The position numbers were made by a program, and so were the translations under genes. A stretch of DNA of 64,000 nucleotides, taken from Bacteroidales bacterium (GTDB lineage Bacteria; Bacteroidota; Bacteroidia; Bacteroidales; UBA1715). A model generated the notes under the pieces. It saw nothing but the letters and a program-made list of their open reading frames with translations, was not told where the DNA came from and did not search any database. This document shows, one piece after another, positions 1 through 64,000 of this stretch (the first letter of the stretch is position 1; each line of letters begins with the position of its first letter). Location of the stretch: NCBI GenBank assembly GCA_031286165.1, contig JAITUU010000055.1, positions 404-64,403 on the forward strand, in the 5' to 3' direction.

Positions 1-378
1 TTAGCGATTTGAAAGAATTGCATACACCGAAAGGTTCACCGGAGTAGTGCCGGTGTTGGTAAAATTCAGTTCTATGAGCGAAGAATTGGCAGGAATTGAA
101 TCTTCCACAAATTTGTAGGCAGCATCTTCTACCACGTAATTACCGTTGAATGTGAATAACACCACATCGGTATTGTCGGGCAAAATTTCCACCCCGCCTA
201 CTTTTATGCCGCACTGCACGTATGTTATATCGTTGCCTTGCTGCGGTATAATCACCACACCGTCTATGTGCGAAAAATCATTGCGTAATTGCTCGCTAAC
301 ACTTTGAATTACTTTTTCTTCGGGATTGCCCGAAGAGGCTGGTAAGGTAACGGTGATTTTTTGGTATGTTTTTTTCAT
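1..378 (-). CDS. Hypothetical beta-rich protein (125 aa), last visible gene of the structural-like operon
   Basis: Complete ORF (ATG at 378, TAA at 1-3), 3 nt downstream of the preceding gene. The composition is rich in V/T/N/I. No recognisable motif. Confidence 0.45.
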   Translation of the reverse strand: MKKTYQKITVTLPASSGNPEEKVIQSVSEQLRNDFSHIDGVVIIPQQGNDITYVQCGIKVGGVEILPDNTDVVLFTFNGNYVVEDAAYKFVEDSIPANSSLIELNFTNTGTTPVNLSVYAILSNR

Positions 379-381
379 GGC

Positions 382-1248
382 TTATATTTTTTTGTAAAGG
401 AAGGTAAAGGCTAAATCAATGGTATTTACCGCATTGCCGTCTATCATAATGGTGGAGTACGCATTGCGGTTGAAACGGTCGGTGTAGTAGAGTTTTAAAA
501 AAAGGTTGCGTTTTGTTTCTTCGGAAAAGAACCACACGCAGTTTTTCCACGCTATGGTATTGGTGGCGCACAAGGGCAAAACGTCCATTTTTGGCATAAA
601 AATTTCAGTATCGGCTCCATATACGTCCACAAGTATATTCGATTGCAATAACGAAGGTATATACGTAGTGGGGAAAGAGAATAGTTTGCCGTCAGTTTCG
701 CGGCTGTACGTAGGAAAAATAAAAAATCCGAGTGGTGATTTATCGAACTGCACGCCTATTTCTTGTTGTGGCGGTGCAAGTATGGGTTGTAATTTTTGAG
801 GTGCTGGGTTTACTATGGTAGGGTTTTCACTGCGCAGGCGCAAAAGTTTTGTTTCCATAAAGGTAACGCCGCTGTAATTGCGGTCGGCTTCGTTGTCGCT
901 TTCTGCCATTGTTTTTGTATCATATACAAACACTATGTTTACGTCATTATCGCGCACACCGCTTATTTTTACCTGTGAATTATTCACGTCCATACCCACG
1001 CGCAATGCTACTTTGCGCCAATCTATATAGTGCCTGCGGTCGAGTGTTTCGGTGCAAAACGGCAACATAATCATGTTGCGGCATATTACGGTGTTATTCA
1101 CCGCAATAGATATACAATCTGGTACAGAACCGCAAGAGAACATTCCGCCATTTTTATTTTCAAAGAAAATGTAGCGAAGACTTTTTGCTTCGAGCGGTGT
1201 GTTGCTTACTATTTCGGTAGAACTTGACGGTATGCTTTGGAAAAACAT
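382..1248 (-). CDS. Hypothetical beta-rich protein (~288 aa); speculative double jelly-roll-type capsid candidate
   Basis: ATG at 1248 is preferred over the tracked TTG at 1299. The protein has two beta-strand-rich halves of similar size. It sits in an operon with small membrane proteins. The capsid assignment is inference only. Confidence 0.35.
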   Translation of the reverse strand: MFFQSIPSSSTEIVSNTPLEAKSLRYIFFENKNGGMFSCGSVPDCISIAVNNTVICRNMIMLPFCTETLDRRHYIDWRKVALRVGMDVNNSQVKISGVRDNDVNIVFVYDTKTMAESDNEADRNYSGVTFMETKLLRLRSENPTIVNPAPQKLQPILAPPQQEIGVQFDKSPLGFFIFPTYSRETDGKLFSFPTTYIPSLLQSNILVDVYGADTEIFMPKMDVLPLCATNTIAWKNCVWFFSEETKRNLFLKLYYTDRFNRNAYSTIMIDGNAVNTIDLAFTFLYKKI

Positions 1249-1331
1249 AATGCGGTAGATTTTTGAGTGTTTGTTTTTGAAAAGTAAGTAGCGCAGCAAG
1301 CGAAAAACTTGCTACGCTACTATGTGTGCAT

Positions 1332-1880
1332 TTATGCACGCACGGTCATAACTCCGTGTAATTCAAGACGCGCGGCAACTAAGCCTGCACAACCTGCGCT
1401 GAGATACAATTTTGCATCAATCGGGGCTGACGGTACAATCAATTTTGGGCAATCGAGCGCAAAATAGTTGTTCCATTTTGCAGTTGTGCCGGTTACGAAA
1501 CGTCCATTGCTCATGCGTGGCAAAATCGGTTTGCCGCTCACGTTAATTTCTATTTCGCCGTTGGCTACATTTTTGTTTAACTGTCCCGAAAAATCGGCTT
1601 CGGCAACATTTCCACCGGCTGTAATAGTTGCCGTGCGCAAACGAACGCCTGTAAGCAACATATAGTTGCCTTGTTCCAATTTACCTGCGTTTACATTGGT
1701 AAGTCCGGTCGATTGTACATCGCTTGCGAGTACCATATCTACGCTGGTGTTCGATTTCAAATCTTTTGTGAAGTATATTACTTCGTCCACAAGGGTTATT
1801 TGTCCTGCATTATATGCTGCCGCCATTGCAGATGGCAATAAAGGTAGTGCTTTTGTTTCAAAAATGTTTTTTGTTTCCAT
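1332..1880 (-). CDS. Hypothetical beta-rich protein (182 aa); speculative jelly-roll capsid/vertex candidate
   Basis: Clean ORF with no TM segments and alternating hydrophobic patterns typical of a beta sandwich. The functional call rests on context only. Confidence 0.35.
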   Translation of the reverse strand: METKNIFETKALPLLPSAMAAAYNAGQITLVDEVIYFTKDLKSNTSVDMVLASDVQSTGLTNVNAGKLEQGNYMLLTGVRLRTATITAGGNVAEADFSGQLNKNVANGEIEINVSGKPILPRMSNGRFVTGTTAKWNNYFALDCPKLIVPSAPIDAKLYLSAGCAGLVAARLELHGVMTVRA

Positions 1881-1919
1881 AATAGTAATTTTTTTATTTT
1901 GTTTTGATTTTTTTGTTTG

Positions 1920-2453
1920 TTACAGAATATTTGCATATCCTACACCGCTCACCGGTTGTTGTGTCAATGAGGGGTCAATAGATGCCTCGAAAGAAGTAGG
2001 TATGCCGGGTACATCTCGCACGGCAGTGTCCCACGCGCCTATACCCGGTAGGGCTGGTAATTGTGGTGATGCACCTACGGTTACATCTTCGTCTTCGGCT
2101 GCGCCGAGTGCTACGATAGATTTACCGGCGGCAGCATTTACCAAACCTACACCACCGGCGAGGGCTGCGCCAAAGCCTATATTGGCTATGTGTTGATTTT
2201 TGCTCAGCATGATTGCTGCTACACCGGCGGCGGTGGCAATCAATGGCGAAGTGAATTTACTTGTTGCTCCGTCCAAACCTAAAAGGTCGGTGCCGGAAAC
2301 TACATCTTTTTTCTCCACAAATTTTTTGATTTGCGAGCCAATCACCATACCAACCATAGCCTCGCCCGCAACGAGGGCTACGCTTGTCAATGATGACGCT
2401 TTTTTTGAATTTGTGCCGCGCGAAGTGCGGCGGCTTGTTTTGCGTTTTTTCAT
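1920..2453 (-). CDS. Membrane protein with a strongly basic N-terminus and Gly/Ala-rich TM segments
   Basis: N-terminus MKKRKTSRRTSRGTNSKK, followed by hydrophobic G/A-rich stretches (VALVAGEAMVGMVIG, AAGVAAIML, GFGAALAGGVGLV). Confidence 0.5.
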   Translation of the reverse strand: MKKRKTSRRTSRGTNSKKASSLTSVALVAGEAMVGMVIGSQIKKFVEKKDVVSGTDLLGLDGATSKFTSPLIATAAGVAAIMLSKNQHIANIGFGAALAGGVGLVNAAAGKSIVALGAAEDEDVTVGASPQLPALPGIGAWDTAVRDVPGIPTSFEASIDPSLTQQPVSGVGYANIL

Positions 2454-2459
2454 AGTTAA

Positions 2460-3020
2460 TTATATTAAAGAGATTGCTTTTACTTTTGTTTGAGTGCGGC
2501 GTGCGGCACCTTTTTTGCGCGAGTTTCGGCGTTTACGCGAAACTCCTGCAAGTCCGAGTGAAGATAGTGCTGTGGCGGTGGTTGGTTTCTTTTTCGTCAT
2601 TTTATAAATGCCGATGCCGAGTAAACTTACACCAACAACAATAGCACCACCTATTTTCACCTTTTTTTTCATGTCGTCTGTTAGTGTCATAGTGTTTGTT
2701 GTATTAGAATTATTTGTATTAATAGTTGCAGTAGTCGGTGTGGTGGCTACGTGTGTTTGTGCTATGGTTTTGGGTGCTGCTACCACGCTTTCTTTGAGGT
2801 ATTTATTTGCCACCCACCCTGTTTGCGAATTGTAACTCACTCTGCGCCATACCGTACCCTCGCTGTCGGTTTGGGTTTCTTGCGGCGGCACGGTAATCAT
2901 AATAGGAGCACTTGTAACCTGCGCGTAATTCGGAATAGTACACAAAACGCTTGCCGTGCTGTTTGCACCGCTGCGCAGGTTGAGTGCTCCCGAAGATAGT
3001 GTTACGGTATATGTTGCCAT
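2460..3020 (-). CDS. SH3b-like domain protein with a TM helix and basic C-terminal tail
   Basis: The N-terminal LNLRSGANSTASVLCTIPNYAQV...WRRVSYNSQTGWVANKYL resembles a bacterial SH3 domain. Also has a T/N-rich linker, a TM segment IGGAIVVGVSLLGIGIY and an RKRRNSRKKGAARR tail. Confidence 0.55.
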   Translation of the reverse strand: MATYTVTLSSGALNLRSGANSTASVLCTIPNYAQVTSAPIMITVPPQETQTDSEGTVWRRVSYNSQTGWVANKYLKESVVAAPKTIAQTHVATTPTTATINTNNSNTTNTMTLTDDMKKKVKIGGAIVVGVSLLGIGIYKMTKKKPTTATALSSLGLAGVSRKRRNSRKKGAARRTQTKVKAISLI

Positions 3021-3024
3021 GTTG

Positions 3025-3414
3025 TTATTTTTTTAGTGCTATTACTGCTATTAGTCCCAATACAGCCACCCCACCGCATATACCAACTGTTAAAAGTGTG
3101 TTTTTTCTTTGCGCTTGTTGTTGTTGTAACAACTGCTGCTGCAATGAAACGGTGTTTGTATTGCTTGTGGTGGTCGGTGTGGTGGTTTGTGTATTGGTTT
3201 GTAGAGTTGGCGGTGTTATTGTTACCATATTTTTTACGGCTTCCACAGTACCACTACCTACTTTTTTGAAAAAATTGCCTACTTTTTGAAAAAATTCGCC
3301 GTTCAAACTTTGGTAGTATTCTTCGCCATTAATGCCCATAACGCGGATGAGTTCCATACCGTTGTGGTAAATGGCGTTATTATCGGCGGTTCCGTTTAAA
3401 TATTGCAGTTTCAT
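3025..3414 (-). CDS. Small protein with a T/Q-rich linker and C-terminal TM anchor
   Basis: C-terminal LLTVGICGGVAVLGLIAVIALKK. Packed tightly between neighbouring genes. Confidence 0.5.
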   Translation of the reverse strand: MKLQYLNGTADNNAIYHNGMELIRVMGINGEEYYQSLNGEFFQKVGNFFKKVGSGTVEAVKNMVTITPPTLQTNTQTTTPTTTSNTNTVSLQQQLLQQQQAQRKNTLLTVGICGGVAVLGLIAVIALKK

Positions 3415-3416
3415 GA

Positions 3417-5588
3417 TTATAGTCCTATTAACGATTGAGGTTGTTTTTTGGGTTTGAGGGCATATACGAGCAATCCGAGTGCGCCGAGTGTGCCAACTGC
3501 GATACCTACTTTTGCGCCGATGCTTAATCCTTGTGCTGCCGGTACCGAATTGTTTGCTACATAGTTCACATATTCATTTTCTGCGAGTTCGGGGTGTTCG
3601 GCTATAAAAGCCTGCCCTTCGGGAGTAGTCATGTACGAAGGGTCGGCAGTAATTTGATTGATAAAATGCTTCTCGTCTTCGGGCATGGAAGTAAACCATT
3701 CTTGATTTGCGTAATCTGCCGACTGTGCTTGTACGGCTGTTGCTCGTGTGTTAGCCTCAATTATATCGTTTGCAGTATCATGTTCTATGGCTGCTTTTTC
3801 GCTTTCTTTTTTTGCGGCAGAGCGTTGCGCAAGGGCTGCACCAAAAGTTGCCAAGCCACCTACTAACCCAATAATAGAAATAATTACCGGCGTTGCTGCG
3901 GTGGTGGCGGCTGCGGCTACTACTACGCCGAGTGCGCCTAAGCCTTGCACGGCTTGTTCCACTTCTTTTTGTATGGTTACAATGTCGGCATTGGTGCCGT
4001 TCGGGTCAAATTCGGCACCTTGTGCAATGAGTTCTTGTTTATCTGCCTCTACATCGGCATCAATTTCGACTTGTTCTTGCGGAGAGAGCGAGGCACTTGC
4101 CTGTTCCATTTCGGCTTTTGAGTAGGTTTCGCTACCCTGCCATTTTTTCTTAGCACCTTTGCGAATTGCGGCTTCGAGTTTGGCGCGTTTGCCCATAAGT
4201 CGGTCGGCATAGAGTTTGGCAACTTTTTCAAATTTCTCTTTTGCTTTTGCTATTTGTTCGGGGGTGTATCCTGCGTTGGCTGCCTCTTGCGGTTCTATTG
4301 CAGGGAAGAGTTTTAAAGCCATTTTAAACATATTCAAGCGCATGGCAATGAGCACACCTGCTTTGGCGGCTAACGAAAGCGGATTGAAACGAATAATTGC
4401 TTTTACTACTTTTTTTGCAACATTTGCAACGGTTTTTACTACTTTTTTCACTGCTTTGCCGGTGGCTTTTGCTGCGGCTTTCACTGCTTTGCCGGTTTTT
4501 TGCGCCACTTTTTTGGTAGCAGTTGCTACTTTTTTTACCGCTTTTTTTAGTTTTTCTTTCACCTTACCTTTACCGGCAAGTCCCATGCAGTCGCTCAAAC
4601 CTGCAAGTCCGAGCAAGAATTGTTCGTAGCGGTCTTCGCTGATGTGCGCTCCTTCGAGTAAATTGAGTGCGTGATTGCGCGTTGCGGAATTGTTGTAATT
4701 GGCTATAATGTAGCCGAGTGCAGCCACTGCTATTTGCGCATCTTCGGGGGTATCGAAATATTCCGCAGGGGACGAAGATATGGCACTTCGTACCCCCTCG
4801 AAATATTCTTTTACACTCGGTTCGCTGGTGGTGTTTTCTACAAGCGGTAAACCTTGCAGGACATAATTGATAGTAGTTTCGTGTTCTGGTGTGCTGCCAA
4901 GTCCTTGTAGCATATCGGCTGTGGTGGCACTCACTTGTGTTATTGTTTTTTCTTCGGGTTGTTCGGGGCTAAGTCCTTCGGGCGTGGTGTCGCTTGTGGC
5001 GGTAATGGTAGGTTTTACGCGCACTTTACGCATTTTTGCTATGGCACTGCGGCGGTTGTGCAGTTTTTTTGCAAGCAAACCGCTTTGCACAGCGTGTTTG
5101 AGGTCGCGAGTTTCGGGAGTAAGTGCGGCGTTGGCATTGAGGTCGCGAATGTGAGAAAAAAATCCTGCTTTTTTCTCGCGTAAGCCACACAAAGCGTGCG
5201 TATCTTCGTCTATGCTAATGGCTCCAACGCGCATAAGGCGTTCTTCTTCTGCGGCGGCATTGTTAAGTGCTTCTTCGCGGTTGGCAGTGTCCCAATGCTG
5301 AATTACATAGCCAAGCATATCTACCAAATCCGCCGGATTTTGATAGCCTGCTACGGCAATGGGGGTACGTTCGGCTATGGTTTTTGTACGCACAAGATGA
5401 TTGAGCAACTGTTCTTCATCTTCCACAGAACCGTTACCCTCAAAACCTGCAAAATCAAGTCCTTTGAGAACGGTGTCAATATCGTTGCTTACTCTGTGTG
5501 CAGCAATAGCACGGTGTGCCATAGTAGTATAATGTGGCGCAGCACTGCGAAAACCGTCTAAAAATTGTATGTCAATTCCTTGTATCAT
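3417..5588 (-). CDS. Large membrane-associated protein (723 aa) with a duplicated N-terminal module, a Lys/Ala-rich histone-H1-like segment and two TM regions
   Basis: ATG at 5588 overlaps the upstream stop (ATGA). Contains KKAVKKVATATKKVAQKTGKAVKAAAKATGKAVKKVVK. TM stretches are GALGVVVAAAATTAATPVIISIIGLVGGLATFGAAL and IGAKVGIAVGTLGALGLLVYAL. Confidence 0.5.
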   Translation of the reverse strand: MIQGIDIQFLDGFRSAAPHYTTMAHRAIAAHRVSNDIDTVLKGLDFAGFEGNGSVEDEEQLLNHLVRTKTIAERTPIAVAGYQNPADLVDMLGYVIQHWDTANREEALNNAAAEEERLMRVGAISIDEDTHALCGLREKKAGFFSHIRDLNANAALTPETRDLKHAVQSGLLAKKLHNRRSAIAKMRKVRVKPTITATSDTTPEGLSPEQPEEKTITQVSATTADMLQGLGSTPEHETTINYVLQGLPLVENTTSEPSVKEYFEGVRSAISSSPAEYFDTPEDAQIAVAALGYIIANYNNSATRNHALNLLEGAHISEDRYEQFLLGLAGLSDCMGLAGKGKVKEKLKKAVKKVATATKKVAQKTGKAVKAAAKATGKAVKKVVKTVANVAKKVVKAIIRFNPLSLAAKAGVLIAMRLNMFKMALKLFPAIEPQEAANAGYTPEQIAKAKEKFEKVAKLYADRLMGKRAKLEAAIRKGAKKKWQGSETYSKAEMEQASASLSPQEQVEIDADVEADKQELIAQGAEFDPNGTNADIVTIQKEVEQAVQGLGALGVVVAAAATTAATPVIISIIGLVGGLATFGAALAQRSAAKKESEKAAIEHDTANDIIEANTRATAVQAQSADYANQEWFTSMPEDEKHFINQITADPSYMTTPEGQAFIAEHPELAENEYVNYVANNSVPAAQGLSIGAKVGIAVGTLGALGLLVYALKPKKQPQSLIGL

Positions 5589-6661
5589 GCGAAATCTTTG
5601 TGTTTTGAGGTTGGTTTTTCGTAAAAGCAGGCATCTACCACCGGGTCGCACACGAGTTCTACGCCATTGTGAGGTACCACCACATACACGTGTTGGTAGT
5701 TTTCTTTGCCATTGTAAGCCGCTATGCGAAAAAAATAGGGAATATTCAAATTTTCCAACAGAGAAGCAATAAGAGTGCTAAAACAATCGCAATCGCCTTT
5801 TCTGTCATACAAGGTGCGGAGCGGACGGCGCACTTGTTCGGTAGTGGCACTGTCGGGAACGTACTGAATGTAGTTATACACAAAATCGAAAATCGCCTGC
5901 AAGGTTTTTTCAACGGTAGATTTTTTCAACTGACGAGCAAGCATGGCAGTATCGGCTTTGCATTTTTTTGCAATTTGCTGCATAAAAATTACGGTATCTT
6001 CTACCGAGCCGTTGGGAATACATATTAGGTCGCGGTTTTTTAGTGCCGATTTGAGCGGAATAAATTTTTCGTAATCGGCAAAGGGTTTTATTTTGCGCAA
6101 ACTTGCTGCTACAAGCCCTAAGCCACTCATACTTGCCCGTGTGTGATTTTGAGCATTTACCTGTTTTTCTTCGCCGAGTGCAATTTTATTGATAGAAAAT
6201 ACAACACTATCATTGTAGGTACAAGTAACGTTGAGCGTAATATCGGTCAAAAGAGTATTGAAATCACCACCGGTAATAATATTATTGATAGCCGAGCCTG
6301 CTACTGCAATAAGGGAGGTGAGCGAAAGCACTAAATCTATGCCGGTAATGGTAGTAGTAGCGTATTTTTGTATGGTAGCACTTGCGGTGGTAGGGTTGGT
6401 AATACCCATTGACTTGCCTTTATAGAACACTTCTACGGCGTTCACACCTACTTTCATAGTTTGGTCGGTGCGGTTGCCTATTGCTACTGCAAGGGGGATT
6501 TTTACTTCGGTAAGCGAAATTTTTATGCTTTTGAGGTTGCCGTTGAGTTTTGGTGAAAACGAAAGTAGTTTTGCAAAATTGGCAAGTTGGGTAATTTTCA
6601 GAATACCGAAAATTGCGCCAATACCGAAAAGTCCGAGTAAAATTTTGTGTTCGTTTTGCAT
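5585..6661 (-). CDS. Membrane-anchored transglutaminase-like (Cys-His-Asp) peptidase-fold protein
   Basis: N-terminal TM segment ILLGLFGIGAIFGILKI. The C-terminal GDCDCFSTLIASLL...YQHVYVVV...VCDPV matches the transglutaminase-core pattern. Confidence 0.6.
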   Translation of the reverse strand: MQNEHKILLGLFGIGAIFGILKITQLANFAKLLSFSPKLNGNLKSIKISLTEVKIPLAVAIGNRTDQTMKVGVNAVEVFYKGKSMGITNPTTASATIQKYATTTITGIDLVLSLTSLIAVAGSAINNIITGGDFNTLLTDITLNVTCTYNDSVVFSINKIALGEEKQVNAQNHTRASMSGLGLVAASLRKIKPFADYEKFIPLKSALKNRDLICIPNGSVEDTVIFMQQIAKKCKADTAMLARQLKKSTVEKTLQAIFDFVYNYIQYVPDSATTEQVRRPLRTLYDRKGDCDCFSTLIASLLENLNIPYFFRIAAYNGKENYQHVYVVVPHNGVELVCDPVVDACFYEKPTSKHKDFA

Positions 6662-6700
6662 TTCGTACTACGTTTGCTATTTTTTTGCAATAGTACGAAA
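6661..6700 (-). promoter_or_regulatory. 5'-leader stem-loop abutting the start codon of the 358-aa gene
   Basis: TTTCGTACTA (6661-6670) and TAGTACGAAA (6691-6700) are perfect reverse complements: a 10-bp stem with a 20-nt loop. In the mRNA the 3' arm ends at the A of the AUG. Confidence 0.55.
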
Positions 6701-6720
6701 GTCAATTTTTGAAATGTCCC

Positions 6721-6785
6721 GATAGGGAACGATAGGGAACGATAGGGAACGATAAGGGACGATAAGGGACGATAAGGGACGATAG
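6721..6785. repeat. Six phased 10-bp direct repeats (GATAGGGAAC x3, GATAAGGGAC x3) plus a partial seventh
   Basis: Read directly. They lie 60-125 bp upstream of the first gene of the structural-like operon (start at 6661). Confidence 0.9.
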
Positions 6786-6790
6786 GTTGG

Positions 6791-7105
6791 TTATTTATAC
6801 CCACTCAAAGTTGCCGCCGGAGCAATTCGGTGTATCCATACCATATCATTGAATACGGTGTATAATATAGTTTCACTTTTATAATTTATTCTGCGTACAA
6901 ATTCTCCATGTTGTAACACAGAGCGCGGTATGGTAATAACGGCAAATGAAAGAGGGTAGAATTGGAGGCGTTCTATTTCTTTTAGTAATCCAACGAGATA
7001 TTTTTCAGCAGTGCGCGGAGCATGATAGGTGTAAAATATTCTATCGAATACTTTTATTAAATCCGTTCTCGCTTGTTGCGAATATTCAATTTTATACTGC
7101 TTCAT
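6791..7105 (-). CDS. parE: Type II toxin, ParE/RelE family
   Basis: 104 aa; MKQYKIEYSQQARTDLIKVFDRI...AEKYL..LLKEIERLQFYP is the typical ParE layout. Overlaps a small upstream partner gene. Confidence 0.7.
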   Translation of the reverse strand: MKQYKIEYSQQARTDLIKVFDRIFYTYHAPRTAEKYLVGLLKEIERLQFYPLSFAVITIPRSVLQHGEFVRRINYKSETILYTVFNDMVWIHRIAPAATLSGYK

Positions 7106-7304
7106 TTATGGGAAACTTACAATTTGTACCATAATGGTCGTTAAACTTCTTTTCCAACATTGACCACACTTCGCTATGCGAATATGAAGTTTCGCCCAAA
7201 GAGGAAGGGGGAAGAAAGGTTACAACTCTTTTGTGTTGCAAATCCTGTACTAATTTCACTCCGGCAGGGCGCGAAACGTCTATTTCTACTACTACTGTAC
7301 TCAT
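7092..7304 (-). CDS. Putative cognate antitoxin (70 aa)
   Basis: Small ORF overlapping the ParE-like start by 14 nt. Called from operon position only. Confidence 0.45.
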   Translation of the reverse strand: MSTVVVEIDVSRPAGVKLVQDLQHKRVVTFLPPSSLGETSYSHSEVWSMLEKKFNDHYGTNCKFPINEAV

Positions 7305-7403
7305 GGTTCTGTAATTTAATGGTATCTTTTCGCAAATATACTACATTTTTTATGCAAAAATTTGCAATTTCCTTTTTCTCTAATTTTTTTCATTTTCCTG
7401 TTA

Positions 7404-7628
7404 TTATAAAAGTTCAAACTCATACACCCAAACGTATCATCAATACCCATATTTGTTATACGGAATTTGAAAAACACAAACACCTTTAATAGACTTTGCG
7501 TGAAAGTAACTCATATACGTAGGTGTATGGTCAAAAAATAGCGACTTTTTTACCGGTTCTAATCTTCGGCAGGAAAGTTTGCATTGCTTATTTTCGCAGC
7601 GGCTTATGTCGTTTGATAAATATTCCAT
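7404..7628 (-). pseudogene. Decayed partial tandem duplicate of the adjacent ASCH gene (62-aa ORF + TGA TGA + YVWVYEFELL)
   Basis: The ORF contains RCENKQCK (compare KCENECK in the ASCH gene). After two in-frame TGA codons (7437-7442), the same frame encodes YVWVYEFELL*, which matches the ASCH C-terminus PYVWVYEFRLLKE. Confidence 0.35.
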
Positions 7629-7633
7629 TTTCC

Positions 7634-8026
7634 TTATTCTTTTAAAAGTCTAAACTCATACACCCAAACGTAGGGGTTGCTTTGCCATGTGCCAGAGCCA
7701 TAAATACTATCAAACAATTTTGAGAATGCCTTATATAGCAGTATATATGCAGGGTCTATACCCTCACTTACGCACTCGTGAGGTCTTATATCTTTCACCC
7801 TCTCGCAACGCACATCGGTAATTTCAACGAGGTGTGTTTCGTCTATTTGGCAAATTTCGCCGCCGAAATACTTCGGTTTACACTCGTTCTCACATTTGCG
7901 TATTCGGCAAAATTCCGCATTTCGTTCAAGGCATGGAATAAAATTTCTTATTATCCGCCGTGTCTGTGTTTTTCTACCCTCTATTACCGCTCGTAACAGT
8001 TCGGGTGTGAATTTTAGTTTTTTCAT
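7634..8026 (-). CDS. ASCH-domain-like protein
   Basis: The N-terminal MKKLKFTPELLRAVIEGRKTQTRR pattern is typical of ASCH domains. Start overlaps the upstream stop (ATGA). Confidence 0.6.
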   Translation of the reverse strand: MKKLKFTPELLRAVIEGRKTQTRRIIRNFIPCLERNAEFCRIRKCENECKPKYFGGEICQIDETHLVEITDVRCERVKDIRPHECVSEGIDPAYILLYKAFSKLFDSIYGSGTWQSNPYVWVYEFRLLKE

Positions 8027-8847
8027 AATTTTATATTAAAATATTTTTCTAAAAATTCTTTGCTATCAATCGGAAACATTCCGTAAAACACATATGTAAA
8101 ATCCTCGTAATTAGAGAAAAACAAGTTATGTACAAATAAATCTTCCACGTTCCGAAATTTCTTTTTGCTGACGATTTCCTTTTTTCGTTCCTTGTTCCAC
8201 CATATTCGTCCTCTATCAATCCACAGTTTTACGAATTTGGGGTATTTTTTGAATTGCTCGATTTGATTTTTGTTTGAACACATTGGGCAAATCATGCAGC
8301 CCAAACGCTTTGTAACATCAAATTTGCCATTTTTATAGTACAAATCGTGGCACTTAATACCGCGTTCACGAATAAAATCCGCCACATCTTTGTCCGTCCA
8401 TTCCAAAATAGGAAAATACACTTTCACTTTATCTTTTCCGTAACTGCGGCATATTTCAGGCTCTTTGTAACGCTTTTTTCGTGCCTCGCTTTCGCATTTA
8501 CGAATACCTTGTACGGAATAATTACACACCTTGTATTCTTTCAAAACTTCGCAGCAATAACGCACCCTGCGTGTGGGAAAACCGCGCTCCGAAATGAGTT
8601 GTAACATTGTTTTTTTCGGCATTATTATTTCGCAGCCATTTTCTTTGCAAAACGCTATAGTTCCTTGTGGGTCAATCGTTGTGGCTTTGTAAATTGCGCG
8701 GTATTTAATTCCTGCCATTTTAGCGATTTCCAAAATCACGCTGCTATCTTTGCCGCCCGAAAAACTAATTTCTATCTCTTCGTCGGTGTGTATTGAGCGC
8801 AGTAATTTTATCGCAAAATCTACCTTTTTTTGAAGTTCTTTTGTCAT
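8023..8847 (-). CDS. Phosphoadenosine-phosphosulfate reductase-family (PP-loop ATPase) protein
   Basis: PP-loop motif SFSGGKDSSV near the N-terminus. Cys clusters RYCCEVLKE and CMICPMC. Confidence 0.8.
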   Translation of the reverse strand: MTKELQKKVDFAIKLLRSIHTDEEIEISFSGGKDSSVILEIAKMAGIKYRAIYKATTIDPQGTIAFCKENGCEIIMPKKTMLQLISERGFPTRRVRYCCEVLKEYKVCNYSVQGIRKCESEARKKRYKEPEICRSYGKDKVKVYFPILEWTDKDVADFIRERGIKCHDLYYKNGKFDVTKRLGCMICPMCSNKNQIEQFKKYPKFVKLWIDRGRIWWNKERKKEIVSKKKFRNVEDLFVHNLFFSNYEDFTYVFYGMFPIDSKEFLEKYFNIKL

Positions 8848-9074
8848 ACTTTTTCTTTCAATTTTTTAATTAAAAAACCAATCGGCGAATGAATTTTTCC
8901 GTTACTTTCCAAAATCGTTTTCATGATTGAAAATACGCGGTGTCCGATAGGGGCGTAGTCGCATAGTTTCAAGATTGTTCTAACATCTTCTTGATTTGCG
9001 TTTAATTTTTTCAACTGCGAAACAAGTAATGAAGTGCTGTACTTTATTGTTCCGTTTTTTTCTAACTCTATCAC
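8844..9074 (-). CDS. Hypothetical protein (76 aa)
   Basis: ORF translationally coupled (ATGA) to the PAPS-reductase-like gene. Confidence 0.5.
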   Translation of the reverse strand: MIELEKNGTIKYSTSLLVSQLKKLNANQEDVRTILKLCDYAPIGHRVFSIMKTILESNGKIHSPIGFLIKKLKEKV

Positions 9075-9379
9075 GCTTAGCGGAATAGCAACCTTAAATC
9101 CGAAAAAATCATATTTATTTGGTAGGGATTTTGGTATTTTTTTTATTTTTCTTGTGTTTTTTACGTTTTTTCTTGACTTTTCATATTTTTTATTGTATAT
9201 TTCTGAAAACTAAAATTTAATGCTATTATTACCACACTATTAACTATATTATTTGTTGTTTTGGGTTGGATTTTATATATTTTGTTCGATTTGTGGATTA
9301 CTACTCCTACGAAAAATTACAAACCCAACCTTTCAGGCGGTATTGCACCAAAATCAAAACCGATATTTATTTGTTAATC

Positions 9380-9529
9380 TCAGCAATACCGACTTCTATC
9401 TCTCTTGCTTATTTCTCTGTATTCGTTTTCATCGCGTGTGCTATCGTGGTATCCTTTAATGTAGCCTGCTAAAAACACGCCTACGAGTGTTGCTATCACT
9501 ATAAATATTTCTGCTATTGTTGATATCAT
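9380..9529 (-). CDS. Small single-pass membrane protein (49 aa)
   Basis: ATG at 9529 overlaps the upstream stop. MISTIAEIFIVIATLVGVFLAGYI is followed by a charged tail. Confidence 0.4.
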   Translation of the reverse strand: MISTIAEIFIVIATLVGVFLAGYIKGYHDSTRDENEYREISKRDRSRYC

Positions 9530-9744
9530 TCTTCCGACCCCCCAAATTCTTCGTTTAGTTGTTTTTCCACCCAAAGCAAATATGCCTCTTTGTCGGCTTT
9601 TATGCTATCGGTGTCGTAGGTTGTTGTTGCAATCATTGTTTCGGGGTCAAAGTCAAATTTGCGGTGTTTTTTTGCAATTGATATACCCTCCTCAATTCCC
9701 ATTTTAAGGAGTTTTAGTACTGTTTCTTTTTGTTCTTGTGTCAT
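9526..9744 (-). CDS. Hypothetical protein (72 aa)
   Basis: Clean acidic ORF coupled to the downstream small membrane protein. Confidence 0.5.
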   Translation of the reverse strand: MTQEQKETVLKLLKMGIEEGISIAKKHRKFDFDPETMIATTTYDTDSIKADKEAYLLWVEKQLNEEFGGSEE

Positions 9745-9783
9745 AGCGTTTATGTTTTAAGTTATTCAATTCCTATGTGTAAA

Positions 9784-10302
9784 TTATTCGTTATTTCGGC
9801 GGTGTAGAGCGTTGAAATTTGCTCTTTCAAGCGCGTTGTAAATTGCTCAATCGGTGCATAGTGAATTAATAAGTTGCCCTGCGAGTTCATAGCCACCAAT
9901 TTCGGCGAAGCGTTGCATGATTGTGATAAAATCCGCGCCACCGTTGCTGCTGGCTGCTCATTTAACGTTTTCCCAAATAAAAACCGTTGGTCGGGAGTGA
10001 GCAATAGCGGTAAGTGCGTATTCGATAAGACTACTTCGTTCGCCAGCCAAGCCGTGTCGCTTGCCGGCAATGCTGAAATCTTGGCAAGGCGAGCCGAAAG
10101 TGATAATGTCAGGTCTTTTAATTCCGCTTTCGAGAATATGCTCAACTGAGCCGATGTGTTCTGCTGTTTCATAATTGTATGTGTAATTTGCGATTGCGTG
10201 TTTGTCAATTTCTGAAAAATAGACATGCGAAAACTTAAAACCCGCCGCGCACAATCCTTTGTGAAAACCGCCGTAGCCGCTGAATAAATCGAGTAAAATC
10301 AT
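9784..10302 (-). pseudogene. Decayed DNA (cytosine-5) methyltransferase (N-terminal third only, two in-frame TGA codons)
   Basis: Motif I DLFSGYGGF, motif IV GSPCQDFS and motif VI IWENVK, then a TGA (9958-9960) where ENVKG is expected. The same frame continues with ...FAEIGGYELAGQLINS, a second TGA (9847-9849) and a TAA. The TRD and motifs IX/X are absent. Confidence 0.75.
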
Positions 10303-10502
10303 AAAATATGTGCATTAAATAGTGTGCGTAACTCGGTTGCTAATACACAATAGGGAGAGATTGTGGTTGCAAATACCAAATATACTCTATTGCTATCTAC
10401 GCGAATATCTAATAAATTGAAGACCTCCTCTTTTTCTAAATATCTCAAAATAGGTATTATTTGCTTAGAATGTTTTGCAATGCTGTTATAACGTTCTTTC
10501 AT
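10299..10502 (-). CDS. Hypothetical protein (67 aa)
   Basis: ORF coupled (ATGA) to the methyltransferase remnant. Confidence 0.45.
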   Translation of the reverse strand: MKERYNSIAKHSKQIIPILRYLEKEEVFNLLDIRVDSNRVYLVFATTISPYCVLATELRTLFNAHIL

Positions 10503-10542
10503 AATTATTGGGTTTTAGTTATTAATTACTGCATAAAAAAAA

Positions 10543-10583
10543 CGGTACATTTCAATATGTCAATGAAATCGGTGGGTGGGGTG
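10543..10583. repeat. Boundary repeat family, copy A
   Basis: CGGTACATTTCAATATGTCAATGAAATCGGTGGGTGGGGTG, 41 nt upstream (in gene orientation) of the 67-aa gene start. Confidence 0.7.
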
Positions 10584-10613
10584 CGTTCTATTTCACGCCG
10601 TCATTAGCGGATT

Positions 10614-11416
10614 TTATGGTACAAATGCCGTTGTTTTTTCCGTTTTCACTATATAGGTTCGTTGCGATTTTCCGGTTTCCCAACGCGAGGATTTTTCCAA
10701 TTCGTACTGTTTGTTTTTGCAAAATGCAAGGAGTGCTTTGTTGAACCGCTTTTTGCTCCAATCTTTTGTATTCACGCCGGCATCGCCTATAAATTCGTTA
10801 TACACGGTTATTATTGACACTTCTTGGTTTATGCGCGTATTTTCGGGTGTATTTTCAAAATATTGTTCTGCCCATTCTGCAAAGTGGTCGCCCATTTCGC
10901 TTTCGTTTATGCGCTCAAAGAATTTTTTCATGGGCGGGTTTATTTTTCCGTTGTGCTCCACCACTGCTAAATAGTAGTGCAGACAATCAAGTAAAAAATT
11001 AACGTCTTCGTTTTTCCATTCGTCTGTATATTTGGGATTTTCTATAATATCGTAGCCAAAATCATCGCACACTTTGCGGCTTTCGCGGTAGTTGTTCAGG
11101 TCGGTTTTTTCGTGATACCAATCCGAAAAAATGACAAACTGAAAACGCCTCGCCGTAGAACTATCAAAATTCAGCGGCGTAAAATTGGACGTAAAAACCA
11201 TTTTGGGCGATACGGTATATTCTATGTTTTGTTCATGCTGGTGCATTTTTCGACTACTCATATCGCCGGTAATTTGCGAGTAAAAATGGTTGAATTCAAA
11301 GTATTTATTGCAGTCGTCAATCACAATGAGCGAAGTATTTTCGTCTATATTGGAAAACAAAAATTTGTCTTTCACAAGTTCTTTGTCGCGCCCGCCTTTG
11401 GTGAGTATATGTTTCA
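10614..11416 (-). pseudogene. 3' part of the primase/SF3-helicase gene, severed by the prophage insertion
   Basis: Begins directly after the junction with ...HILTKGGRDKEL..., then Walker B SLIVIDDC and KMVFTSNF (SF3 motif C-like). It has no start or Walker A of its own; those lie at 43421-43470. Confidence 0.8.
11412..11416. repeat. Target-site duplication, left copy (TTTCA)
   Basis: TTTCA at 11412-11416 is identical to 43416-43420. The bases on either side of each copy differ, so the duplication is exactly 5 bp, the length Mu-type transposition generates. Confidence 0.75.
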
Positions 11417-11538
11417 ATTTCTATGGGCTTCACAACCAAACACGAATTGAAAAAAAACGAAATACAATGTGTAATTACCAATAAATAAATAACTTACAAG
11501 CAAAAATAAGCATTACGAAAAGCAATACCAAATACGAA
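11417..11538. repeat. Prophage left end with putative transposase-binding repeats
   Basis: AACCAAACACGAA at 11434-11446 and the variant TACCAAATACGAA at 11526-11538 are the reverse complement of the right-end motif TTCGTGTTTGGTT. One more copy lies in the opposite orientation at 12001-12013. Confidence 0.6.
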
Positions 11539-11785
11539 AAAGCGTAATTTACTGTAATTTTATCGTAATTTTTTTGAGGTATTTTGCCCGCAAAAGTAAT
11601 GTGAGCGTAATTTTGGCATAATTGAGTGCAAGAAAAGCCAAAGAAGCCCATAAAATAAGGCAATCCTGCCAAGCGACCATAGTTATACAGCCTCCTAAAA
11701 AGAGGCTTTTTTTGTGCCTTTTTGTTAGCGAAAAGCCACCACAAGCAAAATAACAAAACCACTAAAAAAATGCCTTTTTTTGCTA

Positions 11786-11821
11786 AAGGTTGTAATAAAG
11801 GTTGTAACGAAGGTTGTAACT
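11786..11821. repeat. Three tandem 12-bp repeats AAGGTTGTAA(Y)(R) in the prophage left arm
   Basis: AAGGTTGTAA starts at 11786, 11798 and 11810 (read directly). The position between the left end and the repressor gene suggests protein-binding sites of operator/enhancer type. Confidence 0.5.
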
Positions 11822-12016
11822 TTTTGTGCATAAAATACCCCCTTAAAACACCCCACTTTGCACTTTTTTTTCGGGTTCGAGGCGTTTTTTTGCGTTTTCG
11901 CTACCCCTATGTGTACAAAATTACCCCCTGTTCAGACCCCCTGTTTGCAGCGTAATATACTGATATTGTGTAAATTATGAAAAATAGCCGTTTTTTTGAT
12001 TTCGTGTTTGGTTTTT

Positions 12017-12040
12017 GGCTATTTGAGGGGCTATTTGAGG
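12017..12040. repeat. Perfect tandem 12-bp repeat GGCTATTTGAGG x2
   Basis: Read directly at 12017-12028 and 12029-12040, immediately after a TTCGTGTTTGGTT copy (12001-12013). Confidence 0.5.
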
Positions 12041-12101
12041 AGGTAGAAGCTTCTTTTTTGCACTAATTATGTAGCCATATACTGCTTGCTCATCCGTAGA
12101 A

Positions 12102-12560
12102 TTATTCGCCCTGTGTTTTCTTTTTCGGTTGCAGTGTCGGTGTGGAAGTGATTGTTGCCGTTTTTTTGTACAACAACTCGTTTTCTGCCTGCAAACGCCC
12201 GATTTCTCGGTTCAATGCCTTTATTTCATTGTCTTTTTCTCGGAGTTGTTCTTTGAGTAGTGCGGTAGTAGTATCTTGTTCTTGTGCTGCAGGTTGTGCG
12301 CACATCGGAGAGGTGCCACCTTGTATATCGCTATTTTTAAGCATTTCGCCCTTGCCGGTTAGTAGCCATTCGGGATTTATTTCGAGATTTCTCACGATGC
12401 TTTCAAGAATGTCATATTTTGGCATAACACCTTTTTTAATATAACCCCGAACATTAGCCTCATTTGACTGTATTAATGTAGCAAACACAGTGTTTTTACC
12501 GTTGCCAAATTTATCTACAAGAAGTTCAATGCGCTCGTGAATAGTCCCGTTTTTTTGCAT
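12102..12560 (-). CDS. Phage repressor (HTH, c/CI-like) with a coiled-coil C-terminus
   Basis: ATG at 12560 is preferred. FATLIQSNEANVRGYIKKGVMPKYDILESIVRNLEINPEWLLTGKGEM is a CI-type HTH signature. Divergent from the early operon. Confidence 0.6.
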   Translation of the reverse strand: MQKNGTIHERIELLVDKFGNGKNTVFATLIQSNEANVRGYIKKGVMPKYDILESIVRNLEINPEWLLTGKGEMLKNSDIQGGTSPMCAQPAAQEQDTTTALLKEQLREKDNEIKALNREIGRLQAENELLYKKTATITSTPTLQPKKKTQGE

Positions 12561-12678
12561 AAAATCAATTTTTATCGTAAGAAAACTCGAAAATAATTTG
12601 CTTAATCGAAATAAATTACGATATTTGCACTGTGTTAAAAAATTAAACACGCCGTAAAGATAACAAAAAATTAAAGCA

Positions 12679-12879
12679 ATGGAAAAATTAATTTACGCCG
12701 ATAAAAAATTACGGGAGCAAGTACGCAAAGCCTTTGCGTGTACCGATGCCACAATTGGCAATTCACTTCTATTCAAACACAATAGTCAAAATAATATACG
12801 CATCCGCACCTACGCCGTGCGTAATGGTGCCTCTTTCTTACGCAAAACAGACTACACTACCGAAGACCTCATTAATTAG
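12679..12879 (+). CDS. Small early protein, Ner/Cro-like by position
   Basis: 66-aa ORF, first gene of the early operon and divergent from the repressor. Confidence 0.4.
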   Translation: MEKLIYADKKLREQVRKAFACTDATIGNSLLFKHNSQNNIRIRTYAVRNGASFLRKTDYTTEDLIN

Positions 12880-12931
12880 ATATGAGATGTGAGATTGAAA
12901 GTAATTATGTAAAAATAAAACACCTCAAAAT

Positions 12932-15070
12932 ATGCAAGATTTCAACGGACAAATATGTGTAACAGGTGCGGAAGCAAAAGCAGCCATTGGCGAACATACC
13001 TATTGCTACCTATTGCGCAGCAACAAAATAGCCAATGCCGCAGGGTATGGTTGTAACGGAAAATCTGCTCTCTACCCGGTGGACGATTTTCCGCTCAAAT
13101 ACAAAGCAATGCTCTATGACTACTACCCCGAACTTTCGGACGAACAAAAGCGCAGGGAAATGATTAGTGAACAAAATTACCTCATAAGCAACATTATGCC
13201 CGACCCAAAGGCGCGAGCATTTTTTACCACCTACGAAAAACCCAACGGTGCAGAACTCAGCCCCGAAGAAAAAAGCAAATACGAAAATTCGGCAAAAATT
13301 CTCAACGCTCTGCGTGTGATGTACGAACGCTCATACTCCATGCACTCTCGCAGCGGCAAAGCGCATAAATTTCGCATAGGCGATTTTTGGCGCGGCGTGG
13401 AACGGCACAAAGACATTGTTTCCGCGCAATTTCCCAACTGCCTGCCCTGGCATTGGAAAAACTTACAATCCCTTGCCGGCGAGTATGCCGGCAATAATTA
13501 CGCTGCCCTGCTCAACGGCAGAATTGGCAACCAAAACCGCACGAAAAAACAGCGTGATTTGCTCACAAAAATAGTACTCAGTATCTACGCCGACCTTGAA
13601 AAACCTTTTAAATCGGACGTAACACGCATTTACAACGAATTTGTACTCGGCGTGCGTGAACTGTATATAAAAGCAACCGGCGAGGCGTTCAACCGCGCCG
13701 ATTTTTACCGCAACGGCGAACCCGAAACCATAAGCGATGCGCTTGTGTTCAATATCATTGAAAATCCACTCAACCGCAAAATTGTTGATACAATCCGTAA
13801 CGATTTTCACTACAATCAGCAACATCACAATGCCGCCATGCAGCGTATTTCTCCCGAATTTTCGCTCTCGAAAATTTCGGCAGACGACCGCGACCTTGTG
13901 CGCCGCTGCTGGGTACCGGGCAAAGACGGCAAGAGCAAAGTGATGGCTACCGTACACGCTTACTACATTTACGATGTGGCAAGCGGAGCCATAATAGGCG
14001 CGGCACACAGCCTCAAAAAAGATACCAACCTTGTCATGGAGTGCTATCGCAATTTATGGAACAATCTGCGCACGTGGGGGCTTGGCACTCCGCTTGAAGT
14101 GGAAGTGGAAAACCACCTTATGAAAGGTGGCACAATGGAGCAACGCCTGCACAACACCTTTACACACGTAAGCTATTGCGCCCCAATGAACTCGCAGGAA
14201 AAACGAGCCGAACATTTCAATAAAGCCAAAAAATACTACGGCGAATATGCTGAATTTAAAGTGGGTATGGCAAAAGGACGGCACCACGCACAGCACGAGG
14301 CGTATTTGGGTACTCGCAAAAAAGTATTCGACGAACACAACGATACCTACGAGGAGCAATTACCCGCGTGGGATTACAATTCGGTGGTAGCCGAAGATTT
14401 GGCACACATAGAATTGTACAACAAAGGCAAACATACTGCCAAAGACAAAAAAACAAAAGAACTCAAATATGGCGGCATGACCCGAATACAAGTGTTGCAA
14501 ATGCGCCAAAACAGCAAATGCGGCGCACTCAATTGGCGTTTGATATGCAAAGAATGGGGCGTGGAACGCGAAACAAGCCTTAAACGCGGCGCATCGTTCA
14601 CGGTGGATTACCGCGAATGGTGGTTGAGCGATGTTTCACTCATTCAGCGTTTCAAAGCGCACAATACCACCGCCACCGCATATTTCATACCCGATGCCGA
14701 AGGAAGAGTAAACGAAATATTCGTTTATCAAGACAATACATTTATTGACAGTCCGCGACACATTGGCAGTTTCCAAGAGGCTATTGCAGAACAAACAGAT
14801 GCGGACTTGCACATAATGCACACACAGTTAGGCTTTAAAAACGCGCAAAAAAGCCTTGCCTCACAAACGGCTGACGAATATTTACTCGGCAAAATCGGCA
14901 GCATAAAAACCGAACAGATAGACAGTGCATTTGCGCAAGTAACCACAAGCGAAACAATCCGCTATCTGCCGCCCGAAGACGAACTACTCGAAACACCCGA
15001 TTTCGTAGAATCGGATTACACACAGTACAGCCCCGAAGAATGGGCAGCACTATCGTTACAAGCAATATAA
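12932..15070 (+). CDS. DDE transposase (MuA-like)
   Basis: 712 aa, second early gene, directly upstream of a MuB-like ATPase. Candidate catalytic residues include ISADDRDL and KKDTN...(about 30 aa)...EVEVENH, a D..D(35)E-like spacing. Confidence 0.8.
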   Translation: MQDFNGQICVTGAEAKAAIGEHTYCYLLRSNKIANAAGYGCNGKSALYPVDDFPLKYKAMLYDYYPELSDEQKRREMISEQNYLISNIMPDPKARAFFTTYEKPNGAELSPEEKSKYENSAKILNALRVMYERSYSMHSRSGKAHKFRIGDFWRGVERHKDIVSAQFPNCLPWHWKNLQSLAGEYAGNNYAALLNGRIGNQNRTKKQRDLLTKIVLSIYADLEKPFKSDVTRIYNEFVLGVRELYIKATGEAFNRADFYRNGEPETISDALVFNIIENPLNRKIVDTIRNDFHYNQQHHNAAMQRISPEFSLSKISADDRDLVRRCWVPGKDGKSKVMATVHAYYIYDVASGAIIGAAHSLKKDTNLVMECYRNLWNNLRTWGLGTPLEVEVENHLMKGGTMEQRLHNTFTHVSYCAPMNSQEKRAEHFNKAKKYYGEYAEFKVGMAKGRHHAQHEAYLGTRKKVFDEHNDTYEEQLPAWDYNSVVAEDLAHIELYNKGKHTAKDKKTKELKYGGMTRIQVLQMRQNSKCGALNWRLICKEWGVERETSLKRGASFTVDYREWWLSDVSLIQRFKAHNTTATAYFIPDAEGRVNEIFVYQDNTFIDSPRHIGSFQEAIAEQTDADLHIMHTQLGFKNAQKSLASQTADEYLLGKIGSIKTEQIDSAFAQVTTSETIRYLPPEDELLETPDFVESDYTQYSPEEWAALSLQAI

Positions 15071-15088
15071 ACGTAAAACACCAAAAAT

Positions 15089-15967
15089 ATGATTACAACA
15101 GAATTAAAACAGAAAATTGCCGCGGCAATGACCGACCGGCGTGAGAATTTCGGCGGCTCCGACAGTCAATATGCCGTAAGTTTGGGCATCAACGCTTCCA
15201 TTTACAACCGCATAAAAAACGGCGAAACCGAGCGCGTGCTTGCCGATGCCAAATGGATAAGCCTTGCCCGGAACTTGAATGTGGAACTCGGCGCAGGCGC
15301 AGCATGGCAAACGGCAAAAACGCCGGTATATGTAGCCGTAAGCACACAGTTGGAATTTTGCCAAGAAAAAAGCGCACTCGCCGTATTGTGCGATGATGCC
15401 GGAATAGGTAAAACCTACGCCGCCGAACAATACGCCCGCAGCCACAAAAACGTGGTGTATGTGGATTGTAGTCAAGTGAAAACAAAACAACAATTAGTAC
15501 GATTTATAGCCAAAGAATTGGGGCTTGGGTACACCGGTATTTACCGCGATGTGTACGGCGATTTGGTGTTTTATTTGCGTACACTGCTCAAGCCCCTTAT
15601 TATACTCGATGAGGCAGGCGATTTGAATTACCCTGCGTTTTTGGAACTCAAAGCCCTGCAAAACAAAACCAAAGAAAGTTGCGGTTGGTACATGATGGGT
15701 GCCGATGGCTTGCGCGAAAAAATCAATTCGGGCATACGCCACAAAAAAGTAGGCTTTGCCGAAATTTTCGACCGCTACGGTGCCAAATTCCAAAAAATTA
15801 CGCCCGAAGGCAAAGAGGAGCGGAAGGAATTTTACGCGGCACAAGCGGCGGCAGTTATCAAAGCCAATGCTCCCGAAGGCACCGACCTGCGCAAAATGCT
15901 CCTCGCCACCGATAGCCGCCTGCGCCGCGTGTATATAGAAGTTAAAAAGGCTTTAAACGCCGCTTAA
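15089..15967 (+). CDS. Transposition ATPase (MuB/TniB-like AAA+)
   Basis: N-terminal HTH-like YAVSLGINASIYNRIKNGE. Walker A DDAGIGKTYA and Walker B LIILDEAGD. Confidence 0.75.
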   Translation: MITTELKQKIAAAMTDRRENFGGSDSQYAVSLGINASIYNRIKNGETERVLADAKWISLARNLNVELGAGAAWQTAKTPVYVAVSTQLEFCQEKSALAVLCDDAGIGKTYAAEQYARSHKNVVYVDCSQVKTKQQLVRFIAKELGLGYTGIYRDVYGDLVFYLRTLLKPLIILDEAGDLNYPAFLELKALQNKTKESCGWYMMGADGLREKINSGIRHKKVGFAEIFDRYGAKFQKITPEGKEERKEFYAAQAAAVIKANAPEGTDLRKMLLATDSRLRRVYIEVKKALNAA

Positions 15968-16002
15968 ATGAATACCTGAATAATTAATTAACAAACCTAA
16001 CA

Positions 16003-16659
16003 ATGGCTTTCTTCACAAACAATAATATTGTAACTACCAAACACGAAACCTTACCTTTTTCCGGCAAGTGGCACGACAGTTTCGGCTGTCCGCCGGTAAG
16101 CGGTTCGTGGATACTCTACGGCTCAAGCGGTAGCGGCAAAACAAGTTTTGCCCTGCAACTTGCCAAATACCTGACAAACTACGAAAGAGTGCTCTATTGG
16201 AGCATAGAACAAGGCAATAGCAAAACATTCCAAAAAGCATGGAAACGCGAAAACATGCAGGAATGCGGCAGCAACATAATCGTTGCCGATGGCGACACCG
16301 GTTTTGAAATGATTATAAAAACAATGACACAGCGCAAAGGGCGCAATATTCTCATTGTTGATAGTCTCACACCACTGCGTTACTTCAACGAGTTTAAAAA
16401 CGGCGTACACAGTATCAAATCCTTTGGCGTAGCCGAATACATAAAATTTTGCAAGCGCATGAAAGGTAAACTCATCATTTGGATTAGCCACGAAAAACAA
16501 GGATTGCCCGATACCACAGTAGGCGACTACATTATGAAACTTGCCGACCTCAAAATGAGGTGCGAAGGCTACAAAGTAATGACAAACAGCCGCGCCGGTG
16601 AATCTATGAAGGATTTTATTGTGTGGGAACGTGGCGCACGAGAATATAAAGGAATTTAA
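16003..16659 (+). CDS. RecA/KaiC-like P-loop ATPase
   Basis: Walker A YGSSGSGKTSFALQLA and Walker B-like NILIVDSLTPL. Confidence 0.55.
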   Translation: MAFFTNNNIVTTKHETLPFSGKWHDSFGCPPVSGSWILYGSSGSGKTSFALQLAKYLTNYERVLYWSIEQGNSKTFQKAWKRENMQECGSNIIVADGDTGFEMIIKTMTQRKGRNILIVDSLTPLRYFNEFKNGVHSIKSFGVAEYIKFCKRMKGKLIIWISHEKQGLPDTTVGDYIMKLADLKMRCEGYKVMTNSRAGESMKDFIVWERGAREYKGI

Positions 16660-16669
16660 CAACTAAAAT

Positions 16670-16981
16670 ATGCACTACTTCATTACAACCTACTCCACGC
16701 AGCCCAAAAACGCCAAAGCGCGTAAGGCGGTGGAATTTTGCGCAAAATTCCAACACTGCTTAGTGCCGGGAGCGCAAGGCTTCAATACCATTCATGCCGA
16801 AATAGAGCACGTATGCAACTATCTGAACGAAACCGACACCAAAAGCCGACCACTTACGGTAAACACACAGAGAGATAGATATATCATTCTCAAATTCGCC
16901 GGTGATGTACACAATGATGTCATTCAACTGAGTTTTACCAAAGTACAGAGTTACTACGATACGAAATTTGAAACCGAATAA
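16670..16981 (+). CDS. Hypothetical early protein (103 aa)
   Basis: Clean ORF in the early operon. Confidence 0.5.
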   Translation: MHYFITTYSTQPKNAKARKAVEFCAKFQHCLVPGAQGFNTIHAEIEHVCNYLNETDTKSRPLTVNTQRDRYIILKFAGDVHNDVIQLSFTKVQSYYDTKFETE

Positions 16982-17073
16982 CAACCAATCAAAAGCGAAC
17001 GGCGCAAGCAGTTCACGCCCTTGACGGCTCGGAAAGACGAGCATTTTTTTAGAAATAATTAACAATTAAAACA

Positions 17074-17526
17074 ATGGTAACAACTACAACAACCCAACAC
17101 GCTGCCCTTCTGCGCAAATTCCACACGCTTTTGGCTAAAACAGGCGTAGGCACCGAAGGCAAAGAAGTCATACTCGCCGCCTACGGCGTGCACAGTTCCA
17201 AAGAACTCAGCACCGCACACCTTGCCGATGCCTGCCAAAAATTGGAACAAACATTTGCGCCAAGCGAAAAACAAAACGAAATGGACACCCTGCGCAAGCG
17301 CGTAATTGCCGCCATTGGTGCATGGCTTACGGCTATGAATAAAGAACAGAATGTGGCTATCAACAAAGCCGTAGCCTGCCGCGCCGCTAAACGCGAGAAA
17401 TTCAACGACATTCCGGCGCAGCAACTCCGCAGCCTCTACGCCGCTTTTTGCAAGGCAAAAAAAGACCTTGCACAAGTGGAGAGCATTAGCGCACAGGAGT
17501 TGTTCCAACTTTCAATTAACAATTAA
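17074..17526 (+). CDS. Early-region protein, possibly GemA/gp16-like
   Basis: 150 aa. The position and the LLRKFHTLLAKTG...KELSTAHLADACQKLE pattern recall the Mu gp16 family from memory. Unverified. Confidence 0.35.
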   Translation: MVTTTTTQHAALLRKFHTLLAKTGVGTEGKEVILAAYGVHSSKELSTAHLADACQKLEQTFAPSEKQNEMDTLRKRVIAAIGAWLTAMNKEQNVAINKAVACRAAKREKFNDIPAQQLRSLYAAFCKAKKDLAQVESISAQELFQLSINN

Positions 17527-17545
17527 CCATTAACAATTAATAATT

Positions 17546-18190
17546 ATGGAAGTAACAATGACCCCCGAAGAACGCGCAGAATTTGAGGCGTTCAAAGCCG
17601 AAAAAGAACGAAAAGAGGCTCTGCAACGAGCCAAAGACGACCGCGAGGCGTACAAAAATTTGGTGGAAGACCAAATTGAAACCGTATTTCCGCGCCTGCT
17701 GGAAACAAGCGACTACCTGCGCGATGTGAAGCAGAACTGCATGAGATGTTTCGACCAAGCCCTCAAAATGAAAGCCGACCTTTTCAACGTGAAAGACGAC
17801 CAACGCTCGCACACCTTTACCAACGCCGAAGGCACGCGCCGTATTATTTTGGGCTACTACATTACCGATAACTACCGCGACACGGTGAACGAAGGCATCG
17901 CTATCATAAAAGAAGTAATCGCTTCGCTCGCTCGCGACAAAGAGAGCGAAATACTCGTAGAAGCAGTACTCAGACTACTGAGCAAAGACCAAAAAGGCAA
18001 CCTCAAAGCAAGCCGTGTATTGCAACTGCGCAAAATGGCTGACCAACTCGCCAACGAGCGATTTGCCGAAGGCGTGCGCATTATAGAAGAAGCCTTTCAG
18101 CCCGAACAAAGCAAACAATTCATTCGCGCCGAATACAAAAACGAAATCGGCATGTGGGTCAATGTGCCGCTCGGAATGACCGAAGCGTAA
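17546..18190 (+). CDS. Conserved Mu-like early protein (DUF3164-like guess)
   Basis: 214 aa; the size and position match a family common in transposable phages. Unverified. Confidence 0.35.
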   Translation: MEVTMTPEERAEFEAFKAEKERKEALQRAKDDREAYKNLVEDQIETVFPRLLETSDYLRDVKQNCMRCFDQALKMKADLFNVKDDQRSHTFTNAEGTRRIILGYYITDNYRDTVNEGIAIIKEVIASLARDKESEILVEAVLRLLSKDQKGNLKASRVLQLRKMADQLANERFAEGVRIIEEAFQPEQSKQFIRAEYKNEIGMWVNVPLGMTEA

Positions 18191-18265
18191 AAAGTTGCCT
18201 GCAATCGTCCAATGACGGCGTGGAAAGACACGCATTTTTAATTTTCAACTTTCAACTCACTACGT

Positions 18266-18496
18266 ATGCGTGGAATAAACAAAAACAAAATTGAACTAGC
18301 GCACAAAGTAAAAGCACTTGTGGATGCGCACTATGAAGAAGGAAGGCAAGACCGCTGCAAATCGGCAGTGTTTCGCAACGTGGTGCGCAAAACATATCCC
18401 ATGAGCATAGTAACGTTTTTTCGCCTCTTGGCACTTGCCGAAGGCAAACGGAAAACCTACACGCCACCCGAAAAAAATCAATTATCACTATTTTAG
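18266..18496 (+). CDS. Small basic protein, possible middle/late regulator
   Basis: 76-aa ORF at the early/late boundary. Called on position only. Confidence 0.25.
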   Translation: MRGINKNKIELAHKVKALVDAHYEEGRQDRCKSAVFRNVVRKTYPMSIVTFFRLLALAEGKRKTYTPPEKNQLSLF

Positions 18497-18547
18497 TAAG
18501 TAGTCAGTATCAAGTATTGAGTATTAACAACTAACCCATAACAACGA

Positions 18548-19024
18548 ATGAAAGAAATTTTAAACGCCATTCTCGAACGGCTCGCCGCCCTGCCCGAACT
18601 CAAATATGTGGACGAAAATTGGGGGCAAATGAACATAGCACAAAGTCCCGCAAAATTCCCTATGGCACTTGTAGATGTAGAAAGTGTAGAATTTAGCAAC
18701 ATGGGCAACCACGTACAAGAAGGCGAGGCTCGCATAACCGTTACCATAGCCGCCCTGCGCCTGAGCAATTCGAGCAGCGGCGCACCGGCAGCGCAACGCC
18801 GCAGCAATTTTGAGTTCTACGACCTGCTCACCGCCGCCCACTGTGCACTCCACCATTGGCGACCTGCCAACCACGCCGGACTTATGGTGCGCCTTGCGCA
18901 GCGGCGCATAGATTCGGCAGACGGCTACAAAATAACCGAACTAACCTACGGCGTGCGCTACCGGCAGCAGGGAGCACAGCAATACACCCAAGCCGTGAAC
19001 CCTCAGTTGAAAGTTGAAAATTGA
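18548..19024 (+). CDS. Hypothetical virion-assembly protein (158 aa)
   Basis: ORF adjacent to a morphogenesis-type gene. No motif recognised. Confidence 0.35.
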   Translation: MKEILNAILERLAALPELKYVDENWGQMNIAQSPAKFPMALVDVESVEFSNMGNHVQEGEARITVTIAALRLSNSSSGAPAAQRRSNFEFYDLLTAAHCALHHWRPANHAGLMVRLAQRRIDSADGYKITELTYGVRYRQQGAQQYTQAVNPQLKVEN

Positions 19025-19089
19025 AAATTGAAAATTGAGAACTAACAACTAATAACTCTTAATTGATATTTTTTAATTCGTAATTGACT

Positions 19090-19578
19090 ATGACCCCCGA
19101 ACAATTCCAAATACAACTCAAAAACCTGAGTAAACGAGTGCAAACGTTTTTGAAAGACGATGCGCCACAGTATGCTGCCAATAGTGCCATAGAGCATTTT
19201 AAAGACAATTTTATGAAAGAAGGGTTTTTTGGCACACGCTGGAAGAACGTGAAACGCCGCGAAGACCCCAAGAACTTTAAAACCATTACACGCGGAATCA
19301 ACAAAGGCACAGTGCGAGCCATAAATAATGCCGGAAAGGCAAAAATACTTACCGGCACAAGCAACCTCAAAAACAGCATACACTACCGCACCGAACCGGG
19401 TGCGGCAATAGTGTATAGCGATACCGAATATGGCAAAGCACACAATGAGGGGCTGAAAGCAGGGCGCGGCAAAGGGTTTATAATGCCAAAACGCCAATTT
19501 ATAGGCAACCACCCCACACTCACCAAAGCAATTCGCGAAGAACTCGAAAAGCGCGTAAAACAAGTATTCGGTAGTTAG
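19090..19578 (+). CDS. Virion morphogenesis protein (HK97 gp10 / Mu G-like)
   Basis: ATG at 19090. The N-terminal ...LKDDAPQYAANSAIEHFKDNFMKEGF...WKNVKRR resembles the gp10-type head-tail adaptor family. Confidence 0.45.
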   Translation: MTPEQFQIQLKNLSKRVQTFLKDDAPQYAANSAIEHFKDNFMKEGFFGTRWKNVKRREDPKNFKTITRGINKGTVRAINNAGKAKILTGTSNLKNSIHYRTEPGAAIVYSDTEYGKAHNEGLKAGRGKGFIMPKRQFIGNHPTLTKAIREELEKRVKQVFGS

Positions 19579-19676
19579 ACACAAGACACAAGACACAAGA
19601 TACGAGATACAAGACACGAGATACAAGACGTGAGATTTGAAAACTGATAACTAACAACTAATCACTAATAACTAAA
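19579..19676. repeat. Heptad-periodic spacer (14 x 7 nt) beginning at the stop codon
   Basis: acacaag acacaag acacaag atacgag atacaag acacgag atacaag acgtgag atttgaa aactgat aactaac aactaat cactaat aactaaa. Confidence 0.85.
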
Positions 19677-19803
19677 AAATATACGGAGTTCATTTTTTAT
19701 GTAAGCATCGGTACAATCAAAATGGTGCCAAATAGTTTTTTTAAAATTTTTACGTTGCGGCGGTTTGTATATTTTCCGCCGTTTTTTTATAGCACACAAA
19801 AAA

Positions 19804-19835
19804 AGCCCCGAACAGTCAGCGTTCGGGGCTTTTTA
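19804..19835 (+). terminator. Rho-independent terminator after the early/morphogenesis block
   Basis: AGCCCCGAAC-cagtcagc-GTTCGGGGCT followed by TTTT. Confidence 0.7.
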
Positions 19836-19846
19836 ATGCCGTTTAA

Positions 19847-19873
19847 TTGCCGTTTAAATTATTGTTACATTTG
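19847..19873 (+). promoter_or_regulatory. Promoter-like motif for the accessory gene at 19896 (TTG-N16-TACATTTG)
   Basis: TTG at 19847-19849 and TAcaTTTG at 19866-19873. The spacing is slightly short. Confidence 0.4.
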
Positions 19874-19895
19874 CGAAATTTTAAAACTGTAAACT

Positions 19896-20186
19896 ATGAT
19901 TACACCTGAATTAAAAGACAGTGTGTTGAACGCTATTTGTAACTGCGGATTACAATATGAAGTGATGTATCGCATACCAAAAAAAGAGTTCTTTTCCGCT
20001 ACCGAATTATCTATTGATAATAACGATTTTGTTTCCATAATGAGCCAATTTCAACGAAAAGGCTTTATAGAACACTATGCCAATACTTATTCTGTAATAC
20101 CAATACTATTAAAAATAGAGGCTACCGATTTTCTACAACGAGGTGGATTTGTTGCTCAAGAAAAGTGCTTACCGACAATATTATAA
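19896..20186 (+). CDS. Hypothetical accessory protein in an AT-rich island
   Basis: 96-aa ORF preceded by a TTG...TACATTTG promoter-like motif. Its composition is visibly more AT-rich than the phage core. Confidence 0.45.
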   Translation: MITPELKDSVLNAICNCGLQYEVMYRIPKKEFFSATELSIDNNDFVSIMSQFQRKGFIEHYANTYSVIPILLKIEATDFLQRGGFVAQEKCLPTIL

Positions 20187-20206
20187 AACTCGAAAAAGAA
20201 ATCAAT

Positions 20207-20500
20207 TTACTTGCCAAACAACTTTCTCCAAAATACTTGTAAAAGGCTAATTTTATTGTTTCTCTCGGTTCCGCTATCATTAGTGCTGTAGGATTGATGA
20301 AACAACCCTAATTCAATCGCCTTTAAAGGGTCGTTACATTGTTGGTAAACTCTCCATTCTGCCCTATCTCTATATACCTCTTCATTTTCGCACAACACAA
20401 TTCTTTCAACAAATTGTGTTGCGGCAAATGGCGTATTTGTTTTTTTAGTTTCGTAGTTAAATATAATTTTGTATGTAACCGTTTGTTTGTTTTTTTTCAT
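20207..20500 (-). CDS. Hypothetical accessory protein in an AT-rich island
   Basis: 97-aa ORF on the same strand as, and downstream of, the MuF-domain gene. Confidence 0.45.
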   Translation of the reverse strand: MKKNKQTVTYKIIFNYETKKTNTPFAATQFVERIVLCENEEVYRDRAEWRVYQQCNDPLKAIELGLFHQSYSTNDSGTERNNKISLLQVFWRKLFGK

Positions 20501-20521
20501 TGTTGTATTGATTTTTGAATT

Positions 20522-20863
20522 TTATTGTTGTATACAATCTAATACACCGACCAAATCGCAATCACAGAGCGAAAGACGGTTTTGAAACCAATTCTTTATG
20601 GTAAAATCATTTTCAAAATCAAGTTTTGAACCTTCTTTAACCACTTCGTTGAAAAGATTAAACTTCTTTTTACCAAGAATAACCGAAAGAGGTGCGAAAC
20701 CTTCGTAAAACACTCCGTCATATACACAATCTCTTTTCGGATATTGAGCAGGACAAAGTTCATCAGGTTCTAACATTCCGCTTTTGAGACGTATTTCTAT
20801 TATACACATTCGGAAAAGAAGGGTGTTAAAGTTTCGATGTTTCGTTGGAAATAATATTGCCAT
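20522..20863 (-). CDS. Hypothetical accessory protein; candidate immunity partner of the MuF C-terminal domain
   Basis: 113-aa ORF, the first same-strand gene downstream of the MuF gene. The immunity role is inferred from the polymorphic-toxin gene-order rule only. Confidence 0.3.
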   Translation of the reverse strand: MAILFPTKHRNFNTLLFRMCIIEIRLKSGMLEPDELCPAQYPKRDCVYDGVFYEGFAPLSVILGKKKFNLFNEVVKEGSKLDFENDFTIKNWFQNRLSLCDCDLVGVLDCIQQ

Positions 20864-20928
20864 ATTTGTACATTTTTGAATTTTATTGTTGTATCTTTGT
20901 ATTATTAATCAATCTAATTGTTACCGCT

Positions 20929-21144
20929 ATGTCTGACTTGAATTTCTATAAAGAAAAGAAAAAAAACTCTATTTTTTGGGTAGATAATGCACTATACGCG
21001 AAAGGAGAACATCTATTTTCTTTTGATAAAAAGAAGATATACAACCTATTTGCCGATTACCCACACAATATGACTGCCGAAGAAATTGCCATTTTTGACA
21101 AAGAGGAACCGTATTGGTGCGATTTTTTCAAAGACAGAAAATAG
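20929..21144 (+). CDS. Hypothetical accessory protein (71 aa)
   Basis: ATG at 20929 (MSDLNFYKEKKK...). Convergent with the MuF gene. Confidence 0.4.
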   Translation: MSDLNFYKEKKKNSIFWVDNALYAKGEHLFSFDKKKIYNLFADYPHNMTAEEIAIFDKEEPYWCDFFKDRK

Positions 21145-21153
21145 GTGTTTATT

Positions 21154-22512
21154 TTATTTTATTTTGCCTTTTTCACCTTTTAACTGTCTGTCTTTGTTTG
21201 TATTTATATACCCAAGTAGTTCGCGAAAAGAATCATCTTTCTTGAATAATTCCAAATCTATAAGCACTTCTTCAACTTCATATTTTTCTCCCAAAAATGT
21301 GTGTGATTTTTTCGCTTTAAATCGCTCTTTCAATGCCGCTTCGGTAAGAGGTTTAAACCCATTGTCTTTGGTGTCTTGTAGTTCTAAGTATTCATAACCA
21401 TTATCTATTTTTCGTATTATTGCAGCATGTCGCCCTGATGTAAAATAATACTCTTTCCCTTTTTCTGTTTGTTTTATCAAGTTTACTGCATTAGTAAAGT
21501 CGTTTCCATTTTTGCTTATGATACATCCCGCTTTTTTGGCAATGTCTTTTATGTTGTAGTGTCTTGAAAATATTAAACAACTATTTCCACCTCTGAAATC
21601 CAAAACATCATACCCACATTTGTTTCCAGCGTATGCAAAAGCCAGAGACGAACACGAACCTTTTGTTAAATCTCCACCGCCAATTCGCTCGATTATTTCT
21701 GTTTCAGTTGGCTGTTTTGAGTGGTTCTTAACTTCGTTATATTCTATCTTGTCAAATTTTATATTTTCGATAATCTCATCAAATTTTCGTATTTCTACGG
21801 GCTTCGCTGCCTCTATTTGCTCCCTCAAAAACTGTTCTACTACTTCACGTCCTTTCTCTCCCGTTCGCACAATGTAACCGGCTTTGTCGGTAAAAATTTC
21901 GCCGGTAATACCCGGATTGCCTTCTAATCCTGCCGGTGGGGTAAATTCCGGCACATCGGTATTGTCGGTTACGGCATCGGCGCATTCCTGCATACCGCAC
22001 TTGCACCGCCAGAGTGAGCCGGGTGTATTGCTAACCCAAAAGGGGTCGTTTTTTGCCCACACGCGGTGGTAGAATCTTCGATGTTCTTCGCGCTGAGTTA
22101 CGCTGGTGCTTGGCAGCCATTTGAGGTTGGGAAAAAGGCGCAGGTTATCTGCTTGCATATACACACTCCACTGCTTGGCGGTGCGAGCGCGAGCGGTGGC
22201 GGTGGCGCACTCGGTGTGCTGCCATGCGTGGAACTGTGCAAGGGTCGCCGCTGCCGTGTCGGGGCTGTGGCGCACTATTTGCGTGGCTTGGTAGGCTTTG
22301 TAGGCGGCAAAGCGGTTGGTGTTTGCCTTCAAGTGTTCGCCGCCGCCCTCGTGATACACCATTTCCACTGCTCGGCGCAAACTTGTTGCATAGTGCTTGT
22401 AGAGTTCGCTGTGTATGGGTTTTTCGCTTGCGAGTATTTCCTCTATTGTTTTTTTCGCATTATAGGCTGCCGTCAGTCGCCCAAGCCACTCCCCATCGTT
22501 TCTTACTCCCAT
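21154..22512 (-). CDS. MuF-like head morphogenesis protein with an extra C-terminal Cys/His domain
   Basis: The N-terminal half has the MuF/SPP1 gp7 pattern ...REEHRRFYHRVWAKNDPFWVSNTPGSLWRCKCGM. The C-terminal ~250 aa is AT-rich in coding sequence and contains GGGDLTKGSCSSLAFAY and GRHAAIIRKIDNGYEYLELQD. Confidence 0.75.
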   Translation of the reverse strand: MGVRNDGEWLGRLTAAYNAKKTIEEILASEKPIHSELYKHYATSLRRAVEMVYHEGGGEHLKANTNRFAAYKAYQATQIVRHSPDTAAATLAQFHAWQHTECATATARARTAKQWSVYMQADNLRLFPNLKWLPSTSVTQREEHRRFYHRVWAKNDPFWVSNTPGSLWRCKCGMQECADAVTDNTDVPEFTPPAGLEGNPGITGEIFTDKAGYIVRTGEKGREVVEQFLREQIEAAKPVEIRKFDEIIENIKFDKIEYNEVKNHSKQPTETEIIERIGGGDLTKGSCSSLAFAYAGNKCGYDVLDFRGGNSCLIFSRHYNIKDIAKKAGCIISKNGNDFTNAVNLIKQTEKGKEYYFTSGRHAAIIRKIDNGYEYLELQDTKDNGFKPLTEAALKERFKAKKSHTFLGEKYEVEEVLIDLELFKKDDSFRELLGYINTNKDRQLKGEKGKIK

Positions 22513-22547
22513 ACCTTGCGGTGAGGGTTCGGGGGTGGGGCTTGGGC

Positions 22548-23789
22548 TTAGTCGAAAAAACTAAGGTCGCCCGGTTCTGCGGCAAAAGCCCCTCTTGCTG
22601 CCTCTCCCCACAAGGGAGTGGGGAAGGAATTTTGCAATGCAGCAGTAACACCGGCACCCATCGGAGCCGGTGCTGCAAATTTATCTGCCACCGGCACACC
22701 GAATTTTTCCTCAATCCATTTGTTATCCACCTCTTTGTATGGCAGCAATTCTTTCACTATTTCCCACAGTTTGGCAGTATTTTCGCTCGCAGAAAAGCGA
22801 AAAATCTCGGTTCCGGCAGGGAGCCAGCCCATGGCGCGAAAGGCAGGCAGCACTACGGAATTGATGTACATTTCCACCATGCGTTTATCGCTTTCTATTA
22901 AGCGGTTGAGCATTTCTATGGAGAGTTCCTCTTTTGAGCGGTTGCCGTTTTGTGTGTCCTGCCCTATAATTGCGCCGCTTACTAAAAGCGATGTTTCGTT
23001 GTTGCACAAGCGAATGAGGTTGGCATACACATCACCGTTGGTATTCACGCCCTGCAAAAAACTAAATTCTTCGGTGCTGTCTATCACCGCCCATGTAGCC
23101 GCGCCCATTTCGCGCATCATTTGTTCGGCACGGTCGAGCATGGCTTTGTCTCGGGTGTTGGTTTTCAAGTAGCGCGGCGGTATGCCGTAAATTTCGCAGA
23201 GTTCGCTCCAACACGATTGCGCAAATTTTTTGAACAATATGTGGTTCACCGATTTATTGAGCAGCCCTAAGTGTTCGGCGTTAAATTCTATCAGCGAAGT
23301 GCCGTATTCGGCTACGCTGCGGTAGGCAATGCCGGTGGATTGACTTACGTTGGGGTACAATATGCCGAGTTCCGACACCACATGGCGGCGGTCTATAAGC
23401 GTTGCTCGATTGATGCCGTTTTGGTCGGTAAAAATTTCCACCAGCGAGCAGCCGTACCATTCGGAATTGAGAATATGCCCAATAATATCGCGCAAGCACG
23501 GTATGGTATTGAGCGTGGCAGTGGCGTGGTCGTTTACCTTGCCATCGGCTGTTACCAATTCAAAGCCGGCACTGATTGTTTGCTCATTGCGGTTGTTGAG
23601 TTGCGAACTCAGCAGTGCATCGTTTGAAATATCGGTATAAATTTCCTGCAGGAGGTACTGTTTGGGATTTGTGGTGGCAGTAGCCATACGCACGGCGCGT
23701 TTCCAATCGGCTATATCGCGGCGCACCTGCGGAATTTGCCGTTGTACTAACTGTGTGCTTATTTGGGGTGTTTGTTTTTTCTTTGTCAT
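22548..23789 (-). CDS. Portal protein (Mu gp29-like)
   Basis: 413 aa, located between the TerL and MuF genes, the canonical portal position. Confidence 0.65.
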   Translation of the reverse strand: MTKKKQTPQISTQLVQRQIPQVRRDIADWKRAVRMATATTNPKQYLLQEIYTDISNDALLSSQLNNRNEQTISAGFELVTADGKVNDHATATLNTIPCLRDIIGHILNSEWYGCSLVEIFTDQNGINRATLIDRRHVVSELGILYPNVSQSTGIAYRSVAEYGTSLIEFNAEHLGLLNKSVNHILFKKFAQSCWSELCEIYGIPPRYLKTNTRDKAMLDRAEQMMREMGAATWAVIDSTEEFSFLQGVNTNGDVYANLIRLCNNETSLLVSGAIIGQDTQNGNRSKEELSIEMLNRLIESDKRMVEMYINSVVLPAFRAMGWLPAGTEIFRFSASENTAKLWEIVKELLPYKEVDNKWIEEKFGVPVADKFAAPAPMGAGVTAALQNSFPTPLWGEAARGAFAAEPGDLSFFD

Positions 23790-23845
23790 ATTTTTTAGTT
23801 ATTAGGTATTAGTGGTTGGTACTCACATCTCTGTACTCAATATGC

Positions 23846-24361
23846 TTACTCATGATTAAATTTGGGTCGCGAGCCGGAGCGGAAGGGTTTCATGTCTTCC
23901 TGCGTGTTGTTTTCGTTTTCGAGTGCCGGGTGTGCCGGCGAAGGCAGCGAAGATATTACCATGTGCGATTTGGCGTATTCGCCCATACCGGCTATTTTTT
24001 CGAGGGTGGAAATGCTTTGTTCGTAGCGTTCTTTCACGTGCTGATATACAACATCTACATTGCTCAGTTCGCACACATTCCACGCCGCTACGCGCTTGCA
24101 CAAGCGCAAAACAAAGGCGTTTCGCTCGGCACCGCGTGCGTTGAAAATAGCGTTTACATCGTAGAGTTTGTAGTGAGCGTATTGTTGTGCCGTAAGATTC
24201 AGTGTTTCGCGGCGGTTGTTGCTCGCCTCAAAATAGCCGCGCACTTCTTCCACACCGGCAGCAATGCCGTCAAGGATTATCTCCGTATCGTTTTCGGCTA
24301 TTTCGTTCATTTGGTACTCATAGAGCACCGATTTTAGTTCGTCAATTTCTAAAAAATCCAT
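23846..24361 (-). CDS. Head-tail connector-like protein (Mu gp36/DUF1320-like guess)
   Basis: 171 aa between the terminase and portal genes. The N-terminal MDFLEIDELKSVLYEYQMNEIAEND... pattern resembles that family. Confidence 0.4.
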   Translation of the reverse strand: MDFLEIDELKSVLYEYQMNEIAENDTEIILDGIAAGVEEVRGYFEASNNRRETLNLTAQQYAHYKLYDVNAIFNARGAERNAFVLRLCKRVAAWNVCELSNVDVVYQHVKERYEQSISTLEKIAGMGEYAKSHMVISSLPSPAHPALENENNTQEDMKPFRSGSRPKFNHE

Positions 24362-24395
24362 ACATTTAGTTGTTAGGGGTTAGTTTTCATTATAT

Positions 24396-25931
24396 TTAAA
24401 ATCTGCGATTTGCTCGTGTACCTATCACATAGCGGGCGTTCGATTGTCGGCTTCGTTGGCTGAGCATCCATATAGCACTTTCGAGTGCATCGGGTGCATC
24501 GTCATGCGCACGGCTGCCGCGTTCAAAAAGCAACAACTGTTCTACGAGAACCTGCATACCCGGTGTGTCTTTCTCCTTTTCGTTGAACACCACAAGGTTG
24601 CGCTCAAAGAGCGGCTGCATAGCCTCTATGCGGGCAAATTTGTCGGGCTTTTTGCGGCTGTCGCCCAAAATGGGGACGTGATTCCCCAGCGTATTGCCCA
24701 CCTGCCGAAATTCGTCCAACATCAAATCCTGCATAAAATTTGCTTCCATATAGTAGAGTACCGGCACACGACCCTCTATGTAGTCCATAATGGCGTAGTG
24801 CCATGCAATCATGTTGCTCACTGAGGTTTGGTCGGCGTAGGCTTTTAGGAGGTGGAACTGCCCTTCGGGTGTTTTGCCAACAAGCATGGTGGCTTTAAAG
24901 TCTGCCGTATTGCTGTTTTTGAACGAAGGGTCGGTGTAGCAAATCAACTGCCGGTACTCTTTGGGCGGTAGCATTTTTCCGTATCGGATATTTTTTTGGC
25001 TGAATACCGCGCCTTCGGTCATGGGGTTGTTCATGTACTCTTTTTGGAAATTGCGCTCGCCCATCGTTTCGCGCAGTTCGCGAATCTCGTCTGCAGTGTA
25101 GTTTTCTGCCCACGTGGGTTTTCCGTGTTTATCCAAAGCGTTTACAATGGTATGATAGAAGTGCGGTCGTGCCGCTATGTGCGTGAGTACGCTTGTTTTG
25201 GCTATTCGGTTGCCAACCAACACGAAGCGACCTCTACCCATTGCCATTGTGCCGAGCAGAGCCGTGAGGCACCATTCGGCTATTTCGTTTACGCGGCGCG
25301 GGTTTCGCGCCATTTCGTCATCATCTATATCGTCAATCACGATGTAGTCCGGGCGGTTGCCCTTGTGTTTCAATCCGCGTGGACTTTGCCCACGTCCGAG
25401 TGCTATAAAAAAGGTATCGTCTTGCGTAACAAATTCACCCTCTGTCCACGAACCGGCTTTTACCTGCTCCCCGAAATCGCGTATGTAGAGTTCGTTGTAG
25501 GCGAGTTGCTCCTGCAAGTCCGAAAGTAATTTTATGGCGGCATCCTGACTTTTCGACACCACTACCACAGTATTAATACTCCGACTTAGCCCCTCTCTAT
25601 TTGGAGAGGGGACTTGAATTTTGAGCCACAGCGGAATGAATACGCCCAAATGCGTGGATTTTGCGTGTCCTCGCGCCCACTCAAACACGGCGCGAGTGTT
25701 GGGGTTTTGTTTCAGGTAGTTTGCCGCTTGTATTTGGAATTTTCCGCAGGCGCAGCGAGCGGTGTCGCAAAAATAGGTTTCCACGAAATACGCATAATCG
25801 GCACGCGCTCGCTCGATGCGCTTTTTTTGCTCGGCGGGGCTTTCGTGTTTGGGTACCGAGCGCAGCCGTTGCCGGTACTCGCATTCCTCGTGCCATTTCT
25901 GTAATTGTCGGGTGCTTACTTGTATTGTCAT
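24396..25931 (-). CDS. Terminase large subunit
   Basis: 511 aa. Walker A-like ARGHAKST, Walker B DYIVIDDIDDDE and a C-terminal nuclease signature SRAHDDAPDALESAIW. Confidence 0.8.
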   Translation of the reverse strand: MTIQVSTRQLQKWHEECEYRQRLRSVPKHESPAEQKKRIERARADYAYFVETYFCDTARCACGKFQIQAANYLKQNPNTRAVFEWARGHAKSTHLGVFIPLWLKIQVPSPNREGLSRSINTVVVVSKSQDAAIKLLSDLQEQLAYNELYIRDFGEQVKAGSWTEGEFVTQDDTFFIALGRGQSPRGLKHKGNRPDYIVIDDIDDDEMARNPRRVNEIAEWCLTALLGTMAMGRGRFVLVGNRIAKTSVLTHIAARPHFYHTIVNALDKHGKPTWAENYTADEIRELRETMGERNFQKEYMNNPMTEGAVFSQKNIRYGKMLPPKEYRQLICYTDPSFKNSNTADFKATMLVGKTPEGQFHLLKAYADQTSVSNMIAWHYAIMDYIEGRVPVLYYMEANFMQDLMLDEFRQVGNTLGNHVPILGDSRKKPDKFARIEAMQPLFERNLVVFNEKEKDTPGMQVLVEQLLLFERGSRAHDDAPDALESAIWMLSQRSRQSNARYVIGTRANRRF

Positions 25932-26055
25932 ATTGAGAATTTTGAGGCAAAATTCTAAATATAGAGGCTGATATAAAAAAATGAATTTCAGTATGAAATA
26001 ACTAATTTTCTATGCCAATCTATTGTGCCATGTTTGCAGAACAAAACAACAAGCA

Positions 26056-26520
26056 ATGACTACGAAAAAAGAAACGCAACGCAAAAAAGAACTCGCACGG
26101 CTCTATTATATGCAAGGCGAAAGTCAAAAATCCATAGCCGAAAAAATAGAAAGCACCGAAGCCACTGTAAGCCGCTGGAGCAAAGCCGAAGGCTGGGAGG
26201 CAAAACGCGCGGGAACAAACATTACCCGCCCCGAATTGGTCAATAAACTGCTGGTAACTATCAATACCATGATAGACAGCGTGCATGCAAGCAACGACCC
26301 CATGCTTATAGGCGGTTTGGCTGATAAACTGAGCAAATTTGCCGCTGTGATAGAAAAGTTAGACAAAAAAGCAAACGTGGTAGATGCTATTGAAGTATTC
26401 ATGGCGTTCAACAAATGGCTCGAATACCGCATGAGTTACGACAAAGACGTAACGCCCGAACTCATTAAGGCTATCAATAAATATCAGGATTTATACATTT
26501 CGGAAAACATAGTGAAATAG
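26056..26520 (+). CDS. Terminase small subunit-like HTH protein
   Basis: ATG at 26056. KKELARLYYMQGESQKSIAEKIESTEATVSRWSKAEGW is an HTH. Divergent from TerL. Confidence 0.5.
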   Translation: MTTKKETQRKKELARLYYMQGESQKSIAEKIESTEATVSRWSKAEGWEAKRAGTNITRPELVNKLLVTINTMIDSVHASNDPMLIGGLADKLSKFAAVIEKLDKKANVVDAIEVFMAFNKWLEYRMSYDKDVTPELIKAINKYQDLYISENIVK

Positions 26521-26583
26521 TTTGAACCGGGATTTTCAGGATTAAAGGATTTTCAAGATTGTAATTTTCAACTTTCAACTAAT

Positions 26584-27615
26584 ATGAACAAAATACATGA
26601 AATAAAACTCTACGGCATTATAGCCGAAAACGAATACAACTGTGCCGAGCGTGTAGTGAGAGAAATAGAATACTACAAAGCCGAAGGGTACGACATAGTA
26701 CTGAGTGTGCACAGTAAAGGCGGCGATGTAATAGAAGGCAACATGATAGCCGCCGCCGTTGCCCGCGCCGGAGCGGTGATACGTATTGACGGATTGGCGG
26801 CGAGTATGGCGGCTTTCATGCTACCCTATGCTTCGCAAGTGCACATGGTGGACAATGGGTTTATTATGCTCCACGCACCGCGTTTCAATGCAGGCGGTAC
26901 CGCCGAAGAATTGGAAAAAGCCGTAAAACAGGTGCGCAGTATAGAAAACGATTTTGTGAGCAAACTTATGACCAAAACCGGCAAAGACGAAGATACTGTG
27001 CGCGGGTGGCTTGTGGGCGAAAATTGGTTTACCGCCGCCCAAGCACTCGAAATGGGTTTGGTGGACACAATCATTCCTGCCATAGCACCGGTAGAACCCG
27101 AAGAAGAAGAACCCGATTACGAACGAATTTTTGCCCGATTTGCGGCACATTTAATAACTAAACACACACACGAAATGGACAAACAACAACTCATTGCCCA
27201 CTACGGGCTAAGCGGCGTAACCGCCGAAAGCAGCGATGCCGAAGTGCTCGAAGCCATTGATGCGCAACTCCAAAGCGAGCGCACAGCACGCGAGGAAGCA
27301 CAAACTGCACTCGCCGAAGAACAAACGGCTCGCCAAGCAGCCGAAACTGCTATTGCCACCGAACGCGAACAGGCAATAAGCGCCGAAGTAGAGGCGGCTA
27401 TTACCGCCAAAAAAATTACCGCCGACAAAAAGGACACCTTCCTTAGCATCGGTAAAAGTGCCGGTATTGAGGCTCTCAAAACCGCTATCGGAGCCATTCA
27501 CACCGTAACGCCAAACCGCTTTTCGGCTATGATAGGCAAAGAACATGGCACAGAACCCGGCAGCGCGTGGGAAAAACGCATGGCGGAAATCAATACCAAG
27601 AACAATAGCAAGTAG
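26584..27615 (+). CDS. ClpP/S49-type head maturation protease fused to a scaffold-like coiled coil
   Basis: SVHSKGGDVIEGNMIAAAV...GLAASMAAFML...MLHAPR matches a ClpP-like serine protease. The C-terminus is an Ala/Glu/Gln-rich coiled coil. Confidence 0.75.
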   Translation: MNKIHEIKLYGIIAENEYNCAERVVREIEYYKAEGYDIVLSVHSKGGDVIEGNMIAAAVARAGAVIRIDGLAASMAAFMLPYASQVHMVDNGFIMLHAPRFNAGGTAEELEKAVKQVRSIENDFVSKLMTKTGKDEDTVRGWLVGENWFTAAQALEMGLVDTIIPAIAPVEPEEEEPDYERIFARFAAHLITKHTHEMDKQQLIAHYGLSGVTAESSDAEVLEAIDAQLQSERTAREEAQTALAEEQTARQAAETAIATEREQAISAEVEAAITAKKITADKKDTFLSIGKSAGIEALKTAIGAIHTVTPNRFSAMIGKEHGTEPGSAWEKRMAEINTKNNSK

Positions 27616-27658
27616 TCAGTATTGAGTACAGAGTATTAACAATTAATAACTATCCATT

Positions 27659-27829
27659 ATGGCAGAAAAAACCGAAAAAACCGAAGCAACAATCATAGCG
27701 ATTGACCCGGAAGTAAAACAACTTTTAATAGAAATTCGCGATGCGCTCAAAGCACAACAAGAAGTACCGGCAGCACCCAAAGCCGCACCACTCAAAGTGT
27801 ATGCACCGAAACCGAAAAAGAAACAGTAA
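27659..27829 (+). CDS. Small head-module protein (56 aa)
   Basis: Manually translated as MAEKTEKTEATIIAIDPEVKQLLIEIRDALKAQQEVPAAPKAAPLKVYAPKPKKKQ. Lies between the protease and capsid genes and falls below the ORF-track length cut-off. Confidence 0.4.
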   Translation: MAEKTEKTEATIIAIDPEVKQLLIEIRDALKAQQEVPAAPKAAPLKVYAPKPKKKQ

Positions 27830-27874
27830 GATAGAGTACTAACAACTAACAACTAACAACTAATAACTAAAACA

Positions 27875-28801
27875 ATGAGTGTACAAATAACCACTGCCTA
27901 CGATGGCGAAGTATTAGAGCAACTGCTCGTAAGAGCCACTACCAACAATGAGTTTGTAGCAGGCGGACACATTCGCATAGAGCCGAATGTGAATAAAAAA
28001 TTCTCAATTCCACGTTTGCGTGCCGGAAAAATGCTGCAAAAACGTAAGGAAATGCCCACGAGTGAAAACAGTAAAGGCGATTTTAGCATAAACGAAGTGT
28101 ATTTGGAGCCAAAAGATGTAATGGTATATACCGAGTTCAACCCGCGCTCTTTTGAGAAATTTTGGCGAAAATACCAGCCCACCGGCAATTTGGTATTTAC
28201 CGAACTGCCCGCCGAAGTGCAAAATGCCATGCTTGCAGAAATGGCAAAAATGGTAGACTTTGAAATGGGGGTAGAGTTTCTTACCGGCACCTACGGCACC
28301 ACCGAAGGCAATTATTTCGATGGTATTCTTACTCGCATTTGCGCCTCGCCCGATGTGGTATCGCTCGCCAATGCCGAAGAAATTACCGCCGACAATGTAT
28401 TTGCAGTACTTCATTCGGTAAAATCGCAAATCCCAAATACGCTGCGCGGCAATCCGAACCTCAAAATTTTCATGAGCCGCACCGATGCCGACATTTACGA
28501 TGAAGCCCTCACCGCTCGTGAGTTCAAAGGGGCAAACTACACCGAAAGCAACCCCGAACGCTACAAAGGTATTCAAATAGTGCCGCTCGCTGCCATGCCT
28601 AAAAACGTGGTGGTGGCAGCCGTGGCAAGTACCGATTTAGGCAGCAACTTCTGGGCTGGCGTGAGTTTTGAAGACGATGCCGAAACAATCAAAATAGACC
28701 GCGTGAGCAATGCCGGAGAAAAATACTTCTTCAAAATGCTCATGAAAGCCGACACCAACATTGTGTGGGGCGAGGACATTGTTCTCTATGACGGTAGATA
28801 A
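27875..28801 (+). CDS. Major capsid protein (HK97-fold, Mu gpT-like by size and position)
   Basis: 308 aa, directly after the protease/scaffold and followed by a structured intergenic region. Confidence 0.7.
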   Translation: MSVQITTAYDGEVLEQLLVRATTNNEFVAGGHIRIEPNVNKKFSIPRLRAGKMLQKRKEMPTSENSKGDFSINEVYLEPKDVMVYTEFNPRSFEKFWRKYQPTGNLVFTELPAEVQNAMLAEMAKMVDFEMGVEFLTGTYGTTEGNYFDGILTRICASPDVVSLANAEEITADNVFAVLHSVKSQIPNTLRGNPNLKIFMSRTDADIYDEALTAREFKGANYTESNPERYKGIQIVPLAAMPKNVVVAAVASTDLGSNFWAGVSFEDDAETIKIDRVSNAGEKYFFKMLMKADTNIVWGEDIVLYDGR

Positions 28802-28808
28802 ATTAAAC

Positions 28809-28947
28809 ATGGAGAATTGAAAATACAATTCCAAAATCTAAGAATAAGAGGCGATTTGACACCACAAACAAGAGGTTTAAACCCCTTGTTTAACCAACGC
28901 TTAAAAACCATATAAACCGGAATTAAACACAATTTTCAATTCTCCAT
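28809..28947. repeat. 139-bp element bounded by 16-bp perfect inverted repeats, between the capsid and sheath genes
   Basis: ATGGAGAATTGAAAAT (28809-28824) is the reverse complement of ATTTTCAATTCTCCAT (28932-28947). Both are preceded by AATTAAACA. An internal hairpin ACAAGAGG-TTTAAA-CCCCTTGT is present. Confidence 0.6.
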
Positions 28948-28983
28948 TTTCCATTTTAAATTTTAAACTTTAAACTTTTAATT

Positions 28984-30204
28984 ATGCTAAACGATATACT
29001 TTTTGAAAAACAAAACGGCGGAATGGGGCGCACAGCCCCCAATGCCGACCCGGTGAGCGGACTACTCATGGCTCTCGGCACCGGTATTGCAGCCACGCTT
29101 GCGCAATTTGAGCGCATAGGCGAAGGCGGCGCACAGGTGGCAGTAATCAAACTCAAATACTTTGAGCAATTGGCAAATCAATTCGGCATAGCCGAAAGCC
29201 TGCCCAAAGACCTGCCCGAAGGCGCAGAACTGAGCGAAGTGCAAAAACAGCACAACGCCATAGTGCAGCACGTGCGCGAGTTCTTCCGCATGTCGCCCGC
29301 AGGCACGCTCTACCTTGCAATCAAAGCAGGCGGCGAAATTTCGGGCGAACACATCAAAGCCCTGCAATATTTCGCCGGTGGCGAAATCCGTCAAGTGGGC
29401 GTGTTCTCGGCTGCCATAGCCGTAGCCGACTACCAAAGTGCTGCCGATGAACTCTCCGGCGAACACCAAGCACTGAGCGTAATAGCCACACCTGCCAAAG
29501 GCGCAAGCACCCTTGCCGACTACTACGATGAAGATTTGAGCCAAGTGGCAAAAAACCGCGCCAATGTGAGTATTCTCATTAGCCGCGACCTCGACCCCGC
29601 GCTCGACGAAAAACTCGGCGCATGGGCGCAATATGGCTGCATAGGCACCGTGCTTGGAGCCGTAAGTGCAGCCGCCGTGCACGAAAGCATTGCATGGGTG
29701 GCAAAATTTCCGCTCTCGCTCAAAATACCCGGATTCATTACCGGCGAAGCGGTGAAAACCGTAAGCACCGCCACGCTCAATTTGATTAACGACCTGCGTT
29801 ACCTCTTTGTGCGCACCCACACCGGCGATGCAGGCAATTACCTGAACGACAGCCACACGTTGGACGAAGCAACTTCCGATTATGCCTTCATAGAAAACAC
29901 GCGCACTATGGATAAAGCAATTCGTGGTATTCGTAGTAATCTTTTGCCCTACCTGAATGCACCACTCTATGTGAACCCTGAAAGCGGAAAACTCAGTTTC
30001 GGCACGGTGGCGAATTTGGAACTCATAGCAAGTAAAGCACTCGAAGACATGGAAAAAGCAGGCGAACTAAGCGGCTACCGTGCCGTAATAGACCCCGAAC
30101 AAAACGTGCTTGCCACAAGCGAAGTAGAGGTGCAAATTAAAAACGTGCCGGTGGGTGTCATGCGCACTGTGCGGGTGAAAATTGGATACACCACGAAAGT
30201 ATAA
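28984..30204 (+). CDS. Putative tail sheath protein
   Basis: 406 aa, followed by a 142-aa tube-sized gene, a frameshifting chaperone and a tape measure gene. Called from order and size only. Confidence 0.45.
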   Translation: MLNDILFEKQNGGMGRTAPNADPVSGLLMALGTGIAATLAQFERIGEGGAQVAVIKLKYFEQLANQFGIAESLPKDLPEGAELSEVQKQHNAIVQHVREFFRMSPAGTLYLAIKAGGEISGEHIKALQYFAGGEIRQVGVFSAAIAVADYQSAADELSGEHQALSVIATPAKGASTLADYYDEDLSQVAKNRANVSILISRDLDPALDEKLGAWAQYGCIGTVLGAVSAAAVHESIAWVAKFPLSLKIPGFITGEAVKTVSTATLNLINDLRYLFVRTHTGDAGNYLNDSHTLDEATSDYAFIENTRTMDKAIRGIRSNLLPYLNAPLYVNPESGKLSFGTVANLELIASKALEDMEKAGELSGYRAVIDPEQNVLATSEVEVQIKNVPVGVMRTVRVKIGYTTKV

Positions 30205-30243
30205 GCCTAACAACTAATAACTAACAACTAATACCTAATTAAC

Positions 30244-30672
30244 ATGAACGGAATACCATTAATTAACGGATTTGCCTACGATTGGGGCGAAATAGCATTT
30301 ACCCTTGCCGGTATGCCTATTACAGGAATTATCGCAATAGATTACGCCGACAAACAAGAGGTAACCAACAACTACGGAGCCGGTCGCTACCCCATAAGCC
30401 GGAGTAAAGGGCGCATAACCTGCACCGCAAAAGTTACGCTCGACATGGAAGAAGTGCGGGCAATTACACGCAAATTGCCAAACGGACGATTGCAAGACTG
30501 CCTGCCCTTCAATGTTTTGGTGGCGTATATCAAAGAGGACGACCCTACCAAAGTACACTGCGATGTGATTCACAACTGCTCGTTTACACAAAATTCTCGC
30601 GCTTGGAAAGAGGGCGACACGCGCAAAACGGTAGATTTAGACCTCGTGCCAAGCCATATTACATGGGGGTAA
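30244..30672 (+). CDS. Putative tail tube protein
   Basis: 142 aa, located between the sheath-sized gene and the chaperone. Confidence 0.45.
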   Translation: MNGIPLINGFAYDWGEIAFTLAGMPITGIIAIDYADKQEVTNNYGAGRYPISRSKGRITCTAKVTLDMEEVRAITRKLPNGRLQDCLPFNVLVAYIKEDDPTKVHCDVIHNCSFTQNSRAWKEGDTRKTVDLDLVPSHITWG

Positions 30673-30714
30673 ATTCAAGTAACAAATAATAATTACACAT
30701 TAATAATTACGAAT

Positions 30715-31017
30715 ATGAGTAAAATAGATAGTGAAAAATTGGCGGAATTGCGCAAGGCGCACCGCGTAGTAACGGCAATAGAAGTAGAAGATAACGGCGA
30801 AACACTGTGTTGCTACCTCAAACGCCCAAGCGTAGAAACACAAACGATTGTGAATAAATTGGCAAAAACGGACGATATGAAAGCACTTTCGGTTATGATT
30901 AGTAACTGCTGGCTCGAAGGCGATAGTGTGATTAAGGACGACCCTATACTGCTCGCTGCCGTTGGCAACCAATTTGGGCAAGCAAACCAACCTGCCGCGA
31001 AAGTAATAAAAAACTAA
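30715..31017 (+). CDS. Tail assembly chaperone (G-like, short form)
   Basis: 100 aa, immediately upstream of the tape measure region. Ends 1 nt after the slippery heptamer A AAA AAC. Confidence 0.55.
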   Translation: MSKIDSEKLAELRKAHRVVTAIEVEDNGETLCCYLKRPSVETQTIVNKLAKTDDMKALSVMISNCWLEGDSVIKDDPILLAAVGNQFGQANQPAAKVIKN

Positions 31018-31232
31018 TTGGGGCATTTCTGATTGACAGCGAAGACGAAAACGAGGCGGACGAACTGTTGAAAGGCGATGCCCTCATTAGGGCAAACTTT
31101 GGCGTGAACCCTGCCGAACTCGAATATGAGCAATGGGCAAAACTATTTGCAGAGGCAGTGTGGATTGAAGGGTGGCGGCTCAAAAACCAAGCGGAAATGC
31201 TCAGTATGTTGTTCGGTGGAAGAAAAGGTTAA
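30715..31232 (+). CDS. Tail assembly chaperone, -1 frameshift-extended form (GT-like)
   Basis: The -1 frame after AAAAAAC (31008-31014) stays open for 72 more codons (KKLIGAFLIDSEDENEADELLKGD...MLFGGRKG*) up to the TAA at 31230-31232. Confidence 0.5.
31008..31014 (+). promoter_or_regulatory. -1 programmed ribosomal frameshift slippery site A AAA AAC
   Basis: Canonical X XXY YYZ heptamer in the zero frame (ATA AAA AAC TAA), located where long-tailed phages place their G/GT frameshift. Confidence 0.55.
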
Positions 31233-31402
31233 TTAAGGTATTTATTGAGCGGATAAGGGTAATTTCCATTTCCTTTTTTTCCTCTGAGCGCATTAGCAAT
31301 GGCAGCAACAATCCACCCCAACACAACAAAAGGCGCAACGATTAGTAACACATAACCTATCGCTGTTAATATAGTTCCGAATATGGTAAAAAGCGTTGTC
31401 AT
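31229..31402 (-). CDS. Small hydrophobic protein (57 aa), paralog 1
   Basis: MTTLFTIFGTILTAIGYVLLIVAPFVVLGWIVAAIANALRGKKGNGNYPYP.... Shares MTTLFTIF and 28 nt of DNA with the 31541-31684 gene. Confidence 0.45.
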   Translation of the reverse strand: MTTLFTIFGTILTAIGYVLLIVAPFVVLGWIVAAIANALRGKKGNGNYPYPLNKYLN

Positions 31403-31413
31403 GACGGTTACAA

Positions 31414-31530
31414 TCAAAATGGTTTCTCTCCTTTAATAATAACACGATACCAATACCTACAAGAGGTTATAATAAAGTTTAGTAAACCAAATGCTAATAA
31501 CACTCCTAATATGATAAACACGGTTTTCAT
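31414..31530 (-). CDS. Small hydrophobic protein (38 aa)
   Basis: Manually translated as MKTVFIILGVLLAFGLLNFIITSCRYWYRVIIKGEKPF. Lies between the two paralogs on the same strand. Confidence 0.4.
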   Translation of the reverse strand: MKTVFIILGVLLAFGLLNFIITSCRYWYRVIIKGEKPF

Positions 31531-31540
31531 GACTTAATTT

Positions 31541-31684
31541 CTAAATGTATGGATGTCCGGAAGGTGGATTTTTACCATTAAAAATTCCCCACCAAAACCT
31601 CCATATAGCATACACAAGCCAAAGGCAAAATGCAATAACACAAATGGCAATAAATTTAGCGAATATGGTAAAAAGCGTTGTCAT
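31541..31684 (-). CDS. Small hydrophobic protein (47 aa), paralog 2
   Basis: MTTLFTIFAKFIAICVIAFCLWLVYAIWRFWWGIFNGKNPPSGHPYI. ATG at 31684 is preferred over the tracked TTG. Confidence 0.45.
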   Translation of the reverse strand: MTTLFTIFAKFIAICVIAFCLWLVYAIWRFWWGIFNGKNPPSGHPYI

Positions 31685-31744
31685 GACGGTTAAAATTGTA
31701 ATGCTCTCGCAATATACAACAATTAAACTCAAAAAGCAAATAAA

Positions 31745-33760
31745 ATGGCAGATAATTCAATAAATTTCACGTTTACCATAGGCGGTAATGCCATTCCTGT
31801 TTGTGTGGATTTGGGTAATGCAGTAGAGGTGGTAACTCAAAAGGCTACTGATGCTATGAGTATATTTGATAAAATAGGAAAAAACGCATTTCATTTTACC
31901 GCCGTTACTGATGCTGTTTCTAAATTGAGTACAAGTATTCAATCAGCCATTCAACCCGGCATAAGTTTCGACCACTCGCTGCGTGAACTTTCGGCTATTG
32001 CACAGGTAACAGGTAGCGACCTCGAAGAAATAGGCAACAAAGCCCGCAACCTTGCAAAAACTTTCGGAGGCGATGCCACTGATTATGTAGAATCGTTTAA
32101 AGATGTGATAGGCAGTTTGGGCGACACCTTTTCCGACAGTACTGCGCTTGATATGATGGGCGAGAACATAGCCACACTCAGTAAACTCATGGGCGGCGAT
32201 GCCAAAGCCGCAGCCAATGCCTTAACAACGGCAATGCTGCAATACGGCGTAGATTTGAGCAACCCCATAGCAGCATCGGCAGAGGCAGCACGTATGATGA
32301 ATGTAATGCAAGCCGCCGCCAATGTGGGTGGTTCCGAAGTTGCCGACACCGCAGAGGCTCTGCGTCAATCGGGACTGCTTGCCAAGCAAAGCGGCGTGGG
32401 TTTTGAAGAACTCAACGCCTCGCTCGAAGCCCTCGCAAAGGGTAAAATAGTAGCAGGCGAGGCAGGAACGGCTATGCGTAACATTCTGCTTTCTATGAGT
32501 ACACTCGGCAGTTCTTCAAAAGAAGTAACCGAAGGGCTGAAAAAATACGGAGTGGACGTAGCGTTGGTAGCCGACCCTACGGCAAAATTTACCGACCGCC
32601 TGCGCGAACTGCAAAAAATACAGAATGACCCCGGATTGATGGAGAGCGTGTTTATGAAAGCAAACATTGCCGCCGGACAAACCATACTCAACAACATTGA
32701 TACCATAGACGAATGGACGGTGGCTGTTACCGGCACCAACGCCGCCGTAGAAGGTGCGGCTATTGTAATGGAGAGTTTTCAGGAACGGCAGGAACGCATA
32801 CAGGCGAAATTCAACGATTTGAAAATTTCGTTTTTCGAGGCTACCGGCGATTTGGGATTGTGGGCTTCCACCATTGCACAATCGCTGGTGCCAATGGCGC
32901 AAATGCTGCCGCTCTTTTCAGGCGTAGGCAGCGGACTGTTGCATGTAGCCAAGTATGGCAAAGATGCCTACACTGCGTTGGGAATGTACAACGGCTATTT
33001 GAGTATAGGAAAAGTGGAAAATTTGGGCTTTGGTAAAAACGTGTTACAAGCGGCAACGGCACTTGTACGCTTTGCCACCGTAGGCGTAGTAAACGGATTA
33101 AAAGGTATAGGCGCATGGATTCTTTCGTTAGTAACAGGCGGTGCGGCATCGGTAAAATTTGCAACAATTTCTTCCGGTGCTTTCGGAACCTTTGCCGCCA
33201 CCGCACGCACGGCTTGCACTGCTGTTTCAACGGCAATTTCCTCTATTCCTATTATCGGGTGGATTGCCCTTGCCATAACCGCCATTGGCACGCTCGGCGT
33301 GTATTTATACACCAAATGCGATGGTTTTCGCGCCTTTGTGCAGGGAACATGGGAGGCTATCAAAGCAATATTCAGCAGCGAAAGCATGAGCGATGCCTTT
33401 CAGCGCGGCTACGCTGAAAGTATGAAAAAATCGGCAGAGGCGCGTAAAAAATTGGAGGAAGACGAAAAGGCAAAAGACGGCACTGCCGATATAGATAAAA
33501 TGATTGCCGACCTGCAAACCGAAATGGACGCGGAGAAGAAAAAGCAAGGCGGCGGCGGAACTACGATTAACAATACGCTCGAAAGTACTGCCACTACTGC
33601 CGCAGGCGATAAAAAAATTCGCAATGTGAACATAACCATTCACAAATTGGTGGAGAATTTTACCGTGAGCACTACCACTCTCAATCAAAGTTTAGATAAA
33701 ATAGAGGAAATAATAACCAATACGGTTATCAACGCATTGAACGATGTAAATTTAGAATAA
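31745..33760 (+). CDS. Tail tape measure protein
   Basis: 671 aa, Ala/Gly-rich helical protein with a hydrophobic central region, located after the chaperone genes. Confidence 0.8.
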   Translation: MADNSINFTFTIGGNAIPVCVDLGNAVEVVTQKATDAMSIFDKIGKNAFHFTAVTDAVSKLSTSIQSAIQPGISFDHSLRELSAIAQVTGSDLEEIGNKARNLAKTFGGDATDYVESFKDVIGSLGDTFSDSTALDMMGENIATLSKLMGGDAKAAANALTTAMLQYGVDLSNPIAASAEAARMMNVMQAAANVGGSEVADTAEALRQSGLLAKQSGVGFEELNASLEALAKGKIVAGEAGTAMRNILLSMSTLGSSSKEVTEGLKKYGVDVALVADPTAKFTDRLRELQKIQNDPGLMESVFMKANIAAGQTILNNIDTIDEWTVAVTGTNAAVEGAAIVMESFQERQERIQAKFNDLKISFFEATGDLGLWASTIAQSLVPMAQMLPLFSGVGSGLLHVAKYGKDAYTALGMYNGYLSIGKVENLGFGKNVLQAATALVRFATVGVVNGLKGIGAWILSLVTGGAASVKFATISSGAFGTFAATARTACTAVSTAISSIPIIGWIALAITAIGTLGVYLYTKCDGFRAFVQGTWEAIKAIFSSESMSDAFQRGYAESMKKSAEARKKLEEDEKAKDGTADIDKMIADLQTEMDAEKKKQGGGGTTINNTLESTATTAAGDKKIRNVNITIHKLVENFTVSTTTLNQSLDKIEEIITNTVINALNDVNLE

Positions 33761-33762
33761 GT

Positions 33763-34398
33763 ATGAAGGTAAATTGGCATATAACAACAGCAGGAGCAGA
33801 AAAATTGGTAAAAACCAAACTCTACCGATTAACGCCGGTGGACGTTTCGCACGAGCAGGAACAAGGGCAGGAAGTATGGAATACTATAAAAGTGCCGCTT
33901 GTGGGAAGACTTGCAACGGCTGCCGATTCTCTTTCAGGGAAGAATTTTAAGGACTTTTTCGCTTGCAATGTGATTTGTCCGCTGGTATTGAATGGTGGCG
34001 GAAAAGAAATAACTATTGCAGAGGCAATAGTAACCGTAACGAAGACGAAAACGATAAATACTACGGTAGTAGTAGGCGGTAAAGGTACGGTAAAAGAATT
34101 TATTGCCGACCAAGATATGAAATTAATTATAGCCATTTTCATAACCGCCACCGATGCCGAAGGCAATATCATAGACGAATATCCGGCAGAGGCTATTGCA
34201 GAATTGACTACAATTTTAGATGCCGTAAGTATAGATGCGTGGAGTCCGTTTTTGGAACTATTCGACATTAATGGAGGCAAAATGAAGTTGATTGTGGAGA
34301 ATTACACAATAGCGCAAATGACTGACACCAACCGGCAATCAGTTACCATAAACGCTATAAGTGATTATGATTACGAACTGTATGCAATGGAAGAATAA
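33763..34398 (+). CDS. Tail/baseplate-associated protein (211 aa)
   Basis: Coupled to the tape measure gene. No motif recognised. Confidence 0.35.
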   Translation: MKVNWHITTAGAEKLVKTKLYRLTPVDVSHEQEQGQEVWNTIKVPLVGRLATAADSLSGKNFKDFFACNVICPLVLNGGGKEITIAEAIVTVTKTKTINTTVVVGGKGTVKEFIADQDMKLIIAIFITATDAEGNIIDEYPAEAIAELTTILDAVSIDAWSPFLELFDINGGKMKLIVENYTIAQMTDTNRQSVTINAISDYDYELYAMEE

Positions 34399-34400
34399 TA

Positions 34401-34778
34401 CTATTTTGAATATAATGTAGGAGGTAAACCGGGAAATGAATTATCAAAATAAATGTAAAAATCGGCAGCCGATGCAGGAACAAATTGAATGGTAAAATCG
34501 GGATTGTTATCAACGAACTGCCATTCACCGCAAGAGGTAGGAAATGTAGAAACTTTTTTTACATACAAGTTGGCGGCTGATTTTACAACTTCGCACACTT
34601 TGAAATCGGCAGCAATAGAAACAACTTGAACCCTGCCGTAGAGAGGAATACCTTTGAGGGTGCAATTTTCGCGAATAGGTTCTTTTCCCAAATAAGAATT
34701 ATTGCCCACTGTGTGTTGAGCAAAGGCTCCGGTGGCAAACAACATACAAATAATAGGCAAACAGAATTTAAAACGCAT
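34401..34778 (-). CDS. Secreted protein moron (125 aa) on the opposite strand
   Basis: ATG at 34778. Has a signal peptide MRFKFCLPIICMLFATGAFAQ. It is antisense to the tail operon and its start region overlaps the next tail gene's start. Confidence 0.5.
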   Translation of the reverse strand: MRFKFCLPIICMLFATGAFAQHTVGNNSYLGKEPIRENCTLKGIPLYGRVQVVSIAADFKVCEVVKSAANLYVKKVSTFPTSCGEWQFVDNNPDFTIQFVPASAADFYIYFDNSFPGLPPTLYSK

Positions 34779-34812
34779 AATAGTACGATTTATACATAAA
34801 ACAAAAAGAAAC

Positions 34813-35781
34813 ATGGTACAACTGACAGCAAAGATAACAATAAAATCGCAAAAAACATGGGTAATTCACCGAATTACTTCGTGCGAAATAGTGCGCGATA
34901 TTGAAAACCTTACTGCAAAATGCACAATTACCATGCCAAAAAGGGTAACATGGGCGGGCGAAATCTCCATACCCATAAAACGCGGCGACCGCGTACTCGT
35001 GCAACTTGGCTACGACTACGATTATGAGATGGCATTTACCGGTTATATTTCCAAAATAACGGCAAAAACGCCCATTACCATAGAGTGCGAAGACGAAATG
35101 TGGCGGCTCAAACAAACAACGGCAAAGAAAAAAACCTATACCCATGCCGACCTGAAAAACATACTTGCCGAGCAGTGTCCAAAGGGTATGAATATAGAGG
35201 TATTCGGCAAACAAGTGATAGATAAATATGTGGCAAATTTCGACACCGTAGCCCAACTGCTCGGCGGTTTGCAGGAAAACGGATTTACGTTTTTTTTCAA
35301 ACACGGCACGCTCTACGGCGGTATGATGTTCGATTACAACGAGCCGTTGAGCGGTAAAAAACAGGTATTTCACTGCGGCGAACGCGGCAATATTATTGAC
35401 GATAAAGATTTAGCATGGGCAGAATCGGACAGCATATTGGCACGTATAAAAGCCACCGCCATTAACGGCAAGGGCAAAAAAGACCGAATACAAATAGAAA
35501 TTGGCGATAAAGAGGGCAATTTAGGCAGTTTTACCCGGCTGAATGTAAGCAAAGAACAACTTGAAAAAGAGGCAAAACAACGCTTGGCGGAAATAAAGAA
35601 AACAGGGTTGAGCGGCTCGTTTACCACCTTTGGCGCACGGCTCGTGTGGTTGCTCGACCTTGTAAAAATAAAAACCATAGAACACCCCGAAGGTGCTGTG
35701 TATAAGGTGCGTAAAAACACTATCACCTTTGGCGAAAACGGCTACCGCCAAAATATAACAATAGGAGGAAAAGCAAAATGA
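34813..35781 (+). CDS. Baseplate hub / late-control-D-like protein
   Basis: 322 aa counted from the ATG at 34813. The position after the tape measure and before a spike-like gene matches P2 gpD / Mu gp44. Confidence 0.45.
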   Translation: MVQLTAKITIKSQKTWVIHRITSCEIVRDIENLTAKCTITMPKRVTWAGEISIPIKRGDRVLVQLGYDYDYEMAFTGYISKITAKTPITIECEDEMWRLKQTTAKKKTYTHADLKNILAEQCPKGMNIEVFGKQVIDKYVANFDTVAQLLGGLQENGFTFFFKHGTLYGGMMFDYNEPLSGKKQVFHCGERGNIIDDKDLAWAESDSILARIKATAINGKGKKDRIQIEIGDKEGNLGSFTRLNVSKEQLEKEAKQRLAEIKKTGLSGSFTTFGARLVWLLDLVKIKTIEHPEGAVYKVRKNTITFGENGYRQNITIGGKAK

Positions 35782-36239
35782 CGGCACTTTCAAAAGCAAT
35801 AAAAGAGGCAGCGCATCGCGGCGAGCAAATATACCTGCAAACCTGCACGGTTGATAGCGTAAATGAAAGCGAACGCACCATAGAATGTACACCCTTAGAC
35901 GAAGGAGCACAACTCACAGGCGTACAACTGCAAGCCGTAACAGACGAAAGAGGCGGTTTGTGTATGTTTCCCAAAGTGGGCAGTTACGTGGTTGTTGGTT
36001 TTTTCGACCGCCACAATGCTGCGGTGCTGCTTAGTACTGAAATCGAAAAAATAACAATCAATGTAAACGACACAGTGTGCATCAAAAATGAGGCGTACAG
36101 CCTTGCGCAGGCGTTCAGAGACCTTTTAACGGCGATTGGAAAACTGACTGTAACTACCGGCGTGGGTCCTTCGGGCGTGCCGATAAACGTAACGGAATTT
36201 CAACAAATACAGCAAAAACTTGATAAACTATTAGAATAA
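35778..36239 (+). CDS. Baseplate spike/assembly protein V-like
   Basis: 153 aa. ...FPKVGSYVVVGFFDRHNAAVLL resembles the OB-fold gpV/gp45 pattern. Confidence 0.5.
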   Translation: MTALSKAIKEAAHRGEQIYLQTCTVDSVNESERTIECTPLDEGAQLTGVQLQAVTDERGGLCMFPKVGSYVVVGFFDRHNAAVLLSTEIEKITINVNDTVCIKNEAYSLAQAFRDLLTAIGKLTVTTGVGPSGVPINVTEFQQIQQKLDKLLE

Positions 36240-36457
36240 TGGCATTAGTAAAAACAAGCTTGAAAACGGCAATCATGGCGGCTTTCAAAGCACAGCAAAA
36301 CAAAACGGACAATCCCGAAGGGGCGTTGAACGACTTGGCTGACAAACTTGCAACGGCAATAGATACCTACATAAAAAGCGGAACGGTAAACGTAACGGTG
36401 GCAACCACCGGCTCGGCTACGGCGCAGGCAGGGACAGGAACAGGAAATATTGTCTGA
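36239..36457 (+). CDS. Small baseplate-module protein (72 aa)
   Basis: Coupled ORF (ATAATG overlap). No motif recognised. Confidence 0.4.
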   Translation: MALVKTSLKTAIMAAFKAQQNKTDNPEGALNDLADKLATAIDTYIKSGTVNVTVATTGSATAQAGTGTGNIV

Positions 36458-36477
36458 ACCGTGATTTACAGGATTAA

Positions 36478-36801
36478 ATGATTGACAAGATGAATGGAAT
36501 TTTGATAGATAACGAAACAAGCGACCTGCTCGTGCAAGTAACACGCAATGCGCAGGGAAAAATTACACGCGGCGTGCTGGTGGGCGACTGCCGCGCAGAC
36601 GTAGCCGAACGCATACTGCAAGCCTATCCGGGAGAGTTTAAAGAACATCCTACGCTCGGCTGCGATATAAAACAGCAAATCAACGGCACAGCCTCTCCCT
36701 TTTGGCGCGGACACACCATGAGCCAACTGCGCAGCGAAGGAATAGAGGTGGAAAATTTGACAATCAACGAAAATGGAGTACAACTGAGTATCAAGTCGTG
36801 A
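36478..36801 (+). CDS. Baseplate wedge protein, gpW/gp25-like
   Basis: 107 aa; size and position match. EHPTLGCDIKQQING resembles the gp25-family loop. Confidence 0.4.
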   Translation: MIDKMNGILIDNETSDLLVQVTRNAQGKITRGVLVGDCRADVAERILQAYPGEFKEHPTLGCDIKQQINGTASPFWRGHTMSQLRSEGIEVENLTINENGVQLSIKS

Positions 36802-36883
36802 GATATGAGACATGAGATTTGAGATTTGAGACGTGAGAACTGAAAACTAACAATTAACCATTTACAATTAATAATTAACAATT
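36802..36883. repeat. Heptad-periodic intergenic leader (11 x 7 nt + 5)
   Basis: gatatga gacatga gatttga gatttga gacgtga gaactga aaactaa caattaa ccattta caattaa taattaa caatt, then ATG. Confidence 0.85.
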
Positions 36884-37303
36884 ATGGAAAACAACCTCCC
36901 ACGCGGCTTGCGAAACAACAACCCCTTGAATATGCGCATAGGCGAAAGTGCATTTACCGGCGAAATCAAACCGGGCACAGATAGAAGTTTTCGCCAATTT
37001 CAAACTATGGCGTATGGCTACCGCGCCGCCTTTCGGCAAATGGAACTCTACTTGGGGCGCGGGCTGAATACGATTGAAAAAATCATAACAACATGGAGTC
37101 CGCCCGAAGAAAACCACACGCAGGCGTATATTGCTATGGTGTGCGCCCACACCGGCATTGCATCCACAAAAGTACTCACGCTCCACAGCGGCGAAGATTT
37201 TATACGAATAGTAGCCGCCATGAGTTACGTGGAAAACGGGCAACAACCGGTAATGGCAGACGTGCTTGCGGGATTTGCGTTACAAACGGCAATAACAAGA
37301 TAG
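36884..37303 (+). CDS. Conserved phage protein with an RNNNPLNMR motif; candidate cell-wall hydrolase by context
   Basis: 139 aa: PRGLRNNNPLNMRIG...FRQFQTMAYGYRAAFRQMELYL. Directly precedes two membrane/lipoprotein genes. Confidence 0.35.
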   Translation: MENNLPRGLRNNNPLNMRIGESAFTGEIKPGTDRSFRQFQTMAYGYRAAFRQMELYLGRGLNTIEKIITTWSPPEENHTQAYIAMVCAHTGIASTKVLTLHSGEDFIRIVAAMSYVENGQQPVMADVLAGFALQTAITR

Positions 37304-37386
37304 ACACAAGACACGAGATATGAGATTTGAGACGTGAGATTTCAGACTAACAACTAAGCACTAATAACTAACAACTAACAACGAAT
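37304..37386. repeat. Heptad-periodic intergenic leader (11 x 7 nt + 6)
   Basis: acacaag acacgag atatgag atttgag acgtgag atttcag actaaca actaagc actaata actaaca actaaca acgaat, then ATG. Confidence 0.85.
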
Positions 37387-37734
37387 ATGGACACATCAAT
37401 TATTATAACAGTAATCGGCTTGCTGAGCGCGGTGGTAGGGAGCACATGGATTGCTTCGGTGGTGCTGCGGCGCAAGTATGAGCAGGAAATAGAACTGCTG
37501 AAAGCCGACCACCACCGCAAAGAAAGCGACACCAACGGCGTGGAAATAGCCAACGCCAAAGAAGTACTCAAAACTCAAATGGAATACATAATAACCCCTT
37601 TACAAAATGAAATCAAAGCACTTAGAAAAGATGTACGAAGCCTGCGCAGGGCTGTGGAAAAAATCAGCGATTGCCCTCACAGTAGCGATTGCCCTGTGCG
37701 CCGTGAGTTGCAAAACAACGAAACTAACGACTGA
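37387..37734 (+). CDS. N-terminally anchored coiled-coil protein (holin- or i-spanin-like)
   Basis: TM segment IIITVIGLLSAVVGSTWIASVVL followed by a charged helical region. Overlaps the next gene by 128 nt in another frame. Confidence 0.4.
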   Translation: MDTSIIITVIGLLSAVVGSTWIASVVLRRKYEQEIELLKADHHRKESDTNGVEIANAKEVLKTQMEYIITPLQNEIKALRKDVRSLRRAVEKISDCPHSSDCPVRRELQNNETND

Positions 37735-38080
37735 AACCGCTACCACACTCAGCCACCATGCCGCCGATGTGCGATGGACTACCGACACGGTGTTTGCCGC
37801 CGAAAAAGACTTCGTGTTTGTGTACATAAACGGCGACACGGTGTATAGAGACCGCCTGCGCGACCGCTTTGTGTATAAAACCAAACGCGATACCACCGCC
37901 CGAACCGACAGCGTGTATGTAGAAAAAAAAGTATTTGTGGAACAAGAAAAACAACTCTCCCGGTGGCAACAACTCAAACTCGACTGCTTTTGGTGGATAG
38001 TGGCGCTCAATATTGCACTACTCGTTTTTATCGGCATTTACGCAGTGATTAAACGACTTTTAAATAGACACAAGATTTGA
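37607..38080 (+). CDS. Lipoprotein with a C-terminal TM helix (spanin-like; possible unimolecular spanin)
   Basis: The signal and lipobox-like IALTVAIALCAVSC, plus a C-terminal CFWWIVALNIALLVFIGIYAVI. The gene starts inside the preceding gene, an Rz/Rz1-like arrangement. Confidence 0.4.
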   Translation: MKSKHLEKMYEACAGLWKKSAIALTVAIALCAVSCKTTKLTTETATTLSHHAADVRWTTDTVFAAEKDFVFVYINGDTVYRDRLRDRFVYKTKRDTTARTDSVYVEKKVFVEQEKQLSRWQQLKLDCFWWIVALNIALLVFIGIYAVIKRLLNRHKI

Positions 38081-38140
38081 GACGTGAGACATGAGATTTC
38101 AGACTAACAACTAATAACTAATAACTAACAACTAATAGGT
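38081..38140. repeat. Heptad-periodic intergenic leader (8 x 7 nt + 4)
   Basis: gacgtga gacatga gatttca gactaac aactaat aactaat aactaac aactaat aggt, then ATG. Confidence 0.85.
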
Positions 38141-38467
38141 ATGAAATATTCCGTTCTTGACCGACAAAGTATGTTTGACATTGCCCTGCAAACGGCAGGC
38201 AGTGCGGAAGCAGCCTTTGCCCTTGCGCGCGAAAACGACCTTTCGCTTACGGAAGATTTGGAGGTGGGTGCGGTATTGACAATGGGGCAATCAATATTGA
38301 CAATGGGGCAATCAGTATTAACAATGGGGCATGCCCCATTGCTAAACAAAAACGTTACCGATTTTTTCGCCAACAAACACCTGCGCCCGGCAACGGCAAT
38401 TTCCAACACCGAAACCCACATTGTGGGACGAATATTTGATTACACGTTTGAAGAACAATTTGAGTAA
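38141..38467 (+). CDS. LysM-like tail protein X homolog with an internal heptapeptide repeat
   Basis: The N-terminal YSVLDRQSMFDIALQTAGSAEAAFALARENDLSLTEDLEVGAVL is LysM/gpX-like. Followed by (V/I)LTMGQS repeats. Confidence 0.45.
   Translation: MKYSVLDRQSMFDIALQTAGSAEAAFALARENDLSLTEDLEVGAVLTMGQSILTMGQSVLTMGHAPLLNKNVTDFFANKHLRPATAISNTETHIVGRIFDYTFEEQFE
38275..38340 (+). repeat. In-frame 21-bp tandem repeat (~2.8 copies) ending in a 16-bp palindrome
   Basis: TATTGACAATGGGGCAATCAA / TATTGACAATGGGGCAATCAG / TATTAACAATGGGGCAT.... ATGGGGCATGCCCCAT at 38325-38340 is a perfect palindrome. Confidence 0.85.
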
Positions 38468-38520
38468 CAAGACACAAGACACAAGACACAAGACTTTTCA
38501 ACTTTCAATTTTCAATTAAA
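38468..38520. repeat. Heptad-periodic intergenic leader (7 x 7 nt + 4)
   Basis: caagaca caagaca caagaca caagact tttcaac tttcaat tttcaat taaa, then ATG. Confidence 0.85.
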
Positions 38521-39378
38521 ATGGCACGCACAATTTCAGAGATAAAAAAAGAGATAACGGACGATTTCGTGAGTAATCCGGCAGTGGTAGAAGCCTACGG
38601 TTTGGAGCAGGGAAAATCCTTTGAGGAGCAATTTTCAAAAGCGAGTTTGGAGAGCATCCTATTCTACCTGCACGCGGCGAAAATTTGGCTTTTGGAGACA
38701 CTGTTCGACACCCACCGCGAGGAGATAAACACCATTCTGCAAAGCAAACGTCCGCACACGGTGGGGTGGTATCGTGGGGCGGCACTTGAATTTCAATTCG
38801 GGCGCGAACTGCGGGCGGACGTGGCGGAATACGATAATTCGGAATTGAGCGAAGACGAAATTGCAGCCGAGCGCATCGTAAGCAAATGCGCGGTGGAAAA
38901 AGCCGAATTTGCCGAAAAGCCGACCCTGACCATCAAAGTAGCCAAAGCCGCCACGCACTTAACCGATGCCGAAAAAACGGCATTTGAAAAATACATGAGC
39001 GAAAAAGCCGATGCAGGCGTGCGCTTGAATATTATCAGCGGCGCACCCGACCGCTTGTGGCTCAGTATCATTATTCGGCACGATGGGCTTGTGTTGAACG
39101 GCAGCGGCGAACGGCTTTACGGAGGGAGCGAAAAACCTGTTGAAAAGGCGGTTAAAAATCATTTAAACAAGCTTGTGTTCAACGGCACGTTTTTCCCCTC
39201 GCTCTTGGAGCAGGAACTCATGCGCCTGCCGGGTGTGAAAATCGCCACCGTGCAAGCCTCGCAAGCCTGCCCCGCCGGTGGCACCCTCACGCAGTTTGTG
39301 GACAAATATCAACCCCTCACCGGCGCGTTGGATATTGACACGGAAAACGATTTGCGCGTGGAATACGAGTTGATATAA
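38521..39378 (+). CDS. Baseplate J-like protein
   Basis: 285 aa. Called from its position after the gpW/gpX-like genes. Confidence 0.45.
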   Translation: MARTISEIKKEITDDFVSNPAVVEAYGLEQGKSFEEQFSKASLESILFYLHAAKIWLLETLFDTHREEINTILQSKRPHTVGWYRGAALEFQFGRELRADVAEYDNSELSEDEIAAERIVSKCAVEKAEFAEKPTLTIKVAKAATHLTDAEKTAFEKYMSEKADAGVRLNIISGAPDRLWLSIIIRHDGLVLNGSGERLYGGSEKPVEKAVKNHLNKLVFNGTFFPSLLEQELMRLPGVKIATVQASQACPAGGTLTQFVDKYQPLTGALDIDTENDLRVEYELI

Positions 39379-39443
39379 TTGTCTGAACCGGGATTTTCAA
39401 GATTAAAGGATTTTCAGAATTAACCATTAACCATTAACCATTA

Positions 39444-39968
39444 ATGAAACTATTTGAGATACAATGGGACAAATTGAACGTGTTGTTACTGCCCACGTTC
39501 TTGCGGAAAATGCGATACTTCGCGTTTCTAAAAGCCTGCACGCAGCCGATTTGGACGGTCTATCGGTGGTTTGCGGAGTGCCGGGAGCAAACGCTCTTTT
39601 TGCTGAAATTCGACACAAGCAAAGGTAACGTAGAACGTGCGCTGCGCACAAAATTTGAATCGGACAGAATTTATATTACCAATACCGATACCGTAACAGA
39701 TAACACAATCTACCTTGCAAGTGCCGAACTCGAAGAAATCGTGTATTTAGATGCGTGGCTTGGAACATTGGAGGAACTTACACCCATTGAACGTACCTAT
39801 TTTGACGATACGCTGTATTTGGATTTTTTTATAGCCCCCAAAGCAACTTTGGCGGACTTTACCGTACACGTTCCGGCAGGAACCGATGCCGTGTACCACA
39901 CCGAAATCGTGCAATTTACCGAACAGTTTACCCTGCCCGGATTTCGATTCCAATTACAAATATTTTAG
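39444..39968 (+). CDS. Baseplate/tail protein, gpI / Mu gp48-like by position
   Basis: 174 aa, following the J-like gene. Confidence 0.35.
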   Translation: MKLFEIQWDKLNVLLLPTFLRKMRYFAFLKACTQPIWTVYRWFAECREQTLFLLKFDTSKGNVERALRTKFESDRIYITNTDTVTDNTIYLASAELEEIVYLDAWLGTLEELTPIERTYFDDTLYLDFFIAPKATLADFTVHVPAGTDAVYHTEIVQFTEQFTLPGFRFQLQIF

Positions 39969-40001
39969 ACACAAGACACATAGACACTAATAATTAAAAA
40001 A

Positions 40002-40766
40002 ATGAATAGAATTGAATTACAAGACAATGGATTTCCGATGACGGCAAAAACACTGCGATTTTTGCAAGAGGCGTATCAAAAACCGATTGAATTTTTGGCA
40101 CGCGAGGCAGCGGTACGCGCAGGCGGCAACTGTATTTTGTACGGAGTAGAACAAACATCAAGCGGCGGCGCGTGGACGGACGGCGCAATAGTTTACAACA
40201 ACGAAATTCTGCCCTTTGTGGGAGGTAGTGGTAACTACTTTTCCGTGAAAAACACACCGGAGCAGGCAGTGTATAAAAATGGGTTGAGCGTAGATGCCTA
40301 CTTCACACGCTACGCGCAAACCGACACAAGCGGCACCGCTATTTCGACACTAAAACGGCTCAACGAACCCGCGCCCACTGCACCCGCAAACACCGCGTGG
40401 GCTTCGCCAACATGGCAAACGGACTATGCAGACATGGCTACCTACCCCCTGAAATGCCGTATATATGGTGGAAAAGGGCAAATAGTGGGAACGTATGAAC
40501 GAACATTTCCTTTGCCATCACAAATTACTACCGATAGTTATACAACGATACTCACACTTCCATCTTCAATGAAACCCAAAAAAGAACAATGGATTACGGC
40601 GCAAATAAGTAGCGTTAGTGCATTTAACTCTCCCAATAATATATTTGGAGCGGGTTTGTTGCAAATTACCACCGGTGGGTTATTGCGAGTGCAATACAAT
40701 AAAGAAACACGCGGAATGGGATTAATTGACTGTGGCGTGATTGCCGCCACCTTCGATTTACTGTAA
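40002..40766 (+). CDS. Tail fibre-associated / receptor-binding candidate
   Basis: 254 aa, located between the baseplate and long-fibre genes. Confidence 0.4.
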   Translation: MNRIELQDNGFPMTAKTLRFLQEAYQKPIEFLAREAAVRAGGNCILYGVEQTSSGGAWTDGAIVYNNEILPFVGGSGNYFSVKNTPEQAVYKNGLSVDAYFTRYAQTDTSGTAISTLKRLNEPAPTAPANTAWASPTWQTDYADMATYPLKCRIYGGKGQIVGTYERTFPLPSQITTDSYTTILTLPSSMKPKKEQWITAQISSVSAFNSPNNIFGAGLLQITTGGLLRVQYNKETRGMGLIDCGVIAATFDLL

Positions 40767-40804
40767 TTTTCAACTTTCAATTTTCAACTTTCAATTCAAA
40801 AAAC
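40767..40804. repeat. Heptad-periodic intergenic leader (5 x 7 nt + 3)
   Basis: ttttcaa ctttcaa ttttcaa ctttcaa ttcaaaa aac, then ATG. Confidence 0.85.
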
Positions 40805-42505
40805 ATGGATTTACAAAATTTAGCAAATCGCGCCGTACAAGTGCGCGAAGAAACACAGCAGGGGCAAAACACGGCAAAGCGCGTGGGTTCGCTGTTCTAC
40901 GATATTATTACCTTCTTTTCGGGTTTGCTGCAAGGAAAGCAGGACAAAACAGACGAAACTCTGCAAACCACCGACAAAAGTGTACCGGGTGCAATCAACG
41001 AAGTGTATAATGGTATTTCGCTCCTGCAAGGCAACGTGAGCGATGCGTTGGGGGAATTGGAGGGCGAAGTCATGCGGGCAATTACCATAGAAACCCAAAA
41101 CCGCACGGAGGCACTACTCGCCGAAACAAATAATCGCACCGCCGCCATTGCCGCGCTTGATAATCAAAAGCAGGACAAAAGCGATGCGAACCTGCAAACC
41201 GGCGCGAAAACCGTAGTAGCCGCCATAAACGAGGTGCTTGCAAATGCGAACGCAATAGGACACAGGGTGCTTACGTGCAATCAAGGCATGGCGTGGAACG
41301 GAATACCCAATGACGGCGGAAATTCTGCATACAACAACTATTACAATGTAGCAGACGGCACAATAGACGTGTACAAAGACTGGCCGGGCTTCAAACTAAA
41401 CGGCGCAACGGTGAATATGCAAACCGATGTACGTGTGGGCGATATTGCTATGGACGGTGCCGGAACCAATTTCAGCTCAATGGTAGGCGTATTTATTCAA
41501 GGTTCCCCACAACCGCGTGTAAAACTACTGCCAAACGCCATGAACCGATATTATAGATTAATCAGAAACGCCACAAACCCTTACGTAAAAATCGGGAAAA
41601 TGCAAACCTCGTTTGTGGGAAGACCGTCCGTAACAAGTTCGGTAGTTATATCAATGCCGGTGGGCGATGCCGCAGCCTCAAATTCCAATCCTATCACGCA
41701 CAGTGCTATATTCACATGGAACGGCAACAAAATATATCAATCGAACCCCATAGAGGGCTACACCTTTCGCTGTGATAGCGGGGGGTGTTTGTATGTAACC
41801 ATTCCGCGCAATACCTACATATATGCCACCACATGGCACGAATCGTATTTTAATTTAGACAAAACGGTAGTAACCGCTGCCGAATGGGAAACACTCTCGC
41901 CGGTGGTGCTGCCATTATTTGCAGGCGAGGCTTACGACCTCAATACAGAGGCAAAAGATATTATCGGCGCAATTAATGAGATATATTCTATTGCCGGACA
42001 AAGTAGCGGCGGTGTTGCTATTATAGAAAGTTTCCCTTTGGCACTATGCGAAGGAGCGCAAAATATCAATCCGGGTTTTGTGGGATTTTTAACCGTTCCT
42101 ACGGTCGATACGCTTATTTCCAAAGCGCAAACCTGCGTGCAAACAAATCACACGGCAGGTAATTTTAAAGTGGCTATTTACAATGAGAATAAACAGTTGG
42201 TGGGCAGTACACAATGGGGGTATTTGGCACGCTCCAAAGCGTGTTTTGTGGAAGCCGATTTTACCGCACCACTGACACTTACCGCCGGAGAGTACTATTA
42301 CGTAGTATTGCACATTGACCACTACAATAGCCGCTATTTGGCAGCAAAGCAACTCAAATGTAACGTGGCAGGTTCCGCGAACGTATTGCAAACCATAATA
42401 GCAGGTAGCGCACAAACAGAACAAAACGATTTGAGCGGGTTTATTACCCAATCCTTTCCCTGCACTGTGCAACAAATTGATGTGCCGTATGTGAAAATTT
42501 TTTAA
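40805..42505 (+). CDS. Tail fibre protein
   Basis: 566 aa, last late gene, followed by a strong terminator. Carries three copies of a K-x-V/I-x-G/A-A-I-N-E-V/I-Y/L motif (KSVPGAINEVY, KTVVAAINEVL, KDIIGAINEIY). Confidence 0.6.
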   Translation: MDLQNLANRAVQVREETQQGQNTAKRVGSLFYDIITFFSGLLQGKQDKTDETLQTTDKSVPGAINEVYNGISLLQGNVSDALGELEGEVMRAITIETQNRTEALLAETNNRTAAIAALDNQKQDKSDANLQTGAKTVVAAINEVLANANAIGHRVLTCNQGMAWNGIPNDGGNSAYNNYYNVADGTIDVYKDWPGFKLNGATVNMQTDVRVGDIAMDGAGTNFSSMVGVFIQGSPQPRVKLLPNAMNRYYRLIRNATNPYVKIGKMQTSFVGRPSVTSSVVISMPVGDAAASNSNPITHSAIFTWNGNKIYQSNPIEGYTFRCDSGGCLYVTIPRNTYIYATTWHESYFNLDKTVVTAAEWETLSPVVLPLFAGEAYDLNTEAKDIIGAINEIYSIAGQSSGGVAIIESFPLALCEGAQNINPGFVGFLTVPTVDTLISKAQTCVQTNHTAGNFKVAIYNENKQLVGSTQWGYLARSKACFVEADFTAPLTLTAGEYYYVVLHIDHYNSRYLAAKQLKCNVAGSANVLQTIIAGSAQTEQNDLSGFITQSFPCTVQQIDVPYVKIF

Positions 42506-42506
42506 G

Positions 42507-42537
42507 AAAAAGGGAGAGTGAAGATTCTCCCTTTTTT
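42507..42537 (+). terminator. Terminator after the tail fibre gene
   Basis: AAAAAGGGAGA-gtgaagat-TCTCCCTTTTT. Confidence 0.75.
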
Positions 42538-42559
42538 GTTGAAAAAATTGCTGAAAAAG

Positions 42560-42590
42560 TTGCTTAATACGAAAAAACGTATTATATTTG
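42560..42590 (+). promoter_or_regulatory. Bacteroidota-type promoter for the right-end morons (TTG-N20-TATATTTG)
   Basis: TTG at 42560-42562 and TAtaTTTG at 42583-42590, just after the tail-fibre terminator. Confidence 0.5.
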
Positions 42591-42613
42591 TAGTGTATTA
42601 AAAAATAAACATT

Positions 42614-42760
42614 ATGGACAAATTAAAATTAACAGACAAAGAAATTGAACTAATAGAGGCTATTAGGAATTTCCAAAAAACAAAACACAATTACTCTTTT
42701 GATTTAGAGTTTTACGTTCGAGAATTATTTGAAAGTATTTTAACCGAAAAAGAAGATTAA
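42614..42760 (+). CDS. Small moron protein (48 aa)
   Basis: Manually translated as MDKLKLTDKEIELIEAIRNFQKTKHNYSFDLEFYVRELFESILTEKED. Has its own TTG-N20-TATATTTG promoter and a terminator. Confidence 0.35.
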   Translation: MDKLKLTDKEIELIEAIRNFQKTKHNYSFDLEFYVRELFESILTEKED

Positions 42761-42766
42761 CCAATA

Positions 42767-42797
42767 AAACCCCGCTCGAAAAAGTGGGCGGGGTTTT
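42767..42797 (+). terminator. Terminator after the 48-aa moron
   Basis: AAACCCCGC-tcgaaaaagtgg-GCGGGGTTT followed by T. Confidence 0.65.
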
Positions 42798-42813
42798 ATT
42801 TAAAATTATAATT

Positions 42814-43062
42814 ATGGAAATAACAGTAACACAACAACAAAAGGCAATGAAATACCAAATGAAAGATATTGCATTAGATATTACATGGTCGAAGATAGCG
42901 AAACGGTACTTTGGAAAGTCCGCCTCGTGGATGTATCATAAGTTGAACGGAATGGACGGCAATGGAAAGCCAACCGATTTTAGTCCGGAAGAAAGAGAAC
43001 AACTAAAAAATGCATTGTTTGATTTTTCGGAAAGAGTGCGAACGGTTGCTTATGCTATTTAG
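42814..43062 (+). CDS. Moron protein (82 aa)
   Basis: ATG at 42814; the tracked GTG start lies inside the preceding terminator hairpin. Followed by its own terminator. Confidence 0.45.
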   Translation: MEITVTQQQKAMKYQMKDIALDITWSKIAKRYFGKSASWMYHKLNGMDGNGKPTDFSPEEREQLKNALFDFSERVRTVAYAI

Positions 43063-43097
43063 GCTCAACACATAGTGTTTCTTTTTTAATACACCCG

Positions 43098-43128
43098 AAC
43101 CCTGCAATGAGCCTTTGCAGGGTTTTTT
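43098..43128 (+). terminator. Terminator after the 82-aa moron
   Basis: AACCCTGCAA-tgagcct-TTGCAGGGTT followed by TTTT. Confidence 0.75.
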
Positions 43129-43133
43129 ATTGT

Positions 43134-43290
43134 ACGTTGGAACGCAGTTTAATCGGTATTGAAATGGGGATTATCAATCTCGAACCTTTTATAGGCACAG
43201 GAACAACGGCGGTAGTAGCGCGAGAGTTGTGGTTTTAAAATCGAACTCAATCCCGATTATATAGAGATAGCAGAAAAGAGGCTGCGGTAA
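43134..43290 (+). pseudogene. C-terminal remnant of an N6/N4 DNA methyltransferase (frame-broken)
   Basis: Encodes ...IINLEPFIGTGTTAVVARELWF* and then, in another frame, FKIELNPDYIEIAEKRLR*. This matches the DPF-GSGTT...IGIE-N--Y---A--R tail of PF01555-type methylases. No upstream catalytic region is present. Confidence 0.55.
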
Positions 43291-43294
43291 TAGA

Positions 43295-43331
43295 AAAAGC
43301 GCATAAAATTTGATGGTTTTATGCGCTTTTT
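43295..43331 (+). terminator. Terminator after the methylase remnant, near the prophage right end
   Basis: AAAAGCGCATAAAA-tttgatgg-TTTTATGCGCTTTT. Confidence 0.7.
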
Positions 43332-43368
43332 ATACTAAGTTAGTGGAGGTGGCGAAAAAGTGAAAAAA

Positions 43369-43415
43369 TTCGTGTTTGGTTTAAATTTTTTTCGTGTTTG
43401 GTTTTGTGGATTATA
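43369..43415. repeat. Prophage right end with two putative transposase-binding repeats
   Basis: TTCGTGTTTGGTT occurs at 43369-43381 and 43391-43403 (22-bp spacing), 12 bp from the junction. Confidence 0.6.
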
Positions 43416-43420
43416 TTTCA
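43416..43420. repeat. Target-site duplication, right copy (TTTCA)
   Basis: See the left copy. Joining the flanks through one copy gives ...SGGSGKSLMFRSLRTLK-HILTKGGRDKEL... in frame. Confidence 0.75.
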
Positions 43421-45641
43421 GCGTGCGCAGAGAGCGAAACATAAGCGATTTCCCACTACCGCCGCTGCTTTCGTTGCTTTTGCCCACCGGCGATTTTTCG
43501 TGCGTTTCCATAGCCCACACCGCCCATGATTTTGAAGAAAATTTATAGCGGTGCATACAGTAGCCGAGTGTGAAACATTTTGAGAAAAAATTGAGCATTT
43601 GCTCGCAGGCTTCTTCGTTGGTAAGTCGTGCGCCGGTAAGGTTATATTGATTGGCTTTGAAGTAGGCGGCATCGTCTTCGGGTGTGCCGGTGGCACGGTC
43701 TTCCATTTCTTTGCGCCAATGTATGCGACTACCGTTTATAAGATAGCGAGCATAGTGGCTTTTGAGCGATTGCACCGCCGCGAAGTCATCGAAATTGGCA
43801 GTGCCTTCGTCCCAATCTTTCCACCATATAGCAGGTGCGGTGCGTGTGAATGAAAGCGGACATACATTTTTTTGATGTATAAAAAACGGTATTTTGCTGT
43901 ATGGCACGGTTTGTACACCCTCTTTGGTAACGAGTACGGCGGTGTTGGCAAAAAACATATATTGGCTGTTGTAAGTACTATCGGTTGTGTTGAGTTCTAC
44001 TCACGGCAGAAAACCGAATATCAACTGTTCTTTGTTGCCCAATTTTACATAGAGTTCGCACACGGTTTGGTTGTGCGAAGAAAGATAATCGAACGCAAAT
44101 TGGGTGATTTCGCCCACGCTCACTTTTTTTACTATGTTTCTTTGTATGCGAGCATACACGTTTTTGTCTTTTTCTTCGCCTATTATGCAAAAATCATTGA
44201 TAGTGAGAAAATTCACAAGCCACAGAGGGCGTATGTGATATTTTCCTTTGCCTTTTTCATTTTCGGAAAAATCATAAAATTGATACGGCATTGCGCCGTT
44301 GAATAGTTTGTTCACAGGGTTGTATTCCTCTGTGGCAGCAAATTTTTCTGGCAGAGTTACAGTGCGGCAATCGGTCATTTTTTTTGCCACACTGCGGCGG
44401 TTTTCTTCGCTCTCGGCAAAGTAATATACCACTTCTGCACATTTGCGCAGTATGCTTTTTTCGTTGGCAGTGAGCGACTGCACCACACCGGCACAATGCA
44501 CAGCACAGTGTCCGTATTGCTCCACTATGGCGGCAATTTCGGGCGAAGAACAAATGACCACTTCGGGTAGTTTGCAATCTTCATTTTTGCTGTATAGTTC
44601 TTGTAATTCCTGCAATCCGTGCCATTCGCACGCTTTGGGTGCAGGTTGGGATTTTTTTATGGAAGGTACTATCGGGCGTGTGCCTTTGTTCACGGCAATA
44701 TCAATACCTGCTTTTTTTGCAAGTCCGAAAAAGGTAGTCAAATCACTATCATTGCGTGGATTTTTGAGGCAAGCGGAGTATTGCGTGTTGGTATCTTTTT
44801 CGTTGTATTTCGAGCAAAAACGGCTCAATCGGTGGTAGTAGTCGCGCCCGCTTTCGCCAAATCGGGACACGAGCGTAAAGCCCAACGCGAGCCAATCTTC
44901 ATAGTCAAAGGCAATGTCGGCATAACTTTGCTCTATACGTTCCAGCACTTTGTGAAAATCAGCCTCTTCTTGGTCGGCAGGTTTTAGCGGTGTTGCCACA
45001 GGTGCGGCAGGTTCTCCGTAGCGGAGCCAAAACTCCACATCAAATAGTTTTGTTTCGCGTTCTTCGGGCAGTACTGCTTGTGGGTCGTGGCACAAAAAGC
45101 AGGCGCGGCTTGTATCTTTACCGCTCTGGTCGGTTTGCAATCCATACTCCGTGCGCAGGTAGTTACTCACGGCGGTAAAATATTCGGTTTGATATTTGGA
45201 ACAATCTACCGGAATGTTTTTGCCTTTCTCGGCTACGTAATCGGCTGCAATTACCCATTTCAATCCATCGCCGCTTGGTGAGCGAAAAAGAAGTTTTGTG
45301 GCAAAATACTCGTCGCCCAGCAATAATTGCTTAGTAGCCTCCACATCGGGCAGGTGGTCGAAATCGAGTACCATAATTCCGCTGTGGGTTATCAAATTTC
45401 CGGCACCACGCTTGGTGAATGTGCCGGAAAAGGCTGCATAATCGAAATTCGCCGCTTTGTATTTTTTAGCCTCTTTGAGGTTGGCTATGCTGCGAAGGTG
45501 CTTTGTAACGTGGTAGTATTCACTGCCTGTAATGAGTTCATATACATCACGCAGTGAGTAGGGCGTGGCAAATGGGGTTGTGTTTTGTATCGGTTTTGAA
45601 AAAACCGAAAATAGTGGATTTTTTTGTGTTTTTTGTGTCAT
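43421..45641 (-). pseudogene. 5' part of the primase/SF3-helicase gene (primase N-domain + PriCT-2-like + Walker A), with an in-frame TGA, truncated by the prophage
   Basis: The 546-aa ORF has SGIMVLDFDH and a PriCT-2-like YEDWLALGFTLVSRFGESGRDYYHRLS. An in-frame TGA lies at 44001-44003. The same frame continues to Walker A SSGGSGKS at the prophage junction. Confidence 0.8.
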
Positions 45642-45744
45642 AATATTTGGTTATTTAATATATAATATATATCTTTGTCAAAAATATTTGGTTCTAAGCC
45701 TCATTGATAGTTTGTGTGTCAGTGAGGCTTTTTTCGTTTTAGTA

Positions 45745-45960
45745 TTATTCCGGAAAGCCTATTTTTTCGCACACAAGTTTCATTTGTGTGGCGGTAAAAA
45801 TTTTGTCGCCGCGCTTGAACCCTATTTTTTGCAATTCGGCACAGAGGTTGGGTATGCTTTCTATGCGCCGCCACAGGGTTTTACGGCTTATTTTTAGTTT
45901 GTTACAGAGTTCGCTTACTCCTATCAGCGTGCCTTTTTCTTCATTCGTTTGTGCGTTCAT
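45745..45960 (-). CDS. HTH DNA-binding protein (excisionase/AlpA-like)
   Basis: 71 aa. LIGVSELCNKLKISRKTLWRRI is a typical HTH. Directly upstream of the primase gene. Confidence 0.6.
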   Translation of the reverse strand: MNAQTNEEKGTLIGVSELCNKLKISRKTLWRRIESIPNLCAELQKIGFKRGDKIFTATQMKLVCEKIGFPE

Positions 45961-45984
45961 GTGTTTTGATTTAGTTTGGTGGTG

Positions 45985-46338
45985 TTATTCTTCTACATCG
46001 AAAGTCTGTGCACAAAAGGGGCATACATATCTATCGGCATGAGGCAGGTGAAACAGTAATGAGGCGTGGCTGCACCCGTGCCGTTTTTTTACAAGTTCCT
46101 GTATTTCTTCATCGGTGGCGGTAACATCGGGTAAACTCGCAATGTGTGCTTTGTATTGGTCGAAATAACTTTTGCCGCGCCACGAATTGCCGCACTGTGG
46201 GCAGTAACCTACTTTTTGCACTTCGGAAATTACAGGAATAAATACAACGCCCTGCAAAAAGCCGCGTTTGTACGCCTCTTTTTCGTCTTCTGTGGCAAGG
46301 AGTGCTTGCTCTTTGCGTATTTTTTCTTGGTAGTCCAT
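45985..46338 (-). CDS. Zinc-ribbon protein (117 aa)
   Basis: CPQC ... CPFC cysteine pairs. Confidence 0.5.
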   Translation of the reverse strand: MDYQEKIRKEQALLATEDEKEAYKRGFLQGVVFIPVISEVQKVGYCPQCGNSWRGKSYFDQYKAHIASLPDVTATDEEIQELVKKRHGCSHASLLFHLPHADRYVCPFCAQTFDVEE

Positions 46339-46592
46339 GTGGTTAGTTGTTAGGAGTTAGGGGTTAAAGTAGATATTTATTCACGTCATATGCTGTAGTC
46401 CAAATACCTTCAACAGATTTTTCCATTGTTCCCACAGAAAGAAGTATTTCTTTTTTTATTTTCTTTTCGGTTTCGGTTTCTTTTCTCGAAAACACTTATA
46501 CAACATTATTTTTATTTCCCATAATCCCATTCATTCGTGTCTTCATATTTGTCGTTTTTTAGTTATTATTTCAGTTGTGTACATAAAAAAAC

Positions 46593-46633
46593 CGGTACAG
46601 TTCATATTGAATTGTACCGGTTGTGAGGGAGGG
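46593..46633. repeat. Boundary repeat family, copy F (hairpin-forming variant)
   Basis: CGGTACAGTTCATATTGAATTGTACCGGTTGTGAGGGAGGGT. GGTACAGTTCA and TGAATTGTACC form an 11-bp stem with one mismatch. Confidence 0.6.
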
Positions 46634-46645
46634 TAAAAAAATTTT

Positions 46646-47185
46646 TTAGATTGTTTTCAAGTCAAAATACATTGCTCGTGTTTCTTCGTCTTTATCGGTT
46701 TCGGTCATAAACTTAAAACCATTTTTTTCGTAAAAATCGGTTACTTCGGCATAAGCATCTACGGTTATGAAACGGCAACCGGCTGTTTGCAGTGTTTCGG
46801 CGTACAGTTTTTTAACATAGAATACAATAATTCTGCCGAAACCTACCTGCGCCGATTTCTTATTGACAGCCAATCGTCCTATTTTTACGGCAGGGTGGCT
46901 TTTCTTACGTTTATTGTTTGCCACACTTCTACTCAATCTGTTCCATTCCGTTTTACTTACATCAATACGGGCTATACGGTCGTTTGATAATGAAAAATAG
47001 GCAATCGTTTCAGTGTTTGTTTGTAACACATAGGTTACGGCAAACAAATCATTCAAATATTTCTTTGCATCATTTTTCAAAAATTTATTCAAATCGTCTT
47101 TTCCGCAATCGAAAGAATGAATAGGAGTATCTTGTGTCAATCGAGCAATGTCCCATTCCAATTGTTCTACTTTTCCTAAACTCAT
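46646..47185 (-). CDS. GNAT-family acetyltransferase, probable TA toxin
   Basis: The acetyl-CoA motif region IGRLAVNKKSAQVGFGRIIVFYV and ...FYEKNGFKF. Start overlaps the stop of a 53-aa upstream ORF (ATGA). Confidence 0.65.
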   Translation of the reverse strand: MSLGKVEQLEWDIARLTQDTPIHSFDCGKDDLNKFLKNDAKKYLNDLFAVTYVLQTNTETIAYFSLSNDRIARIDVSKTEWNRLSRSVANNKRKKSHPAVKIGRLAVNKKSAQVGFGRIIVFYVKKLYAETLQTAGCRFITVDAYAEVTDFYEKNGFKFMTETDKDEETRAMYFDLKTI

Positions 47186-47343
47186 AATACAGGGAATGTT
47201 GCTCGTGATTTAATTAATTCATACGCAGCATCCATTTCTCTGCGTTCTTTTGCCGATATTTTTTTTGGATTTGCAATTTCTCTTTCAAATCTTCGAGCCT
47301 CTTCACCATACAGTGTCGGTGTTTCTTTTATAGGTCGTGCCAT
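47182..47343 (-). CDS. Putative antitoxin of the GNAT toxin (53 aa)
   Basis: Manually translated as MARPIKETPTLYGEEARRFEREIANPKKISAKERREMDAAYELIKSRATFPVL. Translationally coupled to the GNAT gene. Confidence 0.5.
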   Translation of the reverse strand: MARPIKETPTLYGEEARRFEREIANPKKISAKERREMDAAYELIKSRATFPVL

Positions 47344-47405
47344 AGTCTTATCCTTTTACGTTTTTTTTGCAAATATAACGCAAAATTTGAAAAATTGTTT
47401 CTTTT

Positions 47406-47447
47406 CGGTACAATTCAATGTGTCAATGAACTCGGTGGGTTGGGTGG
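47406..47447. repeat. Boundary repeat family, copy B
   Basis: CGGTACAATTCAATGTGTCAATGAACTCGGTGGGTTGGGTGG, 63 nt upstream of the GNAT-operon start, with a TATATTTG -7-like box in between. Confidence 0.7.
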
Positions 47448-47709
47448 TGTGTTGCTTCACACACAATAGATAAAAAAAGCATCGTTCAGTTTGTTATTCC
47501 GGCGAAGAAAGAAACTCACTCAACGATGTTTTTGTGTTATACATTTTTTGCAATTCACAATTGATTTTCTTCGCCTGCCAAACGTTCTCTGAATGTTTGG
47601 TTTTGTAAATGTATAATTTTTTCGGAGTAAAATCCAAAAAATTAATACAGTTTTTCCAAAAAAATTCAACACATATTTCTAATACACTAAATATTAATTA
47701 CTTAAATTT

Positions 47710-48039
47710 ATGGATATGAAAAAAACAATAGGACAACTAATTCAAGAAAAAGTAGAAGCCGAAAAAATGGAAGTAACGGCTTTTGCAAAGGCTATCGAAA
47801 AAGAACGTAGCAATGCGTATGATATTTTTAAAAGAGATAGTATAGATACAAAACTGTTGAAAAAAATTGGACAAGTTTTGAATCATGATTTTTTTCAAGA
47901 TTTATTAGAACCTGAAACAAAAAAACGATTAATGGCAAAGAGGGGGATAACTCGTAAAGTATTGGTTGAATTGGAACTTACAGACGAGGAAATTAATATG
48001 TTAAAAATAGAAAAAAAAATAATAGATGAACGACAATAA
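47710..48039 (+). CDS. Small HTH-like protein, first gene of an AT-rich three-gene operon
   Basis: 109 aa. TIGQLIQEKVEAEKMEVTAFAKAIEKERSNAYDIFKRDSI resembles an XRE-like HTH. Confidence 0.4.
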   Translation: MDMKKTIGQLIQEKVEAEKMEVTAFAKAIEKERSNAYDIFKRDSIDTKLLKKIGQVLNHDFFQDLLEPETKKRLMAKRGITRKVLVELELTDEEINMLKIEKKIIDERQ

Positions 48040-48604
48040 ACATGACAATTATAGACTGCTTTGGATACTCATGGCGTGCAGTGCTGCATTTTGGGTATTT
48101 GGTTTGATTGCAACACAATTCGGGTGTGTTTATACAGATATACAAACAGGCATAATTCTTACATTTATTGGTATTTTGGCAACTTTTGTTGTTGTAAGTA
48201 ATTATGCACAAGTACAAGATGTTGAAGAAAAGCATAATAAAGAAAAAGAACAATTACGCAAAGAAAATGCTGAATTAAGAAATGAAATTGATAAAAAAAT
48301 AGAGGAACAAAATAAGAAAAATACTGCCCAAACCCTTTTTACAATAGGAATGTTATTATTAAACGAAGGGAAAGTGGAAAATGCTATTGGTTGTTGCGTT
48401 GCTTCGGTATTGTGCTATTGTGAAATACATAAAATTGAAGAATGTTTTCTTGATAAAGAGGTTTTTAGCACCTTCACAAAAAAAGAAGATATAAAAGTGC
48501 GTAAATACTTAAAAAACAAGTGGATTGATGAATTAACGAAATACATTGTTAATACAAAAATACGGGAAATAATAGAAGAAATTAAAAAAATCAATGAATT
48601 ATGA
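48026..48604 (+). CDS. Two-TM membrane protein with a coiled coil (192 aa)
   Basis: TM segments LLWILMACSAAFWVFGLIA and GIILTFIGILATFVVV, followed by a K/E-rich coiled coil. Overlaps both neighbours. Confidence 0.45.
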   Translation: MNDNKHDNYRLLWILMACSAAFWVFGLIATQFGCVYTDIQTGIILTFIGILATFVVVSNYAQVQDVEEKHNKEKEQLRKENAELRNEIDKKIEEQNKKNTAQTLFTIGMLLLNEGKVENAIGCCVASVLCYCEIHKIEECFLDKEVFSTFTKKEDIKVRKYLKNKWIDELTKYIVNTKIREIIEEIKKINEL

Positions 48605-48942
48605 AAATAAATGCAAGCCTAATTGATAAGAAAAACGGAGAAGTCATACAAAATGAAATCAATGTAACTGTGTGTAATTCGTTCGTACCAAGTAACGTGT
48701 TTTTTATTGATAAAAAACATAAAGACGAGACAAAAATACAGAATATAATCAGTGCTGAAATGAAAGTACCGGCAGGGTGGATTCTGAGTTTAACTTTGAT
48801 ACAAATCATACAAGACGGTAGATTGGAAACATACATTATAGATTACACAATAAGTGATGAATATGAAATACAAGGAGATGAAGTTTTTGTTGATTGGTGT
48901 GGCAAACCATGCGTTTTAACTGAAAAATTAGATAACGAATAA
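48601..48942 (+). CDS. Hypothetical protein (113 aa), third gene of the operon
   Basis: ATGA-coupled to the membrane protein. No motif recognised. Confidence 0.45.
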   Translation: MKINASLIDKKNGEVIQNEINVTVCNSFVPSNVFFIDKKHKDETKIQNIISAEMKVPAGWILSLTLIQIIQDGRLETYIIDYTISDEYEIQGDEVFVDWCGKPCVLTEKLDNE

Positions 48943-48951
48943 TTCTCTTTT

Positions 48952-48995
48952 CCACCGAGTTCCTTGACATACTGAATTGTACTGAGAGAAAAAAT
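48952..48995. repeat. Boundary repeat family, copy C (reverse orientation), upstream of higB
   Basis: CCACCGAGTTCCTTGACATACTGAATTGTACTGAGAGAAAAAAT. Its reverse complement aligns with copies A and B. The last 26 nt are identical to 49695-49720. Confidence 0.7.
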
Positions 48996-49013
48996 TCACA
49001 AAAAAAGTGAATT
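48993..49013. promoter_or_regulatory. Perfect palindrome AATTCAC-N7-GTGAATT, candidate HigA operator
   Basis: Read at 48993-49013, between the boundary repeat and a TATCTTTG -7-like box (49033-49040) upstream of higB. Confidence 0.4.
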
Positions 49014-49049
49014 TTTAGAATAAAATAGTATCTTTGTAAAAACGAAGGT

Positions 49050-49370
49050 ATGAAAATAGTGTTTAAAAAAGAGTACTTGGCGGAATTATACAATACAGGA
49101 AAAACAACGAATAAAAAATATCGTTTCCAGCCCGAAGTAATTGCCGGGTATTTAAAATGCGTAAAAGCAATTCAAACTGTTGTGCGAATAGAAGATTTAT
49201 ATGTAATCAATTCATTGCATTACGAAAAATTGAGGGGAGATAAACAAGGCTTATCTTCCGTAAGAGTTAATAAACAATATCGACTTGAATTTAGAGAAGT
49301 AACTAATCCGAACAATATTACAGAAGTTGAATTTTGCTCACTAATAGAATTATCGAACCATTATAAATAA
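49050..49370 (+). CDS. higB: HigB-like toxin (RelE/plasmid-maintenance-killer family)
   Basis: 106 aa. ...LHYEKLRGDKQGLSSVRVNKQYRLEF is the typical HigB C-terminal pattern. Followed by a HigA-type gene. Confidence 0.7.
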   Translation: MKIVFKKEYLAELYNTGKTTNKKYRFQPEVIAGYLKCVKAIQTVVRIEDLYVINSLHYEKLRGDKQGLSSVRVNKQYRLEFREVTNPNNITEVEFCSLIELSNHYK

Positions 49371-49377
49371 TAGAAAC

Positions 49378-49710
49378 ATGACTACACATACTCCGTTTCG
49401 TCCGGTACACCCAAGCGAGATGCTGAAAGACGAGTTAGAATATAGAGGCATCAGTCAAAGAAAATTTGCCGATACGTTGGGAATGTCGTACACAGTACTC
49501 AATGAAATTTTGAATTGCAAACGCCCTATCTCTACCAATTTTGCTTTGGCAGTAGAAAGTTCGCTTGGTATTCCTGCATACATATTGAACAATATGCAAG
49601 CAGAGTATAATTTACAAACAGCACGAAAAGACCGAACCTTTGCCTATCAATTACGAAAAATACATAAGTTGGCAGTGGCTGCTTGTTTTTATCCTACTGA
49701 ATTGTACTGA
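49378..49710 (+). CDS. higA: HigA-family HTH antitoxin
   Basis: PVHPSEMLKDELEYRGISQRKFADTLGMSYTVLNEILNCKRPIS is the classic HigA/VapI HTH. Confidence 0.8.
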   Translation: MTTHTPFRPVHPSEMLKDELEYRGISQRKFADTLGMSYTVLNEILNCKRPISTNFALAVESSLGIPAYILNNMQAEYNLQTARKDRTFAYQLRKIHKLAVAACFYPTELY

Positions 49711-49720
49711 GAGAAAAAAT
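49695..49720. repeat. Boundary repeat family, copy D: exact 26-bp direct repeat of 48970-48995
   Basis: TACTGAATTGTACTGAGAGAAAAAAT brackets the higBA cassette. This copy also supplies the last codons and the stop of higA. Confidence 0.85.
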
Positions 49721-49893
49721 CTATAAAAACACTTATTTTTCTTCTTTTTTGTTATGTTTTTGCGTTCAAGATAGTATAACCACACTATTGGAAACGTTTT
49801 TTACGTTTCACGAAAGCAGTAGGCGACAAGAGGTGTAGTGCCGTGTCATACAAAGCCGACTGCTTTTTTATGAGGAGGAGAGAAAACAGATGA

Positions 49894-50340
49894 TTATTGT
49901 ATCAATGATTTCAGAAGTCCTAAGTCTGTTTCAAGGAGTTTTATGTTGTTAAATTGGGTAAAATCTTTTGTGTTGTTGGTCAAAATAGCATCGCATTTCT
50001 TTTTTTGACTCAAAATGTAGTGAACGCTATCTTCAATATCTTCACTGCTTTCATTAAATCCCTTTTTTATATCAGCCAAAGTAAGGTCTAAAACAGTGAA
50101 TTTACCCGACAAATAATTGAGTTCATTAATGGTCTTTTCTTTGCTGTATGCCTTTCTATTCCGTGCTTTGTTTCCCGATTGCAAACGGCTTATTGTTTGC
50201 ACTATTGCCAACGAAGATGTGAAAAGACTGTGTTTTTGGCGTTTTGCAAAAACGTGTTTGAGAGCCGCCACATCGGCAGTTTGCCCTGTGCAATAATTAA
50301 TGAGTACGTTGGTATCAACGTAGATTTTTACGTATCTCAT
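49894..50340 (-). CDS. vapC: PIN-domain toxin (VapC-like)
   Basis: 148 aa. N-terminal IYVDTNVLINY with a conserved Asp, and a later acidic IEDSVHY. Coupled to a 60-aa upstream ORF. Confidence 0.7.
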   Translation of the reverse strand: MRYVKIYVDTNVLINYCTGQTADVAALKHVFAKRQKHSLFTSSLAIVQTISRLQSGNKARNRKAYSKEKTINELNYLSGKFTVLDLTLADIKKGFNESSEDIEDSVHYILSQKKKCDAILTNNTKDFTQFNNIKLLETDLGLLKSLIQ

Positions 50341-50522
50341 TAGAATACCAATTTATTGAAACGTTTGCGTTCGGCAGCGGTAATCATATCAAGATTTGCC
50401 GCTACGTAATTATGTTCCGCAACCGCGTGTAATTTTGCTCGTGAATACCCTGATTTACTTAAAATAAGTTTCAGCAATTCGTCTTTTTGTTGTTTTACTA
50501 CATCTATTTTTTTTGTTGCCAT
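50340..50522 (-). CDS. Putative VapB-like antitoxin (60 aa)
   Basis: Its stop overlaps the PIN gene start by 1 nt. Confidence 0.45.
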   Translation of the reverse strand: MATKKIDVVKQQKDELLKLILSKSGYSRAKLHAVAEHNYVAANLDMITAAERKRFNKLVF

Positions 50523-50576
50523 AGTCGTAATTGTTTATTTGTTTATGCAAATATACAACGAAAACGAAAATTACAA

Positions 50577-50615
50577 TATTTTTCTCTGTACAATTCACTA
50601 TGAACTATACCGGTT
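50577..50615. repeat. Boundary repeat family, copy E (diverged), upstream of the vapBC-like operon
   Basis: ATTTTTCTCTGTACAATTCACTATGAACTATACCGG shares GTACAATTCA and the TTTCTCT flank with copies C and D. A TATATTTG box lies between it and the operon start. Confidence 0.5.
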
Positions 50616-50795
50616 TTTTTGTGCCGAAATCCTCACCAATAAGAAATGTGTGTGGTTTGGGTAATGAATAGGTAATGTTTGAAAAAAATTGAAAGTCAGT
50701 GTTTTATATATCTTATTTTCTTTTTTCTTACTTATTACTTATTTTTTTAGAAAAAAATAGAGAGAATAAAAATAGATATAAGAGAGGTACGAAAA

Positions 50796-50815
50796 TCCTG
50801 ATAAATTCCTGATAA
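50796..50815. repeat. Direct repeats TCCTGATAA x2 (11-bp spacing), candidate recombinase arm-type sites
   Basis: Read at 50796-50804 and 50807-50815, in the AT-rich non-coding arm ~120 bp inside the tRNA-fragment junction. Confidence 0.35.
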
Positions 50816-50930
50816 TGGGGTACATAGGAGGTATGAAATATATGAAAACAAAAAAAGAATGAAAATATAACTATATGCCATTCAGCGCATTATATGTTTT
50901 TGCGATGTGTTTTTACGTGCCGAGTGCATC

Positions 50931-50955
50931 GTCGGTTCGAGTCCGGCTCCCGCAA
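50931..50955 (+). tRNA. Partial tRNA gene: T-arm + 3' acceptor strand only (att-site remnant)
   Basis: GTCGG-TTCGAGT-CCGGC forms a T stem-loop, followed by the acceptor strand TCCCGCA and a discriminator A. No complementary 5' acceptor (TGCGGGA), D-arm or anticodon arm lies in the preceding ~75 nt. Confidence 0.6.
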
Positions 50956-50965
50956 CTTACTTAGA

Positions 50966-50992
50966 AAACACTGCGTTTGCGGTGTTTTTTTT
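50966..50992 (+). terminator. Terminator directly after the tRNA fragment (native tRNA terminator)
   Basis: AAACACTGC-gttt-GCGGTGTTT (one G-T pair) followed by a T-run. Confidence 0.65.
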
Positions 50993-51027
50993 CGTTTATA
51001 CCATTTTTGTCATCGCCCACTTTTTTT

Positions 51028-52158
51028 TTACAACCGTTGTGCCAATTGTTTCACCATGTTGTTTTTCCAAGCAGTAAAGGTGCCTTGCGCTATTTGCGTG
51101 CGGGCTTCGCTTACGAGTGCTATGTAAAACGCCAGATTGTGAATACTCGCAATTTGCGCTCCAAGCATTTCGCCGGCTTGAAACAAGTGGCGCACGTAGG
51201 CTTTACTGTAATCGGTATCTACAAAGCAGTGGGCATCGGCATCGAGGGGCGAAAAATCGTGTTCCCACTTTTTATTTTTTATGTTGATAATGCCCTGCCA
51301 CGTAAAAAGCATACCGTTTCGCCCGTTTCGCGTGGGCATCACGCAGTCGAACATATCGGTGCCCAGCGCAATGGCTTCTAAAATATTTACCGGTGTGCCC
51401 ACTCCCATTAAGTAACGAGGTTTTTCTTCGGGTAAAATTCCGTTCACTATTTCGAGCATGGCGTACATATCCTCCACCGGTTCACCCACGCTCAATCCGC
51501 CTATGGCATTACCTTCGGCATGTTGCGAAGCGATAAATTCCGCCGACTGTGCGCGTAAATCTTTATACACCGACCCTTGCACTATGGGAAAAAACGTTTG
51601 CTCGTAGTCATATACCGGCGCAGTTTGTTTAAAATGCTCCACACCGCGTTTGAGCCACCTATGCGTGAGTTCCATAGATTTTTTTGCGTAATCGTAATCG
51701 CAAGGATAGGGCGTACATTCGTCGAGTGCCATGCAAATATCGGCACCTATAATACGCTGCGTTTCCACCACATTTTCGGGGGTAAACAGGTGGCGCGAAC
51801 CGTCTATATGCGATTTAAACACTGCTCCTTCTTCGTTCAATTTTCTATTGTGCGCCAGCGAAAATACCTGATAGCCGCCGCTGTCGGTTAAAATTGGTTT
51901 ATTCCACGAATTGAATTTGTGCAATCCGCCTGCTTTGTGCAACGTTTCAAGTCCGGGACGAAGATACAAATGATAGGTATTTCCCAGAATTATTTGTGCT
52001 TTAATGTCGTTTTTCAATTCACGAGCATGCACACCTTTCACCGAACCCACCGTGCCCACAGGCATAAATATTGGGGTTTGAATCTTTCCATGTGCCGTAG
52101 TTATGGTTCCGGTGCGAGCCGAAGATTGTGTATCGCGTGCGTGAATTTCAAAAAACAT
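51028..52158 (-). CDS. tgt: Queuine tRNA-ribosyltransferase
   Basis: 376 aa. ARTGTITTAHGKIQTPIFMPVGTVGSVKG...LGNTYHLYLRPG...DSGGYQVFSL is an unmistakable Tgt signature. Confidence 0.95.
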   Translation of the reverse strand: MFFEIHARDTQSSARTGTITTAHGKIQTPIFMPVGTVGSVKGVHARELKNDIKAQIILGNTYHLYLRPGLETLHKAGGLHKFNSWNKPILTDSGGYQVFSLAHNRKLNEEGAVFKSHIDGSRHLFTPENVVETQRIIGADICMALDECTPYPCDYDYAKKSMELTHRWLKRGVEHFKQTAPVYDYEQTFFPIVQGSVYKDLRAQSAEFIASQHAEGNAIGGLSVGEPVEDMYAMLEIVNGILPEEKPRYLMGVGTPVNILEAIALGTDMFDCVMPTRNGRNGMLFTWQGIINIKNKKWEHDFSPLDADAHCFVDTDYSKAYVRHLFQAGEMLGAQIASIHNLAFYIALVSEARTQIAQGTFTAWKNNMVKQLAQRL

Positions 52159-52243
52159 TTTGTTCGTAATTAGTTGTTAGTGATTCGTTGTTAGAAAAAA
52201 ATTGGAACCCAAAAATTAGTGAATTGTCATATTAGCACATTGT

Positions 52244-52876
52244 CTAATTTTCAATCAACTCTCCTATTCCCTGACGGATAATTTCAAAATCGCCCTGCGA
52301 GCAGTCCACCACCGTAGAGGCTGTATTGTTCCCGTAACCGCCGTCCACCACCGCATCTACAAGGTCGGCAAAGGTTTCGAGCAGCAGTTCGGGGTCGGTT
52401 ATATATTCTTCTATGGCATGGTCGCTATCGGTGTGCACCGAAGTAGTGAGTATGGGATTGCCCAATTCCTTCACTATGGCGCGGCAAATATTATTGTTGG
52501 GAATACGGATTCCCACCGTTTTTTTCTTACTTTCAAATAGTTTCGGCACATTGTTGCTGGCATTGAGTATAAAGGTAAACGCGCCGGGCAAATTCCTTCG
52601 CATCAATTTATAGGTGGCATTATCCACCGATTTGGTAAAATCCGACAAATGGCTTAAATCGTAACAAATAAAGGAGAAATTCGCCTTTTCGAGTTTAATT
52701 CCTTTAATGCGGGCAACGCGCTCCACCGCTTTTTTATTGAAAATATCGCAGCCTATGCCATACACCGTGTCGGTGGGATAAATAATCACGCCGCCGGCGC
52801 GGAGAATTTCCACCACTTGCTGCACCTGTCGCTCGTTGGGATTTTCGTTATATAATTTAATGTGTAAACAACTCAT
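52244..52876 (-). CDS. tsaC: L-threonylcarbamoyladenylate synthase (YrdC/TsaC family)
   Basis: 210 aa. AGGVIIYPTDTVYGIGCD...RIKGI... is the YrdC-domain pattern. Confidence 0.85.
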   Translation of the reverse strand: MSCLHIKLYNENPNERQVQQVVEILRAGGVIIYPTDTVYGIGCDIFNKKAVERVARIKGIKLEKANFSFICYDLSHLSDFTKSVDNATYKLMRRNLPGAFTFILNASNNVPKLFESKKKTVGIRIPNNNICRAIVKELGNPILTTSVHTDSDHAIEEYITDPELLLETFADLVDAVVDGGYGNNTASTVVDCSQGDFEIIRQGIGELIEN

Positions 52877-53037
52877 ACTTTGTATTTTTCGCCTGCAAAC
52901 ATACGAATTAATTGAGAGTTGAAAATTGAAAATTAAAAATTAATTCATATTTTTTAGCCATAACTCGTATTCAATGTGCAAAATTGTGTAATTTTGCGCG
53001 ACTAAAATTAACATAAACCTTTAAAAGTAATAACAAA

Positions 53038-53583
53038 ATGAAAATCTTTAAATTTGCAACCCTTTGTGCCGCAGTAGTAAGTATGTCATTATTCGCAAGT
53101 TGCGATAAAAAAAATGACGATGATAGTACGAAAAAACAACCGGAAACAGAAACCCCAACAGGACCGGAAAACCCGGAAACTCCAATAGGACCAGATTTCG
53201 TAGGTAGTTATACCGGTACCACAAGTTATGGTTCTACCTCAGAAGCACATTCTTCGTATCTCACCAAAACCGCAGACGGCACCTATTCATTGAACGTTGC
53301 CGCATTTTCCGTAAAACCAATGGCAATGGCACCAACTATTGCAATGCCGGATTTCACTATAACCGGTATTACTATTGATGATGAAGGAACATTAACAGGA
53401 GGAGTTTTTCCAACCGTAACCGTAACTGTAACAACTAATGCAGGAAATGTTACAGAAGTTGAAGCAGTGGCATCTTTAAAAACCGGTGCTGACGCAGCAA
53501 TTTCAAACGGCAAATTAGAATATACCATACATATTGCCTATACTATGCCTTTGGACTATACATTCTCAGGCACAAAATTATAA
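53038..53583 (+). CDS. Hypothetical lipoprotein
   Basis: Signal and lipobox MKIFKFATLCAAVVSMSLFASC. T/G-rich beta-type sequence. Confidence 0.6.
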   Translation: MKIFKFATLCAAVVSMSLFASCDKKNDDDSTKKQPETETPTGPENPETPIGPDFVGSYTGTTSYGSTSEAHSSYLTKTADGTYSLNVAAFSVKPMAMAPTIAMPDFTITGITIDDEGTLTGGVFPTVTVTVTTNAGNVTEVEAVASLKTGADAAISNGKLEYTIHIAYTMPLDYTFSGTKL

Positions 53584-53600
53584 TAGGAAACCATACCACA

Positions 53601-53634
53601 AAAGCGAGTAATTACCCAATTACTCGCTTTTTTT
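53601..53634 (+). terminator. Terminator after the lipoprotein gene
   Basis: AAAGCGAGTAATT-accc-AATTACTCGCTTT followed by TTTT. Confidence 0.8.
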
Positions 53635-53703
53635 ATGCCTATGCGCACAGTTTTGTTTTTCAGTTTGCAAAAAAAAATGTATTTTTGCGTTTTCAAAATA
53701 ACT

Positions 53704-54966
53704 ATGGCAATGAACAAAACGCTCCCTTTTTCAAAAACACAAATAGAGAACATTATAACGAACTACCCCACCCCTTTTCATATTTACGATGAGGCGGCAA
53801 TGCTGGCAAATGCACAAAAATTCAAGGCTGCTTTTGCGTGGAACGCAGGATTTAAAGAATTTTATGCCGTAAAAGCAAATCCCAATCCGGTACTTATAAA
53901 ACTGCTTGCCAACTGCGATTTCGGCTGCGATTGCAGTTCCTACCCCGAACTCGTGCTTGCCGAAAAAGCAGGTGTTACGGGTGAAAACATTATGTTTACT
54001 TCCAACAACACGGCTGCCTACGAATTTCAAAAAGCCCGTGAATTGGGCGCAATTATCAATTTAGACGATATTAGCCACATAGAATTTTTAGAACAAAGTG
54101 CCGGCTTACCCGATTTGATTTCTTTTCGCTACAACCCCGGCGCACTCAAAGAAGGCAATGCCATAATAGGACACCCCGAAGAAGCAAAATACGGATTGAC
54201 CGAAGCGCAACTCTTTGAAGGCTACAAATTACTGCAACAAAAAGGCGTGCGCCGATTTGGAATTCACACTATGGTGGCATCGAACGAACTGAACGGCGAT
54301 TATTTTGTGGAAACTGCCGATATTATGTTCAATTTGATTATAAAATTACACAAAGAATTGGGCATTCGCTTTGAATTTGTGAATTTGGGCGGCGGTATTG
54401 GTATTCCCTATCGCCCGGAGCAACAGCCGGTGGATATAGCCGCCGTGAGTGCCGGAATTAAACAAAAATACGAAGACCTGATAGAAAAAAACGGACTTGC
54501 GCCGCTTAAATTATATTTTGAATCGGGTCGCTACATAGCCGGACCATACGGTTATTTGGTTACGCGCGTGCAACATTTCAAACACACCTATCGCCACTAT
54601 GCCGGCTTAGACGCAAGTATGCACAACCTTATGCGCCCCGCGCTGTATGGAGCCTATCACCACCTGAGCGTGGTGGGCAAAGAACACGAAGCACACAATA
54701 CCATATACGATGTAACCGGTTCGCTCTGCGAAAACAACGATAAATTTGCCATTCAACGCCCACTGCCAAAACTCGAAATCGGCGACATAGTAGTAATTCA
54801 CGACAGCGGTGCTCACGGTCATTCTATGGGTTTTAATTACAATGCCAAACTGCGTTCGGCAGAACTCCTGCTGCGACCAAACGGCGATGTAGTACAAATT
54901 CGCCGCCCCGAAACCATAGACGATTATTTTGCTACGCTTGATTTTACGCAACTTTCTAAATTCTAA
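53704..54966 (+). CDS. PLP-dependent group IV decarboxylase (diaminopimelate decarboxylase family)
   Basis: ATG at 53704 is preferred. YPTPFHIYDE...FYAVKANPNP...GCDCSSYPEL...GGGIGIPY...GSLCENNDKF match the Orn/DAP/Arg decarboxylase family. Confidence 0.75.
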   Translation: MAMNKTLPFSKTQIENIITNYPTPFHIYDEAAMLANAQKFKAAFAWNAGFKEFYAVKANPNPVLIKLLANCDFGCDCSSYPELVLAEKAGVTGENIMFTSNNTAAYEFQKARELGAIINLDDISHIEFLEQSAGLPDLISFRYNPGALKEGNAIIGHPEEAKYGLTEAQLFEGYKLLQQKGVRRFGIHTMVASNELNGDYFVETADIMFNLIIKLHKELGIRFEFVNLGGGIGIPYRPEQQPVDIAAVSAGIKQKYEDLIEKNGLAPLKLYFESGRYIAGPYGYLVTRVQHFKHTYRHYAGLDASMHNLMRPALYGAYHHLSVVGKEHEAHNTIYDVTGSLCENNDKFAIQRPLPKLEIGDIVVIHDSGAHGHSMGFNYNAKLRSAELLLRPNGDVVQIRRPETIDDYFATLDFTQLSKF

Positions 54967-55000
54967 TAACTAATAATTAATTAACTAACAACTAATAAAT
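54967..55000. repeat. Heptad-type leader in the chromosome (between the decarboxylase gene and pgi)
   Basis: taactaa taattaa ttaacta acaacta ataaat, then ATG. It uses the same word family as the prophage leaders. Confidence 0.7.
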
Positions 55001-56653
55001 ATGTTTCCAACCGTAAATCCTACTCAAACTCAAGCGTGGAAAGCCTTAGAAGCCTATTACGCAACATTTCAAAACACGCAGTTGAAAGACCTTTTTGCAG
55101 GCGATGCACAGCGTTTTTCAAAATTTTCACTTCGTTTTGAAGATATTCTCATAGATTTTTCAAAAAATCGCATAGACGAAAAAGTACTTGCACTTTTGCA
55201 ACAATTAGCCACCGAATGTGGACTTTCGGAAGCAATTAAAGCAGAATTTTCGGGCGAAAAAATCAATAAAACCGAAGCCCGTTCGGTACTCCACATTGCC
55301 CTGCGCAATCGTAGCAATACGCCTATTTTGAGCGATGGGAAAGACGTAATGCTGGGCATTAACGCCGTGCTTGCGCAAATGAAAGATTTTTCGGAGCAAT
55401 TAATTTCCGGCTCTTGGAAAGGTTACACCGGCAAAGCAATTACCGACATAGTAAACATTGGCATTGGCGGTTCCGATTTAGGTCCGCTTATGGTAACAGA
55501 AGCGTTACGCCCGTATAAAAAACCGAACATCAACGCACACTTTGTATCGAATGTCGATGGCACGCACATAGCCGAAACTTTGAAACGAGTAAATCCTGAA
55601 ACAACCTTATTTATTGTAGCCTCGAAAACATTTACCACCCAAGAAACCATGACCAACGCCGAAAGTGCAAAATCGTGGTTTTTGGCAGCAGCGAAAAACG
55701 AGGAATTTGTAAAAAATCACTTCGTAGCACTCAGTACCAACGCCAAAGCAGTTGCCGATTTTGGAATTGACACCAAAAATATGTTTGAATTTTGGGATTG
55801 GGTAGGCGGTCGCTATTCGTTGTGGTCGGCAATCGGGCTTTCTATTGCTTGCACACTCGGTTTCGAGAATTTTGTAGAACTTTTGGAGGGTGCACACGCT
55901 ATGGACAATCACTTCAAATCAACATCGTTCGATAAAAATATTCCTGTAATTCTCGCGCTCATTGGCTTGTGGTACAACAATTTCTACGGTGCCGAAACCG
56001 AAGCAATTCTTCCCTATGACCAATACTTACACCGTTTTTCGGCGTATTTCCAACAAGGAAACATGGAAAGTAACGGAAAATATGTGGACCGTAACGGTAA
56101 AAAAGTGAGTTACCAAACCGGACCAATTCTGTGGGGAGAACCGGGAACAAACGGACAACACGCTTTCTATCAATTAATTCACCAAGGCACAAAACTAATT
56201 CCTTGCGATTTTATGGCTCCGGCAATTTCGCACAATCCAATTTCCGACCATCACCCAAAACTTTTGGCGAACTTTTTTGCACAAACCGAAGCATTGATGA
56301 TGGGAAAAACCGCCGCGCAAGTGCAAGCAGAATTGCAAAAAGCAGGAAAATCACAAGCGGAAATAGACGAACTGTTACCATTTATGGTATTTGAAGGAAA
56401 TATTCCTACCAATTCTATTTTATTCAAAAAACTCACTCCACGCACGTTGGGCGCACTCATAGCCATGTATGAACACAAAATTTTTGTGCAAGGTGTGATT
56501 TGGAACATTTTCAGTTTCGACCAATGGGGAGTGCAGTTGGGTAAACAGTTGGCAAACGTAATTCTACCCGAATTGCAAAACGACCAAGCCGTTACAAGCC
56601 ACGATGTTTCTACCAATGGTTTGATAAACGAATACAAAGCAATGCGCAAATAA
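55001..56653 (+). CDS. pgi: Glucose-6-phosphate isomerase
   Basis: 550 aa. [30 protein letters not shown] and [15 protein letters not shown] are PGI signatures. Confidence 0.95.
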
Positions 56654-56679
56654 AACACGCAGTGTTTTTTAGTTTTACA

Positions 56680-56716
56680 AAAAATGGCATTTTCGTAAGA
56701 ATTTGCCATTTTTTTA
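56680..56716 (+). terminator. Terminator after pgi
   Basis: AAAAATGGCA-ttttcgtaagaatt-TGCCATTTTT followed by TT. Confidence 0.65.
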
Positions 56717-56805
56717 TAATTAAATCCTCTGTTTACGAATAATTTACAATTTGTAATTTACAATTTGTAATTAAAGTGTATTTTTGTGGTCAAATTTTTA
56801 GTTGC

Positions 56806-59316
56806 ATGAACACAACACGCCTACGCATACTTTTTGCACTTTGTTTTGTCACACCGTTTTTTTTCACGTTTACCAACTGTGCTCGCGAATCGCGACCTAC
56901 CGGCGGCTTGAAAGATACCACAGCACCGGTGGTGCTGCGCACTCGTCCGCACAATGGCGCAACCAACCAACAAAATTTAAACCGTATTCGCATAGATTTC
57001 AATGAATTTATTGTTCTAAAAAATCCTAGCGAAACCTGCATAATTTCGCCGCCGCTGGCAAAAACACCCAAAATGACCACGCGCCGCCGCACTCTCACTA
57101 TCAATTTAAAAGGTATTGCGCTACGCGATAGCACCACCTACACCCTTACCTTTACCAACAGTATAGCCGATGTGAACGAAGGAAATATTCTCAATCAATT
57201 TATCTACGCATTTTCCACCGGCACTGCCATAGATACCCTGCAAATTGCGGGAAAAGTGATAGATGCCGAAAGCGGTACCGCTTCGCAAACAGCGTTTGTG
57301 CTTTTGCATCGCAATACGGCGAGCGATAGCGCGATTTTTGCGAAAAAACCCGATTATGTAACCCAAGTGCGCAACGATGGTTCGTTTACGCTCTCCAACA
57401 TTGCCGCCGGCGAATACAGAATATATGCGGTGGACAACGATAATCGCGATTTTATGTTCAACGCGCCGAACGAAAAAATTGCCTTCCACGAAGAAATTAT
57501 AAGCCCTCGCGCCGAGCGATATACCGACACCACGTGGTTTCGCCGCGCCGGTGATACCATAGCCGGAAAAGTAGCAGAACGCGACTCATTTTCACTCAAA
57601 GAAAAAACCCGATTTTTACCAAACAACATACAACTCAGCGTATTTACCAACCAAGCGCAAACAATAGATATAATTTCACAAAAACGCTTGACCCGATTTG
57701 CATGGGGCGCGAAATTTTCCACCGCCGTAACGCCGAGCGATTTTTCTCTCACAATTCCTCAATTTTCGCCACAAAGTTATGTAATAGAGCAAGTTGCACC
57801 CGATAGCGTACTCTTGTGGTTGCGCGACACAGCACTCATATCCGCCGGCAATGCAAAAATACTCTTTCAACGCAAGCAACGAGTTCTCGACACCACCCTG
57901 CACACCGATACCTTTCAGTTGAGCGCAATTTCCACCATTCCCGCACGCCTGCAAGCCGTTTCTATACCCGAAAATCCTATCCTTTTCAGCGGCGACAGTT
58001 TACACATAGCAATTTCGCGTCCCATAGCCGTGCTCAACGCCGAAAACCTACAACTCTACTCCTTGCGCGATAGTTTTGCCTTGTGGTCGAGCAAAGGAAC
58101 ACTATTGCAAAAAAATCCCGACGGCAGTTTCTCCGGCGAAGTTATACAACGAATGCCGCAGCCCTTCAAACCAAAATTATTTTACCAAACACAAAAAATC
58201 CTTTCGCAACGATTGGGTACCAACCGCTGCGCACTCTATTTTGCAAAAGTGTTCAATCCTGCCGATATTCGCCTCTCGCTCAAAGCCTATCCCGATTTAC
58301 AAAATTGGTACATCAGCGAATACGATGCCGAAACAAATGCGCTCTTAATATGGTTTACCAACCCCGATGTACGCCTTCTCAAAAATCCGATTCTTGAAGT
58401 TTCCTTTCCCGAAGGCGGAGTGCAGGGAAGTCTTCGCAGTGAAACCGTTTCGTTCAGCACCGTTTTAACTGCAAAAGACCGCTTCAAATCGCTGAAAAAT
58501 GGAAAATTGCACATAGCACTTTCGCAGGCGCAGGAAAAATCGTTTTTCGTGGACAATGCCATAGAAATAGTGTGCAATAATCCCATAACCGCCGTGCACG
58601 ACAGCCTTATCCGCATGGTGGATTTGAAAGACAGCCTCCATACATCTATTATCACTCGCTGCGAAGTAAGCAAATTGGAAGCGCGCAAAGTACTGATTTT
58701 TCACACGGCACAACCGGGAAAAAGTTATCTTATAACTCTCGAAAAAAATGCCTTGACCGATGTGTTTGGCAATACGTCCCGCACCGCAGAACTCAGCATT
58801 TCCGCGCAGGGAGAAACTACGGCACTCTATCACACAAAAGAAAATTTTACGCTTGCACGCAGCGGCGACACCCTACGCAATTTTGCCATACAAGCAGCAT
58901 GGAAGGAAGGGCAAAAATACGCTCTGGTGCTTTCTTCACAAGCAATATTCGATATTTACGGCGATACTGTGGATTCCACCCAACTACTTGCAAGCAGTCC
59001 GCTACTCGAAAACTACGGTTCGCTTGCCGTGCATTTGGCAAATGCCGAAAATATGGTGCTGGAATTGCTGCCTGCAAAAACAAAAGATATAAGCAACGTG
59101 AAATATGTAGCCTACGAAAGAAACGAAAATACCATAGTGTTTTCAAAAATAGAACCGGGTTCATACAATTTACGAGCCTTTATTGACGTAAACAATAACA
59201 GACGATGGGATACCGGAAATTTTCAACAACGCCGAAAAGCCGAAAAACGCATACGCTTTGATGGCGCGATTGAAATAAAAGCCGGACGACAAAGCGATAT
59301 ACAATGGGAAAATTAA
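56806..59316 (+). CDS. Large Ig-like-domain lipoprotein (DUF2141-like C-terminus)
   Basis: ATG at 56806. Signal LFALCFVTPFFFTFTNC. The N-terminal DTTAPVV...P.NGATN pattern is of the SbsA-Ig type. The C-terminal YNLRAFIDVNNNRRWDTGN resembles DUF2141. Confidence 0.55.
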   Translation: MNTTRLRILFALCFVTPFFFTFTNCARESRPTGGLKDTTAPVVLRTRPHNGATNQQNLNRIRIDFNEFIVLKNPSETCIISPPLAKTPKMTTRRRTLTINLKGIALRDSTTYTLTFTNSIADVNEGNILNQFIYAFSTGTAIDTLQIAGKVIDAESGTASQTAFVLLHRNTASDSAIFAKKPDYVTQVRNDGSFTLSNIAAGEYRIYAVDNDNRDFMFNAPNEKIAFHEEIISPRAERYTDTTWFRRAGDTIAGKVAERDSFSLKEKTRFLPNNIQLSVFTNQAQTIDIISQKRLTRFAWGAKFSTAVTPSDFSLTIPQFSPQSYVIEQVAPDSVLLWLRDTALISAGNAKILFQRKQRVLDTTLHTDTFQLSAISTIPARLQAVSIPENPILFSGDSLHIAISRPIAVLNAENLQLYSLRDSFALWSSKGTLLQKNPDGSFSGEVIQRMPQPFKPKLFYQTQKILSQRLGTNRCALYFAKVFNPADIRLSLKAYPDLQNWYISEYDAETNALLIWFTNPDVRLLKNPILEVSFPEGGVQGSLRSETVSFSTVLTAKDRFKSLKNGKLHIALSQAQEKSFFVDNAIEIVCNNPITAVHDSLIRMVDLKDSLHTSIITRCEVSKLEARKVLIFHTAQPGKSYLITLEKNALTDVFGNTSRTAELSISAQGETTALYHTKENFTLARSGDTLRNFAIQAAWKEGQKYALVLSSQAIFDIYGDTVDSTQLLASSPLLENYGSLAVHLANAENMVLELLPAKTKDISNVKYVAYERNENTIVFSKIEPGSYNLRAFIDVNNNRRWDTGNFQQRRKAEKRIRFDGAIEIKAGRQSDIQWEN

Positions 59317-59864
59317 AACGAATATGGATAGTATTATTGATTTTCGTGTGTGCCACCGCTCATGCGCAGGACAATAATATCTTTATTCGTTCCGAAAATA
59401 ATCCCGAACTCAAAGTTACTATCAACGGGTATTTCGGCATCAGCCTTCTTACGCAGTACAATTCCTTCATTCGCTACGCCTTTATTCAAATCAAATCCAC
59501 CGGTGAGCAAAAAATCACCTATTTATCGCGCGAGCAATTTTTGGAACAAGTACAGGGGAAAATGGTATCGAAGGCAAATCCCGACAAAGTGAATTTTTTG
59601 GATTTATACAAAATTGACCCCGAATCATTTGAAAATTTATGGAAATTGCGATACAGCGAATTTCCCTACGATGGCGATGAACGCAGTCGAGAAAAAGGTT
59701 GGGCAGGGCTTGATTTTGCGCCTACTCCCGCGCAGTGGAGTTTTCTTTCGCGCAATTACGGTTTTTCGAGTTTCGACCAACTGCTCTACGGCGAAAATAT
59801 GTGGAAATTGGTGAAAGACAGTCAAGCGCAAGCATGGCAGGCGCAGTACAAAAGTTTGAAATAG
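59304..59864 (+). CDS. Hypothetical secreted protein (186 aa)
   Basis: Signal peptide WIVLLIFVCATAHAQ. Overlaps the upstream gene's end. Confidence 0.5.
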   Translation: MGKLKRIWIVLLIFVCATAHAQDNNIFIRSENNPELKVTINGYFGISLLTQYNSFIRYAFIQIKSTGEQKITYLSREQFLEQVQGKMVSKANPDKVNFLDLYKIDPESFENLWKLRYSEFPYDGDERSREKGWAGLDFAPTPAQWSFLSRNYGFSSFDQLLYGENMWKLVKDSQAQAWQAQYKSLK

Positions 59865-59906
59865 TGTCGATGACAGTTCTAATAGAAAAGAATACCGGTA
59901 TCGTAA

Positions 59907-60326
59907 TTAAAACGTCTGCTCTTTGAGCAAATGTCCTTCGTTATCGTAGAATTTCCACGTGCCAGAAGGTTCGCCGGCGGTAAATTGTGCCTCGTAACTT
60001 TTTGTAGCGTTTTCATTCCAATAGGTTGCTTTTCCATCGAGTACACCATCTTTAAAGTTTTCTTCGAGCATTTTGTCGCCGCTCATGTACCAAAACGTGT
60101 GCAGTCCATCGCGCTCGCCGACAGGGTTGTAGTTAGTTTCCTCCTCTTTTTCGCCATGCGCATACATTCTCACTATTTTGGCAGGAAATGCCGCAGTATC
60201 ATTATTTCGGTAATATTCTATCACAGCAGGATTGCCTTCGGGATGATACATGCTAATGCGTTTTTCCAAATTTTCGCTGCAAGCAGCAAAAAGACATAAA
60301 CAACTGATAATTACAAGATTTCGCAT
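59907..60326 (-). CDS. MORN-variant repeat lipoprotein (YwqK-like)
   Basis: Lipobox ISCLCLFAACS. Repeats of the G..DG....Y..nG type (DGLHTFWYMSGDKMLEENFKDGVLDGKATYWNENG). Confidence 0.55.
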   Translation of the reverse strand: MRNLVIISCLCLFAACSENLEKRISMYHPEGNPAVIEYYRNNDTAAFPAKIVRMYAHGEKEEETNYNPVGERDGLHTFWYMSGDKMLEENFKDGVLDGKATYWNENATKSYEAQFTAGEPSGTWKFYDNEGHLLKEQTF

Positions 60327-60386
60327 ACTAAAAAAGAGTTAAAAATTAAAATTCGCACAAAATTAGTATTATTTTTCAAAAATTAC

Positions 60387-60416
60387 TTGACAAGTATCAA
60401 AACTTTTGTACATTTG
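60387..60416 (+). promoter_or_regulatory. Bacteroidota-type promoter of rplU-rpmA (TTG-N19-TACATTTG)
   Basis: TTG at 60387-60389 and TAcaTTTG at 60409-60416 match the -33 / -7 (TAnnTTTG) consensus, 37 nt before the rplU ATG. Confidence 0.6.
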
Positions 60417-60452
60417 CAGTCCTTTTTAGAGGGCAAATTAAATATAATACAA

Positions 60453-60764
60453 ATGTACGCAATAGTAGAAATAGCAGGACAGCAATTTAAAGTTGCAAAA
60501 GACGATACAATTTTTGTAAATCGTCTCAAAAATAATGAAGGCGAATCAATTCAATTTGATTCAGTACTTTTAATTGATGCCGAAGGCAAAGTATCGGTAG
60601 GAACACCAAACGTTGCGGGAGCAAGTGTTTCGGCGAAAGTTTTAACTCACCTCAAAGGCGATAAAGTTATTATTTTCAAAAAGAAACGCCGCAAAGGCTA
60701 TCGTGTAAAAAACGGATTTCGTCCGTCATTGACACAAATTCAAATAGAAACAATTAAAGCATAA
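60453..60764 (+). CDS. rplU: 50S ribosomal protein L21
   Basis: MYAIVEIAGQQFKV... is the canonical L21 start. The tracked TTG start at 60387 is actually the promoter -33 box. Confidence 0.95.
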   Translation: MYAIVEIAGQQFKVAKDDTIFVNRLKNNEGESIQFDSVLLIDAEGKVSVGTPNVAGASVSAKVLTHLKGDKVIIFKKKRRKGYRVKNGFRPSLTQIQIETIKA

Positions 60765-60783
60765 TTTTTAAAACATATATACC

Positions 60784-61044
60784 ATGGCACACAAGAAAGG
60801 AGTCGGTAGTTCAAAAAACGGTAGAGATTCGGAAAGTAAACGCTTGGGCGTGAAACTTTTTGGTGGTCAAGAGGCGAAAGCCGGAAATATTTTAGTTCGT
60901 CAAAGAGGAACTGTGCACATGCCGGGCGAAAACGTAGGCATAGGCAAAGACCACACATTGTTTGCGCTTGTAAGCGGAACAGTAGCATTCAAAAAGAAAG
61001 TAAACAATAAATCGTATGTATCGGTAATTCCGGCAGAAGCATAA
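60784..61044 (+). CDS. rpmA: 50S ribosomal protein L27
   Basis: [26 protein letters not shown]....[11 protein letters not shown] is the L27 signature. Confidence 0.95.
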
Positions 61045-61068
61045 ATTACTGCGATTTTCACACTGATT

Positions 61069-61103
61069 ACTCCTGATTATTTTGTATAGTCAGGAGTTTT
61101 TTT
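61069..61103 (+). terminator. Terminator after rpmA
   Basis: ACTCCTGA-ttattttgtatag-TCAGGAGT followed by TTTTTT. Confidence 0.75.
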
Positions 61104-61182
61104 GTGTTCATATCTGAGATTCCTGCCTTCGCAGGAATGACGAAATGCTCACCGTAAATAATAACGAAATGCCTTGTTTATT

Positions 61183-61779
61183 TCAAATCAAATTCACCAC
61201 ATCGCGCACGCTACTGTACATTTCCGGTAAGCGTTTTTGAATTTCTTCGCGCGAAAGCCATGCTATTGCTTCGATTCCTTCTTCGGTTTGCGGCGTAAGA
61301 TTTTGTTCTTTGGGCGCAGTCATGCGGTACCAATAGGTTTGTTTGAGCAGCATTTTCCCCTTCAGCAAATAGCAATGCCACGTGTCGCACAAAAATTCTT
61401 CGAGAGCAAGTTCATACACGCCCGTTTCTTCCTGCACCTCGCGTAGGGCGGTTTGTTCTATTGTTTCGCCTTTTTCGGCTTTTCCTTTGGGTAAATCCCA
61501 AAAACCGTTGCGGAAAATAAACAAATACTCGCCATATTGATTTTTCACCACACCGCCGGCAGCCGCTACGCGCTTAAATTCCGCGGCAAACCACGAAAAA
61601 ATATTGGTAAACGAAGGATTGTACAAACGAATTTGAAACTCACGAAACGTGGGCAATTCGCGCAAAACTGCCTTCACGTCGCTTTTATGCACACATTCGT
61701 AGAGCGTTTCCGAAATTTGTGTATTTTTGCAATCACTTACTACTATATAATTTGAATTAAAATAAATTTTACGTTCCAT
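61183..61779 (-). CDS. NUDIX hydrolase
   Basis: Nudix box GKAEKGETIEQTALREVQEETGV. ATG at 61779 is preferred; the tracked longer start would overlap pyrE. Confidence 0.75.
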   Translation of the reverse strand: MERKIYFNSNYIVVSDCKNTQISETLYECVHKSDVKAVLRELPTFREFQIRLYNPSFTNIFSWFAAEFKRVAAAGGVVKNQYGEYLFIFRNGFWDLPKGKAEKGETIEQTALREVQEETGVYELALEEFLCDTWHCYLLKGKMLLKQTYWYRMTAPKEQNLTPQTEEGIEAIAWLSREEIQKRLPEMYSSVRDVVNLI

Positions 61780-62413
61780 GTCTGAATCTATTGAACAATT
61801 AGTTGCCGATAATTTATTGCAAATAAAAGCAATTAAACTCGAACCAACAAATCCATTTACGTGGGCAAGCGGTTGGAAATCGCCCATCTATTGCGACAAT
61901 CGCAAAATTCTCTCCTATCCTGCCATTCGCAAAGTGGTGAGTCGTGCCTTTGTGGAAAAAATCCGCTCACTCTATCCCGATGTGGAAATTATAGCCGGAG
62001 TGGCTACCGGGGCAATTGCCATAGGAATGTTGGTAGCCGAAGAAATGGGTTTACCCTTTATTTACGTGCGTCCCGAAGCAAAAAAACACGGACTTGCCAA
62101 TAGTATAGAAGGTGTGTATGCAGCCGGGCAGCGTATTGTGGTAATTGAAGATTTGATTTCCACCGGCGGCAGCAGCATTAAGGCAATAGAGGCACTACGT
62201 GCCGCAGAGTGCAATGTACTTGGTATGGTTGCTATTTTCACCTACGGTTTCGATGTGGCTACACACAATTTTGCTGCCATTAATTGTACCATTCACACAT
62301 TGAGTAATTACAACGCGCTTATAAGCAGAGCGGTAGAAAAACAATATATTACTCAAAACGATGTGGCACAACTGCAAGAATGGCGCAAAAATCCTGCGGA
62401 ATGGGGAGTGTAA
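61778..62413 (+). CDS. pyrE: Orotate phosphoribosyltransferase
   Basis: 211 aa. FTWASGWKSPIYCDNR and the PRPP-binding loop VVIEDLISTGGSS. Confidence 0.9.
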   Translation: MSESIEQLVADNLLQIKAIKLEPTNPFTWASGWKSPIYCDNRKILSYPAIRKVVSRAFVEKIRSLYPDVEIIAGVATGAIAIGMLVAEEMGLPFIYVRPEAKKHGLANSIEGVYAAGQRIVVIEDLISTGGSSIKAIEALRAAECNVLGMVAIFTYGFDVATHNFAAINCTIHTLSNYNALISRAVEKQYITQNDVAQLQEWRKNPAEWGV

Positions 62414-62458
62414 TAATTAATTATGTAATGATTAATGGTTAATTGAAAAAATAAAACA

Positions 62459-63364
62459 ATGTCTATTTCAGTTCACAATCTCACAAAGTACTACGGCGAA
62501 CAAAAAGCGGTAAACGATATTTCCTTCGAGGTGCAAAGCGGCGAAATCGTTGCCTTCATAGGTCCGAACGGAGCAGGAAAATCAACCACCATGAAAATCA
62601 TTACCGGCTACATTGCCGATTTTGAAGGCACGGTGCAGGTAAACGGACTTGATGTGCGCACACAGGCTTTGGACGTAAAAAAAATAATCGGCTACCTACC
62701 CGAACACAATCCGCTGTATTTGGAAATGTATGTGCGTGAATATTTGGAATTTATGCTCCGCGCCTATGAAATTCCACCGCCATTTACACTCACAATAGAT
62801 GCAGTGATAGAACAAACCGGCTTGCAACAAGAACAGCACAAAAAAATCGGTGCGCTCTCAAAAGGCTACCGCCAGCGCGTGGGTTTGGCAGCAGTGCTCA
62901 TTCACAATCCCAAAGTGCTGATATTAGACGAACCCACCACCGGACTTGACCCCAACCAAATTATAGAAATTCGCAACCTGATAGCCGAAGTAGGTAAAGA
63001 ACGTACTATTCTGCTTTCTACCCACATTATGCAGGAAGTAGAAGCAATTTGCAACCGCGTGATTATAATCAACAACGGCTCCATAGTGGCAAACGACCAC
63101 GCCGCCGGTATCAAACAAAGCGCAGCAAAACCGCCGCTACTGGTAGAGTTTTTAGAAGCAACATCACTTGCCGATTTACAAACAATCAGCGGCGCAGGCG
63201 TAGTAATGCACATTTCCGATAATCGGTGGCTTATACAAGCTGCCGGAAATGACGATATACGAAAACATATTTTCAACTTTGCCGTACAACATTCACTCAC
63301 CGTACTTTCTATGCACGAACAAGAAAAAACGCTGGAAGAAGTATTTCAACAACTCACAAAATAA
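62459..63364 (+). CDS. ABC transporter ATP-binding protein (GldA-like)
   Basis: Walker A GPNGAGKST, signature LSKGYRQR and Walker B LILDEPTTGLD. Size and layout resemble gliding-motility GldA, but this is unverified. Confidence 0.85.
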   Translation: MSISVHNLTKYYGEQKAVNDISFEVQSGEIVAFIGPNGAGKSTTMKIITGYIADFEGTVQVNGLDVRTQALDVKKIIGYLPEHNPLYLEMYVREYLEFMLRAYEIPPPFTLTIDAVIEQTGLQQEQHKKIGALSKGYRQRVGLAAVLIHNPKVLILDEPTTGLDPNQIIEIRNLIAEVGKERTILLSTHIMQEVEAICNRVIIINNGSIVANDHAAGIKQSAAKPPLLVEFLEATSLADLQTISGAGVVMHISDNRWLIQAAGNDDIRKHIFNFAVQHSLTVLSMHEQEKTLEEVFQQLTK

Positions 63365-63473
63365 GATACAAGACACAAGATTTTTAGACACAAGACATAC
63401 AATATGAGTATTGAGATATTTGTAGATATTCATTGTTCTCAGTTCTCAACTAAATAAATAATACCTATATATC
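63365..63473. repeat. Heptad-type spacer in the chromosome (after the ABC ATPase gene)
   Basis: gatacaa gacacaa gattttt agacaca agacata ... gttctca gttctca actaaat aaataat. 15 x 7 + 4 nt fill the gap from stop to ATG exactly. Confidence 0.6.
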
Positions 63474-63992
63474 ATGTACACAATCATAGAAATTTTAAAA
63501 CTCACCATTCCGGGTGTCATTGTGTTTTTTACAGCATTTTACCTCATAAAAATGTTTTTGAAAAACGAAAGCGAAAAACGCAAAGACGACCTGCGAGCGC
63601 AGAATCAAAAAATTACCACGCCCATAAAAGTACAAGCGTATGAACGCTTGGTGCTTTTTTTGGAACGTATCAACCCCGAATCGCTTTTGCTGCGCACACA
63701 AACACCGCACATGCAGGCTGGGCAACTGCACAGCGACCTTTTAGCAACTATTCGCGCGGAATTTGAACACAATCTTTCGCAACAAATTTACGTGTCGCCG
63801 GCATGCTGGCTTGCCGTGAAACGCGCCAAAGAAACCCTCATAACCATTATCAACGAAGAAGCCGCCGGCATAGCCGCTACCGCTCCTGCGCACACACTCA
63901 GTGCCGCAATTTTAAGCCGTATGATAACACAAAAAAATCCTATACCCATAGCCATTGATGCCCTCAAAATTGAGGCACAGGGGTTTATATAA
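63474..63992 (+). CDS. Hypothetical membrane-anchored protein (172 aa)
   Basis: N-terminal TM segment LKLTIPGVIVFFTAFYLIKMFL. Complete ORF ending at 63992. Confidence 0.5.
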   Translation: MYTIIEILKLTIPGVIVFFTAFYLIKMFLKNESEKRKDDLRAQNQKITTPIKVQAYERLVLFLERINPESLLLRTQTPHMQAGQLHSDLLATIRAEFEHNLSQQIYVSPACWLAVKRAKETLITIINEEAAGIAATAPAHTLSAAILSRMITQKNPIPIAIDALKIEAQGFI

Positions 63993-64000
63993 TCTCTTCT

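Follow-up and report, generated by a model that had tools for sequence, protein, structure and literature searches.

Bacteroidota initiate translation without Shine-Dalgarno (SD) pairing and use an unusual −33/−7 promoter, and to our knowledge the build-up and renewal of their intergenic sequence is poorly described. The cyanobacterial STRR heptanucleotides of Mazel et al. (1990) reportedly form intergenic tandem families with several unit types and a lineage-specific vocabulary; we know of no description that links them to −7 boxes or SD-less leaders.

Among the closest described systems are the TAACTGA heptamers, which lie directly upstream of starts in marine Beggiatoaceae, Cyanobacteria and five Bacteroidetes and show indels in 7-nt increments between close strains (MacGregor 2015, PMC4679880). 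Long simple-sequence repeats (LSSRs) of 5–11-nt units were surveyed in prokaryotes by Mrazek, Guo & Shah 2007 (summary in PMC4679880). In the Vibrio cholerae ctxAB promoter, (TTTTGAT)n heptads recruit a transcriptional regulator, and heptad number has been studied against promoter activity, as outlined in a preprint (bioRxiv 10.1101/2021.05.14.444153). The Bacteroidia translation initiation region (TIR) is A-rich at −14 to −11, with A at −6 and −3, low G, low structure and AUG depletion (Baez et al. 2019, PMC6847099), and the A-motif promotes SD-independent initiation in Flavobacterium johnsoniae (PMC6847099).

We analysed a 64,000-nt window of a Bacteroidales bacterium genome (contig JAITUU010000055.1, positions 404 to 64,403; coordinates below are those of the window). 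A first-pass annotation had proposed that spacers here are arrays of 7-nt words running from stop to start codon, and was aware of no description of such leaders; heptamers upstream of starts had, however, already been described (MacGregor 2015, PMC4679880). Heptad-built spacers in this genome and its Mu-like prophage are confirmed to occur far beyond chance. The arrays fall into three positional classes, i.e., stop-proximal, ATG-abutting and upstream of the −7 promoter box, the last of which the annotation had missed.

Extent of the 7-nt arrays

The 7-nt periodicity holds genome-wide: the 2.5 Mb Bacteroidales MAG contains 219 period-7 arrays vs 0 after block shuffling, and autocorrelation of its intergenic DNA peaks at lags 7, 14 and 21. 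Other periods gave approximately 0 arrays in the same count, except period 8 with 46, and 7 is the commonest TRF period genome-wide (457 rows). Most arrays (200/219, 91%) are intergenic, and their density in the prophage is 57 vs 8.2 per 100 kb, a 7-fold enrichment. Units are also oriented relative to the downstream gene: AATTTAC occurs 22 times vs 3 as its reverse complement, AACAACT 12 vs 2 and AACTTTC 8 vs 0. The arrays match LSSRs in being head-to-tail 7-nt copies (lag-7 identity 0.67–0.77 in the spacers) that are longer or more numerous than composition predicts (219 vs 0).

Whole-spacer lag-7 identity was compared with shuffles, which gave 0.29–0.41: p≤0.0015 for the eight strong spacers, and identities of 0.71–0.77 with p≤0.0005 for the five main ones. 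Control lags of 6 and 8 reached only 0.16–0.46 in strong spacers. An independent Logan contig is 100% identical over three spacers, so they are not an assembly artefact. An Rfam 15 scan of the whole window at gathering score returned 0 matches.

The spacer coordinates listed in the first-pass annotation all hold, but its parsing of each spacer as k × 7 + r with no remainder is true for any length and so uninformative. Its exact single register is continuous at some junctions (in the 36802 spacer, all neighbouring unit pairs are at least 5/7 alike) and broken at others (CAAGACT to TTTCAAC, 1/7 alike; ATTTCAG to ACTAACA, 2/7 alike). The same vocabulary had been seen upstream of chromosomal genes, which stands for 54967–55000 (lag-7 identity 0.67) but is weaker at 52159–52200 (0.51) and 63365–63473 (0.43). 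Words do pass from G-containing at the 5' side to G-free at the 3' side (G 15.6% vs 8.6%, p=4e-5), but ordinary spacers have the same gradient (15.1% vs 11.2%).

Spacers of the prophage tail module

The tail module at 36.8–40.8 kb contains these spacers:

36799–36883, + strand: stop-to-start spacer; TGA stop as first unit, (TGAGAYN)x6 passing into (TAACAAT-type)x5, ATG at 36884
37301–37386, + strand: stop-to-start spacer; TAG, then ACACAAG/ACACGAG, GAGAYNT units and (ACTAAYA)x5, ATG at 37387
38064–38140, + strand: spacer of the same paralogous family as 37301–37386; array starts ~17 nt inside ORF 37607–38080
38465–38520, + strand: spacer; TAA, (CAAGACA)x4, (TTTCAAY)x3 and TAAA, ATG at 38521
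39379–39443, + strand: spacer; a 40-nt element, then (ATTAACC)x3.7, ATG at 39444
39966–40001, + strand: short spacer; TAG ACACAAG ACACATA GACACTA ATAATTAAAAAA, weak periodicity
40764–40804, + strand: spacer; TAA, (TTTTCAA/CTTTCAA)x4 and TTCAAAAAAC, ATG at 40805

Lag-7 identity is 0.77 at 36802–36883 (p≤0.0005), 0.72 at 37304–37386, 0.74 at 38081–38140, 0.76 at 38468–38520 and 0.71 at 40767–40804, where G = 0; at 39969–40001 it is 0.50 and not significant (p=0.16). The TGA stop of ORF 37607–38080 falls within the array at 38064–38140. Prophage spacers are no more structured than their shuffles, and most are less so (z −0.2 to +2.5); for example, 36802–36883 is unstructured (z +0.89) and 38468–38520 has an MFE of 0 kcal/mol (z +2.5). 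The −7 box TAnnTTTG was sought on the + strand of the spacers at 36.8–40.8 kb and none was found.

Homologous tail modules in three other genomes (G002, L143 and L144) carry no arrays, and their gene junctions measure −14 to +11 nt. G002 is of the same genus (70% aa), and protein termini are conserved at the five junctions compared. Its homologues of the genes flanking 39379–39443 overlap by 14 nt, and its junctions homologous to 38465–38520, 39966–40001 and 40764–40804 are TAA-T-ATG, 11 nt and TAA-AA-ATG. Because the homologues keep the protein ends without arrays, the prophage spacers, which are 33–98 nt where the homologues' junctions overlap or abut, are lineage-specific insertions.

Four prophage spacers, the fourth being 19576–19676, align end to end and have unique 16–22-mers in common; most of the differences between them are blocks of approximately whole units. 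Within the family, 37301–37386 and 38064–38140 are paralogous and both contain GAGATTTCAGACTAACAACTAA, while GATTTGAGACGTGAGA is common to 36799–36883 and two other spacers. The prophage-specific junction GAGATTTCAGACTAACAACTAA had no exact match in metagenome contigs. Viral-contig matches to GATTTGAGACGTGAGA were rejected as chance hits, the three inspected falling in unrelated, non-repeat sequence. The 40-nt element of 39379–39443 is also in 26521–26583 and nowhere else in the genome.

A lack of genome-wide excess over shuffles, or arrays confined to a few paralogous spacers copied by recombination, would have spoken against a general phenomenon; neither applies. The four GAGAYNT/AACTAAY spacers are indeed paralogous, but 73% of array loci have unique flanks, and 27% share flanks with another array locus. 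Growth in 7-nt steps, as the annotation suggested, fits both the paralogues, which differ by approximately whole-unit blocks, and the homologous prophages, which have no spacers.

Arrays beside stops, starts and promoters

Further array sites in the window are:

17513–17545, + strand: (CAATTAA)x4.9 array across a junction, ATG at 17546 (DUF3164 gene)
18497–18547, + strand: spacer; TAG, (nAGTAnT)x4 and (TAACnnn)x3, ATG at 18548, lag-7 identity 0.61
19007–19089, + strand: (TTGAAAA)n array, then CTAA units and AATTCGT units
19576–19676, + strand: 14-unit array after the stop of ORF 19084–19578; (ACACAAG)n, GAGAYNT, AACTAAY; lag-7 identity 0.75 (19579–19676)
27827–27874, + strand: spacer; TAA, GATAGAG, (TACTAAC/AACTAAY)x5 and ACA, ATG at 27875; lag-7 identity 0.74, z +1.9 (27830–27874)
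30205–30243, + strand: (AACTAAY)x5 leader, ATG at 30244, lag-7 identity 0.69, p≤0.0005
52159–52200, − strand: heptad leader of tgt; AACTAAC / AATCACT types (sense strand); lag-7 identity 0.51 (p=0.011), lag-14 identity 0.68
52896–52946, − strand: heptad promoter of a TsaC-like gene; −7 box TATGTTTG at 52896–52903 (+ strand coordinates), preceded by (TTTTCAA-type) units at 52910–52946
54964–55000, + strand: CTAA-type heptad leader of pgi, lag-7 identity 0.67 (54967–55000)
56739–56786, + strand: heptad promoter; (TAATTTACAATTTG)x2.4, then AATTAAAGTG and −7 box TATTTTTG at 56779–56786, 19 nt before the ATG at 56806
63365–63473, + strand: loose composite spacer; two copies of the genus-specific AGACACAAGA motif, one TTCTCAn pair; weakly periodic (lag-7 identity 0.43, p=0.003)

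Arrays had been described as following the stop codon, but often the stop is itself the first unit in phase, or the array begins a few bases earlier, within the ORF. For example, the array at 19007–19089 begins within an ORF's 3' end and provides its TGA stop. Genome-wide, 29 arrays start at a stop codon vs 0 in shuffles, and TAG makes up 45% of these stops vs 17% of all. Since 7 = 1 mod 3, a repeated stop triplet falls in each frame in turn; stops in all three frames were seen in 18/29 stop-starting arrays vs 16% genome-wide. A genus-specific 12-mer, AGACACAAGAYA, has 16–38 copies in three congeneric species and at most 2 in 38 other relatives, and is concentrated ~30-fold beside stop codons.

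The annotation's statement that SD sequences are absent holds: few starts are preceded by GGAG or AGGA, in a region where G is 9–12%. The genome-wide start context (A 0.52–0.57 at −14 to −11, A at −6 and −3, G ~10%) resembles the Bacteroidia TIR, and array leaders share its A-rich −14 to −11, A at −6/−3, low G, low structure and AUG depletion. Arrays lie at −33 to −5 in 48 leaders vs 1 in shuffles. A-rich columns favour −14/−13 and the AA phase is non-uniform (chi-square p=0.011), a phase-lock to ATG that is modest (p ~0.01) and based on simple ORF calls; CTAA peaks at −16/−15, −23/−22 and −9.

Array leaders are, as claimed, G-poor (6% vs 14% in ordinary leaders; C 19%) and unstructured (MFE over −45 to +18 of −2.1 vs −5.6 kcal/mol, p=3e-9). 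"Structure-free" is not true of all spacers, because ~1/3 of heptad-rich chromosomal ones form strong hairpins in which a 5' array pairs with a complementary 3' array. The further idea that arrays are translation-initiation enhancers finds no support in the key adenines (2.29 vs 2.10 in ordinary leaders, p=0.25), and array leaders look compatible with initiation rather than enhancing.

The −7 box TAnnTTTG belongs to the Bacteroidetes sigma-ABfr promoter (−33 TTTG / −7 TAnnTTTG), in which transcription begins 4–5 nt downstream of the box. It occurs in 668/1663 upstream gaps vs 104 in shuffles, with a peak 15–45 nt before ATG, and 55–110 of the boxes are preceded by heptads. In 58 array promoters, T is at 0.84–0.91 at −7, −14, −21, −28 and −35. 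Arrays of 3, 4 or 5 units occur, with four in 80/110, and the same architecture is built from several unit types. Downstream genes are ordinary, unrelated housekeeping genes. The −33 TTTG position (19–21 nt upstream of the −7 box) reads TTTA, TTAA or TCAA in array promoters; the −33 element is weak in F. johnsoniae (PMC6847099). One ~150-nt cassette, present at at least 7 loci, joins a terminator hairpin, CTAA heptads, (AATTTAC)n and a −7 box, and the module at 56739–56786 has matches at >20 places in congeneric genomes.

Between congeners the arrays turn over. Orthologous leaders in three species keep CTAA heptads while units and numbers differ, and the pgi leaders of two congeneric species likewise have nnnCTAA heptads, although the units and their number are not those seen here. 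The heptad leader of tgt is missing from G001 and G002. At orthologous promoters, arrays are gained and lost between congeners. Across the phylum, (CTAA-N3)x4 is found in 114/301 sampled Bacteroidota genomes; it is patchy, with very different loads per genome.

Discussion

Directly observed are the period, orientation and positional phasing of the arrays, their low structure, their paralogy and spread across taxa, and their insertion at sites where homologues have none. We think it somewhat probable that they are slippage-born heptanucleotide repeats, filtered by expression-signal constraints and serving as passive spacers and leaders; here we infer both the slippage mechanism and any effect on expression. 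Slipped-strand events or unequal exchange would create the arrays and alter their length 7 nt at a time, and arrays would sometimes be copied between gene junctions. They would survive only in non-coding stop-to-start gaps or upstream of promoters, with sense-strand position deciding which units persist. Beside the ATG, only G-free, AUG-poor A/C/T words (nnnCTAA, TTTCAAY, ATTAACC) survive; these leave the initiation region without secondary structure and tend to put AA at −14 to −12 and again 7 nt downstream near −6, i.e., at the adenines that favour SD-independent initiation in Bacteroidia. Beside the upstream gene, units include a stop triplet (TAG/TGA/TAA + N4), starting with the stop of the gene itself. 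In promoter gaps, three to five units, mostly four, lie in a single fixed register upstream of the TAnnTTTG box, covering approximately −9 to −36 with an A-tract cap. In the Mu-like prophage, arrays have turned overlapping or abutting junctions into 33–98-nt spacers. Their function would be that of interchangeable spacer, leader or upstream-promoter sequence with no specific regulatory code.

A passive filter poorly explains the exactly-four-unit preference upstream of the −7 box, the 12-mer AGACACAAGAYA and the 7-fold enrichment in the prophage.

One could go further and deny the arrays any role in expression: they could be selectively neutral by-products, tolerated wherever harmless, of replication or repair that in this lineage is biased to 7-nt slippage. 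Rapid turnover between congeners, the patchy spread with unequal genome loads, homologous operons that work without arrays, array leaders no better than ordinary ones at key A positions and a G gradient as in ordinary spacers all fit, as does the statement of Mrazek 2007, via PMC4679880, that heptanucleotides are the commonest long SSRs in most genomes, with a proposed DNA polymerase interaction favouring slippage. However, neutral arrays should scatter in phase, and these have a fixed register and size at promoters, an orientation bias and a phase preference at starts; the expansion of at least 10 tail-module junctions in one prophage also suggests that arrays are at the least tolerated under selection for independent initiation. 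We therefore consider full neutrality unlikely, though worth keeping in view. At the other extreme, the arrays could be periodic binding sites of a dedicated nucleic-acid-binding factor that form a regulatory network, with ribosomal protein bS1, a cold-shock-type or RRM protein, or a genus-specific promoter DNA-binding protein as candidates. Such a factor could explain the strand orientation, the fixed register with the −7 box and preferred four units, the phase preference relative to ATG, the copy number of AGACACAAGAYA in the three congeners (16–38) and its ~30-fold concentration beside stops, and the recurrence of CTAA heptads at orthologous leaders despite turnover; precedents are the proposed TAACTGA network (PMC4679880) and, as far as the preprint's outline goes, the cholera toxin TTTTGAT heptads (bioRxiv 10.1101/2021.05.14.444153). 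But dozens of unit sequences take the same positions, so there is no single recognition motif, orthologous promoters gain or lose arrays between congeners, homologous prophage genes manage without them and the downstream genes are unrelated and housekeeping, all of which makes us doubt this reading rather strongly. The Rho-loading (rut-like) role that the annotation entertained, with polarity when downstream translation fails, is highly improbable: start-proximal halves are G-poor (6%, with C at 19%) and unstructured as at rut sites, but A and T rather than C predominate in the arrays, which are often <50 nt (vs ~70–80 nt for a rut site) and directly adjoin the start codons at which ribosomes load; many also precede a −7 box and would therefore be untranscribed.

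Copying offers another route. The spacers could be copies of small non-autonomous mobile cassettes, i.e., ready-made modules (terminator/spacer/promoter or stop-to-start) inserting between genes, with the 7-nt period as no more than internal make-up. The unique 16–22-nt segments of the four prophage spacers, aligned over their whole length, suggest copying, as do the 40-nt element found only in 26521–26583 and 39379–39443, the ~150-nt terminator-to-−7-box cassette at its at least 7 loci, the flanks in common at 27% of array loci, the >20 congeneric matches to the heptad promoter module and the placement of spacers exactly between conserved protein ends where homologues have 0–11 nt. However, it is mostly in unit number that copies differ, which ordinary ectopic recombination followed by slippage would produce; the flanks are unique at 73% of arrays, GAGATTTCAGACTAACAACTAA lacks an exact metagenome-contig match and the viral-contig matches to GATTTGAGACGTGAGA are due to chance. 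The lack of significant hairpins in prophage spacers argues against terminal inverted repeats, and overall such cassettes seem to us an improbable source. On the same hairpin evidence (z −0.2 to +2.5), MITE/REP-type elements were rejected for the prophage spacers. The 5'–3' pairing in chromosomal spacers is between complementary arrays, not defined termini. A bolder combination, to which we give little credence, is that heptad modules are regulatory cassettes actively propagating in the genus through a genus-specific factor or copying mechanism. The factor may recognise words like AGACACAAGA at gene ends and four-heptad promoter blocks, and may install ready-made SD-independent leaders, three-frame stop pads and sigma-ABfr promoters between genes, also throughout the Mu-like prophage; the 7-nt period may then be its footprint rather than mere polymerase slippage.

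The heptads belong to a known kind of simple-sequence repeat; if filtered slippage is the right explanation, they are shaped to the phylum's promoter and ribosome-loading signals and are not a new code. A mutational process with a 7-nt step can then supply whole leaders, gene-end pads and promoter-upstream regions, in register with known signals (A at −13/−6 and the TAnnTTTG box), and arrays can open up every tight gene junction of a prophage. If functional, the arrays would offer compact, portable, structure-free leaders and promoters for Bacteroidales engineering; if neutral, they are a clean natural example of positional constraints sculpting simple repeats. For annotation, note that the stop codon is often part of an array, which can displace the gene end that is called.

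Comparison with known systems

The heptads resemble the cyanobacterial STRR repeats in forming tandem intergenic families with several unit types per genome and a lineage-specific vocabulary, but differ from them in both units and phylum. Like the TAACTGA repeats (PMC4679880), they are tandem, nearly all intergenic, forward and a few nucleotides upstream of SD-less starts (here 48 leaders at −33 to −5, with orientation bias and no SD); in both, forward-frame stop triplets limit overlap with coding ends, and the downstream genes are unrelated and include housekeeping genes. However, dozens of words are used here (e.g., nnnCTAA, TTTCAAY, AATTTAC, ATTAACC, AATTCGT, nAGACAn and GAGAYNT), and a genome search for TAACTGA as a tandem unit found TAACTGATAACTGA once only, with AACTGAA (10) and AACTAAY (12) arrays dominating. 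Also unlike the TAACTGA repeats, the arrays occupy gaps from stop to start in full, with words graded from 5' to 3', their densest carrier is a prophage and a large class lies in register upstream of the −7 promoter box, where it would therefore act at the DNA level.

With the LSSRs of Mrazek 2007 the arrays have in common a unit of 7 (the commonest class), excess length, non-coding position, sporadic occurrence across taxa and proposed slippage; the phasing to starts, stops and Bacteroidetes promoter boxes seen here is not part of the LSSR picture as summarised in PMC4679880. The ctxAB heptads, going by the preprint's outline, are likewise tandem heptads in a promoter but at one locus, whereas here 55–110 promoters have one architecture, several unit types and no known binder. 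The Bacteroidia TIR (PMC6847099) is not periodic, whereas here its requirements are supplied by one repeated 7-nt word.

Heptad spacers in the prophage

A Mu-like prophage occupies 12932-42505 of the window. Its gene products are Portal_Mu, DUF3164, a MuB-like AAA_22 ATPase, a Clp-type prohead protease, DUF2586 and a tape-measure protein. Homologues occur within the genus in G002 (C44), and in other Bacteroidota MAGs. Within its tail/baseplate part (36.8-40.8 kb), all gaps between co-directional genes are degenerate runs of heptamers. Lag-7 identity (self-match at a 7-nt shift), taken over the whole spacer, is 0.71-0.77 in the five principal spacers, confirming the 7-nt arrays that the first-pass annotation had reported, and 0.67-0.75 in 19579-19676, 27830-27874 and the pgi leader. 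Shuffles of these sequences give 0.29-0.41 (p<=0.0015), and their lag-6 and lag-8 identities are just 0.16-0.46. Lag-7 periodicity is weaker in the tgt leader (0.51) and in 63365-63473 (0.43), and it is not significant in 39969-40001.

The same annotation described one strict register running from stop to start. This is true of 36802-36883, where all adjacent unit pairs are at least 5/7 alike, including across the switch from TGAGAnn to TAACAAT. It is not true of 38468-38520 or 37304-37386, each of which consists of two unrelated arrays with a clean break between them. A constant offset between GAGA-type and TAAC-type units is also rejected: counted by hand, spacer 36802 has an offset of 6 and spacer 37304 one of 5. 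That spacers 'parse without remainder' into k x 7 + r says nothing, because it is true of any length.

That the prophage spacers are hairpins or terminators is rejected (z -0.2 to +2.5), and an Rfam search of the window matched no known RNA family. The + strand -7 box (TAHHTTTG) is absent from the tail-module gaps, which excludes spacer-specific promoters, and from this absence we infer that the spacers are operon-internal.

Other repeats and fragments in the window:
6720-6786: (CGATAGGGAA)x6.7, a 10-nt tandem array separating two minus-strand genes
26521-26583 and 39379-39443: prophage spacers that both contain GAACCGGGATTTTCAnGATTAAAGGATTTTCA and hold the genome's only copies of CCGGGATTTTCA, followed by a different heptad array in each
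38274-38331: 21-nt repeat x2.8 (TATTGACAATGGGGCAATCAA) within ORF 38141-38467, so that a heptapeptide recurs in this small protein of the tail module
50934-50956: tRNA/tmRNA 3'-end-like fragment (GGTTCGAGTCCGGCTCCCGCAAC), with no gene called by ARAGORN or Rfam; it borders the 43-50 kb toxin-antitoxin island and may be what is left of an attachment site

Genome-wide excess of period-7 arrays

Using a detector that requires at least 17 of 21 matches at lag 7, we found 219 period-7 arrays in the source genome, G000 (2.5 Mb, 42% GC), of which the window is contig C46, versus 0 in the block-shuffled genome. The same detector found 46 arrays of period 8 (versus 2 in shuffles), and the remaining periods were at background. 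TRF independently gave 7 as the commonest period, and the autocorrelation of intergenic DNA peaks at 7, 14 and 21. An assembly artefact is rejected: an independent Logan contig matches three spacers exactly, and many genomes carry similar arrays.

Most arrays (200/219) are intergenic, and their strand follows the downstream gene: AATTTAC occurs 22 times in that orientation versus 3 for its complement, AACAACT 12 versus 2 and AACTTTC 8 versus 0. Density is 57 per 100 kb in the prophage versus 8.2 in the rest of the genome. The first-pass annotation had allowed that the periodicity might not exceed shuffled controls or might reflect a few paralogous spacers copied by recombination. Genome-wide, neither is the case: the excess is clear, and flanks are unique at 151/206 merged loci, with 55/206 sharing flanks with another array locus.

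The period-8 arrays form a second tandem family, found genome-wide and often beside heptad arrays. Examples are (TTATTCAG/TTATTCAA)n and (CTAATATG/CTAATGTG)n, e.g., at G000 C24:81824-81862 and C33:55827-55865.

Three positional classes

Gene starts and stops are our own longest-ORF/first-ATG calls, a source of noise in the phase tests. An array begins at the stop codon of 29 genes, versus 0 in shuffles, and the first in-phase unit is the stop itself (e.g., TAG-TTAT-TAG-TTAT-TAG or TGA-GATA-TGA-GACA-TGA). These stops are TAG in 45% of cases versus 17% genome-wide, and stops in three frames within 30 nt occur in 18/29 array genes versus 16% of all genes. Some arrays extend several codons into the ORF and provide its stop (19007-19089, 38064-38080). 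The 12-mer AGACACAAGAYA is genus-specific, with 28, 16 and 38 copies in three congeners versus at most 2 in 38 other relatives, and in G000 it is about 30-fold concentrated beside stop codons. About one third of G000 copies of AGACACAAGA fall, in sense orientation, between -6 and +20 relative to a stop codon.

Sites of AGACACAAGAYA in the window:
19576-19600
37301-37315
38468-38494
39966-39985
63365-63405

Upstream of its starts, G000 has the Bacteroidia initiation signature (A at 0.52-0.57 over -14..-11, and A at -6 and -3), with G at about 10% and GGAG/AGGA almost absent. Flavobacterium johnsoniae has the same signature, and there A at -13, -12, -6 and -3 correlates with translation (Baez et al., PMC6847099). 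Arrays lie within -33 to -5 of 48 leaders, versus 1 in shuffled sequence. Their A-A columns favour AA at -14/-13 or -13/-12 (chi-square p=0.011), and CTAA has its maximum at -16/-15, with side peaks 7 nt to each side. Array leaders are nearly without structure (MFE over -45..+18 of -2.1 versus -5.6 kcal/mol, p=3e-9), mostly because they contain 6% G instead of 14%. The functional interpretation in the first-pass annotation is partly supported. An enhancer role in the sense of more key adenines (those favouring SD-independent initiation) than normal leaders have is not seen: array leaders show no excess (2.29 versus 2.10, p=0.25).

A promoter-linked class was overlooked by that annotation. The Bacteroidetes -7 box, TAnnTTTG, occurs in 668/1663 upstream gaps versus 104 in shuffles, most often 15-45 nt upstream of the ATG. 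At 58 of these promoters the upstream 50 nt are heptads in a single fixed register, with T at 0.84-0.91 at -7, -14, -21, -28 and -35 (counted from TA) and an A-tract at -42..-37. A looser count gives 110 heptad promoters, of which 80 have four units, 25 three and 5 five. The layout is common to at least six kinds of unit (AATTTAC, ATTAACC, AACTAAC, TTTCAAC, AATTCGT and ACTCACT), and the genes behind it are ordinary housekeeping genes (EF-P, Ffh, ParC/GyrA-like, MurF-Alr, TsaC, PPIase). An exact-protein look-up with EF-P for strain variants of its heptad promoter returned no record.

Heptad promoters in the window:
56739-56786
52896-52946, minus strand

A dispersed cassette of ~150 nt, present in at least seven copies, comprises a terminator hairpin (AACTCCTGCnAACTTnGTTTGCGGGAGTTTTTTT), TTCTAACAACTAATCAC... 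heptads, (AATTTAC)n and a -7 box. A further ~80 nt upstream (…gagataacaagggggcatgcccccttgctgttacaac…) is common to three of the copies. The cassette might be a small RNA gene.

Cassette copies in G000:
C4:~1600-1900
C4:~29850-30130
C9:~190-480
C20
C28
C48
C51

Origin of the prophage spacers

The 285-aa protein at 38521-39378 has homologues at 61-77% identity, on contigs that keep the gene order and have tight junctions. Gaps in the same-genus genome G002 measure -14, -4, -1, 1, 2, 9 and 11 nt, with no period-7 array; the G002 contig is identical to Logan contig L141. The more distant L143 and L144 are mostly tight too, and their few gaps of 35-180 nt hold no heptad arrays. Protein ends are kept across the G002 junctions (VEYEII*/MKSFEVNWDK versus VEYELI*/MKLFEIQWDK; MAREIQEIK versus MARTISEIK), so the window's 33-65-nt heptad spacers sit exactly between homologous stop and start. 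Because two outgroups agree, the spacers are insertions or expansions in this phage lineage.

Spacers 19579, 36802, 37304 and 38081 align end to end, differ mainly by blocks of approximately whole units, and share GATTTGAGACGTGAGA and GAGATTTCAGACTAACAACTAA, which are absent elsewhere in the genome. Spacers have therefore also been copied between junctions within the prophage, and it is for these four that the copied-spacer explanation holds. Searches for related phages in INPHARED gave no match, an IMG/VR protein search found no relative, and the exact prophage-specific junction words were absent from metagenome contigs. Seven IMG/VR matches to a 16-mer were rejected as chance; the three inspected sit in unrelated non-repeat sequence.

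Arrays in relatives

Sampled sequence of two same-genus genomes contains similar words, at 5.5-5.8 arrays per 100 kb, versus 0-3.4 in the family's other genera and 0-2.5 in other families. The sequence of orthologous gaps is not conserved. Nonetheless, the pgi leader has nnnCTAA heptads in 3/3 congeneric species (~5, 3 and 5 units) with differing spelling, and a second leader reads (AACTAAC)~4, (CCTAAnn)n and (CTAATCA)8 across the three. G000's heptad promoters are missing at the congeners' orthologous promoters, where just the -7 box is retained.

Across the phylum, (CTAA-N3)x4 occurs in 114/301 genomes and 60/144 genera, with very uneven loads. The reversed control pattern is abundant too in some genomes, so other heptad families are present in those. 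In one distant genome (L182, G099:C1:133239-134610), heptad arrays flank rplN and rplX: (GCTAAnn)n lies directly before each gene and (GCTGCTA)n follows the rplN stop, a stop-side/start-side layout matching the window's. In G294 (L166-L174), CTAAACC/CTAAACA arrays, a plant-telomere-like word, usually lie ~30 nt 3' of complementary TTTAGGG/GGTTTAG, which suggests a dispersed hairpin element made of heptads.

Interpretation

Two elements make up the most economical reading. The arrays would be made by mutation in 7-nt, sometimes 8-nt, steps together with occasional ectopic copying, and the positional constraints of Bacteroidia gene expression would select which words stay where. G falls 5'-to-3' in ordinary spacers as in array spacers, array leaders equal normal leaders in key adenines, and homologous operons function without the spacers. 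Together these point to the arrays being passive, interchangeable spacer or leader sequence, not code. That passive reading does not account for four features: promoters favour exactly four units, gene ends carry the genus-specific word AGACACAAGA, arrays are enriched seven-fold in the prophage, and complementary 5' and 3' arrays form strong hairpins in about one third of chromosomal heptad spacers. Each of these keeps rival explanations alive.

Comparison with known repeats

The first-pass annotation was not aware of any description of such leaders, but one exists. TAACTGA heptamers lie directly upstream of SD-less starts in Beggiatoaceae, 15 Cyanobacteria and 5 Bacteroidetes, where they provide forward-frame stops and vary by 7-nt indels between strains, and S1, Csp or CsrA-like proteins were proposed as their binders (MacGregor 2015, PMC4679880). 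As summarised in that paper, Mrazek et al. (2007) found heptanucleotides to be the most abundant class of long SSR. Our literature search found no description of multi-word stop-to-start composites, of blocks of four units phased to the -7 box, or of wholesale opening of prophage junctions. The feature belongs to the already known intergenic heptanucleotide repeats, as a variant.

Follow-up and report, generated by a model that had tools for sequence, protein, structure and literature searches.

Among the closest described systems are the dif modules of Acinetobacter Rep_3 plasmids, whose boundaries are 28-bp pdif XerC/XerD sites in inverse orientation (PMC13141974). The array analysed here, in a 64,000-nt stretch of a Bacteroidales contig (JAITUU010000055.1; the whole stretch is called the window), shares with them discrete small modules that are very often toxin-antitoxin pairs, including higBA, short boundary sites that are inversely oriented and alternate along the array, modules without genes, fused modules in which a site has been lost or damaged, and the occurrence of one module in differing configurations across replicons (PMC13141974). 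Here, in contrast, the two sites of one cassette have different outer arms, one site doubles as a predicted terminator while the other is coupled to a promoter, the cassettes sit in Bacteroidales chromosomal islands instead of Acinetobacter plasmids, and there is no sign of Xer involvement and no observed rearrangement. Integron cassettes, especially the promoter-bearing toxin-antitoxin cassettes of chromosomal integrons, are likewise accessory-gene arrays separated by related imperfect palindromes (attC), rich in toxin-antitoxin genes and variable in content between genomes, but in the present array the sequence itself and not structure alone is conserved, each cassette has two inverted (not direct) ends in place of one attC, and every cassette brings its own promoter and terminator, in mixed orientations. 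The morons of phages and islands are also autonomous transcription units that bring a promoter and a factor-independent terminator and are found close to the end of an integrated element; the ends seen here differ in belonging to one recognisable family of sequences whose common core is inverted, and we know of no morons in which one conserved pair of end sequences spans unrelated genes and genomes. Mobile insertion cassettes and cargo MITEs similarly hold passenger genes between imperfect inverted repeats, with no internal transposase and in varied contexts, but here target-site duplications are absent and the ends have transcriptional roles. Finally, REP, BIME and REPIN elements are imperfect palindromes of about 30 nt, sometimes in inverted doublets, that lie 3' of genes as terminators or stabilisers; unlike them, the present repeats are not abundant in the DNA scanned, are tied to the ends of small accessory cassettes and have no associated RAYT. 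No earlier description of the motif turned up in the literature searched.

The original prediction listed six related repeats in the window, and both their positions and their significance hold up: a 31-nt consensus gave three matches at up to three mismatches in the window and none in 100 shuffles, far above chance expectation. Profile HMMs trained on the full set of copies gave E values of about 1e-11 to 5e-15 for five of them (A 7e-11, B' 4e-15, C 5e-15, D 2e-12 and F 2e-11) and a weaker 6e-3 for the truncated copy E, and the scan of the window yielded no copies beyond the six. They had been described as one family, which is right insofar as all share a 17-nt core, CGGTACAATTCAATATG; by folding and position, though, they are not of a single type but of two, with A, C, D and the truncated E in type I, and B' (46592-46620) and F (50585-50613) in type II. 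The features concerned are as follows.

10543..10578, + strand: copy A, type I, CGGTACATTTC-AATATG-TCAATGAAATCGG (HMM)
11417..43415, no strand: Mu-like transposable prophage, 31,999 bp, with the 5-bp duplication TTTCA at 11412-11416 and 43416-43420
46582..46624, - strand: copy B', type II, CCGGTACAATTCAATATGAACTGTACCGG and T7, predicted intrinsic terminator 25 nt past the stop codon of the GNAT toxin gene (fold and HMM)
46646..47343, - strand: GNAT-type toxin (179 aa) and upstream 53-aa partner, the content of cassette 1
47344..47392, - strand: predicted promoter and 5'UTR of the GNAT cassette, -7 box at 47370-47377
47393..47441, + strand: copy C, type I, 5' boundary of the GNAT cassette (HMM)
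47710..48942, + strand: three-gene operon (HTH protein of 109 aa, membrane protein of 192 aa, protein of 113 aa)
48951..48994, - strand: copy D, type I, 5' boundary of the higBA cassette (HMM)
49050-49370, + strand: higB
49378-49710, + strand: higA
49695..49720, - strand: copy E, truncated type I (26-mer identity and HMM)
49894..50522, - strand: PIN toxin (148 aa) and 60-aa partner, -7 box at 50548-50555
50578..50623, + strand: copy F, type II-like, degenerate hairpin and T7, at the 5' position of the PIN cassette
50917..50990, + strand: probable right end of the island, resembling the 3' portion of a tRNA (T-loop GGTTCGAGTCC, acceptor strand), then a terminator

Type II sequences fold at -16.7 to -18 kcal/mol (z -4.4 to -5.3) and are followed by a T-run; copy B' (46593) reaches -17.6 kcal/mol (z -5.3), and the hairpin of copy F (50577) is degenerate at -6.5 kcal/mol. 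The element consists of a 13-bp stem with one conserved mismatch (position 14/26, mismatched in eight of nine copies), a loop of 3-5 nt and T6-8, and across copies 12 stem pairs are 91% paired, with one compensatory change from C-G to A-U. It sits 22-33 nt past the stop codon and was found 3' of the stop in nine cassettes. Because of the hairpin and T-run, we read type II as a rho-independent terminator, which predicts termination at these sites. Copy 46593 had been taken for an upstream element, an assignment that we reject, since it lies 3' of the GNAT operon as a terminator; the earlier reading overlooked this subtype and hence also the 5'/3' pairing that defines a cassette.

Type I carries the same 17-nt core in inverted orientation, differs from type II in its outer arm, has no T-run and does not fold (z about 0). 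It lies 61-71 nt 5' of the start codon, directly upstream of a Bacteroidetes-type promoter, and all 12 copies with a visible gene stand 5' of it in uniform orientation. In the window, the claim that four copies (10543, 47406, 48952 and 50577) precede a gene in constant relative orientation is correct, at 40, 62, 65 and 63 nt from the start codon, respectively, and so are the proposed -7 boxes, TATATTTG at 47370-47377 and 50548-50555 (both - strand) and TATCTTTG at 49029-49036. Type I is an inverted, non-folding derivative of the type II sequence, joined to a portable Bacteroidetes promoter and 5'UTR, with promoter activity predicted in the stretch that leads from type I to the ATG. This promoter, its 5'UTR and an opening ATGGCA (two codons) are common to seven cassettes, which belong to four gene families; blastn aligned the PIN cassette of the window with the DUF5618 cassette of locus L004 over 94 nt at 74% across this 5' module, and the module of the GNAT cassette is homologous to those of PIN and DUF5618 cassettes elsewhere. 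Because type I stands, both here and in other genomes, 5' of cassettes of the GNAT, higBA and DUF5618 types and of two unrelated PIN families, the promoter half of the proposed portable promoter/operator module is upheld, but of the operator half there is no sign.

A cassette thus described runs from type I through the promoter and the gene or genes to type II, with the cores inverted, and the GNAT cassette has this frame complete, type I 5' and type II 3'. The three-gene operon at 47710..48942 lies between the outer sides of C and D, with no frame motif of its own. The higBA cassette has no type II end, either in the window or in locus L016. It begins with copy D, 3' of which come an operator-like palindrome, AATTCAC-A7-GTGAATT (48993-49013), and the -7 box, and it is bracketed, as originally noted, by exact 26-mers (48970-48995 and 49695-49720). 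The second of these, copy E, still has its inner arm, together with a 13-nt inner flank and 4 nt from the central segment, while the 3' end of higA stands where the outer half would be. Copy E does supply the last codons of higA, namely six C-terminal residues, YPTELY, and the stop; the closest HigA homologues end in ...AACF, and the window has TAT where its relatives have the stop TAA or TGA. Copy F looks like a hybrid: its inner flank and inner arm are type I-like, its outer arm and T-run type II.

The same type I/type II frame surrounds higBA, DUF5618, PIN and GNAT cassettes at six or more independent loci in other metagenomes and MAGs, the genomes concerned being termite-gut-type. Neighbours differ between loci, and homology starts and stops at the motif edges. 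The same unit, ending at the motifs, recurs in different surroundings: DUF5618 in L004, L016, L018 and L022, and higBA in the window, L016 and L011. In both families similarity sets in at the outer edge of type I; it ends past the type II T-run for DUF5618 and at the higA stop codon for higBA. Between L018 and L028 the cassette coding sequences are 98% identical and a flanking housekeeping gene 89.7%, yet the 3'UTR from stop codon to type II is unrelated (26%) and corresponds to the L016 version, a pattern that, on these alignments, we read as recombinational mosaicism. The motif did not occur away from cassette ends in about 175 kb scanned (window and related loci).

Starting from the observed anatomy, hairpin, conservation across genomes, unit boundaries and mosaic exchange, we consider, with a probability of roughly 0.5, that the repeats form both ends of one conserved frame around the cassettes, and that insulated expression cassettes are exchanged by recombination at those ends. 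With a terminator 3' and a promoter-linked type I 5', each toxin-antitoxin-type gene set becomes an autonomous, insulated transcription unit of fixed geometry, and since unrelated cassettes have their ends in common, these can serve as homology that travels with them. Cassettes would be swapped, entire or in part, between frames, across islands and chromosomal sites, giving rise to arrays with differing content and orientation, and the exchange would presumably proceed by general homologous recombination or gene conversion and not through a dedicated enzyme. The alternative reading of the original prediction, a recombination site organising a cassette array on integron-like logic, is adequate as a description of boundaries (exact unit ends, hybrid F, truncated E), but not as a mechanism: the ends are inverted, the cassettes have their own promoters, the repeats contain no attC R''/R' core sequences, and neither an integron integrase nor attI is visible, the only recombinase in view being the unrelated transposase of the prophage.

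Several observations fit homologous recombination poorly. It leaves the inverted 17-nt core at both ends unaccounted for, and gives no account of why type I is conserved at about 90-100% and the adjacent promoter at about 75%. At the chromosomal higBA of L012, type I has decayed while promoter and operator persist; a lone cassette stands between housekeeping-type genes in L018-L021 and L028, where no prior frame is expected; in L011, L018 and L028 a single cassette has the rare core variant GTAAAA at each end; the common ends (30-100 nt, 75-95%) are short for efficient RecA-dependent exchange; and the 26-nt D/E duplication has an edge within the would-be crossover region of a tyrosine-recombinase-type site. 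The matched GTAAAA variants and the excess conservation of type I would suit a dedicated site-specific recombinase, which we hold to be plausible, though on balance unlikely. Core and arms would then be its target, an 11-bp arm, 6-bp spacer and 11-bp arm, and the cassettes modules between inversely oriented sites that move, invert and fuse by central strand exchange. Site orientation does alternate along the array, in the window as B' (<-), C (->), D (<-), (E), F (->), and likewise in L016, with short gene-free stretches between type II and the next type I. The resemblance to dif modules, also rich in toxin-antitoxin genes, with empty and fused modules in alternating orientation (PMC13141974), points the same way. 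Copy F resembles a type I inner half with a type II outer half, and E and D have the inner arm and 4 of 6 central nucleotides in common before diverging; however, the D/E identity runs 13 nt past the arm, which simple strand exchange does not predict, and the inner flank of E is type I-like, where the reciprocal product of a PIN cassette inversion would have a type II-like one. Whole sites, outer arms included, also accompany the cassette to places with no expected prior site (L018), and neither the island ORFs tested nor the gene tables of the related loci include a tyrosine or serine recombinase. To our knowledge, the repeat has no likeness to the bacterial dif/pdif consensus.

It is unlikely that the core instead serves as the operator of a single regulator or nucleoid protein, such as the 109-aa HTH or the DUF4248 protein of the island, which would coordinate or silence all cassettes with the boundary pattern as a by-product. 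The fixed position of type I upstream of the -33 element (roughly -45 to -80), its strong conservation in spite of not folding, and the near-perfect inverted repeat that type II forms as double-stranded DNA, apt for a dimer, are all compatible with such a protein. But on contigs where these island genes are missing (L018, L028) lone cassettes have the motif too, closely homologous versions of the same genes work without it (L012, L023, L025), binding at a terminator has no obvious regulatory logic, and an operator role for type I is less apt because higBA cassettes bear their own palindrome, AATTCAC-N7-GTGAATT, a better fit to an antitoxin operator.

Distinctly unlikely, too, is that the cassettes move as non-autonomous transposable units, either mobile insertion cassettes or MITEs with cargo, whose imperfect terminal inverted repeats of about 30 nt, with tips CCGAGTTCA... 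and ...GTACCGG, are recognised in trans by a transposase encoded elsewhere. This would explain the inverted ends, the exact halt of homology at their outer edges, the complete units alone at a chromosomal site amid unrelated genes, and the left ends of L022 and copy F, where an A-run mirrors the right-end T-run as in full inverted copies. Against it, inspection by eye of about eight insertions revealed no target-site duplication, one end is missing from some cassettes (higBA of L016 and of the window), the family is rare (one genome match and one metagenome match with the patterns used), and no transposase with matching ends was found, the ends of the Mu-like prophage (AACCAAACACGAA repeats) being unrelated; we know of no autonomous element with matching ends. 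That the motif is an ordinary host-wide extragenic repeat, REP/BIME-like or uptake-sequence-like, that lies near cassettes only through their intergenic location is very improbable, for although type II followed by inverted type I looks like a REP doublet, and REPs and uptake sequences are frequently also terminators, scanning 13 kb of host DNA, the 32-kb prophage, the rest of the island and more than 100 kb of DNA flanking related loci gave no copies, and the sole RAYT seen (L023) has REPs of an unrelated, GC-rich family on its flanks and a DUF5618 neighbour without the motif.

Copy A lies directly past the stop of the split primase-helicase gene of the island, 40 nt upstream of a 67-aa gene on the - strand, with a T8 run in place of the usual promoter-side flank. 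Since the Mu-like prophage splits that gene and thereby separates copy A from B' to F, the distance is only apparent, and A belongs to the same island as the other copies. The right end of the island is probably marked by 50917..50990, judging from its tRNA likeness, although tRNA calling returned no tRNA there; two independent assemblies of one sample both break at about this position, and host genes (tgt, tsaC-like) follow from 51028 on.

The repeats of this island form the two ends, 5' and 3', of a conserved frame in which small accessory gene sets lie between two related end sequences, type I and type II. All six copies stand where the original prediction placed them, as confirmed by a consensus compared with shuffles and by profile HMMs. 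A 31-nt consensus with up to 3 mismatches matched the window at 10545 (copy A), 47408 (copy C) and 48952-48982 on the reverse strand (copy D), with 0 matches in 100 shuffles, while the 10-nt core GTACAATTCA has exactly 5 exact occurrences in the window, all within 46.6-50.6 kb. Profile HMMs from all copies scored A, C, D, B' (46593) and F (50577) at E-values of 1e-11 to 5e-15 and the truncated copy E (49695) at 6e-3, and detected no further members in the window. Oriented with GTACAATTCA forward, all copies have in common (C)CGGTACAATTCAATATG, a 17-nt core, and diverge after it. In type II the core continues as AA(C/A)TGTACCGG followed by 6-8 T residues, so that a hairpin of 13 bp with one mismatch results. 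B' folds at -17.6 kcal/mol (z -5.3) and type II at other loci at -16.7 and -18.0, the z scores ranging from -4.4 to -5.3. The stem is 91% paired over 9 aligned copies, with one C-G pair changed to A-U on both sides, a compensatory change, in 2 copies, and position 14/26 mismatched in 8 of the 9. With its stable, G+C-containing hairpin, direct T-run and a position 22-33 nt 3' of the stop codon on the coding strand in 9 cassettes, type II is a predicted intrinsic (rho-independent) terminator. Type I continues after the core as TCAATGAACTCGG, is without a T-run on either side in most copies, and folds no better than shuffles (z -0.2 to +0.4); it is an inverted, no longer folding derivative of type II, fused to a portable promoter module.

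The repeats had been described as lying upstream of operons, and this holds for the copies at 10543, 47406, 48952 and 50577, the promoter-side copies being 40, 62, 65 and 63 nt from their start codons. B' was misplaced in that description: it lies 25 nt past the GNAT toxin stop on the coding strand and is the predicted terminator of the GNAT operon, not an upstream element. The three -7 boxes reported between repeat and start codon in the window cassettes are all present in the sequence. Copy F, although it has the outer arm and T-run of type II, stands 5' of the PIN cassette and points away from it, with a degenerate stem (-6.5 kcal/mol). The 26-mers flanking higBA, 48970-48995 and 49695-49720, are identical, and the downstream repeat does supply the end of higA: the C-terminus of HigA is encoded by copy E, and the window protein ends with an additional YPTELY. 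The closest HigA homologues (64-67% identical) stop at ...AACF, and the window gene has TAT where its relatives carry the stop TAA or TGA. A further operon (47710-48942) is enclosed by two type I copies that turn their outer sides towards it. It encodes an HTH protein of 109 aa, a two-helix membrane/coiled-coil protein of 192 aa and, without a family match, a protein of 113 aa, and could serve in defence or abortive infection. Among the genes of the island's left part, a ParE-like toxin gene (6791-7105) is without the frame motif, and a C5 DNA methylase gene (9762-10302) seems to be split into overlapping frames, 9958-10302 and 9762-10226, and is therefore probably a pseudogene.

The anatomy of the frame is regular, the inner edge of type I lying 61-71 nt from the ATG in 11 of 12 cases (40 nt for copy A). 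A common 5' module is present in seven cassettes of four unrelated families (GNAT, DUF5618 and two of the PIN type). It consists of type I, an inner flank rich in purines (GAAAAGAAA), TTTG/TTG at -33, GTTGTATATTTGC, a related 5'UTR and ATGGCA as the opening two codons. The three higBA cassettes have type I in common, followed by a palindrome of their own, AATTCAC-N7-GTGAATT, and their own -7 box. Promoters of Bacteroides and Flavobacterium combine TAnnTTTG at -7 with TTTG at -33, the two lying about 19-20 nt apart. All framed cassettes contain TATATTTG or TATCTTTG, most with TTTG/TTG 18-20 nt upstream, and thus match the Bacteroidetes housekeeping pattern, making these predicted promoters. A sigma-70-type promoter in copy C (TTGAAA-16-TACAAT) was rejected, the total count of such sites being at chance and the type not being used by Bacteroidetes. 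Across genomes, copies of one cassette become similar at CCGAGTTCA, the outer edge of type I, and similarity ends after the type II T-run for DUF5618 and at the stop codon for higBA, while the neighbouring genes are different at each locus carrying a given cassette. These limits at the frame edges, together with the changing neighbours, indicate that the unit inherited or moved is the whole frame.

Exact-pattern scans returned a single locus from the genome collection, on a MAG contig of Bacteroidales bacterium Hm464_bin65 (L004; Hm464 is the sample code of a Hodotermes termite-gut MAG set), one true metagenome locus (L006) alongside five chance matches (L005, L007-L010), and no match in viral contigs. 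BLAST against plasmid and phage collections gave no match. The patterns were too narrow and missed GTAAAA, TTGG and TACG variants, so that the scans underestimate how common the family is. Following the cassette proteins was more productive and reached most related loci; because the proteins led to these loci, unbiased sampling is limited to the DNA that flanks them. Across about 175 kb of non-redundant DNA, each copy marks where a small accessory cassette starts or ends, which speaks against the motif being a common host repeat, and related genomes hold the same cassettes in different orders and contexts, as the original prediction implied. The contigs with the closest HigA relatives (L016 and L017) have six motif copies and carry, after a tRNA-Arg gene, a co-oriented array of DUF2442, higBA with a TPR/FISUMP lipoprotein gene, DUF5618, and an 84-aa protein with PIN_3, built in the order type I, promoter, gene(s), type II, with one L016 cassette lacking the 3' site. 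L016 and L017 come from different samples; their arrays match at 100% identity for 3,823 nt and diverge 22 nt past the last type II T-run (L016 5074-5087, L017 3824-4218), after which L017 has a second copy of the lipoprotein gene, 98.5% identical and with its own promoter. The higBA genes of L011 have a GTAAAA variant of each type at their ends and are flanked by a methylase and a BT4734-type primase, on a backbone related to that of the window island (DUF4248 57% identical, primase 38%). DUF5618 homologues of 73-100% identity have the same framing in L004, L016, L018-L021, L022 (from the same sample as the window) and L028/L029. The L004 gene (4722-5119, compared with L016 3668-4066) is seemingly truncated by a frameshift, at 110 aa versus 132 aa, and both of its frame motifs are intact despite this. 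More distant or "domesticated" genes, DUF5618 in L023 and L025 and higBA in L012, are without motifs, L012 retaining only a decayed inner half of type I beside an intact operator-like palindrome and -7 box.

The island itself is interrupted by a prophage, with the following features.

11417-43415: Mu-like transposable prophage (32.0 kb), with the target-site duplication TTTCA at 11412-11416 and 43416-43420
12102-12650 (- strand): repressor-like HTH gene of the prophage
12932-15070: transposase of the prophage (phrog_310, E 1e-23)

The segment 12102-15967 encodes the repressor-like HTH protein, a small Ner-like ORF, the phage transposase and an AAA_22 (MuB-like) protein, and the prophage ends carry AACCAAACACGAA repeats. 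The L004 primase-helicase (937 aa) aligns to the window in two parts, residues 465-660 to 44000->43416 and residues 664-886 to 11399->10704, and in-silico removal of 11417-43420 restores an open helicase frame through the Walker A motif (GSGKSLMFRSLRTLKHILTKGGRDK). The split helicase, the restored frame and TTTCA on both sides lead to the conclusion that the 32.0-kb prophage was inserted in the island helicase gene. Copy A lies directly past the stop codon of this primase-helicase gene; it belongs to the same island as copy F, from which about 8 kb separated it before the insertion. The host genes start with tgt at 51028, followed by a Sua5/YrdC-type gene, and just before them stand a sequence resembling the 3' part of a tRNA and then a terminator, which we infer to be the right end of the island. 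Assembled contigs from the same sample match the window, and two independent ones break at the tRNA-like fragment. ARAGORN called no tRNA at this fragment and Rfam at E-value thresholds did not confirm one; over the window, Rfam at gathering thresholds and ARAGORN found nothing. Beside the fragment and terminator, 50640-50990 contains an AT-rich 300 nt with the direct repeat TCCTGATAA present twice (about 50795-50825), and may be the attR arm region, in which case the intact tRNA and an integrase may sit past the left end of the window.

As to how the cassettes move, recombination between frames would be the main route, a reading to which we give a probability of about one half. Comparing the two DUF5618 loci L018 and L028, identity is 89.7% in the upstream glycosyltransferase gene, 95% in type I and promoter, 98% in the DUF5618 coding sequence and 97% in type II, while the 27-34 nt from the stop to type II are unrelated (26%), the L028 version matching L016; the downstream gene differs from a few codons past its start. 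Private variants also recur among the copies of one genome, namely AATACG and ATCC for L016, GTAAAA for L011, L018 and L028, and AGAGAAAAA for D, E and F of the window. The mosaic identities, the L016-like 3' stretch and the within-genome private variants favour homologous exchange.

Several features point to a more specific mechanism. The core is inverted between the two cassette ends, and type I exceeds the promoter in conservation and has decayed at L012. GTAAAA marks the 5' as well as the 3' end of the same cassette, although efficient gene conversion would need more than 17 nt. Copy F resembles the inner half of a type I fused to the outer half of a type II, the D/E duplication stops 4 nt into the 6-nt segment between the arms, and L018 has a lone complete cassette between ordinary genes. 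It is nevertheless plausible rather than likely that a dedicated recombinase or transposase recognises CGGTACAATTCAATATG together with its two outer-arm variants, and unlikely that a dedicated site-specific recombinase moves the cassettes, since no recombinase is visible among the ORFs scanned and the D/E identity continues 13 nt past the arm. No Phage_integrase-type match was found among the scanned island and host ORFs, the left end of the island lying outside the window. A dif site spans 28 bp, with arms of 11 bp for XerC and XerD on either side of a 6-bp spacer. The sites can be parsed as 11-6-11, CGGTACAATTC / AATATG / outer arm, and no similarity to the bacterial dif consensus is apparent. 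As in the dif modules of Acinetobacter plasmids (PMC13141974), inversely oriented sites bound the modules and orientation alternates along the array (<-, ->, <-, a partial <-, -> in the window; ->, <-, <-, ->, <-, -> in L016). This system is the closest analogue in logic, with no membership claimed.

The absence of attC cores also counts against a dedicated enzyme. An attC site was defined by an R''/R' pair flanking an imperfect palindrome of about 55-140 nt; a regular-expression search for R'' (RYYYAAC)/R' (GTTRRRY) pairs gave 0 in 46001-51000 on both strands (mean of 1.1 in shuffles), and the repeat motif holds neither core. Unlike integron cassettes, those described here carry TAnnTTTG promoters and lie in both orientations, with neither an adjacent IntI and attI nor a co-oriented array of mostly promoterless cassettes. 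Movement by a trans-acting transposase is quite improbable. An inverted 17-nt core at the exact unit ends, where similarity stops, is what a MITE or mobile insertion cassette would have, but inspection by eye of about 8 cassettes revealed no flanking direct repeats that could be target duplications, and the only transposase in the window is that of the Mu-like prophage, whose ends are unrelated. REP/BIME/REPIN elements are not indicated, with no copy away from cassette ends in the roughly 175 kb covered and no Y1 transposase in the window. L023 (8560-9960) does encode a Y1 transposase (RAYT-like, 150 aa) with arrays of GC-rich REP palindromes (GTAGGGCGTTGCCCTACG...) on both sides, directly upstream of its DUF5618 gene; a link was rejected, these REPs being unrelated and that DUF5618 gene having no motif. 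Neither the Mu-like prophage ends nor the CTnDOT core GTANNTTTGC gave a convincing match. Inversion of the PIN cassette between its own two sites was also discarded, as it accounts for F and leaves E's inner flank unexplained. The gene that precedes the lone DUF5618 cassette has a 71%-identical relative at which the cassette is missing; the downstream gene there differs too, so this relative provides no clean empty site.

The literature search returned no description of the motif or arrangement, only unrelated primers for the motif as a string, and no mention of DUF5618. Integrons, dif modules and transposons are the few systems for which it is understood how toxin-antitoxin and other small accessory genes are scattered and reshuffled. 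In several uncultured Bacteroidales genomes, unrelated cassettes now prove to have one recognisable pair of end sequences in common, which is a searchable signature for locating them, and the frame of promoter and terminator could become an expression tool in Bacteroidetes. Should a dedicated enzyme read the common core, termite-gut-type Bacteroidales would have their own, new cassette-mobilisation system, a functional analogue of integrons and Acinetobacter dif modules unrelated in sequence, specialised in self-expressed toxin-antitoxin and small accessory genes, and with one recombination site doubling as a terminator. Should none do so, the frames would illustrate clearly how, in nature, portable homology drives the exchange of modules.

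Two other repeats were noticed. Degenerate 7-nt tandem units (CTAACAA/CTAATAA/ATTAACC, GAGATTT/AAGACAC) lie directly 5' of many start codons, both in the prophage and in host DNA as well as in a related MAG (window 17506-19700, 27800-27890, 30198-30262, 36770-36890, 37295-37402, 38065-38149, 52145-52194, 52903-52944 and 54946-54990; L004 4560-4615). They look like a lineage-wide 5'-leader feature that is not known to have a described counterpart. A second repeat family, GTCTGAACCGGGATTTTCAGGATTAAAGGATTTTCA, is found in the window at 26516-26560, 36448-36492 and 39377-39421, in L006 (200-300), as a long hairpin after a gene, and in L016 (4140-4240), in a gene-free segment from a type II copy to the next type I.
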